Part shown: piece after piece, positions 1 to 64,000 of the stretch
Position numbering within the stretch: position 1 is the first letter of the stretch
How the letters are laid out: every line of letters begins with the position of its first letter
Assembly: GCA_900617105.1 (NCBI GenBank)
Contig: UYFQ01000027.1
Location: 1 to 64,000, forward strand
Reading direction: 5' to 3'
Length of the DNA: 64,000 nt
From: Hydrurus foetidus
Lineage: Eukaryota
Position numbers and translations under genes: made by a program
The notes under the pieces: model-generated
The model's database searches: none
Told to the model about the DNA's origin: nothing
Seen by the model: the letters and a program-made list of their open reading frames with translations, nothing else

Positions 1-95
1 TCAGAACGAGGCGAAGCTCTTGAAAAATTTTTCTGAGCAGGGGTTATCGATCTCCATTGACTTTCAGTGAGATTTACATCGATAAGTGATTAGAC

Positions 96-3000
96 ATGTC
101 ATCACCACCTAACCCAAACCCTGATCCGAATCCGGACGAAGAGGAGATTGCACGTCTGGCAGCTTTAGCCGCGCTCAACGAGTCGACTATCTCAATGTCG
201 AACTCGCTGTTCCCAGCTTTCCCCTCGACGATGCAACTCCAGGGTGAGGTGTTCGTCCTCAGGCATAACTTCATTGATGAAGCTGATGCGACTGAGTTCT
301 ACGAACAGGCTCAGAGGTACCCGTTGATGAAGCTAACCGATTGCATGCAGAAGCAGGCAATCGAGTTACTTAATTTCAGGATCATGATCGATCCTGAATT
401 TAACATCATCGATAGACGACAACGCCATGATTGGCAGACTAAATTGTCGGTACTTCAGGTAGCCAAACTGATAATAAAGTACTTCTCTCCAAATGGTTTG
501 GGAGAATGTACTCTGGCAGAGAGCTTTAGCCAAGTTCCCTTCCATTATCAGATCGCTAACCACGATCATGAGAATGCCACATTCGTACGTTACAACGAAC
601 TTGTGAGCACTTATGAGAGGTCTAAGGGACCATTATCAGAGACTCAGCATGCTGAGCTCATATTGATTTTGGAGAAGCGCCTAGCCAAGGGTAGTCAAAT
701 CCAACAGGATTACCTGAAAGCGAAAGCTGCTGACAACACTCCACCTCATACGTGGTATTCGACTATGCTACGCATTGGTCAGGTTCTTGCCAAGGCTAGG
801 GCAATGATGAACCTCATCAAAAGCTATGGCAACCCGGACACGGTGTACTCGTTTCCTGCATCAGCAGTTCCACCAGACGTTGGTAAGAGGGAGACGAGTA
901 GAGCGAGTGCTAAAGCACCCTCACCTACACCCTCCGCTTCGTCGAGATCAGTCACTGCTACTGTGCGTACCCCTAGCTCGTACGTTCCGACGCAGCACGG
1001 ACTCTCTGTCCGTGCTTCCACGGAAGTACCGCTCGTACCGATGTTTCGTCCGTGCCGGTCGTGCGGAGCTACGTCGCACAATTTGGCAGACTGCCCCATA
1101 CTGTACTACTCCGACTCCAACACGAATCACCAAGTTGAGTGGGAGAGTTCTACAGTGGGGATGGCTTGGGCCGCGGTGGGGTACTCTGAATGGCAACTCA
1201 ACCTCGTCCTTCCGGGATACGAGGAACGAGTTCAGTTCTACCCCAGAGGTTCTAAACCTTACTTGATGTGTAACGACAACAAGCGCGCCAAGAACAGCCA
1301 TGGTTCTGGAAACAACTCCAACACCTCGGATGGTTCAGATCGTTCCAACCAGGGTCAAGGAGGAAACTCCCAGAACCAATCTGGTTATGGTAACCAGGGT
1401 AACCAGGGGGGTGGTAGAGGTAAGCAAAGGGGCCATCAAAACCCCAATGCGAACCAATACCAGGGCCGTGGGTCCGGCGGTAAGGGTAAATACAACCCCC
1501 CGCAGGGACACAACCCTCCTCCCAACACTCAGCCGGGACAACACCAGGGTAAGAACCTTGCCCATGACTGTGTGGCTGCCACATTCGATGATGATGTCTT
1601 TAATCTGACTGATGATCATCTCGAAGTGCAGCCACTTGTACCTATTCGTGAAGAATTCTTACATACCCCTTCCACCCTCGCTTCTCACCACCTTAACGTT
1701 ACGGTTATTGTGCAGGATAAGGACAGGACAGGCCCAGCTAGCGAGCTGCGCGCCGCGGGAAAGGCCGTAATGGATACGGCCAATTATTCAGACAATTTTA
1801 TTTCATATGACATGATTGAAAAATTAAATGCTACTCACTTATGTTATCCTGCTCTTAAAGCCATAACTGTTTGCAGCGGTCTCGATGGCCAATGCTATCT
1901 AAATAACGAAATTTGCGATTTAAAAATCCTTTTTCATTCTTACGATGGTGAATGCCATAGCATCAGCCTACCCATGAGGGTCAATCGGAAAACCGACATC
2001 GACATTTTATTTAGCCGTGAAACGGTAAATAAGTATGATTTTTGGACGTTAACTCCGTTTGCATTCGGCATTTCTCCTGAGCTAAGTGCTGAGAATAAGA
2101 GAAAGAGCGATGCTCGCAGACGCGAATTCGAAAGAAAAGAAGCTTTGGATAAACTCGATCCGTTGTTTCAACACAAATATACGCGTCGTATGATAGCGTT
2201 GGGTACCGAACCTGATACAGCCGTAGTCGAGTCTTTAACACCTCACTACGACAAGCTGAAATATCCAGGCGGTAAACCACCCTCTAAAAAGAGAGAAACA
2301 CACGGATCTTCCGAGTATCCAAACAAGAAGAGCATATTGCATGGTCAATCTTCTTCGAAGAGCAACGTCTCTTGTGTCCATACAATGTCGACATGTAACG
2401 ATACTCAGATGGAGATCGAGGGAGTAGCTACCCAAGATCCCTGTGGTGTTGTAGGTTGTGAGCGACTGAATAGTGTCACTACTATTCTCGCAAAACGTAC
2501 GGGTGATACACCGCACCTAGGTGGCGACCAGATTCCCACCCCTACAAACACTTCTGAGGACTCTGATACCTTAGACTATGTCACTGAGCCTTTATGGCCC
2601 AGTGGTGTCGCACTCTCAGTTGACGAGATTGACGATGGCAAGATAGATACGTTTGCCCCCTTCTTGGCGGAGAAACCTAGTCAAGATGACTTGCCCAAAG
2701 GGCCAGAGGATTTCCTCAAAGAGATTACCTTTGAAGGAGATGAAAGCTTTCAAAGGAAGCTCCGAGAGCTCTGTTCTGAATATTCAGACATCTTCAGTGA
2801 TCAATTAGCTGAGAAACCAGCGTCACTTAAACCCTTTGAGATTAACATCCCACTTGAGTTGTGGGAAAAAGACGAAAACCGTACGCCGGTACGTCCCCAG
2901 TCATCAACAAAAGAGGTTGCTCTCAAAGAAAACCTTGACGAGATGCTTGCATCAGGGGTTATAGAGCGATCAGATGCCGCTTATTACAGTCATCCTGTAA

Positions 3001-3593
3001 TAGTAACTAAGTCACCCGGTAAATTTCGAACCTGCATCGATTACCGGCCACTTAATAGGTGTCTTAAGCCGGCCTCATTCCCGTTACCAAATATCAAACA
3101 CCTCTTTGAGAGGATCGGTAATAAAAAACCGGATATTTTTGGTGTGATGGATTTAACCGCTGGTTACCATCAAGCACCGTTACACCCCGCACACCGCATT
3201 TTTACGGCATTCATATGCTTTGCGGGGGTATTTCAGTTTACGAGACTGCCCTTTGGTCCGTGTCGAGCCCCCTCTTACTTTCAAGAGCAGATGGTAACGG
3301 CGGTCCTCTATGGCCTTATCTATCATTGTTGCGAGATGTATCTCGACGATTGTATAGTATATGGCAAGGGTGAAGCAGAGTTTCTTACTAACTTGAAAAA
3401 AGTTTTTGCAAGATTTAGACTTAAGGGTCTAAGACTCAAAGCTAAAAAATGCCGTTTCGGCCTTCCACGTATTGAATACGTTGGCAGAGTCGTTGACAAA
3501 GATGGTTTATCCATGTCAAAAGAGAAGATAGAAACAGTTTTAAACTTTTCTATACCTAAAAATTTAACCTTACTCAGGTCATTTTGGGTTTAG
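96..3593 (+). CDS. Gypsy Gag-Pol, N-terminal part (Gag with CCHC zinc knuckle, aspartic protease, reverse transcriptase)
   Basis: Zinc knuckle CRSCGATSHNLADC; protease-like VMDTANYSDNFIS; RT motifs FRTCIDYRPLN, DLTAGYHQ, RLPFG, YLDD, YVGRVV. The frame breaks at RSF (3582-3590). Confidence 0.93.
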   Translation: MSSPPNPNPDPNPDEEEIARLAALAALNESTISMSNSLFPAFPSTMQLQGEVFVLRHNFIDEADATEFYEQAQRYPLMKLTDCMQKQAIELLNFRIMIDPEFNIIDRRQRHDWQTKLSVLQVAKLIIKYFSPNGLGECTLAESFSQVPFHYQIANHDHENATFVRYNELVSTYERSKGPLSETQHAELILILEKRLAKGSQIQQDYLKAKAADNTPPHTWYSTMLRIGQVLAKARAMMNLIKSYGNPDTVYSFPASAVPPDVGKRETSRASAKAPSPTPSASSRSVTATVRTPSSYVPTQHGLSVRASTEVPLVPMFRPCRSCGATSHNLADCPILYYSDSNTNHQVEWESSTVGMAWAAVGYSEWQLNLVLPGYEERVQFYPRGSKPYLMCNDNKRAKNSHGSGNNSNTSDGSDRSNQGQGGNSQNQSGYGNQGNQGGGRGKQRGHQNPNANQYQGRGSGGKGKYNPPQGHNPPPNTQPGQHQGKNLAHDCVAATFDDDVFNLTDDHLEVQPLVPIREEFLHTPSTLASHHLNVTVIVQDKDRTGPASELRAAGKAVMDTANYSDNFISYDMIEKLNATHLCYPALKAITVCSGLDGQCYLNNEICDLKILFHSYDGECHSISLPMRVNRKTDIDILFSRETVNKYDFWTLTPFAFGISPELSAENKRKSDARRREFERKEALDKLDPLFQHKYTRRMIALGTEPDTAVVESLTPHYDKLKYPGGKPPSKKRETHGSSEYPNKKSILHGQSSSKSNVSCVHTMSTCNDTQMEIEGVATQDPCGVVGCERLNSVTTILAKRTGDTPHLGGDQIPTPTNTSEDSDTLDYVTEPLWPSGVALSVDEIDDGKIDTFAPFLAEKPSQDDLPKGPEDFLKEITFEGDESFQRKLRELCSEYSDIFSDQLAEKPASLKPFEINIPLELWEKDENRTPVRPQSSTKEVALKENLDEMLASGVIERSDAAYYSHPVIVTKSPGKFRTCIDYRPLNRCLKPASFPLPNIKHLFERIGNKKPDIFGVMDLTAGYHQAPLHPAHRIFTAFICFAGVFQFTRLPFGPCRAPSYFQEQMVTAVLYGLIYHCCEMYLDDCIVYGKGEAEFLTNLKKVFARFRLKGLRLKAKKCRFGLPRIEYVGRVVDKDGLSMSKEKIETVLNFSIPKNLTLLRSFWV

Positions 3594-5536
3594 CGAACTA
3601 TTTTCGACAGTTTGTACCAATGCATTCCACTTTGGTTAAGCCAATGCAGGATATGATTGATCACTCTGCTCCGAGACGTTCTGCTGTAGTTTGGACTCAA
3701 AAGAGCACCAACTCATTTGTTGACACAAAGATTGCTATATCTCGTTGTCCATTAATGTACTTCATTGATGACAATAAGTTAGACATCCGCTTGTATACAG
3801 ACGCATCCGACTTTGGTATCGGTGGAGTCTTATTCCAAGTTGTTGGTGCCATTTGGCAACCAATTGCTTTCATTAGCAAATCGTTGACACCCACACAAAT
3901 AAGGTGGTCTACGATACAAAAAGAGGCTTATGCCATCTTCTTTTGTTGTACACAACTCGATTATCTAATCAGAGATCGTACGTTCACTATCCATACGGAT
4001 CATTTGAACATAACATATATGAAACAAAATCCTACCTCAATGGTGGCGAGATGGTTCATTGCTATGCAAGAACTAGATTTTACCGTGGTATTCGTACCCG
4101 GTACTTCGAATGTTTTGGCAGACGCACTGTCAAGGCTTTGTCCTAATCTGACAGAAATTGCTCTGCCATTACGAACAGAAGAATTGGAATTACTTCCTAC
4201 TTCATCATCGTCTTTCACTGTATCAGCTCTGACGGTCATAGAACCAGCTTCAGACGATCAGTTAGAATACATTCAAATGTGCCACAATGCAATTGTCGGT
4301 CACAACGGCGTAGACCGTACCCTTACTCGGTTGTTTAGTTTACAACAAGTATGGAAACACATGAAACAACATGTACGTACGTTCATACAGAACTGTCCGT
4401 GTTGTCAAAAGTTGAGTGCAAAAGATCCTAAGATCAATGCGTCTCATTTTGCAACTTCAAATTATGCTATCTTCGATACGCTAAATGTTGACTATATTGG
4501 TCCATTTCCTGACAAAGGTTATATCCTAGTCATCATCGATACATTCACACGATGGACAGAATTGTTCTGGTGTGCAGACGCAGATGCTAAATCAGCAGCT
4601 GACTGTTTGCTTGCGCATTTTGGTCGATTTGGATCACCAAATATGATTAGATCTGATCGAGGATCACATTTCGCAAATGAATTGATCAAAGAATTCTTAG
4701 ATCTTTGTGGAACACCACATAATCTCACCCTTGCTTACTCGAAACAAGAGAATGCAATTGTTGAAAGAGTCAACAAAGAGGTGAATAGACACTTAAGAGG
4801 TTTAGTTTTTGATAAACAAACCCTTGAGGGATATGCTAAGTCAATCCCATTCGTGCAACGTATCATTAACGGTTCAGTTAATAGACGCACAGGTGTCTGT
4901 CCCGCTCATTTATTGTTCGGGAACAAACTTGATTTGAATCGTGGTATTCTCACTCCACACTTAAGTGTCGGAACACATTCAAGATCAACGTACATATCAG
5001 ATTTGATAAGTGTACAAGACAAAGTACTTGAAACTGCGGTTCAAACTTTGTTAAAAGCGGATGCTAAAAACGCCGCGTCAGCTGAATCAGCGACTGTGTT
5101 CCCCGTGGGGTCATATGTCTTATGCCGATACACTGATCGACCTCCAACTCGATTACATACTAAGTGGCATGGCCCTTACTGTATTGTCTCCTTTAAGGGG
5201 TCCGAGTACGTTCTCGCTAATCTTGTAAATCACAAGACACGAAGTGTTCACGTCAAGAATTTGAAAATATTCAATTATGACCCAGAGGTAGATATACCTG
5301 CTGACACTGCTCGTCGCGATTACATGGAGTTCGTGGTTGAGAAAGTTCTGGGTCACGCTGGTGACACCAAGAAACCGACTACAATGTCGTTCCATGTTAA
5401 ATGGCTCAACTACGATGACTCTCATAATACATGGGAGCCGTGGAAATCACTACGGCTCTGTGAAGCACTCCATGATTATTTACGGGATAACAAAATGAAA
5501 CATTTCATTCCCAGAAACATTGAGACATCAGCCTAA
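3584..5536 (+). CDS. Gypsy Pol, C-terminal part (RT thumb, RNase H, integrase, chromodomain), frameshifted relative to the upstream ORF
   Basis: GLANYFRQFV; RNase H LYTDASDFGIGGVL, TDH and LADALSR; integrase zinc finger (CHNAIVGH...CPCC) and DD35E (VDYIG, SDRG, IVERVNK); GPY motif; chromodomain FVVEKVLGH...FHVKWLNYDDSHNTWEP. Confidence 0.95.
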   Translation: MGLANYFRQFVPMHSTLVKPMQDMIDHSAPRRSAVVWTQKSTNSFVDTKIAISRCPLMYFIDDNKLDIRLYTDASDFGIGGVLFQVVGAIWQPIAFISKSLTPTQIRWSTIQKEAYAIFFCCTQLDYLIRDRTFTIHTDHLNITYMKQNPTSMVARWFIAMQELDFTVVFVPGTSNVLADALSRLCPNLTEIALPLRTEELELLPTSSSSFTVSALTVIEPASDDQLEYIQMCHNAIVGHNGVDRTLTRLFSLQQVWKHMKQHVRTFIQNCPCCQKLSAKDPKINASHFATSNYAIFDTLNVDYIGPFPDKGYILVIIDTFTRWTELFWCADADAKSAADCLLAHFGRFGSPNMIRSDRGSHFANELIKEFLDLCGTPHNLTLAYSKQENAIVERVNKEVNRHLRGLVFDKQTLEGYAKSIPFVQRIINGSVNRRTGVCPAHLLFGNKLDLNRGILTPHLSVGTHSRSTYISDLISVQDKVLETAVQTLLKADAKNAASAESATVFPVGSYVLCRYTDRPPTRLHTKWHGPYCIVSFKGSEYVLANLVNHKTRSVHVKNLKIFNYDPEVDIPADTARRDYMEFVVEKVLGHAGDTKKPTTMSFHVKWLNYDDSHNTWEPWKSLRLCEALHDYLRDNKMKHFIPRNIETSA

Positions 5537-5857
5537 GTTGCTGATCTCGAACGTATTATCTTTTGAAGATTTTTCCTAATTTTCCCTCTATGAGGTTTTA
5601 TGGTTTTAGTCAGTAAAAATCTGACATAATTACGTATCGAGGTCTCGTGCGCAAGTACATGGTACTAGGCACCCACCTTATCGCCTCGACCGACCCACCA
5701 CCAAGTCTATTTGTATAGATTTTTATTTTTATACATTTCAATGTATTATTAGATTTACATATTTGTAATCTTTTTCTTTATTATTCCTTTAGTTAGTTTT
5801 AGCCTTATTAGATTTTTGTACAAAACGTGGTGGTCGCGTCATAGGTTCTTTTTCTTC

Positions 5858-5879
5858 AGAAAAAGATAAGTGGGGGTGA
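5858..5879 (+). other. Polypurine tract of the Gypsy element
   Basis: agaaaaagataagtgggggtga directly precedes the TGTGG start of the LTR. Confidence 0.8.
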
Positions 5880-6087
5880 TGTGGTCGGACCGGCTATACC
5901 GGGCCTACGGGCCGTACCGGACCTTGTCCCGATCCATCCGATCCTACCGCCTACTGTACACATACATCTCTAGCGCAGCTGCTAGCTAGCTCTAGCCTAC
6001 TCGTAGAAGTTATCCTAGCTTCTAGCTCGTAGCCTTGTAACTAATTAACACCTCTCCTCTATCGACCTACTTCCTATCTGGACTACA
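5880..6087 (+). repeat. 3' LTR of the Gypsy element (~208 bp)
   Basis: Starts TGTGGTCGGA right after the PPT and ends TCTGGACTACA (imperfect terminal inverted repeat); Copia coding sequence resumes immediately afterwards. Confidence 0.8.
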
Positions 6088-6092
6088 GCATC

Positions 6093-8639
6093 GTGATGTG
6101 CGTACTGTACGTAGTCTCACGGTTAAATTTCGAACCATACGGTGAACGAGAATGGGGTCCTAGCCCAAGAGAAGCTTTCATAGGTAGAAAGCCAGATGGT
6201 AAAAGAGACTTCAGATGTGCATTTGGAGACTATGTACAGTGCACAGTGGCCAATACAGAGTCGACTCTCAGATCTCGCACAGAAGACTGTGTAGTTATGC
6301 TGCCGCTTGGAAACCGTACGGGTACGGTGAGGATGTTGTCTTTAACTACCGGAAAGCTAGTGAACCGAGATCAATTTATAATCATGCCAATGCCTGAATC
6401 AGTTATTAAAAGATTGAATGCGCTCGCACTAGCAGATGGAAGGGTGATGGGAAAGAGTGAATTGGTGGGAACCGATAACATCAATGAAACAGTCAACGGT
6501 AAAACAGAGGGGTTACCAGAGACGATAGAAACAACCATAAATGAGGGTGTAGACCCATCGATTACACTACTGGATGCGAATTACAACCCTGAGTTGGTAT
6601 ACGAAGAAGCCGGCGACCAGATCGATGAGACTCAACTCGACGAGCCGCATGCGGAAGAGTCCGGACTCGCAGATGATATGATTCCACCACAAACAGTACG
6701 ATTCGAACCGAAGGAAGTAGCGATGGATGACTTGATGACCAGCTTCAGAAAGTTGGCAGTTGGACTACCTCACACAGTATCGGCCGAGACTGTCGATGAG
6801 CAGGGTGTACCGGAGGACTACGGCGAGAACGGTGCAATCGACATGGGAGCGACAGAGGAACCAGTTACAGTGACCTCTACACCCAACACTTACTCAGCAT
6901 ACGGACACAGGGTAGTCCCAAGAGCGGATCTGATGGATATGTTCAGAGGAGACAAACAGACCGCAGCACTACTCACTAGGAACTATGACTCAGCAGGAGG
7001 AGATTGGGGTGAATATGTGATGAACATTTCAGTAAACGAAGCACTGAGGACAAGGGGAAAGGATGCAGAGACAGTGATACAAAAGGAGTTAGGACAGATG
7101 ATCGAGAAGAAAGTCTGGACTCCCGTAGACATTCGAGGCCTGTCGCACGGAGAGAAAGCTCGCATCATACGGTCAAGTATGTTCTTGAAGGAGAAATTTT
7201 TGGCTAGTGGTGAGTTCGAAAAGTTGAAAGCGAGATTAGTTGCAGGAGGAGATCAACAGGACAAGACATTGTATGATGATTTGTCAGCTCCTACTGTTGG
7301 GACCAGCTGCGTATTCACCCTGTTGTGCATCGCAGCTCACGAAGGTCGGAAGGTCACTGTGGTAGATATTAGCGGGGCATACTTGAACGCAGACATGAAC
7401 ACTGGGCTAACAGTTCATATGCGATTAGACAAGAGCATGACAGGCATGATGGTGAAGCTGTCACCACAGTACGAGAAGTACATGGACGCCAGAGGATGTG
7501 TTGTGGTGAGGTTGGACAAAGCGCTGTACGGATGCGTGGAGTCAGCAGCACTGTGGTATGAGAACCTCAGGGAGAGCCTGAAGAAACTTGGATACACACC
7601 GAACGCTATAGACACATGCGTATTCAATAAGCGCAACGAGAACGGCGTACAATGCACTATCGCTGTGCACGTGGACGACTTAATGATTACTAGCACAGAC
7701 TCAGACATGATCGAGTCGCTCGCTGTAGGGCTGGCGAAGAGATACGGAGATATCACTCGCAAGGACGGCCCGATCGTGAACTACCTAGGAATGGTGTTCG
7801 ACCTGACTGTACGTGGAGTAGCTAAGGTGACGATGACGGGGTATGTAGATGACATGCTGAAAGAAGTGGGGACGAGCAAGGGAGCGCGTACCCCGGCGAC
7901 AGAGGGTCTCTTTGAGGTGAGACCGGATGCACTCACGGTGAGTGAGGGACTGAGGGTGATGTTTCACAGACATGTGGCTAAGATGCTATACCTGGCGAAG
8001 CGAGCCAGACCGGACTGTCTGACTGCGGTCGCATTTCTTGCCACGAGAGTGACCAAGTGTACAGTTGACGACCTAGCGAAGCTCGATCGCCTTATGAGAT
8101 ACGTATGGGCGACTCGGGAGAGAGGAATAGTGTTTACACCTGGAGCGTCAGGGATTGTTGTGAGTGTCCTTATTGATGCAGCATATGGAGTCCACGCAGA
8201 CGGGAGGTCCCATACGGGGAGCTGCATCGTAGTGGGCGATAGAGGAGCAGTTCACTGCAAATCTTCCAAGCAACAGATTGTAACGAAGTCGAGCACGGAA
8301 GCTGAGCTGGTGGCTCTGTCCGACTCCGCGAATCAGGCACTTCACGTGAGAAGCTTCATCATCGCACAAGGACACGTGTGTGGCCCTGTCATCATACACC
8401 AAGACAACATGTCCTGCATGGCGCTCATCGACCGGGGACGGTCAGGAGCAGAGCGCACGAGACACATCTCAATCAAGTATTTCTGGTTGAAAGAGAGGGT
8501 GGATATGGGTGAGGCGAAGGTGAAGCACCTCGGGACAAAGGACATGTATGCGAACATGTTGACGAAGCCACTCCAGGGAGCACAGTTCAAGACGGAGAGA
8601 AAGGGCGTCACAGGGTGGCCGGACAAAGATTTAGAATAG
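6093..8639 (+). CDS. Copia Pol fragment (integrase C-terminus, RT, RNase H); 5'-truncated by the insertion, so the GTG is not a real start
   Basis: VLYVVSRLN...SPREAF...RCAFG (end of integrase); KLKARLVAGG, VDISGAYLNA, LDKALYG, HVDDL, YLGM, RPD; RNase H IDAAY, KSSTEAELVA, QDN, RTRHI, ANMLTKPL. Confidence 0.93.
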   Translation: MMCVLYVVSRLNFEPYGEREWGPSPREAFIGRKPDGKRDFRCAFGDYVQCTVANTESTLRSRTEDCVVMLPLGNRTGTVRMLSLTTGKLVNRDQFIIMPMPESVIKRLNALALADGRVMGKSELVGTDNINETVNGKTEGLPETIETTINEGVDPSITLLDANYNPELVYEEAGDQIDETQLDEPHAEESGLADDMIPPQTVRFEPKEVAMDDLMTSFRKLAVGLPHTVSAETVDEQGVPEDYGENGAIDMGATEEPVTVTSTPNTYSAYGHRVVPRADLMDMFRGDKQTAALLTRNYDSAGGDWGEYVMNISVNEALRTRGKDAETVIQKELGQMIEKKVWTPVDIRGLSHGEKARIIRSSMFLKEKFLASGEFEKLKARLVAGGDQQDKTLYDDLSAPTVGTSCVFTLLCIAAHEGRKVTVVDISGAYLNADMNTGLTVHMRLDKSMTGMMVKLSPQYEKYMDARGCVVVRLDKALYGCVESAALWYENLRESLKKLGYTPNAIDTCVFNKRNENGVQCTIAVHVDDLMITSTDSDMIESLAVGLAKRYGDITRKDGPIVNYLGMVFDLTVRGVAKVTMTGYVDDMLKEVGTSKGARTPATEGLFEVRPDALTVSEGLRVMFHRHVAKMLYLAKRARPDCLTAVAFLATRVTKCTVDDLAKLDRLMRYVWATRERGIVFTPGASGIVVSVLIDAAYGVHADGRSHTGSCIVVGDRGAVHCKSSKQQIVTKSSTEAELVALSDSANQALHVRSFIIAQGHVCGPVIIHQDNMSCMALIDRGRSGAERTRHISIKYFWLKERVDMGEAKVKHLGTKDMYANMLTKPLQGAQFKTERKGVTGWPDKDLE

Positions 8640-8705
8640 AATATTATTCCATAACAATATGCTAGTTTAGTTATTGCGTACAAATGAGTCGTAGCATGAA
8701 GGGTG

Positions 8706-8928
8706 TGTTGGATATATCTGAGTTCATGACACGAACACATTGAGTGTACTTATGCATCCGTACGGTGTACGGGTTAATTTGTGTGTGTATGCACGTACGT
8801 GCTTGTGTTGCGAAGATGTATGGACCTGAACAATGACCGTGCTTCTATGGTAGCGAAGAGTTTGAATTTGTTTCTGGGTGAAATCGACTCGTTGCTTTCT
8901 GTGGATGAGAAGCACAGTCGAATTAACA
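8706..8928 (+). repeat. Putative 3' LTR of the Copia element
   Basis: Begins TGTTGG after gaagggtg and ends AATTAACA at 8928. An alternative end is TATCA at 8948. The 5' copy is outside the window, so this is unconfirmed. Confidence 0.6.
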
Positions 8929-9200
8929 AGTGATCATCGATACTATCAATCCCATTTCACGAGTCTTGATAACTGAGCCAGTGTCCTCAAGGTCCACGTT
9001 CCGTCCGAGCAGAGTCCGGAATTCAAAGGTTCTTCAACACCGAGTCGATCATTTGTCATTTGTGTTTGTGTGAAATCAAGTTCGAGTTGTTCCAATGAGT
9101 ACTTCAACCACACTAGGGTTACGCTCTTCACTATTGTGCATGAACGACCAATAGAGCAGAAGTGACGAGCCCGCCATCCCGAACGATTGTGGGAAATTCC

Positions 9201-10753
9201 ATGTCGCTTCATGACGAAGTGGCTTTTGAAGAGATTGATAGCGCGTCGCAAAAGTTTACAGCTACAGTGAGAGAAAACTGTGGGGCTTTATTAAGTCGTC
9301 AATGGCACATAGTTTTGCCGGTTGCAATGTTTGCGTACGCAATTTTCCAGTCCTCTGTTGCTTACTTCGATGTCTGCACCGGTCGCGAACCTATTGAGCC
9401 TTGGACTCAACAAGTAATTGTCGCCATCGCTGGGTGCTTCATGCTCAGTGTTGCATATCATTCCCTCATCGGAATTTATATGGGTGCATACACCAAAAAC
9501 AACAAAGAGCTATCTTATCCCCGTGCCGTTTACGCAGCTGCTGCAACTGTTTCACTTGTCGCGGGGATATCAGCGTGTATCAAAATAAACGACCGTTATC
9601 ACTCGATATGCAAAGATGCTCTTGGCATGGAAACTTTCTCGTCACAATGGCCAGAGTGGCTCGTTGATGTTCCTTTGTTAGGATACATTACTGTGGCGCT
9701 AGAAGACAAATATGAGTTGGCCAGAGAGGATATCATCCTGATTTGCATGATGTTTAGCATGATATTCTTCGGTAAGAGGCGATCAGTTTTTGATTTTTGA
9801 TCAAAGAGGGAACACGTAGAATCTGCTGCTTCAATTTGTAGGTGATAGTTGTTCTCTAATCTTTTAGAATGACGAACAAAGCCTTCACAATCGAAATGTC
9901 GAATTTGATATTCTCCCACGAAGGTTTCTTGGCAAATCTGACGACAGACAAGTTCACTGGATCTGTTTTGCTATCAATAAGCGCCTGCTGTATTATGGGT
10001 AACTTCTACGTCGCCTTCAAGTCTTCGAGAGATACACAGGCTTTGGCGATAGCTGCCGCCAAAAAAGGTAATATACATCTGCAATGAAGTGTTTGCGCAT
10101 ATTATCCAGGATGCTCCATCTTCTCAATTTTCCTATCTGTTGATTCTTCAGGGCGGAATAACAGATCTGCTGCAGCGGCTAGTGCCCAGTGGGCGTTTGA
10201 ACGAATGATGATGAAGGGGCGTTTGTCCTGGTTGTTGATTTATGTGCTGCCTCTCTTTCCGATAACATACCTGCTGGGATACGTGGGCGTGTTCGACAGA
10301 GATCAAGTCATCGCGTCTAACATGATTTGCAGTGTGTTTGCAAAGCTGGTGTTTGTGGGCATATTGTCATTGGAGTCTCTGTTCGTTCAGCTTGCTCAAC
10401 GGAACAATGACGTACGCAAGAGGGCTCTCAACAACGCCACAATTGAAGGGTTCTCATTGCTACGTGGCGGCCCATCGATGGCCAGCAAGACCGCCTATGG
10501 GACAAATCTGAACCCCAAATATGACAGCCTTAATCAAGTAAATTCTGTTGAAGATGAAGTTAATTTCAGCCTGGTAAAAGTTCAAAATGAAGCAGCCCTG
10601 GGGTATAAGAACGGGACAAAAGGGGGCAATCTCGGAGGAAAAGGAAATTTAAAGTCCGCCTCTGACGGCCCTCTGAATGGCGGCAAATCATCTGTAATCA
10701 AAGCGGAGCCAGGCAAAGGAGTGTCAACTGGAAAGCTGGCCATTAATATCTAA
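9201..10753 (+). CDS. Microbial (type-1) rhodopsin-like protein, 8 predicted TM helices, ~438 aa; exons 9201-9771, 9924-10067, 10152-10753
   Basis: Two GT-AG introns splice in phase 1 into one ORF. Helix C QWPEWLVDVPLL matches BR RYADWLFTTPLL; helix F LPLFPITYLLG matches WSAYPVVWLIG; helix G CSVFAKLVF matches LDVSAKVGF, with the Schiff-base Lys codon at 10343. There is one extra N-terminal hydrophobic helix. Confidence 0.85.
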
Positions 10754-11613
10754 GAAAAGAAAAGGACACATTAGAGTCAGTTAGTTGAGTAGTTACAACA
10801 GAAATGGAATGTTTACTTGTTGCGATGTGAAAAAATGTCAATTATTGTGTGAGGACTGCATATAGAGTTAGATGGTAGGTGGTGAGTGAGTCTAAAATCT
10901 TTCCTCCTTGTTCTTATTTTCACACTACATGTTGAGAATCTGAATTTTTAGCATACCTGAGAGAGGCATCGGATGCCAACAGTTTGCAAACGATTTAGCA
11001 AGTTAAAAAATTATTTAGACCAAGCTGTCGTTTTTCTACCGCAAAAATGCCATGGCTCATTTAAGGACCCTAAGATATTTACAACGGAACAGCAGCAGCA
11101 GGGTGACAAACTTCTCCTACACTACAGTACGGCACTTGCGCTGTAAGTACTGAACGAAACCCGCCGACGTGAGTATTATACCGTATTGTACCCAGCGCGG
11201 CGGTTTCAACGGCGCGTCTGTATGTGCCTCGATCGATCTGATCTCCCGTTCCGTATTGGGTCCGTGAAACCTGATCGTGATCAAGCAATGCATTTATAGT
11301 CTTCAAATCTCATCACTTCCGACTAAAAAGGCAACGAGTTCTGAAAATCTAAGATAACCAGCTAGTAGATGAACGACTGCTTTCAGACAAGCCATGGATG
11401 GAGCTCTTTTTGGTGGAGAACATCATCAAAGAAGCTAGATCGCTGAAATTCCAACTGATAGGCACCTTCCGGGACATCTTTTTGTCTTACAGAGACAATT
11501 AATACAGATTTATAATAGTGTGGTAAAGTGCTTCTTTCCAGAATATCTCGATGGCATTGGGTAATCAAGACCACCTGAGGAGTTGATCCTACAAAGAATA
11601 CTTCTGATAGAAA

Positions 11614-36524
<24,911 letters not shown>

Positions 36525-37754
36525 ACCTGAGCCTGACAAGAACAAGAACAAGAGCAAGTGCCACTATTGCACTGCACCACGGCACGACCCATGACCATGA
36601 CCATGACCCACCATGGCATCACGTCATGTGCTGGCTGTGGCGAGCTGAGGTACTCAGTGCTGTGCTTTATATTCAAGGACATCAGTGATGCGATGGGCGG
36701 CATCCCGTCCCATCCCTCCCTCGTGTTACTCTGCCACTCTAAATAACCAACCTCATTGCTGTCGCTTCGTTTGAGTGACTCACCCGTACACCCAGACCAG
36801 CACCAGCGATCAGGAAGGGCTTCAAGTAGACAGTGCGTGATCTATGCCGACAAAGTTTCCTTCACCTCGCTGCATTACATTATATACCACACATCACTTT
36901 ACTTTTATTGGACGTTCTGTTGAATCGCTTAGAGGGGTTCTGTCAGGTGACGTACTCGCTATTCTGTACAGTATAGCTACCATACGCACGCAACAGTAAT
37001 AGACACAAAGGAAAGGAGGATCCATCCTTCGCTACAACACTACACTACACTACACTATACTACACTACAGTACAGTAAACTACACTATACTATATGATGA
37101 TTATTTAGAATGAGCGTGGCGCACTGAGTTTAGTTCACACTCATTTAGCAGAAGTCTAATCAGCACAGTTCCGTATATGCCTCAGCAAATCATAATCGCT
37201 ATTACTTTATCTTTCATTTCTTTTCTATATGATCGATGTTACATGCGATAGAATCGTACATCCAGTTCATTCGATCGACATCGAAGTACTCTACTTGACT
37301 TTATTTAACAAAAATCAACCAGTCGCAACAAGAACCCTCCTTTTTACAGACCAGCCAATTTGATCCATCGTTGATCAAGCGAAATGCGTCGTAGCTCAAT
37401 CAGTGATATTTGACGAAATACCTTTATCACTGATGGGTTTGTCATAGCAGTCTGCAATTACAGCTACGATACTGCAACGCGTCTACTACTGATACATTTA
37501 TAGTGGAACCACCACCGACGCTCAATCAATACTTCATTCCTTCAAAAGTCGAATGACAAGATGATGGAGAAATAAGAAATAAGAAATGTGAAGGAAAAGA
37601 TTTCCGGAGAACACAAGAACCGGATAGAATCTGGTCAACGTAACTTCGTAACTTTCTTCAGTTTTATATCTTTTGTCTTTTGTGGCAGTCTCCCCTCCCA
37701 GTAGGATTCTGCTCTACATCATAAATAATACGCCTTCTGTACAACGTACACGCA

Positions 37755-39749
37755 ATGGCGAGGTGCCACGCCATCAGAAAGCTGCTTTGCTGCGAATGTT
37801 ATCTTTCCCGATGCTTCATCGAGTCAGCAAGGAAATTTTATGCGGGTATATCACATCCGAGAAGTTTTTTGATTTTTAATGTGATCTGCATCATGCAGAC
37901 TGTTCCTGCGTTGTACTACTACATATCATTCTTCAAGAGTGGTTTCTACATCGTTAACTCCACCGGTATGGCACCCGTTTGGGGCTGCACTATTGGAGCC
38001 ATCGCAACAGCGATTGTGACCACCGCTCTGGTGCCAATACCACCCCAAACTATCACCGCTACTTTCTGTGCAGCGGTCATCATATGGGAATTTCTTGTTT
38101 GCGGTTCGCTATTTATAGCAGCAGTCTGTCTAGCGATTATGTCAGACTACCACGGATTTGTCTGGAGCGTAATAGGATCAATCAGCACGGGTTGCGCGGG
38201 ATGCTTTCTTCTGTGGTTGGGTCTCGAAGTAATTAAAAGACGAAAAGTTGAGAAATACGAGAATCATCTTGATAATGCTCCGTTTCGACCTCCATTTATG
38301 TCCTCTATGTCTGACAATATGAGCAGCGATGGTAGATCAAGCAAGTCTGATGTTGTCATTCAGATTGGAGAAAGAGACCGAAGCTCCTTGGAAAGAAGCT
38401 CGTTAGGAACCCCTGAGAGAAGTGAAAGAAGTAGAGAAAGAAGTAGAGAAAGGCTCTCTGAACCGTCTGATGTGCCTAAACATCACATATTTCGATCTAG
38501 TAAACTCGACTCCATACCGCAGCCCATCGGACCTAGTGATGACTTTTTCCTGGACGATATTTACAGCCAGGATAGAAAAGCTGTGAAAACCACAACCGAG
38601 TCTGAGCCAAATGCAGTACAGAGACCTTCCTGTTTTGGGGCCGTCAAGTTTTGTGTGATACAGATTTTACTCTGGGCAATATTATTTGTTTTTTCTATCA
38701 TCCCCGCAGGTTTTGGCATACAGCAGGCTATTCAACTATCAGAGCTTATAAAATACGGAATCCCAGGAACACTATACTCTATTCCTTCTGCACAGAACTC
38801 TACTATTTCTCTTAACATGCATATTTACTGCCTCGGTCCGAAGACATCTCGACCTACCTTGCTATTCGAAGCCGATAAAGGGACAAGCGGTTTTTCATTC
38901 TTCAACATGCAGAGCACTCTGTCTCCGACTTGGAGAGTGTGTACGTACGACAGGGGGGGATACGGGTGGTCCGCTCTGCCCCCATTGGGGTCGTCCACCC
39001 CCACTGCCGTCGCTTTCAGGCTACATGCATTGCTTGATTCTGCTGGTGAGGGACAGTCATCAAGTGGGATTGTTCTGATCGGTCACGGAACAGGAGGGGA
39101 ACTAGCACAGTTGTACGCACTGACCTATCCGAGCCAAGTATCCGGTCTAGCGATCTTAGACGGATATCCTAACATCGATAGATTGATGGGCCTCTCCACA
39201 AACAGCATCTATCAGTCCAACCTGAAGAAATGCGGTGATCTTCAGATATCTAGAGCACTCGAACCTGTCGCCTTAATGAGGGCTGTGACTGACGTGTTCG
39301 ATGTAAAGACCAAGAACAGAGGGGACCAGTTTGTACCCCAGTCACAATTGAATAAGTATGGTTCCACTCAGACTAATGGGAAATATTGGGCAGCGCAGTA
39401 CAGCGATCTCTGCGTCAATGCTGGTGCAGTGACTGCCCACACAGACCTGCTGAATCAAGCCGCTGAGAGACGGGTGGTATCGGCGTATTTTAACGGGAAT
39501 GCCGTGGCGTGGCCCTCCCTCCCGGTCAATCGTCCTGTGCTGGTCGTGTCTGCAGGTAGCAGCATCAGCGGCTCTGATGCTCAATCCATGACGTACTTCA
39601 GACAAGCAGCGCTCTACAACATGACCCTCTCCTCCTCCCAACAGTCCAAATGGATCGTGTGTGCCTCTTGCGACCACTCACTAGCCGTGGACCGGGACAG
39701 TACGGCTGTATCTGGCTATATTGACCAGCACTTCAGCAACTACTTCTGA
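37755..39749 (+). CDS. Intronless multi-pass membrane protein with a C-terminal alpha/beta-hydrolase fold
   Basis: About 5 hydrophobic segments, then MHIYCLG...PTLLFEA, RVCTYDRGGYGWS, IVLIGHGTGG, YPSQVSGLAILDG, PVLVVSAG and CDH. Confidence 0.85.
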   Translation: MARCHAIRKLLCCECYLSRCFIESARKFYAGISHPRSFLIFNVICIMQTVPALYYYISFFKSGFYIVNSTGMAPVWGCTIGAIATAIVTTALVPIPPQTITATFCAAVIIWEFLVCGSLFIAAVCLAIMSDYHGFVWSVIGSISTGCAGCFLLWLGLEVIKRRKVEKYENHLDNAPFRPPFMSSMSDNMSSDGRSSKSDVVIQIGERDRSSLERSSLGTPERSERSRERSRERLSEPSDVPKHHIFRSSKLDSIPQPIGPSDDFFLDDIYSQDRKAVKTTTESEPNAVQRPSCFGAVKFCVIQILLWAILFVFSIIPAGFGIQQAIQLSELIKYGIPGTLYSIPSAQNSTISLNMHIYCLGPKTSRPTLLFEADKGTSGFSFFNMQSTLSPTWRVCTYDRGGYGWSALPPLGSSTPTAVAFRLHALLDSAGEGQSSSGIVLIGHGTGGELAQLYALTYPSQVSGLAILDGYPNIDRLMGLSTNSIYQSNLKKCGDLQISRALEPVALMRAVTDVFDVKTKNRGDQFVPQSQLNKYGSTQTNGKYWAAQYSDLCVNAGAVTAHTDLLNQAAERRVVSAYFNGNAVAWPSLPVNRPVLVVSAGSSISGSDAQSMTYFRQAALYNMTLSSSQQSKWIVCASCDHSLAVDRDSTAVSGYIDQHFSNYF

Positions 39750-40921
39750 GAAATCAGTCGACCATTCTGTTCATAAATTGGTCACTGCAATCTTCCATTC
39801 TGTCCTTTGCATCAGAGAATCTGATCACTGTAACATTTCAACTCATTGCATTCTGACATATCGTGTCATTTCATTCATCGTTTTTATTGTATCTTACCAT
39901 ATTGGCTTTTTCATCTTGTTTATGTCCCGTGTTTCTCCTTCGCTATATTGGCTATCACATTATCGGCAGTAATGTAATCAAAGCCTAGCGACTAGACATG
40001 ATTTCTCTGATCGCCTTTATGGGAGGACAAATATTGGTCATCAAGAATGGGGGAGGCAACGGCAACGCATAAGACTCCAACATTTGAACTGATTTCAGCA
40101 ACGTCAGCGTTAGCGTGGCGTCATGGGGCTCTACAATGACATGTGGAAGTCCGAACAAACGAATGCGCTGAGAAAAGAGTGGAGCAAGAAGCGGTAGTGC
40201 GATTAGCGGGATCGAATAGGAGTACGTAGCAGGTAGTGGATAGTAGAAAGCAGAAGTGGTGCTTACAGGTACCCATGTTATGCAATGATCCGTACGTACC
40301 CACACGGCATGTACGCACAGGTTATTTACGTACGGGGTATGCAAGTACGGCCAATAATTGAAATTCTATCTAGATTAAAAGATTTTAATCTCTAAGGCTA
40401 GCATCAAAACTGTCTCTCATTTCGATAAAGAATTCAGCATAGAATTCGTTAAAGGATTCAGGGTATATTATCAATTTTGTCTCGCGTCGTCAATCAGGTC
40501 GATTATCGAAACGTTATGAAGAGATGTAATTGTTTGAGTTGTAACGCGGAAACCTTCATCGTTATTTTCTCTCAATTCTACCGCGGACAAGCCACATATC
40601 TCATATCTATCGTTACTAGGTAAGTTTTTTCATAAAAAAGAAAAAAGAAATGAGGTGAGGTTTTTTAAAAAACTGAGTGACAACGTAACCCAGTGCTGTG
40701 TCCCCAAAGGGATTAGGATTTCTTTTAAAAAGATCTGAGAGGTTACGGAAATTTGGTGCCTTGCTAGCTCAGTACATTTTCAAACCTGATTCCAAAGCGG
40801 TGCCAAAAACCCTACAGAAGAAGACCCTTCAGAGTCCTTCACCGCTTGATAGGTCCTTGAGTGGCGTAACTACATGTGGAAGTCAATTTAAATTGCATCA
40901 GTTAACAGTAAAGGCGCTTAA

Positions 40922-43900
40922 ATGGAAGTATCCATCGATAGGAAACCACGTTTGGAGGATGCATCTAAAGATGACTTGCTTCAGATGGTTCTTCAGCTTG
41001 AGGTTCAGAAAGCTGCAGCACAAGAGACCATTGAATTGAGCAATGTTGAGAAAGATAAAATTAAAGAGAAGGCGCTCGCTTTACTGAAACGCTGTCGTGA
41101 ATTGGAGTCAAAGCAGGGAGAGATCGATGATTTGAAGAACAAATTGCAGAAGCTTGAGGCATCACCAACATCAACCACTGATGCTAGTCATGGGGATACT
41201 GCAGTAACTGATGAGAAGTACAACCGAATAGTTTCTGAGTTACAGGAACGCTGCAGGACACTACAGTCAGAAAACGACCACAAAGTTGCTGAGATGAAAG
41301 CTATCAACGAAAATTGTGAGGGCTACAAGAACCAAGGTATCACTACAACAATAAAAGTGTGTATTGAAACAAGACACGCTTGGGGGGAATTCAATAGCTC
41401 ACTTTTCCTCCGTCACTGAGTTTTTGACTTCATATCACTTCGCTGTTTATTTTGATCGCAAGTGACTTCTCTGACCGAGTCACTGGAGCTGCTGAAGGAG
41501 CAGAGCAAAAGCAAGATGATGGCAGCGATTGAGAAGATGAAAGAGCTCAAAGGCCACCTAGGCTCAAAAACAGAAGAGATTGCTGCGGGCGTTCTCAGAA
41601 TAACAGAATTAGAAGAATCTCTCGTGTCGGTAAACCAAGACGTGGTGAAGTACAAGAGTGCCATGGAAAAAGCGATGCCGAAATTCAGAGAGTTGAAGGT
41701 GCAATTAGACGCAAAAGTCAGTGAATGCGATGCTAATGAAAAGGAGAATACACAGCTTAAAAATAGAATTGTGGAGTTGGAAGGTCTGGGCGAAAAGCAG
41801 ATGATAGTGGAGGCTCCAGTGAATCTATTATGCATATCAGACATTGATCAATCAGCTGCATCAGCTACTGAGTCGGTGTCAGTCCCCGTTCATCATCCTG
41901 TGATCAGTCAGAGTCAGCAGTCATCAGACGCTCCTAAAGTAGGAAGCAGCAAAGCAGCAGCGGAGCAGAGTGCCAACATTGTCCCTGCTGTGAACACGGA
42001 AGACCAAAAAGATGTGACGCAGAATAGTCCTGACTGCAAGCAGCTTGATGAGAAAGAGAGAGAAATCGCTGAGTTGGTAGCACTCGTTGCTGGGTTGAAG
42101 GAGAGCAATGAAGAAATCAAGAACAAGGCGGTTCTCAACGAAAACGTTCTCAAAGGAGAAATAGAAACTCTGAAGCAGGTAAGTCCACTAGATATACATC
42201 AACTGTCTGATTGAATGATGTGTGACTGTTATCTAAGCTAGTGCCTCATCGATTATCCACTTCAATGCTGGACCCAAACCACCACACAGCAACGAACGAG
42301 AATACACAGACACTTTTCCCATTCCTTTTCAAAGATAATACTCTTCAAACAAAAGAGTGTCTTTGTGTTGGCGTTTACTGCTTTATGGGAGTCTGCAGCC
42401 AGCATCAAATTGTATCATCGATGAAAGACGAGACCAAATTTTACGATTAATAGCTATACTTGCAGACACTGACCATGCAGCACCATTGTAATCTAGCGAC
42501 ACGCCACATCCGTCATCATCATTGAATTGCCAAATCAATGAACGTACGTATGTATTAGGTTCGGAGTCAGCTGGATTCTGCGAGACTTCGGGTCACTGAG
42601 TTGAAGTCGAGTCTTGCAGCACCTATGCATGGACAGGGACAGGGACAGGGACAGAGGGAGGACCTGCTGGGAAATGGAGCAGCAAGTGTTGAAACTGCCG
42701 TCATTGCGAATAGCACAAAGGATAAGGATGGGGAGAAGGAGAAGGAGAGGGATCGGGACCACATTCCAGATGCCATTGAAGGAGTTCTAGCTGAACTCAA
42801 AGGCATATTCGCTGTGAAAGCTGTACAGCACATGAACACGTACAACGAACTGCACATGCGTATCAACGATCTAGAGAGCAAGTTACACGTGAAGACGTTC
42901 GAAGTCACCGCTGTGAGGAACAGTCTAGAAAGTCAATTATCCGAATTTAAAGGAGCCCTCTGTGAACTCTCAGCGGTAAGTCTGGAATCTGCTGACCGAT
43001 AGTCTAGAATCTTCTGACTCACAGTCTGTACTCTGTCTAATGTACGGCTTCTCTTCTTCTCCTCCCCCCTCTCCTTCTTCTTCTTCTTTTCCTTCTTGTT
43101 GCTATATGTTGGTGTAGGTGCAGGCAGGGTTGGACAGCAAGGATGCACAGGCAGCTGCAATGCAGGAGGAGTGCATAGCCCTCTCAGAACAAGTACGCAC
43201 ACTCACAGAGGAGCTGACAGCCCTCAGAGTGACGCACACGACATCTGAGGAGAGTGCGTTGCAGAGGAAGAGTGAGGTCGATGCGGCACATGTGGAGGTG
43301 AAGCGGCTGCAAGAGCAGTTGAAGGCAGCTCAATTGGTGGCAGTGGACATGGAGGCGACCAGTGCTGCTGATGCTAAAGCGAAGGATCAATCTGAGAAAC
43401 ACATTGTGGAACTCACAGACACCAACTCACAGACACCATCACCATCGCTGCTTCTGCAGTACACACAGCGACAGAAACAACAAGAGCAAGAGGTGAATAA
43501 AGAAGAAATGCAGTCAGCGCATGCAGATGAGCAGTCACAAGCCATCTCTCTACTGACAGCTGACCTGCACTTGAAATCCAACGCACTTATCGCTGCTGAC
43601 GTCCAAGCGGCTGCTGCTCTGCAGGAATTAGTGGAACTTCGATCCCAGGTCTCTCAGCTGTCTGACGCACTCAGAACATCCACTGTGGATATTGATGATA
43701 AAAACATAGAACTAGCTGCTAAATCAGACGAACTAGCAGCTAATTCTGGTGAGTTAGGAGCAATTAATGAGGATAATGCATCTGTGGACAGCGGTGTGTT
43801 GGAGATCTCTACTCAAAAGGATGAGACTGCAGTGACGGAGTCGCAAGTCATTGAGTTGTCAGAGCAGATTAGACTCATGAAGGACCAGTTGAAGAAGACA

Positions 43901-46900
43901 GGAGCGAAGTTTATTCAGAAGATTGCGTTGCTGAAGTCCCAGGTGTGCTGGGCGATAAGTAGAGTAGCTATCTTTGCATCCTATCTCACCCTATCTCATC
44001 TCATCATGTTATATCTTATCCTATCTTTGCATCCTATCTTACCCTATCTCATCTCATCATATCTTATTTTATCTCATCTCATCATGTTATACCTTACCCT
44101 ATCTCATCTCATCATCTTATATCTTACCCTATCTCATCATATCTTACCCTATCTCATCTCATCCTATCTTACCCTATCTCATCTCATCTCATCATATCTT
44201 ATCCTATCTTTGCATCCTATCTTACCCTATCTCATCTCATCTCATCTCATCCTATCTTACCCTATCTCATCTCATCTCATCATATCTTATCCTATCTTTG
44301 CATCCTATCTTACCCTATCTCATCTCATCTCATCCTATCTTACCCTATCTCATCTCATCCTATCTTACCCTATCTCATCTCATCTCATCATATCTTATCC
44401 TATCTTTGCATCCTGTCTTACCCTATCTCATCTCATCCTATCTTACCCTATCTCATCTCATCTCATCTCATCATATCTTATCCTATCTTTGCATCCTATC
44501 TTACCCTATCTCATCTCATCTCATCATATCTTACCCTATCTCATCTCATCATGTTATATCTTACCCTCTCCCTCACTATTCTATCTCATCCGACTGACAC
44601 ATCATAACAATGTGAGTCCAATAGCAGTAGCCCGCCTACTGCACCTGATGCAACACCCCTAAACCCAATCTACCTCCACCTCGTAACCTCACCCTAACTC
44701 TCACTTCTCAATCGATGAAACTGTGCTCATACTGACTTCAGTGTCCGAGTTCAATCAGTATTGTCCATCTAATAGTTTTTTCGTACCTTTCTTCTTCGTC
44801 CTCACTCACACACTCTGTCAAATACACTATATGAGCATCAGTGCATACCATATAAATCCACTCTGACTCTATCCTGCTCCACTCCCTACCCTATCATCAG
44901 GTGGCGACTAGCAAGGCTAGTGAAGAAACCTTGTCAGCAGAGCGGAATTCTTTGGTCCAGGATCTGTCGGAGGCACAATCTCAGCTGCTGGAGAAGAACA
45001 ATGAGATTGTCGAGTATAGCGCAGCTGCGACACAGCTCGAGCAGTTGAAGAGGGAGTTGCAGAGAGGTGCAGATGACATGGCTGTGAGGGCTACTGAGCT
45101 ATCCGATGCGAGGAGTGAGATCTCATTGCTGAGTGCTGCTCGACTAGAACTGCAAGATGTGATAGATAAATTGCAATCCGATGTAGCAGCAAAAGAGGAT
45201 GAGCTGAACGCAGTTGTGAAGAGCCATGATTTGCAACTCACGGAGTTGGAGTTGAGCGTGTCACAGGCGAGTGCAGAGATGGAAGCTGCTCAGAAGAGAA
45301 TGGCAGACGTGCAGAAAGATCTCGAACTCTCTGTCTCCAATGCAAAGGCATCTGATGACATCACCATTGATCTGAGGATGCAGCTAGAGGAGAAGGTCAA
45401 AAAGGTAGAGCTGTTGCGAGTGCACGTCACACATCTTGAAGAACAGGTGCAGGAGGCCCAGACAGACAAGGAGAGTGCAGCAGCTACGATGGATGAGAGG
45501 CAGCAGGACGATGAGGTGTCAAAGCAAATTGCCGATCAATTCAAAGAGTACTCAGAGCGTGCTGCCGTTGAGCTTAGTGAGTTACGCGTGCAGCTGAGCG
45601 AGTCTGTGGATGCGCTGTGTTTGAAAGAGAGCCTGCTCGAGACTTTGACGCTTCAGTTGAAGGAGAGCAGAGAGGCGCAGGACGGCATCGAGAAGAAGAG
45701 TGCCGAGACTGCAGCTCTAGTGGAAGAGATGAAGAGCAAAGTGCAGGAGACGCAGGCAGCGTACGAGGAGTTGAAGAGCGCGATGGAAGTGGCTGATGCA
45801 AGTCATAGAGAGGCAGTGCTGGTATTGGAGGAGGCGGCTGGTCAAAGTCGCACCCAGTCTATGATGTACACCTGGGAGATGGCGAGCAAAGTGCATGAGA
45901 CGCAGGCAGCGTACGAGGAGTTGAAGAGCGCGATGGAAGTGGCTGATGCAAGTCATAGAGAGGCAGTGCTGGTATTGGAGGAGGCGAGGAGCGCGAGTGA
46001 GGAGAGGGCGAGACTAGCAGCAGAGGAGAGTGTGAGCGCGGTGCAGGTGCAGGTGCAGGTGCGAGAGGAGGCTGCGGCTATGAGTGCGAGGCTAGCGGAG
46101 CTCGAGCGATCAATGGGTGAGTCGCAGGCAGAAGTGGTTGCTCTGAAGGCTGAAAAGGAAGGTCATGACGAGGAGAAGAACAAGATGATAGAGAAGATGA
46201 CCAAGATGCTGGGGAAACTCAAAGAGACGAAGGTGGAGGCAGCGAGTGCGACTGCGGAACTGGTGTCGATGAGGGAGGAGGTAGAGCGGGTGCGCGGAGA
46301 GGAGCAGCGGTTGGCGGTTGGTGTCTGAGGTGGCTGGTCTGCAGGGAGAATGGATCGAGCAGAGCTGTGTCGGCCGCTGAGAGTGCAGGTGAGGAGAAGA
46401 GAGCGAGAGAAGTCGAGGCAGAGAAGGAGAAGGAGAGAGAAAGACAGAGGGCAGAAGACACGGATGTAGCGGAGCGACGAAGTGCCGAGGCTGCAGCTCT
46501 AGTGGAAGAGATGAAGAGCAAAGTGCAGGAGACGCAGGCAGCGTACGAGGAGTTGAAGAGCGCGATGGAAGTGGCAAGAGGCAGCAGGAGTGAGAGATGG
46601 CTGATGCAGGTGCCGAGGAGTGCGAGATGGAGGCTGCAGGGCAGGTGAGAGAACAGAGGCTAGCAGGTGCTGGAGCGGAAAACAGGTCGAAAGGATGCAG
46701 CGCAAAGTGCAAAAGCTCTGAAGGCTGAAAAGGAAGGTCATGACGAGGAGAAGAACAAGATGATAGAGAAGATGACCAAGATGCTGGGGAAGCTCAAAGA
46801 GACGAAGGTGGAGGCAGCGAGTGCGACTGCGGAACTGGTGTCGATGAGGGAGGAGGTAGAGCGGGTGCGCGGAGAGGAGCAGCGGTTGGTGTCTGAGGTG

Positions 46901-49900
46901 GCTGGTCTGCAGGACAGCATACAGTCAGCACGTCAAGAAGAAGAGTCGTCAGAAGAAAGAAACAAAGGAAAGAGAAAGGAAAAAGGAAGACAGAACGAAA
47001 AACGGATGCTCAGGCTGGTCTCGAATAAGAAGAGAAAGTCAGCCAACGAGAAAGCGATGGAAGTCGCATCAAAAAACAGATGCAAAAGATGGAGAGGGCG
47101 AAGCAAAGTGCGGAGACAACAAGAAGAATGAGCGCGGTGCAGGTGCAGGTGCAGGTGCGAGAGGAGGCTGCGCGATGAGTGCGAGGCTAGCGGAGCTCGA
47201 GCGATCAATGGGTGAGTCGCAGGCAGAAGTGGTTGCTCTGAAGGCTGAAAAGGAAGGTCATGACGAGGAGAAGAACAAGATGATAGAGAAGATGACCAAG
47301 ATGCTGGGGAAGCTCAAAGAGACGAAGGTGGAGGCAGCGAGTGCGACTGCGGAACTGGTGTCGATGAGGGAGGAGGTAGAGCGGGTGCGCGGAGAGGAGC
47401 AGCGGTTGGTGTCTGAGGTGGCTGGTCTGCAGGAGCACGTACGTACGGCTGAGTCAGCTGCGTCGAGCAGAGCTGTGTCGGCCGCTGAGAGTGCAGGTGA
47501 GGAGAAGAGAGCGAGAGAAGTCGAGGCAGAGAAGGAGAGGCGAAGGGTGGAGGAGCGAGAAAGCTGCGCTGAGCAAGAAGCGGTGCGAATTGAAGGTCTG
47601 AGGTGCCAGCTAAAGGAGCTCCAACAAGTTCTCAGTGAGAAGGACAGTAGACTGGTTGTTCTTGATCAGACCGTTGAGAACAACGCCGCCTTGATATCTG
47701 CTAGGACAGAAGAGCTGACGGACATGAAGAAGCATTTGCACTCTTTGAAAGAAGCCATGGAGCTCGCTGTCGAGAAGGCAAAGAGAGCGGAAGAGCAAAC
47801 AGCTGTCGCAAGACAGGATCTAAGTGCACTCAGCACTCAGTACATCCGGTCACAGGAAGACAGAACAGAAGCACGGCTATCGGCATCGGAGCACATAGCA
47901 TCTTCCGAGAAGCATCAGGAAGAGTTGAGGGATGCCTTGCTGGCTCTTGAGGGGAGAGACGCGCAGCTGTCCAGCTATGCGGATCATGTCGACATGGTTG
48001 AGAAGAAGCTGACAGAGGCGGAGCAGGCTGCTGCTTGTCTGCAATCTGACTTACAGGATGCAGTCAGGGCACTCACACAGGTGAGACTAAGCACTCCGCA
48101 TCATGAACTGTATGCAAGCATTTCGACTGTTTTTTTATGGTGTGTTGGAACGAACATGCACCCTTCAGCACCCTTTGGCACAATCACATCTATGCATCAT
48201 CACCACTGTCTTCTCACTCGTCACGCTCATAGGCGAAGGCAGCCGAGGCGATATTAGGGGCGGCTTGGAGGGCGAAGAGCGCCTATGTTCCTTCAAGATT
48301 CGAAGTGCTGCTGCGCTGCAGTGACGGAGAGAAGACTTGGTGTCTCATCAGGTAAGACTTTTTCCCCCTTACATTATGGTAGATCTAGAATATCTCTAGT
48401 CTTGGAAAGAGTGCGTGACCTTGTGTGTGTGCTTTGGATGCCTTTGATTGGAATCTTCCTCTTTCATCAATGCAATCACTTGTTACATCTCACATAATCT
48501 TCACACCACTCACATCATCCATGTTCCATGTAGTCGCGAGAAGAGTGAGGAGGAGCGAAAGGCAGACACTCTATCCTCCGAAGACAGAACAGAGAGGGTT
48601 CCGCAGAACACTCCTCCTGCTCCCAGTGCTGCACTGAGTGATGGCAACAAAGAGGTGACAACTAAAGGAAAGAAGAAGAAGAACAAGCTGAGTTCTCGGG
48701 ATGTTCCTGCGGTGTCAGTTGAGAGTGGAAAAGGTGTAGTTGGAGGAGCCGAGATTGTGGATCGTGTTGATTCCGTCCTTGCTGCTGATGACGTCAGTGG
48801 CTCACAGTCTCTGGTAGGAGGTAATGTGGTGGAGTCAGTGTCTGTGTTGCATAGTGCAGTGGAAGACACTGAGAGGGACACAGATTGGTCCAACCCAGCT
48901 ACCCTCTCTATGGTGGAGTGGCGGCTAGACAGCGAAGTGATGCAGTGGTGTAAGTCAGCCCCTTCGTCCGGTCCAAGCACACCTACACGTACCCAAATGA
49001 GAGAGAAAAAGTCCCCACTGGCAGATCCATTCTCCATAGGTGCATTACCGTCCGGAAATGCAACACGCCGTATTCTATCCTATCACATTTTTTTTCTCGC
49101 TTGTGATAAAAGCTGTTTATCACTGGCATTGCACTGTATGTCTCTCTCAAGATTTTTAAAAGTGACACTAGTAATGATATGGCATGTACAATAAATCTCC
49201 CCTCTCTTCTCTCATCTCTCTTCTCTTCTCCCCTCTCATTCTCTTCATTTCTGTCCTCCGTTCTGTTCTGTTCTCCTCTCCTCTCTCCCCTCCTTTCCTC
49301 TCTCTCTTCTCTTCTTCTTCTCTTCTCTTCTCTTCTCTTCTCTTCTCTTCTCTTCTCTTCTCTTCTCTAGACGGCAAAGAGCACGAGATGCCCTCGACAG
49401 TGCAAGAAGAGATGAGCGCAGAGTTCGCCCGTCAGAGCGCCTCTATGAATGGCGTAATAGAGCAGTTGAGGCTAGAGAAAGACTCAAGCCAACAAGCATT
49501 TGATAAGTACAGGTGAGGGAGTAAGGGAGAGAGGGAGGGAGTGGTGAGTAAGGGAGTGAGCTGGGGGTGAATTGGCGAGTGGGCTGACAAATACAGTCAG
49601 TCAGTCAGTCAGTCAGTCAGTCAATCTGTCTGTCAGTCAGTCAATCTGACAGTCAGTCAGTCAGTCAGTCAGTCAATCTGTCAGTCAGTCAGTCACCTAG
49701 TCTGTCAATCAATAATTATGCAATTCCTCTCAGCATCTCCTACTCCAGCTCCTTCGTGAACAACTCACATTGAAAACCGCGCAAAATATCTATTATGCCC
49801 TGAATTCTTTACCCCGAGACAAACATCTTTCTCGAAACGTTTCTCACAATTTTCTTCATGGACTCTTATCAACATCTAATATCTGATTATTTTTTGACAG

Positions 49901-51963
49901 GGAGAGGTCTCGAGTAGGGATGGTGAAGCTTGGGGAGGATTTAAGGAACAGCGAAAAGAAGATTCTGTCGGTCCAGGATCTCCTGCAGGTAAATACTAGA
50001 TAGATTCTATTTTTTATTTCACTTTTTTTTTTTGGAAACGCATCGAGTCTATGTGTGGGTGGTAAGGCACGATCTATGAACTGCGATGATGCGATATGAC
50101 AAGATAATGCTTCTCTTCTCTTCTCTTCACACCTCTTCTCTTCTCTTCTCTTCTCTTCTCTTCACACCTCTTCTCTTCTCTTCTCTTCTCTTCTCTTCTC
50201 TTCTCTTCACACCTCTTCCATCCCCTCAGTCTTCCTTAACTCCCTTGCCCTTGCTCTCCCACCTACCATCGTCGTCTCAGGCGGAGCGCCAACTCACCAT
50301 TCAAGAGCAGAACACGTTGATAAAAGTCAAAGCTGAGTTCGAAGCGCAGAGCAGAGAAGCGAGTGCGCTGCTCGACACGGAGAAGAACAAAGTAGCCCAG
50401 CTGAGCAGAGACATTGTGCAGCTTAGGGAAGAGATGGAAATCATGCTAGACGGACAGAGTGCCTTGAAAGACGCGTTAGAAGAAGAGTCCAACTCGGTTA
50501 GTCAAGTTGTGCTGATCAGTGTCGAGGATAGTTTACATTAGTGAGCGATGCTAAGTTACACTTAGAGGCGACTGGTCACAGTCATAGTCATAATCAGCTC
50601 TGATCCGTTAGCTGCAGCCTCATTGTATGGACGTCTCTATAGTCACTTGCTAACCATGCACTTCTCGCACCTCTCATCCTTCTCATCTCTATCGTTCCTC
50701 CTCTTCTTCCCCCTACTATCCGCTCCCCTCGTAACGCTTAATCCCATCGCAGGTCTCCGAGTCTGTTAAGGAATATGCAGACAAGTTGGAGTCCATGAAA
50801 GCTGAGTGTGATGATCTCAAGGATCGAGAGGAGAGCTTGAAGAAGAGAGAGAAGACGCTACACAGTGAAATGAAGAAAAAGGGCGACCTAGCGAGACAGA
50901 TGTTAGCCGAGAAAGATGTATACATCCAGCAGTTGCTCAGTAACAATAACAATAGCAGTAACAGTATCAATAATGGTAGTAATAACAGTGCTAGTGCAAG
51001 CTACGGTAGCAGTGGCAGTTCTGGTGCGACATTCATCCCAAGTAATCTGGACACAGCTTCCCCCACTCACAGTGCAGCAGCGTCAAGCGGCAGTGACAGG
51101 AGTTCAAATGGAAGTGGGCAGCGGCCTAGCGGTAGACCGATGCCAGGCAGCGCGAGACCTTCCGAGATGTCCTCTTCATCCAGCAAAGTAAGAGAGCGGA
51201 GATGTCTTCACTGCTGCCTGAGCTGTCGTGCATCTCTCCGTGTATCTGTTTCTTCACTCTGCATCACCTGATGCACTTTGTGTCCTGTAGAACAGGGATA
51301 GAACTCCTTCACCTGTTGTTCCCCCCACAGCCCTCCCGTACAGCCACCCACACATGCTGTGCTGTAACTTACTTCTGATGCATCCGTCAATCCTGTTGCA
51401 TTGGCAGGGTAAAGAGGACTTGGTCGGCTCTACTCTCGCACCAGCCCAGGGTGGCTCTCATCTGTTGGAGATGGAGGGAGAGAGCGAGAGGGAGTTGGTG
51501 AGTGAGAGCGAGACCAGCAGAGCGCAAAGAGGGGAGAGAGAGAGGCACCATGCAAGTGCCCTCTCTGTCACAGACCAGGACTATCTTAAACAGGCGTTCT
51601 GTGGGTTCTTGAAAGCGAAAGAAGGGGTAGAGATGGAGCACTTAGGTGTGTCACTGCTACTTGATGTTCTTTCTATGTAATTGTCGAGCAGCCGTTATTG
51701 GCCGCACTACGTCTCATTTCAACCGTAATGCCACTCTCCATATCGCCTGTACACATGCAGTACTTACACATCCCTACTCCTACTCATGCATCTATTCATC
51801 TCTTTTCTTTTGTTCTCTAGGACGTGTCATCTGCGCTATCCTTTGTCTGAGCTCAGAGGAGCAAGTGGGAGTCATGGAGGGCATCACGAGAATCACTCCT
51901 GCTGTCGTTGCTACATCCGCCGCACAGTCATTCGCCACTAGTCTGTCATCGCTATTTGCATAG
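40922..51963 (+). CDS. Giant coiled-coil protein with a C-terminal GRIP-like domain (golgin); multi-exon
   Basis: E/K/A/L heptad-rich exons at about 40922-41336, 41462-42178, 42559-42975, 43118-43942, 44901-48080, 49370-49512, 49901-49988, 50281-50496 and 50752-51187. The terminal exons 51408-51645 and 51821-51963 splice to DQDYLKQAFCGFLKAKE...HLGRVICAILCLSSEEQ, a GRIP-like signature. Frame breaks occur at 46300-47180. Confidence 0.75.
43970..44565 (+). repeat. Intronic CATCT/TATCT/TACCC pentamer-based minisatellite
   Basis: Recurrent tatctttgcatcctatcttaccctatctcatctcatc blocks after the donor site at ~43943. Confidence 0.92.
45700..47530 (+). repeat. Internal coding repeats of the golgin gene
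   Basis: The KAEKEGHDEEKNKMIEKMTKMLGKLKETK block occurs at ~46145, ~46720 and ~47240. The EMKSKVQETQAAYEELKSAMEVA block occurs at ~45725, ~45875 and ~46505. Confidence 0.9.
49200..49368 (+). repeat. Pyrimidine-rich (CTCTT)n tract at an intron 3' end
   Basis: Direct reading; a similar tract lies at 50110-50215. Confidence 0.9.
49594..49695 (+). repeat. (CAGT)n microsatellite, intronic
   Basis: Direct reading. Confidence 0.9.
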
Positions 51964-52684
51964 AGCTCTGTCCTTGGAAGAGGAGGATGTCTGTACTGCA
52001 CTGCACGGTAGTATGCTGTGCCATGTGGAATAGTATTGGATCTTGTCTCAATTCCCTAGTCGGCGCATATTTAGTCTGACATACGTTGCATTGAGAAGTG
52101 CGGTAGCTGCCATGTACTGGATTGTACAGGAGAGGTCTCGAGTCCGAGTCTGAGCCCCACACAGCGCGGTGTCTCTCCAGATCAGAACGGAAGGGACTCT
52201 GGACCGTGATATAGTCTGACGTCACTGGGATAGTCCACCTTCCGTGAAGAATAGAGTAGGGAAGAGATAATAGGAGATCTGAATTGTGCAGCTATGAACT
52301 GGTCCGGCTGATCATGTGATCAGAATTTTTAAAATGTATGTGAACCGTACAGAGTCACATAGTGCATGACCGCGCCACAAATGCTTTTTTATCGTGCCGA
52401 TTAGATGCAGGACACCACCTCACCGTACATACGTGGTAGATGCATTACATGAGCTGATTCCTCTGAGACTACATAGTTAGAGGATTACTAGAAAGCTTGT
52501 CGATGATCTTTCGTTGATTCATATTTCATGCGATAGAGTGCACACTAACAAATTATTTCCTGCCTAAATAATACGATATATTTTATAATGTACTTGTTGC
52601 TTCAATGTAATAATTCTACAAAGTGGAATAATAAATCCTACCAGGAGAATAAGCTGCAAAGTACTCTTCTCAAAACTATCAGAC

Positions 52685-53402
52685 TTATTCATCTCTGGAT
52701 TCGATAAGTATGAGATGAGAGCCGAACTGTGTTTTGATTGGTCCGTGGATAACACCTACGGCGTCGTTGAACACTACTTTGTCGAATTCAGGAACCATCT
52801 GTTTGGGAGAGAATGTTCCCAGAGATCCGCCTACAGGAAATCAGCAGGGAGGAATTGAGCAATCCGAAGTGATGGGAAAGGAAAGAAAAGGGCTGACAGA
52901 CCTTTGCGTCCACTTGGGCAAGAAGAGTGCTCAGCAGCGGCATCAGCAAAGGCAGCTGCTACGTTCTCTCTTGTGGATATCTGCTTCTTCAACTTGGTCC
53001 TTCATGATGCAAAGCGTGAAAATAAGCATGGATATTGCGGTAACTCAACGATAAGGCGACATTTGTCGATTCCAATCGTACGACTTACAAGAATACAGCG
53101 GCATCTGGTCCCTTCACCAGAATGTGTGATGCACTTGCTTTCTTCGACTTCCCGAAAAGCCCTATGTTGAGTCAGTCAAGAAGAGACAGTAGCATCATAA
53201 ATCGGTAATAATCATAGCCCTATCGCTTGTTCCGACAATGTTTGATTTGCAAATAGTGCACCATACCATCGAGGAATCCCATTGAAATGCTCGTTGATTT
53301 ATACGAGCGAACAACGTTACGGCTTGCTGAAGGTGCTGATCTGAAGGCGGAGACCGCAAGCATCGTGCAAAGAGCGAAGATAAATAGGGCCTGTCTGAAC
53401 AT
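52685..53402 (-). CDS. Parvulin/PpiC-type peptidyl-prolyl isomerase, probably plastid-targeted, 150 aa; exons 53402-53267, 53161-53089, 52999-52902, 52830-52685
   Basis: The spliced product contains KASASHILVK, FADAAAEHSSCPSGRKGGSLGTF, QMVPEFDKVVF and GPIKTQFGSHLI. The N-terminus MFRQALFIFALCTMLAVSA-FRSAP is a signal peptide with an ASAFAP-like site and a transit peptide. Confidence 0.93.
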
Positions 53403-53824
53403 TGCTGTCGATTGCAGAGTGGCAGCGTGAGGCGTGAAGTGACAGAGTACAGAGTAGCCTCGAAACTTCAAACTCGAGAGAAAGTTGAGTTGTCGGTAGA
53501 CTGGTGTGAGATGACGGCAGAGCAGAACAGTGCTTTAAAAGCGGACAGCGGTACTGAATGTCGAAAATATCTGCATTTACATTTAGGTGTTTTGCTGTGT
53601 AGAACTGACTCAAAATTATTTAGTTACAGCATTTCCTAAGCATGGAAAATTGTTTTTATTGGATGTCTAAGAAGGGCATTTCGACGATGCTGGCCTCCCA
53701 TTGTCAATTGTAATTGTTGCGTTCGAGAAGTCCCCCAAATTCAGGGCATCGTAAGTGACCGTAGAGTGATAAGAAGTAAGAGGAATTGAAAGCAGCTTTT
53801 CAAGAAAAGCTCACTCGTAATCCA

Positions 53825-56800
53825 TTACCAGGGAATCTGCAGTCCATCTTCGCAGTTGACGAATGTTCCTGCGCTGGTTAGGTCCATCAGGCCGATCTCG
53901 TGGATAACCCTCTTTGCCCCCACACCAGCATCAACGGCTCCTACGCAATGACAAAGTAGCGAGAAGGGTAAGACACGCAATATAAGGGTGGAGTGTGGGA
54001 AGAAATAGAAATAAAGGTTACACCACTGAAACAAGAGAGGATAAGGAACATGGGTGGGCTGCAAAACAAATTACAATAAACAATAACATGATGGTCTGCT
54101 CCCGAAATACGCACTGCACTGCACTGCATTGCACTGCAGGTCCGTCAACTCACACCGCATCGAGCCTGCACATGTTCAAACTACAGTATAGTATAGTATA
54201 GTACAGTACAGTACAGTACAGTACAGAGCAGTCCTCTCACTAGAATAAGGAAGAGAGTGACCATGACAAGCGGGAAGTCCCTTGACCTTGGGGAGCTATA
54301 TTCAATCGAATCAAAGAAAACCAAACACAATAAAATAAAATAAAATTACCTTCGATTTCCCAGATGTGTGCGTACTTCTTGGTCATATCCGTCTTGTTGA
54401 ATCCGGGGTGGAGCATAGTCACGCATATGCCTGTACAGCATGGAAGAGCATAGGAGGAAGAGTGAGAGGAAGAGTGAGAGAGAGAGGAAGGGTGAGAGGA
54501 AGAGTGAGAGGAAGAGTGAGAGGGCGTTATTCTTGTTTGTTCAGGGATTGATTTTGATATCTATATGCCGAGATACGGATGTTGGATATTGGATGTTGGA
54601 GTGGTGGTTGTGGTGGTGGTTATGTCGATTAGCGTTACAAGTGCAGCGCACATTGAAATGAAAATGACGCTGGTCAGTCTTGGCCACATTTCAGAAGATT
54701 GCGTTTCATCGGTTTGATCTCAAGATGATTCGTCAGTACGGATGTGATGCGGTACAATGTGAGACGAGAAATATGACATGATGCGGTGTGACATGTGATA
54801 CAACAGGAGAAATGGAATAAAATGATGTGATACAATGTGATGTGTATGTACGTGCGTGCGTACCGTGTCCCTTCATTTCTTGTGACAGCAGAACGCCCAT
54901 CATGTTGGCAGCCGACTGAAATTGAATTACATTACATTACATTGCATTACCTTGCATTGCATTCGAATAAATGAAAAAAAATGTGATACACTCGTTCAAA
55001 TGAGTCAAAGCAAAGTAAAATAAACAAAATTGATTTAATTGGAAACAGTGTCTTAGTAGTTCTTTCAAGAGATTATTTCTTTTTCAGTCACACAGTATAG
55101 CTTAGTAGCAGGTAGTCAATCTCAAGTAGATTAAGCAGCGGCTTTGGAGGGAGAGAGAACACTACTCATTTACCCAGCCTTCTATGCGACACTTCCCACT
55201 TAAATATCTGCCATATCCTAACTCCTATGTAACTTTAGTGCAGCCCTTGAGAGTAGAAGACTAACAGATGTAGCGGGTATCTGGGCCGGGTCGCTGGGCT
55301 GGATGGTCTTCCTAGCTATCGTGATGTGCCTCAATTGTCACGGTAGCATGGCATCGATAGTTCAACTTGCATGATGTCCACCATTGCTGTTACCAATATC
55401 GCGATGTGCTTAGAGGAGTTGGTGATGCATATCTACCCCCCCTAACTGACGCTACTCATTCTCATTCACATTCACATTCTCGTGTTTATCGAACCCTTCA
55501 ATATGCACCATCCATTCCATTGCAGTACAAAGCCAGTGGCATCTAGATCAGATTAGATCCGATCAGATCCGACTCACACAATTCTGTGAAAGTGCTCTAG
55601 TTGTTGTTGATGATAAACTGAGTCACGGTTTTGCCTCTTCTTGTTCCACCACTCAAGCTATATCTGCTTTCTACAGCTTAGATCTCCTTTTTTTTGAATC
55701 TGCCTCTCCTCTGCTCAACACACCTTACCTTCTCCATTCGGCCTAACTCTACTTCGCCTAGCTTCACTTTTTCTCTATATCGCTCGTTCTTATCATCACA
55801 CAATCTTCCATGCTATCCTATCCTTTCCTATCCTACCCTTTCCTATCCTATCCTTTCCTACCTCACCCAACAATAGCCCGACACCAAATTCCTTCCTACT
55901 CCTCCATTTCTTCTCATCTTTGTTATTCATTTTCTCCACTCTCTAACCTCTTTTGAGCTGCACAATCTCATCTCATCTCATCTCATCTGATCAAACTAGT
56001 CTAATCTAGTCTTGTCTACTCAGATCTAATATTATCTAGCAAGGATTTCTACGTACGCACCTTGGACATGTGGTGTCCGTAGTCGTGACCAGTGGGGTTC
56101 TGAGTGAAGCGCCATCCCACAGACCCCCCTTGAGAAGTTATCATCACAACCTATGAACGTACGTATGTGTGTATGTCAGTGCAAATGATGTACGTGTGAT
56201 TTGTATACAAATATCGCACAGAATGCAAATATCGTACAGAATGTAAATATCGTACAGAATGCAAATATCGTACAGAATGCAAATATCGTACAGAATGCAA
56301 ATATCGTACAGAATGCAAATATCGTACAGAATGCAAATATCTTACAGACGCATTCTATAGACGCAAAGATGTGGCATTTGTATTGCAGTCCGCATGACAG
56401 ACTCTCAGTACAGATGCTGTCTGATTGAGCCATGCATGCGGATCCAGATAGATTGACACACTAGCAACTCGATTTGGTGTGACGTGATAACATTATAGTG
56501 ATAACAATATGTTATATCGCCATCGCTTAACTACAACTATTTCATTCAAGTCTATTGAATGCAATTCTCTGACCACTGGAATAACACAACACACACACAT
56601 CACGCACACAATGCACGATCTTGAAGAGTCACCTTTGCCCCTGACTTCAGCAGTCCACCATTGAAGAGTCCAGAGGTTACGCGGAGGGGGCCGAGAGCGC
56701 AGATATCGATCATCTTCAGCTCCTGACAGTAGGAGAGGTGAGGTATGGACATCATCAGTGGGTGTTGAAGAAGAAGGAGAGGAAGGAAAAGAAGAAGGAA

Positions 56801-58036
56801 AAGGAGATGAAGAAAAAGCAGAAGGAGAAGGAGAAGAAGGAGAGGAAGGAAAAGAAGAAGAAGAAAGAGCAAAAAGAAGAAGGGTGATAGGAGTAGCAGG
56901 CTGACAGCTACATCAAAACAAATTTGAAATTGAAGAATACACTTTTAAGACATATGACACAGGCGCAGGGTTCAATAATCTCAAGGAAGTATTTCACGCA
57001 TCGTAAACAAAAGAGGCAGAACAATCTTATATGATGAGTCCCTCGAACCTCTTCAAAATTTAAAGAGTCAATTTTCTCCACAGGCTCATAGAAGTATCCC
57101 GCATTATTGATGAGAATATCAATTTGTTTTCCCTTGAGGGCTGCAGCGAGTTTATCACCGCATTTATTGTCCTGCATTTCAATGCCTGCGATGTTGTCGA
57201 GATCAGTATTAAATAGCAACTCTACGGTTTTTCTTGCAGAAAAAAAGAGTGATAAACGTCGTTTTCAGCGGTTATTTTGGAGCATGGAAATATGATACAG
57301 TACTTCTGTTTAGTTGAGACCTCGACAATAAGAAGCATCAGAATGTATGAGTTTTTCATTTGCAAACCAAATCAATAATGAAGAACTTCCAGTCAATGGG
57401 GAGGGTGATGCTGTAATTCCAAAGTGATGACAAAGCAAAAGCGAACTTTGCGAACCTGTGATAACTTCTGAGACGCCTTCAATCGTGGCCGCAGATCGAC
57501 TGGTGACGATCACATCAGCACCTACAGTAAAACAAGAGGAATTTCTGATGTAAGGTTCTGACTCAATCTGACATGTTGAGGAATCAGAATCACAGGATGG
57601 ATTTCGGTTCTACCTTGCTTTACAAGCTCGTTAGTGATGGCCAATCCAAGACCTCGGTTACCACCAGTTACCAACACACATTTTCCTTTCAAGAAGTCGC
57701 CCTTGTAAAAGCTGTCGATCTCAAGCATTCTCTTGTTGCCTATTCATTCAATATTTTATCGGACGATGTTATCTATCTGTTGCTTAGATTGCAACTTCTG
57801 AAGACCCAATGCTCCGGGGCGATTGGCATTCTAAGGTAGATTGACATTGGCTGACCTTCAGCCTTCGCCTTCGCGAAACGTGCTGGTTGATCAGGCAGAG
57901 AGAACTCAGGAGTTGCTGCCATGTTCAGCTTTGACTTTGCTGCTGTCGAGGATGCTTTCGAAAGCATACGGAATCCCCTGACCAGAGCAGTCTGGGTGAG
58001 GCAAAAAGCCAATACTTTTAACATTGTGAGCGGCAT
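53825..58036 (-). CDS. Short-chain dehydrogenase/reductase (CsgA/C-signal-like) with an N-terminal targeting sequence; about 9 exons
   Basis: [85 protein letters not shown]. The N-terminus is [24 protein letters not shown]. Confidence 0.9.
56208..56347. repeat. 18-bp tandem minisatellite (aaatatcgtacagaatgc) x~7.5 in an SDR intron
   Basis: Direct reading; no spacers between units. Confidence 0.95.
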
Positions 58037-58384
58037 AATGGCTTCCAATCAATAACTTTTGCAAGATAAGGCAGCAATGATACTTCTCCTGCTCAAGAAG
58101 CAACCATGAAGCACATTCTACTGAAGCAACAATCCGATCCCAGATTCAAGCAAGCGGCAGTCAAAAATAAGAAACCGGAAACGTTGAAGCTTTCAGATCA
58201 GCACCTAATTTAGTTATCTGGCATCTATTTTAGTTTTTGATGCCCTCATACACAGGCTATGTATAGTGTATAGCGTGTAGTCTATGCGTCTAAGCCTATT
58301 AATTCAACTAATAACAAGAGATACATTTTATTCATCATGGATATAATGACAGTATGTACAATATGACTACTGACAGCAGAACAT

Positions 58385-61300
58385 TCACGAGGAATGTGTG
58401 AATACGAAGGTCCAGGCAACCACAGTATTTTTCTGCCACTGTTTTCTTTGAAGGCTGTACAAGAAACTTGCGTTTGAATGCGCGGTCTGAGAGCTATTAC
58501 CAAGGTGAGTTAGATGGGAATCTAGTTTACTAGCATCCGATGGACAAGGAGCCGGGGAAGGGGAGGCAGACGAGGATCTCCCAGACAACGCTGAAGAGGA
58601 GGAAGAGGGAAAGATGTCGTCAGCATACGTTCTCTTCCTGCTATATCCTGTAGAAGCAAATATCAAATCTTCAAAAGGAATGATTTCCGTGAGACAGAAT
58701 CCGTGCACAGTTGCGAGTCGCTCTACCTCCCACTCTAATGCTTGGGACAACAGAAGTGTCACCATCACCCTGGGACCTCGTACCCTTCCATTCCTGATTC
58801 CCACCCCCACCCTTCCTTCTTCCTGACTCTCCAGCTCTGAGTCACTGCTGCTGTAATTTTGATTTCTGGAGAGCAATGCAGTCTTAAGAACTTTTTTGAG
58901 AACGTTCTTTGCGCTTCGGAACACTCCGTCCAGAAGGTGCATGTGTCTTCCTCTGGCAACCCAGTGGGTATCGAAATCGGATGATCTGCCGCTCTTGCTT
59001 CTCTTAATCTTCTCTTTGCTAGGGCTTTCTATGGGATCTGTTTGAGATCCTGCACTGTCACTGTCACTGTCACTGCCATTGTCAAAATCACCCTTGCTGC
59101 TGCTGCTGCTCTCAGTGCTGTCTGAGAACTCTTCTGCTGACAGCTGAGGCCCCTTGACAGCACTGCCACTGTCACCATCCATTGACTTCTGCTCACTACT
59201 GACTGTGGAAATTTTAGGAAATCCAGATTTTCCCCTACGTGCATTGGAAGCATCTGACCCCGTGTTCAGGGCGTCAGCGAATGGAAAGTTGAAGATGACC
59301 GTGTCGAATGCTTCCCCCTGGAAGTCGGACATGAGGACATTTGTCGCATCTACTTGATACATAACCCTGTGTCCACTCTCCTCCTCTACTGCTTTAGAAG
59401 GAGATCCACTATCACCGCGCTCTTCAGCAATGTGCACCACTTTGCTATTGCTACTATTGCTGCTGCTATTGCTGTCTGTTGAAAGAGAAATACCCTTTCT
59501 GTCTCTTGACGCTCTAGAAGTACTGCCAGTGATAAACCGCACGTTCTCTTCTGCTCCAGCATACTTTCTGAACAATGACGATTGCGTCTCAAATGAAGTG
59601 GCGATGATATGCAGTGGTACGGAATGTGGCAGATCCACAATCTGGTGTCTTGCTGTGCCTTCAGGGGTGACATCACTGCAAAGTATCTCTCGCCCTCTCC
59701 CTCTCCCTACTCCTCTCTGCCCATCTGATGAACGCTTTCCCTCCTCAATCGCCACCAAATTCTCATTTTCATCTTCATCTGTACGTACTATTCTGTCGAC
59801 TCGTCTGTTGTGAAGTGAGAGCCTCTCCTGCTGTAGCTTGATGAGCGAAGCGGAGAAGGAAATATCTCCATCCCCCAGAATAAGAATGCGAATTCTCTTA
59901 GGAACATTACCTTCTTCTTCTTCTTCTTCTTCTATTCCTAACATTCCTACTGACGAGTCACACGTACTTGAAGAACTATCCTTCCAGTTAGTCCCCTTTA
60001 TGGAGCCCTGTATACTCTCAAAGAAACTGCAGTAGAGAAACTCAGTGGTGGGAGACACGCCATGCGCACTGCTGCCAGTGCTAGTGTGAGTATGTTTTGT
60101 GGAGCTCAGGAAATTCTGGGTTAACTCCACAGCAGCACTTATCCTAGGGTCTGTGAAGAATGATCCCTTTGTGTCCTGTTTAATGTCCCTGTCTTTGCCT
60201 TCCCCACTCCCATCTCCATCCTCGTCTTTATTACCCCCAACCTCATCCATATCTCCTATTAGTCCAGTCCTGCAGCCCATGAAAGAGAGAATCTCATCGC
60301 AAGCATCACTTGTGCGATAGACATATTCCGATTTATCCCCAGTATTCATAATCCTGTTGGTCCTTGTACTTCTGGTTCTTCCTTCATTTCCTGCACTCTC
60401 ATCCTTCCAGACAACAGTGTTAGCAAGTAAGTAGCGTATGAAATCAAGACCCTCTCTATAGACAGATGTGCTAGATGCAGAACCTTCTCCGTTGAGTGTT
60501 CTGATCGCTTGTAATGTAAGGAGATGCAGTGATTTATCGAGCACTGTTCCATGCAATATATTCAAACAAGTTATCACGTCCAAGTTGCTGTAGCTTTTCT
60601 GCCATGAAGAATGCTGCTTGAATTCGGTTAGAACAGCATGCACATTCTTCCAGGATGGAGAGTTCGCCATAGCGGTGATAAATATTTCTAAGGTTATAAA
60701 GTTTGAAACTCCTGAAGATTTCATATTCACATTATTTGCCACTGCATCAACATGAGGAGAAGAAGCAGTAGGGTTATAAAGTTTTGAAGCGTTCACTGCC
60801 CTTGAAATTGGAGAACAGAAATCATCGTTGAAGTGCAGATGTAGAGAATTCAGAAGTGACGCAGAGCTTGGAGTACCATCGATTGCATCGACGTTCTGAG
60901 CAGTCATCACACTGAGTGAAAAGACATCAAGAAGTCTTCTCGAGACGTTCATCTCTTTGATCTTCTTGAAGAGTTGGGCTGATTGTCCACTTCTTCTGTT
61001 GGGTTTCATTTGCTGCACTGAATGTACCATCATCATGAGAACATTTAAATCAACAGCACCTGGTGGTGAAGAAACGTCACTGGTGAAGTCGACACACTTC
61101 TTTCCATCACTGGAACAATCCGCAGAGAGCCCAACATTTATACCCACGAAAGCGGTGTTGGTCGATTCTGAATATGACCCGTCACATTTATCTACTTTGC
61201 TACCATCCAAGCATCTAGAGCTTGACGAATGAAGTCGTTTCATTTCGTTTTTGCTAGTCACATCATGTAAGGAAATTAAGTCACCAAAGCGAGAATGATC

Positions 61301-61603
61301 CCTTTTTTCTAGTAACTTCTCCATGAGACCAAGCAATTCAGTGCTCCCTACAGGTCCCTCGACAACTTCCAAATATTCTGTTATTTCCCTAGTCCCTTTA
61401 TCCCGACGGGATCGCACGACTATTTCAGTCATGCGGTCGATTCTGCGCCTAAATTCGCTGCATCCATCAGAGTTCACTTCGAGAGGATAAATCCTCCGCA
61501 CAGCAAAGTGCTTCCTTGAGTGTGACGGAAACCTCCATAACCTGTTGCAAGAAATCGTATCGTAGAAGAACAGGTGCCACGCAGAGAGGACCAGGTAGAG
61601 CAT
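58385..61603 (-). CDS. Large intronless protein with a BMT5/DUF2431-like (25S rRNA uracil-N3 methyltransferase-type) domain; start uncertain
   Basis: Motifs RILILGDGDISFSASL, IIATSFET...LFRKY, VMYQVDAT, FDTVIFNFP, HLLDGVFRSA, VMVTL...WEV, PF...GY, separated by Ser-rich insertions. Confidence 0.75.
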   Translation of the reverse strand: MLYLVLSAWHLFFYDTISCNRLWRFPSHSRKHFAVRRIYPLEVNSDGCSEFRRRIDRMTEIVVRSRRDKGTREITEYLEVVEGPVGSTELLGLMEKLLEKRDHSRFGDLISLHDVTSKNEMKRLHSSSSRCLDGSKVDKCDGSYSESTNTAFVGINVGLSADCSSDGKKCVDFTSDVSSPPGAVDLNVLMMMVHSVQQMKPNRRSGQSAQLFKKIKEMNVSRRLLDVFSLSVMTAQNVDAIDGTPSSASLLNSLHLHFNDDFCSPISRAVNASKLYNPTASSPHVDAVANNVNMKSSGVSNFITLEIFITAMANSPSWKNVHAVLTEFKQHSSWQKSYSNLDVITCLNILHGTVLDKSLHLLTLQAIRTLNGEGSASSTSVYREGLDFIRYLLANTVVWKDESAGNEGRTRSTRTNRIMNTGDKSEYVYRTSDACDEILSFMGCRTGLIGDMDEVGGNKDEDGDGSGEGKDRDIKQDTKGSFFTDPRISAAVELTQNFLSSTKHTHTSTGSSAHGVSPTTEFLYCSFFESIQGSIKGTNWKDSSSSTCDSSVGMLGIEEEEEEEGNVPKRIRILILGDGDISFSASLIKLQQERLSLHNRRVDRIVRTDEDENENLVAIEEGKRSSDGQRGVGRGRGREILCSDVTPEGTARHQIVDLPHSVPLHIIATSFETQSSLFRKYAGAEENVRFITGSTSRASRDRKGISLSTDSNSSSNSSNSKVVHIAEERGDSGSPSKAVEEESGHRVMYQVDATNVLMSDFQGEAFDTVIFNFPFADALNTGSDASNARRGKSGFPKISTVSSEQKSMDGDSGSAVKGPQLSAEEFSDSTESSSSSKGDFDNGSDSDSDSAGSQTDPIESPSKEKIKRSKSGRSSDFDTHWVARGRHMHLLDGVFRSAKNVLKKVLKTALLSRNQNYSSSDSELESQEEGRVGVGIRNGRVRGPRVMVTLLLSQALEWEVERLATVHGFCLTEIIPFEDLIFASTGYSRKRTYADDIFPSSSSSALSGRSSSASPSPAPCPSDASKLDSHLTHLGNSSQTAHSNASFLYSLQRKQWQKNTVVAWTFVFTHSS

Positions 61604-62053
61604 CTTTTCTTACGGAGCCTGGCAGCGTCTACTGCGCTGCCTGGCGCAGCCAACAATTGGCGTTAGCTGATGATGATAGCGTGGTGAGATTCCAGACAGA
61701 TTGGACATATGTATGCAGTATGCGTGCGAAGTGAGCTGTGAGCTGCATGCTGCAAGCTGCATGACTGAAAGTCTCCTGCCATTTCTGTTGCATGATTCGA
61801 CACCGATTTCTGTCATATTTTTCGGAACACATACGGAATATTCTAAAAGTTGTACGCAAAAGCGAATTTTAGTCGAAGAAAGCAAAAGAAAACTCTTCAC
61901 GTCTCACGACATGAAGACAAAGCGAAAAGCGACAAACTCATCACTCATCGGTCACAGTGCTGGACGGATATTTATTCAGCGATGAACAGTTGGGAGAGCA
62001 GTAACGAGTTCTGTAGCGACGAAGCAATCATTTGAACCGCTCATGATTTTATT

Positions 62054-63643
62054 TTGAAGGATTTGGTGGGACTGTTCATGGAACGGATGTCGCAACCATC
62101 TGTCGACAGGAAATCTGAGCTGTTAGTGATAGCGCGCCGTTCAAGGATTAAATGGATTAAAGACGCTGATGATTCTGTAACTGAAACCGGGAGCAGGAAA
62201 CTGAAACTTTCTCCAGCTTTAGATAAAGCAAATCCTGTCCTCCCCTCAGCCTCTGCGAAAAAAGAAACTTCACACGATGCATTTCAGCGGGCATTTGATC
62301 TTCTCACTAACATAATCGCTGATGGCGAAACAATTGATGTCGGGTCATTGCTTCCCACTGATAGCATGACTGATGACGAATATAATGAGGGGGGAATCAA
62401 GTCGGCATCAACGACCACGGAGATGTCTCTTAGTGAATACACGTATCCACAATTTCTCCTCAACCTTTGCGCACGGAGCAATGTGGCAATCGTGAAAACC
62501 ATGCAACAATTTGTATCCAATTTCGAATCTAAAATACGCACACGTTCAACTTCTCTAGACGAGAAAGTGAACCAAGTGGAGATGTCCCGAGGAGCAGACA
62601 GCATATGGGCTTTCATAGACCGCATCGCCGCTGAGATAGCTGAGTCTTCGAAGACACTTTGGTCTGGCGATCATTCTGACTGGCGTGAGTTGACTAGGAT
62701 CTACTGCGAGAAGTTCGTTTTCGGTAAAATATACTGCTCAACATTTCACAGTTCCTTCGAGGATTACTTTTTAAATGAAAAACTGTCGGAACGTATACAG
62801 TCATTGTCGTTCTTGAGGCCGGAGCATCTCGATATTAAGACGTTTGGCGACGGCAGCTGTCACAATCCTAACTCAACGACACGGACATCTTCTGGGAATC
62901 CATCTGTGGAGAACAAGTGGTGGTTGGAATATGTAGACGAAGCGGTCTCATCGATCCTACAACTGCAGTACGCATCATGTCCCCATGATAAATTGAATTG
63001 TATCAAGAGGATGTCATCTGCTGTTGAGAGATCACTGCGCAGCGCACACAACGAAACTGATGGTGATAATGACAGTGGAAGGGGAGTGATGATTCCTATC
63101 GGAGCTGATGACGTACTTCCCCTCCTCATCCTGTGCGTGAAGGAAAGCAACCCGCCTCATCTCCATTCAGAATTAAAGTACCTGCAGACGTACTTGGAAC
63201 CCTCTCAGTCATGTGGTGAAGCAGGGTACTTAGTCACGCAGATCGCATCAGCTGTCAACTTTCTAGAAACTGTCGATGCGACAGCACTCACAATATCCAC
63301 TGACGAGTTCAACAGATCACTAAGGAGGGTGCAAGGGAGTGAAGTGCCACTGAGAAGCACTGTTGCAGCACTGACCATCGGGAGCAGCGAGAGAAACAAT
63401 GTCCCTAAAGGTCTAGGATTGCGCACTCGTGAGTCAGAGATGGGACTGGGTGTCTCAGCAATGCAGAACACCTCTCACCGCCACTACCTTCCTGCAGATC
63501 ACAGTGCTGGAGGGTCGACTAGTCGCGCCCAACCTGCTGAGCGATCAGACTGCAAGCAAGCCTCCTCTACTCTTCTAGAGGTGTATCTGAGTAGGGGCAG
63601 AAAGCTGTCAGCTGTCCGTAGAATCGTGTCATCTTCATCCTGA
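62054..63643 (+). CDS. VPS9-domain Rab5-family guanine nucleotide exchange factor (first in-frame ATG at 62078, or an upstream exon)
   Basis: CEKFVFGKIY, LSERIQSLSFLRPEHLDI, CPHDKLNCI, GADDVLPLLI, NPPHLHSELKYL, GEAGYLVTQIASAVNFL. Confidence 0.9.
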   Translation: MKDLVGLFMERMSQPSVDRKSELLVIARRSRIKWIKDADDSVTETGSRKLKLSPALDKANPVLPSASAKKETSHDAFQRAFDLLTNIIADGETIDVGSLLPTDSMTDDEYNEGGIKSASTTTEMSLSEYTYPQFLLNLCARSNVAIVKTMQQFVSNFESKIRTRSTSLDEKVNQVEMSRGADSIWAFIDRIAAEIAESSKTLWSGDHSDWRELTRIYCEKFVFGKIYCSTFHSSFEDYFLNEKLSERIQSLSFLRPEHLDIKTFGDGSCHNPNSTTRTSSGNPSVENKWWLEYVDEAVSSILQLQYASCPHDKLNCIKRMSSAVERSLRSAHNETDGDNDSGRGVMIPIGADDVLPLLILCVKESNPPHLHSELKYLQTYLEPSQSCGEAGYLVTQIASAVNFLETVDATALTISTDEFNRSLRRVQGSEVPLRSTVAALTIGSSERNNVPKGLGLRTRESEMGLGVSAMQNTSHRHYLPADHSAGGSTSRAQPAERSDCKQASSTLLEVYLSRGRKLSAVRRIVSSSS

Positions 63644-64000
63644 CACAGCCACCGATTGATTCACTTTCACTACTGTACAGCGAAACAAGCCCTGCCTCGG
63701 TTCGTAGCAAATTCGGCTACTCATCCTGACACTTTACTGCCGAAACAACCAGCAGCGCCGTCTTAAGAATGTTTCGACCGAGCAATCTCGAGAACATGTT
63801 ATCTAAACACTCCCATCCATCATGCGTCATGCGTCATGCGCCACTGATGTAGTGTATGACAAGACCGGATAGATGGTGACACTGTGTATGATTAGATTGG
63901 ATAGATGCCGCTGTCCTGCTCTGACCCAAATGGAAATACCACGATGCTGAAGATCGCATTATCACTAGCTTCGCTTTACCACCACGCACGTTGGTATCGA

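Follow-up and report, generated by a model that had tools for sequence, protein, structure and literature searches.

A transcribed gene for a predicted eight-helix rhodopsin without an effector domain in Hydrurus foetidus, a likely descendant of rhodopsin-histidine kinases

The window analysed here, the first 64,000 nucleotides of contig UYFQ01000027.1 in the Hydrurus foetidus assembly GCA_900617105.1, carries a rhodopsin gene between retroelements and a kinesin gene. Upstream lie a Ty3/gypsy-type element, whose two overlapping frames include a chromodomain integrase, then a Ty1/copia-type pol ORF (90-5536 and 6045-8639), and a high-copy repeat (8600-9040) with a contig depth of 500-50,000, compared to 127 for the rhodopsin gene (X5); this repeat, probably an LTR, ends about 100 bp before the start of the rhodopsin transcript. 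Downstream, a multi-exon kinesin gene (PF00225; 11300-16000, + strand) is transcribed from about 11304 and contains an AGAT microsatellite (~12915-13080). It is followed by a 14.4-kb satellite of ACTGT/ACTAC-like pentamers with a strong C skew (16028-30432), in which a 492-bp higher-order repeat recurs in 18.4 copies with 92% matches. Farther along are ORFs for an alpha/beta hydrolase (37725-39749), a BMT5-like methyltransferase (58385-61609, - strand) and a VPS9-domain protein (62036-63643).

The rhodopsin gene consists of three coding exons on the + strand, of which exon 1 (9201..9771) encodes the N-terminus, TM0, TM1-TM3 and most of TM4, exon 2 (9924..10067) the end of TM4 and TM5, and exon 3 (10152..10753) TM6, TM7, a linker helix, the tail and the stop codon (10751-10753). 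Joined, the exons amount to 1,317 nt and encode 438 aa with a single terminal stop. The introns have GT..AG borders and measure 152 nt (intron 1, 9772..9923) and 84 nt (intron 2, 10068..10151, with an in-frame stop inside). For RNA evidence we used stranded oligo-dT (poly-A) reads with the same species label, from two runs (X7 and X8) that together represent one sample, at about 6% of each run. The joint of intron 1 was found in 56 spliced reads (27 in X7 and 29 in X8) and that of intron 2 also in 56 (40 and 16, respectively), all from a + strand transcript. Each joint is also present in one field contig (X1 for intron 1 and X3 for intron 2), and the former appears in field contig X2 as a loose end. 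The original prediction, which spliced three exons into a protein of about 438 aa, is borne out by these reads, which join both introns exactly. One further field contig (X4; 10041-10257) retains intron 2 unspliced, reflecting either library DNA or intron retention. At position 10153, all or most reads have A for G, a silent difference, and position 9244 is polymorphic in X7 and X8 (Ala15/Glu).

RNA coverage of the gene extends from about 9120 to about 11070. At the 5' end, depth begins in the bin 9120-9223 and is zero in 9016-9119, which places the approximate start of the 5' UTR at 9120 (9120..9200, + strand); at the other end, it fades to zero by 11075 along the 3' UTR (10754..11070, + strand) and is zero at 11096-11303, ahead of the next transcript. 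Among the X8 reads placed on 9900-11300, depth is 44-61 over 10276-10792, that is, through the rhodopsin stop codon, and no onward splice joint past the stop was detected over 9900-11300; the loose ends listed for this interval consist of adapter sequence or fall at intron 1 on its exon-1 side, with 2 further ones outside the list. RNA-seq, which had been proposed as the check on the introns and the 3' end, thus confirms the former and shows reads that pass the stop and fade in the 3' UTR, and the predicted lack of an effector domain holds at the transcript level.

A wrong 3' end, or recent truncation of a kinase rhodopsin that is now decaying, could produce the same appearance, and the position of the gene some 560 bp downstream of the Ty1/copia-type pol ORF fits such an account, as does the field contig X1, which departs from the gene at 10357 and continues in unrelated letters. 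The break in X1 is probably a chimera, because the X2 contig and the X8 reads cross 10357 unbroken. Reads also cross the stop into the 3' UTR, and orthologues at 42-82% identity end in the same kinase-less way, among them P0001, P0002 and P0006. The P0001 cluster holds a complete transcript ORF of 442 aa, and the 12 members of the P0025 cluster are kinase-less, several of them aligning to the last residues. A scan of metagenome loci reduced 48 pattern matches to 2 loci (L001 and L002), in both of which the frame after the linker ends in a stop and no kinase match follows within the only ~990 and ~130 bases available downstream. Furthermore, field contigs from related strains differ from the gene at 24 coding positions, 18 of them silently, which is consistent with purifying selection on the gene. 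We regard the artefact or decay account as largely refuted and leave it hardly any weight. The two metagenome loci belong to a GC-rich organism and have other intron positions, one in TM3 and one just after TM7; the counterion position is Ala in L001 and Glu in L002. Upstream of L002 there is a RING-like zinc-finger gene (judged by eye), so that no synteny is shared with this locus.

None of the three exons, taken singly, gives a Pfam rhodopsin match (0 of 3), so the gene is easy to overlook. The predicted rhodopsin fold was instead recovered through orthologues: P0001 (442 aa), which is 57% identical to the 438-aa protein over 400 aa (E = 1e-159 in the local set), and P0002 (532 aa; 42% identical) score 30.6 and 35.4 bits with PF01036, both above the cut-off of 24.6 bits. 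As a structural proxy for the 438-aa protein, we modelled P0001 from an 81-row alignment that includes kinase-bearing rows, which may have shaped the modelled linker helix. The model (mean pLDDT 80, pTM 0.77) has helices at residues 36-61, 73-101, 110-139, then, after a hairpin, at 158-175, 184-205, 209-251, 255-293 and 299-349, and ends in a disordered tail; all eight hydrophobic segments named in the original prediction map onto these helices. A fold based on an alignment of 5 rows had low quality (pLDDT 48, best Foldseek E 3e-3) and was set aside. A 19-residue hydropathy scan of the 438-aa protein gave 7 peaks, because helix C is amphipathic, and this seven-helix count is overruled by the eight-helix model.

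The best structural match to the P0001 model, TM0 included, is the rhodopsin phosphodiesterase Rh-PDE of Salpingoeca rosetta (PDB 7d7q, 7cj3), which ranks first in Foldseek (7d7q, E = 5.6e-6) and aligns to the model in VIA at Z 24.4 over 269 residues (rmsd 3.1, model range 35-338). Seven-helix rhodopsins align at Z 21-22, starting at model residues 66-74, and the later start of these alignments places the extra helix in the TM0 position of Rh-PDE. These matches to solved rhodopsins (Z 21-24) also support the fold itself, and TM0 sits as in Rh-PDE, in line with the expectation of an extra N-terminal helix as in enzyme rhodopsins; in the 438-aa protein it corresponds to residues 30-55 (9288..9365, + strand). 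Rh-PDE likewise has a straight helix continuing from TM7, as described in an excerpt of PMC7644710, but differs in sequence (13-14% identity) and in its PDE domain, which is found neither in the 438-aa protein nor in any of 95 scanned relatives, and of the 47 PDB sequences that the family profile matches with E no higher than 10, none is Rh-PDE. The basic TM5-TM6 loop and C-terminus (9 and 6 Lys/Arg), both predicted to be cytoplasmic, together with the eight helices and the C-terminal kinases of relatives, point to the canonical membrane orientation. On the predicted outer face, Cys59 in the TM0-TM1 loop (9375..9377, + strand) and Cys137 in the TM2-TM3 hairpin (9609-9611) form a candidate disulfide; equivalents of both cysteines are present in 78 of the 87 relatives that cover both sites.

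The register of the retinal pocket was taken from profile alignments to bacteriorhodopsin-like chains, and positions are named by bacteriorhodopsin numbering (R82, D85, W86, T89, P91, D96, W182, P186, D212 and K216). Lys303, in the last helix (10343..10345, + strand), falls on the Schiff-base position (K216), as originally predicted, and its column contains Lys in 106 of the 109 family proteins that reach it. TM3, or helix C (9645..9698, + strand), provides Gln149 (R82), Glu152 (D85), Trp153 (W86), Asp156 (T89) and Pro158 (P91). The D85 position is Glu in 132 of 144 family rows and the W86 position Trp in 141 of 144, and the P91 and P186 equivalents are kept as well (Pro158 and Pro275). The R82 position is Gln in 107 counted family rows and Arg in 3; the D212 position, Ser299 in the 438-aa protein (10331..10333, + strand), is Ser, Gly or Asn family-wide, with Asp in 4 rows; and the W182 position is Phe, Leu or Met (Leu271). 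The usual rhodopsin residues at these three positions are thus missing from the protein, whereas Arg at the R82 position is highly conserved in nearly all characterised rhodopsin clusters, according to section 10 of PMC13739731. Heliorhodopsins, which have an inverted seven-helix topology, share Glu at 3.45 and Ser at 7.46 (same section) with the 438-aa protein, whose eight predicted helices and basic TM5-TM6 loop and C-terminus point to the canonical orientation.

This mixture of kept and lost positions bears on whether the protein responds to light at all. It might have the rhodopsin fold but bind little or no retinal, acting as a sensor or scaffold that responds to some other cue or as a structural component, given that the R82, D212 and W182 equivalents are lost throughout the family and that heterokont phototaxis is attributed to flavin pigments in the accessible text of PMC2781859. 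We consider this unlikely, because the Schiff-base Lys, the D85-position Glu and the W86, P91 and P186 equivalents have been kept despite divergence of the family to about 20-40% identity, and because HKR2, which lacks the usual carboxylates, is yet responsive to green light, as stated in an excerpt of PMC8815786. Retinal binding by the 438-aa protein is likely on these pocket residues.

Transport of ions, acquired as a light-driven pump or channel after the kinase was shed, would be compatible with the two carboxylates of helix C (Glu152 and Asp156) and the lack of an effector domain, and the Asp156 equivalent occurs in just 7 counted family rows, most of them in the subclade of the query. 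The pocket argues against a classical pump: the D96 position is hydrophobic across the family (Ile163 here), so that a proton donor is lacking, as are the R82 and D212 equivalents, and Asp156 is absent from P0001 (Ala) and P0003. Enzyme rhodopsins are also described as lacking pump and channel activity in the accessible part of PMC12558739, and we find a transport function quite improbable.

Beyond the lysine, TM7 runs on into the cytoplasm as a single helix of about 50 residues in the P0001 model (299-349). In the 438-aa protein, the cytoplasmic part of this helix (10370..10462, + strand) aligns in register with the helix that precedes the H-box in kinase-bearing relatives, keeping the Arg pair and the Glu, with Pro-Leu retained in some members and the His replaced; it is likely a relic of the signalling helix and H-box. 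When the linkers of seven orthologues were combined into a profile, it scored 12.2 against the H-box profile, higher than all 150 of 150 column shuffles (maximum 9.2), with an hhalign probability of 1%. No relic H-box was recovered by single-sequence HMM scores, of which none of 5 was significant: 175 of 200 shuffles scored at least as high as the query, and 13 of 200 did so for P0002, the best of the five. The register match thus weakly suggests an H-box remnant in the linker.

As the original prediction had it, the protein contains no H-box and ends in a tail of roughly 100 aa rich in G, K, N and S; counted after residue 335, the tail comprises 103 aa (G17/S11/K11/N11). The prediction overlooked a conserved motif of 21 residues within this low-complexity tail (residues 357-377; 10505..10567, + strand), which hardly varies among the query, P0001, P0006, P0025 and P0039 and is a candidate docking site. 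The motif is absent from P0002 and L001, and P0032 ends before it; since P0002 and L001 lack it, the motif cannot serve as the output in the whole subclade. No H-box, HisKA, HATPase_c, receiver, cyclase, PDE or bestrophin domain was found in the 438-aa protein, and Pfam gave no domain in exon 3 or in the tails of orthologues.

We then placed the protein among its relatives. Word-based searches gave few of these (2, 6 and 4), whereas the family profile, run against 1.84 billion representatives with an E limit of 0.001, gave 369 matches, of which 150 were listed. From these 150, 95, chosen mostly by length, were scanned with Pfam at thresholds of 1e-5 and 1e-3; kinase-module domains (HisKA, HATPase_c or receiver) were present in 57 of the 95, and cyclase, PDE or bestrophin domains in none. 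An intact H-box motif was found in 50 of the 109 rows that reach helix G, mostly 34-41 residues past the lysine, many of the other 59 being gene models truncated at introns. A named organism was found in three of the 30 clusters consulted, in each case a chrysophyte: Hydrurales sp. CCMP1899 (P0001 cluster), Ochromonadaceae sp. CCMP2298 (P0075) and Epipyxis sp. PR26KG (P0133). No characterised histidine-kinase rhodopsin (HKR) sequence was among the named family matches.

Several members depart from the common architecture. The long members P0037, P0040, P0046, P0072, P0073 and P0115 have the H-box His replaced and are probable pseudokinase rhodopsins. P0050 and P0056 combine an N-terminal RGS domain and a rhodopsin-like domain with a degenerate H-box region, and the tail of P0086 is similar. 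By analogy to helmchromes, which link light to G-protein signalling with LOV (PMC8017926, in the accessible text), the RGS-rhodopsin fusion of P0050 and P0056 could do the same.

We built quick trees of the membrane domains of family members only, without an outgroup. In the 78-row tree, the query falls in a 21-row clade (support 100) that also includes H-box-bearing members. A 54-row tree was obtained by dropping 24 of the 78 rows (5 with long branches, the others without helix G or with short cut tails); here, the query, P0001 and P0002 form a clade (support 99) whose sister is a group of seven rows including P0017, P0019, P0020 and P0023 (support 99), the two together making up a 10-row clade (support 99). 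Four of the seven sister rows have an H-box region and three have long degenerate tails. Elsewhere in the tree, P0043, P0049, P0068 and P0075 form a second kinase-less clade (support 96), which includes a complete transcript ORF of 407 aa (P0043) and a 410-aa gene model from an Ochromonadaceae genome (P0075). Members of this second group, to which P0096 and P0132 also belong, have tails of 96-134 residues past the lysine and no H-box remnant; the linker of the clade scored 2.3 against the H-box profile.

Grouping all seven kinase-less rows was rejected (AU test, p = 1.25 × 10−5), which implies two changes of state, the group having been named after the tree was seen. At least one of the two kinase-less clades represents a loss under any root, and the second appears to have arisen separately on the unrooted tree; for the clade of the query, loss is favoured because its linker aligns in register with the H-box helix. 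The ancestor of the 438-aa protein was therefore likely a rhodopsin-histidine kinase whose kinase part was later lost. The original suggestion that the protein may belong to an uncharacterised algal rhodopsin class needs modification: it is not a class apart but a branch without kinases, nested within the large rhodopsin-histidine kinase family.

The closest known systems are the HKRs (HKR or 2c-Cyclop of Chlamydomonas and Volvox and Ot-HKR of Ostreococcus), which likewise have an eight-helix rhodopsin. Compared with the HKRs as described in the accessible part of PMC12558739, close relatives of the 438-aa protein have the same rhodopsin-HisKA-HATPase_c-receiver order, whereas the protein itself is without kinase, receiver and cyclase, and the chrysophyte family differs in having Gln at the R82 position and no W182 or D212 equivalent. 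It is best considered a variant of the histidine-kinase rhodopsins: the scaffold is theirs and so, probably, is the ancestry, but the kinase that defines them is missing. The Rozenberg et al. 2021 review and the 2022 bestrhodopsin paper reportedly survey eight-helix rhodopsins, which could weaken a claim of novelty. Neither kinase rhodopsins from chrysophytes nor eight-helix rhodopsins without an effector were described in the literature we searched, including the accessible parts of PMC12557545, PMC13436692 and PMC10865886; the 17 uncharacterised rhodopsin clusters of PMC13739731, of which cluster 5 lacks a conserved 7.46 counterion, may include the family. The accessible text of PMC6324907 samples no chrysophyte, and a figure legend of PMC13595923 places 'putative chrysophyte rhodopsins' in a tree without further identification. 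In the main text of a Chrysophyceae preprint (10.64898/2026.10.27.762293), the words rhodopsin, photoreceptor and retinal are all absent.

Taken together, the transcript, the modelled fold, the pocket and the trees lead us to favour, with a confidence that falls slightly short of even, a predicted eight-helix rhodopsin that has likely lost the kinase of its kinase-rhodopsin ancestors and likely senses light on its own, relaying the signal to a separate cytoplasmic partner. In the proposed mechanism, retinal would bind Lys303, with Glu152 (and Asp156) as the counterion; its isomerisation would shift, within a homodimer, TM7 together with the signalling helix that has been kept, and this shift would alter access to the linker and the 21-residue tail motif, where a partner protein would bind. 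Dimers through TM1 and TM7 and a relay from TM7 to the linker have been proposed for Rh-PDE (excerpt of PMC7644710). Signalling in trans, as would hold for the 438-aa protein, is also known from SRII/HtrII and Anabaena sensory rhodopsin, which have no fused effector either and whose seven-helix core matches at Z 21-22; these have seven helices and a dedicated transducer, in contrast to the TM0, the long TM7 linker and the intron-bearing eukaryotic gene seen here. No transducer gene is evident beside the rhodopsin gene, which has a kinesin gene downstream and retroelements upstream.

The main alternative takes up the original idea of heterodimers with kinase-bearing paralogues but reverses the expected effect: the protein would be a light-gated decoy or modulator that pairs with such a paralogue through the shared membrane interface and the signalling helix and, lacking a DHp, damps the kinase or tunes it within higher oligomers. 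The pre-H-box helix register kept by the linker, the kinases carried by the sister clade and the members with a degenerate H-box (P0037, P0040, P0046 and P0072), as expected where inactive partners are used, are in keeping with such a role, and the NeoR/RGC rhodopsin cyclases are obligate heterodimers, as reported in an excerpt of PMC8815786. Yet both partners in NeoR/RGC retain a catalytic domain, the second kinase-less clade has no H-box remnant (score 2.3) and the conserved tail motif would be superfluous in a decoy. No kinase match, and hence no kinase-bearing paralogue, was found within the 64-kb window with five kinase queries, nor was a kinase match found in L001 or L002. As the kinase core is built from two protomers as a dimeric four-helix arrangement (PMC6798134, accessible text), a 1:1 heterodimer would more likely silence than activate a kinase, half of this core being missing. 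A decoy role seems rather unlikely to us.

In the pocket, the chytrid heterodimeric rhodopsin guanylyl cyclases (NeoR) offer a further comparison: of their carboxylate triad, given as E136, D140 and E262 in an excerpt of PMC8815786, the first two are matched by Glu152 and Asp156, but the E262 position is Ser299, Asp156 is absent from P0001 and no cyclase is present, so the full triad is not found here.

More broadly, we put forward, somewhat more tentatively than the reading of this single protein as a stand-alone sensor, that the eight-helix rhodopsin-histidine kinases of golden algae form a large family, so far undescribed and marked by a Gln/Glu/Ser pocket, and that light sensors without a kinase have branched off from it at least twice. 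The gene described here would encode one of these, and its product would signal in trans by means of a vestigial signalling helix and of a new tail motif, which has not been described for eight-helix rhodopsins. A conserved, expressed, effector-free eight-helix form indicates that the module can persist without its enzyme. As the family member that is easiest to express, the 438-aa protein opens the unusual pocket to direct tests, and it lends itself to optogenetic fusions as a natural scaffold free of any enzyme. In chrysophytes, which are abundant mixotrophs capable of phototaxis, photoreceptors have been credited to flavoproteins, according to the accessible text of PMC2781859, so that a two-component family based on retinal would give these algae an additional light input.

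Follow-up and report, generated by a model that had tools for sequence, protein, structure and literature searches.

A candidate truncated histidine-kinase rhodopsin with a depleted retinal pocket in Hydrurus foetidus

Gene structure, expression, and genomic setting

The window, a 64,000-nucleotide stretch of Hydrurus foetidus DNA (contig UYFQ01000027.1, positions 1 to 64,000), carries a rhodopsin gene on the + strand, flanked by the remnant of a copia-type retroelement and by a kinesin gene. The gene has three exons (CDS 9201-9771, 9924-10067, and 10152-10753) and encodes 438 aa, with the following features.

9201..9771, + strand: exon 1 CDS, residues 1-190/191, with the cytoplasmic N-terminus, TM0, and TM1-TM4 (helices from relatives' models)
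9303..9371, + strand: predicted extra helix TM0, approximately residues 35-57 (hydropathy; relative's model compared with TM0 of Rh-PDE and bestrhodopsin)
9375..9377, + strand: Cys59 in the TM0-TM1 loop, candidate disulfide partner (conservation)
9582..9584, + strand: Lys128 in helix B, at the M60 position, specific to the Asp-89 subclade
9609..9611, + strand: Cys137 in the B-C loop hairpin, candidate disulfide partner (conservation)
9645..9689, + strand: pocket face of helix C, with Q149 (R82), E152 (D85), W153 (W86), D156 (T89), P158 (P91), and I163 (D96) (alignments)
9772..9923, + strand: intron 1, GT..AG, 152 nt (spanning reads and two metatranscriptome contigs)
9924..10067, + strand: exon 2, with the end of TM4 and TM5 with its cytoplasmic extension (spliced reads, translation)
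10068..10151, + strand: intron 2, GT..AG, 84 nt (spanning reads)
10152..10753, + strand: exon 3 CDS, with TM6, TM7, the extended helix, tail, and stop
10247..10261, + strand: pocket face of helix F, with L271 (W182 lost), P272, F274 (Y185), and P275 (P186)
10331..10345, + strand: helix G, with S299 (D212 lost) and K303 (retinal lysine position)
10379..10456, + strand: extension of TM7 into the cytoplasm, which lines up with where the kinase H-box helix begins in fused relatives but lacks the His

Enumeration of GT..AG pairs left many open models, from which RNA reads picked the final one: intron 9772-9923 is spanned by 27 and 29 stranded poly(A) reads, and intron 10068-10151 by 40 and 16 (two runs, one sample). 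Intron 1 is also present in contigs of two freshwater metatranscriptomes. The first mates of the poly(A) reads are minus strand, which fits a plus-strand mRNA and a usual stranded library. The rhodopsin gene is expressed and spliced. Related transcripts carry 21 coding differences (one three-read variant and three non-coding variants excluded), 15 synonymous and six non-synonymous, with the pocket residues unaffected; 15 silent changes out of 21, against 23% synonymous sites, give p 3e-6, uncorrected for transition bias. A second allele at position 9244, which changes residue 15, occurs in approximately half to two thirds of the poly(A)-sample reads, and there is also a second allele at 10811, within the 3' UTR.

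Upstream of the gene, positions 90-5536 of the window hold a gypsy-type retroelement that has a chromodomain and is split over two frames, and positions 6045-8639 a copia-type reverse transcriptase frame that ends approximately 500 bases before the rhodopsin start codon. Downstream, a 14-kb strand-biased array of 15-base units (16028-30432), with an 18-copy higher-order 492-base repeat, apparently lies within a long gene that begins with the kinesin exons (12402-14286). The regions at 37725-39749, 44856-52000, 58385-61609, and 62036-63643 are ordinary (membrane-anchored alpha/beta hydrolase, long coiled-coil protein, BMT5-like methyltransferase, VPS9 protein).

Predicted fold and membrane topology

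Structure was predicted for P0001, a full-length relative (63% identical over 281 positions, with Ala at position 89) that stands in for the Hydrurus protein. The model (pLDDT 72, 80-90 in the core) has eight membrane helices and a B-C hairpin, and its TM7 extends approximately 25 residues further. An earlier model, of the relative P0002 from five alignment rows, was poor (pLDDT 49), and its fold search still returned rhodopsins; our conclusions use the P0001 model. Among 48,161 chains, the best fold match is Salpingoeca rosetta Rh-PDE (7d7q; Z 18.3, rmsd 3.7, 267 residues, TM0 included), with bestrhodopsin 7pl9 (Z 16.4 over 265 residues), Acetabularia rhodopsin (Z 16.4), and heliorhodopsin (Z 13.3 over 214 residues) also recovered; the top 36 rows are all microbial rhodopsins (Z 11.8-18.3), and the top three Foldseek rows are all Rh-PDE. 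NeoR is not among the fold matches listed, where a missing row excludes nothing. The extra N-terminal helix follows from the alignment of model residues 35..338 with Rh-PDE 46..320, whose TM0 spans 50-73. A homodimer prediction for P0001 residues 25-350, made without an alignment, scored 0.00 and speaks neither for nor against a dimer.

P0001 and P0002 pass the PF01036 cut-off, at low scores (30-35 bits), and the three Hydrurus exon pieces searched singly gave no Pfam rhodopsin match. From the modeled fold, the PF01036 matches of its relatives, and K303, we assign the Hydrurus protein to the type-1 microbial rhodopsins, with eight predicted membrane helices. Membership of the heliorhodopsins was rejected on the eight helices, the better match to Rh-PDE (Z 18.3 versus 13.3), and the Pfam family, PF01036.

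In TM0-bearing rhodopsins both termini are cytoplasmic (PMC8815786), so that C59 and C137 would both be extracellular, as the preliminary description had placed them. C59 is conserved in 60 of 60 rows and C137 in 118 of the 124 rows with a residue, and a C59-C137 disulfide can reasonably be expected. A disulfide is not mentioned in the available text of the Rh-PDE paper (PMC7644710).

The retinal pocket

Five substitutions in bacteriorhodopsin numbering (R82->Q, D85->E, T89->D, D96->I, and D212->S), together with a kept Lys, had been read from the DNA sequence alone, and the splicing and register evidence confirms them. The residue numbers given at that stage are all exact in the RNA-confirmed frame, with codons starting at 9645 (Q149), 9654 (E152), 9666 (D156), 9687 (I163), 10331 (S299), and 10343 (K303), as well as 9375 (C59) and 9609 (C137). 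The bacteriorhodopsin numbers are those that we take to apply to these pocket residues, checked only against the text of the papers cited. The helix-C register comes from HMMER alignments of the family to 6kfq, CryoR1/2, and Arch3, with weak E-values (0.006-10). For helix G, the register of Ser299 and Lys303 is taken from the S-x-x-x-K spacing, from PF01036 matches of P0001 and P0002 that reach profile position 217-218 of 224, from Lys in 97 of 101 gap-free helix-G rows of the family alignment, and from the structural ranges of the model and Rh-PDE (35..338 versus 46..320), not from residue-level superposition.

Alignments point to three further pocket losses beyond the earlier five: W182 (L271), Y185 (F274), and Y57 (A125). 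W265 was rejected as the W182 equivalent, since it leaves no Pro at 186, and the helix break in the relative's model lies just before P275, the P186 equivalent. Four pocket residues that are common in rhodopsins (R82, Y57, W182, and D212) are missing together.

In place of the outward proton pump set (R82, D85, T89, an acidic residue at 96, and D212; DTD/DTE motifs as defined in PMC13739731) the Hydrurus protein has Q, E, D, I, and S. Sodium pump membership was rejected, as E, D, and I stand at the positions of N85/D89/Q96 and Asp is the sole match. The proposal that the protein is unlikely to be a pump is thus upheld by the absence of Arg82, of a donor at 96, and of Asp212. It is extremely unlikely that the altered pocket instead forms a light-gated passive proton or ion conductance: helix B lacks a glutamate series, Ile at 96 would close the cytoplasmic side like Trp175 in Rh-PDE, enzyme rhodopsins are described as lacking transport (PMC7644710, PMC12558739), and the ancestry would be a kinase fusion (see below), although the R83Q, D211N, and R83Q-W182F variants of the pump CsR do show a passive proton leak (PMC4657025). 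The nearest Atlas clusters by features are opsin- or channelrhodopsin-named (0.90-0.91, with channelrhodopsin-named clusters at 0.90), which is a lead only.

A large family with much the same pocket

Word-index searches returned 27 close clusters, one of which contains a transcript of the chrysophyte Hydrurales sp. CCMP1899, and a profile search recovered 463 relatives (50%-cluster representatives) at E<=1e-3, 240 of them at 1e-10. A Pfam scan of 68 long relatives, chosen for their length, found HisKA, HATPase_c, or receiver matches in 46. Residues were counted in an alignment of the query with 154 proteins among the top relatives, with gapped or broken rows dropped per helix. Position 82 is Gln in 95 of 137 rows and Arg in three; position 85 is Glu in 129 and Asp in four (133/137 together); position 86 is Trp in 136 of 137; and position 89 varies (Ser 33, Cys 31, Thr 28, Ala 16, Leu 13, Asp 6, and Glu 4, of 137). 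Trp182 is found in 0 of 117 rows and Tyr57 in one row among the helix-C rows. Position 212 is Ser in 53, Gly in 24, Asn in 18, and Asp in four of 101 rows, whereas Lys216 is kept in 97 of 101, and 51 of the 97 Lys-bearing rows have an H-box motif.

By this alignment, Gln82, Glu85, a hydrophobic residue at 96, and a non-acidic residue at 212 are traits of a large histidine-kinase rhodopsin clade. As four of the five substitutions are family-wide, only Asp89 would be special to the offshoot that contains this gene, and the pocket is mostly not peculiar to this one gene, a point beyond the reach of the preliminary description. Nearly every characterized cluster conserves Arg 3.42 and 6.50, and an uncharacterized cluster 5 has no conserved residue at 7.46 (PMC13739731); cluster 5 could be this clade.

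The same counts bear on whether the clade still makes a working photopigment. The near-complete loss of Trp182, Asp212 (4/101), Arg82 (3/137), and Tyr57, the low Pfam scores (30-35 bits), and degenerate H-boxes in several relatives would be expected if it did not, and if the membrane domain served as some other sensor, a scaffold, or a dominant-negative partner of kinase paralogues. We consider this quite unlikely, given that the Lys (97/101), Glu/Asp85 (133/137), and Trp86 (136/137) are retained among proteins only approximately 30% identical, which makes a pigment plausible; moreover, a NeoR-like rhodopsin that lacks all three pocket aromatics is discussed as still absorbing (PMC10622942). 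Heliorhodopsins, with E3.45 and S7.46 (PMC13739731), and the green-sensitive HKR2, which has no counterion carboxylates (PMC8815786), likewise make a pigment plausible. No report of retinal binding by a clade member was found in the open-access literature searched.

Among 29 close sequences, position 89 is Asp in 14, Ala in 12, Val in one, Thr in one, and an artefact in one (Gly in P0022 reflects intron read-through). D156 is thus not fixed in close kin (Ala in P0001, Val in P0004); Ala at 85 in P0093 is a single sequence and possibly an error. In a 25-row tree, every Asp89 row falls in one 16-row clade (96/93), which also has the helix-B Lys128; because these rows share ancestry, the co-occurrence of Asp89 and Lys128 counts as one event, not as a correlation. 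The cytoplasmic residues E168, D169, K170, D177, W252, R256, and K260 are invariant in 16 of 16 rows.

Several more distant family members have features of their own. P0111, P0121, P0123, and P0124 carry Glu at 89, so that a second carboxylate on helix C may have originated on more than one occasion. P0177 and P0190 have Asn for the retinal Lys together with Gln for Glu85, which suggests a retinal-free branch. In two proteins the rhodopsin is preceded by an RGS domain and followed by a degenerate H-box (P0137, RGS 56-203 and rhodopsin 281-537; P0140, RGS 13-162 and rhodopsin 239-491), an arrangement resembling the RGS-LOV helmchromes of stramenopiles. P0131, P0135, P0156, P0125, P0229, P0239, and others have lost the phospho-acceptor His and kept a kinase-like tail, as pseudokinase rhodopsins; these include the nearest long relatives of this gene. 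Pattern searches of JGI metagenome contigs gave 44 matches and two loci, both loci rejected as chance matches in a bacterial signal-peptidase-like gene, and none of 47 matches in viral contigs was related to the family.

Probable loss of the kinase

The stop at 10753 lies 135 residues past the Lys, inside a read-covered exon, with zero further joints up to 11000. No piece of a kinase or receiver domain was found within the 64-kb window and no Pfam enzyme domain was matched in exon 3, and HisKA, HATPase, and receiver domains are absent from the chain. The tails of the query, P0001, and P0002 lack an H-box motif (phospho-acceptor His after the TM7 extension). The transcript of the CCMP1899 relative is annotated as complete at 442 aa; many other close relatives are exon fragments that do not cover the C-terminus.

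In a 44-row tree (unrooted, with no outgroup), the query belongs to a 4-row clade (99/98) nested in a 16-row clade (99/95) that includes the kinase-bearing P0109, P0112, P0115, and P0122. A second kinase-less group is placed elsewhere in this tree, a 107-row FastTree agrees, and a single clade of all eight kinase-less rows is rejected (p-AU 1.5e-5, for a group named after seeing the tree). Descent from histidine-kinase rhodopsins (HKRs) is very probable on these relationships. The kinase-fused state is probably ancestral, because raphidophyte HKRs share Gln82-Glu85 and a like H-box at near-equal distance from the Lys (a comparison made by eye from PMC8017926 Dataset S3). When compared by eye with the nearest fused rows, the tail of the Hydrurus protein also aligns with their H-box helix, with the His replaced; as 288 of 1000 shuffles score as high for the query (767 for P0001 and 24 for P0002), which is not significant for the query, a relic of the H-box helix in the TM7 extension is suggestive only. 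Our best reading of the sequences is that this gene encodes a truncated HKR, in a kinase-less offshoot that added Asp89 and a helix-B Lys.

Proposed function

For the function of the protein, we see about an even chance that it is a non-pumping visible-light sensor, a truncated HKR with its counterions on helix C. The kinase would have been lost by truncation just past the TM7 extension, and retinal would be bound on K303, with E152 and the added D156 holding the Schiff base, one of the two probably in protonated form, and K128 perhaps supplying the charge of the lost Arg82. The placement of both candidate counterions on helix C, proposed earlier, is supported by E152 and D156 with Ser at 212. 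Pumping would not be expected of a protein that has no Arg82, no donor at 96, no Asp212, and no release group. The pigment would be visible, blue-green more likely than far-red, and its photocycle would be slow or bistable because Trp182 and the proton donor are missing; pigment color is not readable from sequence. The signal would exit via the conserved cytoplasmic face (E-D-K of the C-D loop, W-R-K of the TM6 extension, and the long TM7 helix) and reach a second protein, in the simplest case a kinase-bearing paralogue, much as NeoR modulates its cyclase partner.

The preliminary description had proposed a bistable or spectrally unusual photoreceptor and noted a likeness to NeoR. The sensory role is likely; the likeness to NeoR is not supported. 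In NeoR, E136, D140, and E262 form a counterion triad with the helix-G Glu, E262, as principal counterion; the E262Q mutant either forms no pigment or has a deprotonated one (PMC12875766, PMC7655827). The Hydrurus protein has the Glu85 and Asp89 of this triad (E152 and D156 match E136 and D140) but Ser299 in place of E262, so that it lacks the carboxylate at 212 and was rejected as a NeoR. Moreover, absorption stays at 695 nm in natural NeoRs whose D140 position is occupied by Ser (PMC10622942), and Asp at this position is therefore not the far-red determinant. A far-red, bistable pigment of NeoR or bestrhodopsin type arising from the E152/D156 pair is accordingly very unlikely, the more so as the Pro186 position is Thr in NeoR and Pro here, Asp89 has been lost again in close relatives, and the descent would be from HKRs; what speaks for it, beyond the carboxylate pair, is the eight-helix fold shared with bestrhodopsin and a weak counterion field that could shift absorption to the red.

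A somewhat less unlikely alternative keeps the same ancestry and sensory role, with a deprotonated dark Schiff base that absorbs in the UV/violet, such that position 89 (Asp versus Ala, Ser, Thr, or Cys) would act as a natural UV-visible switch. An apusomonad rhodopsin with Thr at 212 absorbs UV, and T220E restores a blue band (bioRxiv 2025.04.02.646541); the NeoR E262Q phenotype is of the same kind, R82Q reportedly brings the pK of D85 up to approximately 7 (PMC4657025), Glu at 85 is protonated in Rh-PDE with Asp212 as sole counterion (PMC7644710), and HKR1 has a UV state (PMC8815786). However, the Hydrurus protein has two helix-C carboxylates, the counterion of sodium pumps is the Asp at 3.49, and heliorhodopsins retain just one Glu on helix C together with Ser at 7.46 (PMC13739731). 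A UV pigment is thus unlikely, and we retain the visible-light sensor as the preferred reading.

A broader scenario, to which we would assign only a low probability, is that golden algae possess an expanded, uncharacterized family of eight-helix kinase rhodopsins that function without Arg82, Tyr57, Trp182, and Asp212 and in which the kinase was lost repeatedly. The present offshoot would have rebuilt its counterions on helices B and C (E152, D156, and K128) and would act as a separate, differently colored or bistable modulator of kinase-bearing paralogues, a NeoR-like division of labor in a two-component system with photochemistry unlike that of any measured rhodopsin.

The family supplies natural rhodopsins by the hundreds in which the retinal Lys is retained while the Arg, Trp, and helix-G Asp, conserved in almost every characterized cluster (PMC13739731), are missing, and thus offers a direct test of which pocket residues a pigment needs. 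Asp89 in the Hydrurus protein and Ala89 in the 63%-identical protein of a cultured strain form a natural pair with which the disputed role of the carboxylate in color tuning can be tested, and a small kinase-less member would be the easiest to express. These proteins point to an unexplored route of light signaling in freshwater golden algae.

Comparison with known rhodopsins

The closest structure is Rh-PDE of S. rosetta (PDB 7CJ3, 7D7Q), with eight helices including TM0, a cytoplasmic continuation of TM7, Glu at 85, and no proton donor at 96. It differs in that Asp292 (D212) is the sole counterion, Arg82 and Trp264 (W182) are kept, and the rhodopsin is fused to a PDE, at approximately 12% identity. 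Heliorhodopsins share E3.45 with S7.46 (E152 and S299; PMC13739731), but have an inverted seven-helix topology, a kept Arg82, and a lower fold match.

Chlamydomonas HKR1 and HKR2 (2c-Cyclop) belong to the eight-helix kinase-rhodopsin class, likened here by description, not sequence. HKR1 is a bistable UV/blue pigment and HKR2 absorbs green light without counterion carboxylates; HKRs characterized by 2022 numbered three, and those described in this source are all green-algal (PMC8815786). Both are full phosphorelay-cyclase fusions of green algae, whereas the Hydrurus protein lacks a kinase. Ochrophyte and other algal HKRs of the 'enzyme rhodopsin' clade A.5 (Heterosigma, Chattonella) share Gln82, Glu85, a hydrophobic residue at 96, and the Lys, and their H-box motif and spacing resemble those of fused family members; the raphidophyte HKRs keep Asp212, Trp182, and the kinase, while the Hydrurus protein lacks all three and has Asp89. 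Clade A.5 also holds chlorarachniophyte HKRs (Coesel et al. 2021, PMC8017926). Two kinase-less relatives occur in clade A.5 of Dataset S3A of that paper, from CCMP2298 and an entry labeled Gymnodinium catenatum, both with Gln82, Glu85, Ser212, and the Lys, and with Gln in one and Thr in the other at position 89. The motif QWPEW is absent from Dataset S3, and neither a comment on the pocket of these two relatives nor a characterized clade A.5 member was found in the available text of PMC8017926; likewise, no description of the present clade was found in the open-access literature searched.

NeoR (RgNeoR) and the bestrhodopsins share Glu85, Asp89, and the eight-helix class with the Hydrurus protein, but their counterion triad includes a carboxylate on helix G, where the latter has Ser, and they are fused to a cyclase or bestrophin. 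The Hydrurus protein is less a mimic of NeoR than a representative of an uncharacterized family of kinase rhodopsins whose pocket is stripped, and within this family it is probably a truncated member that has regained a carboxylate.
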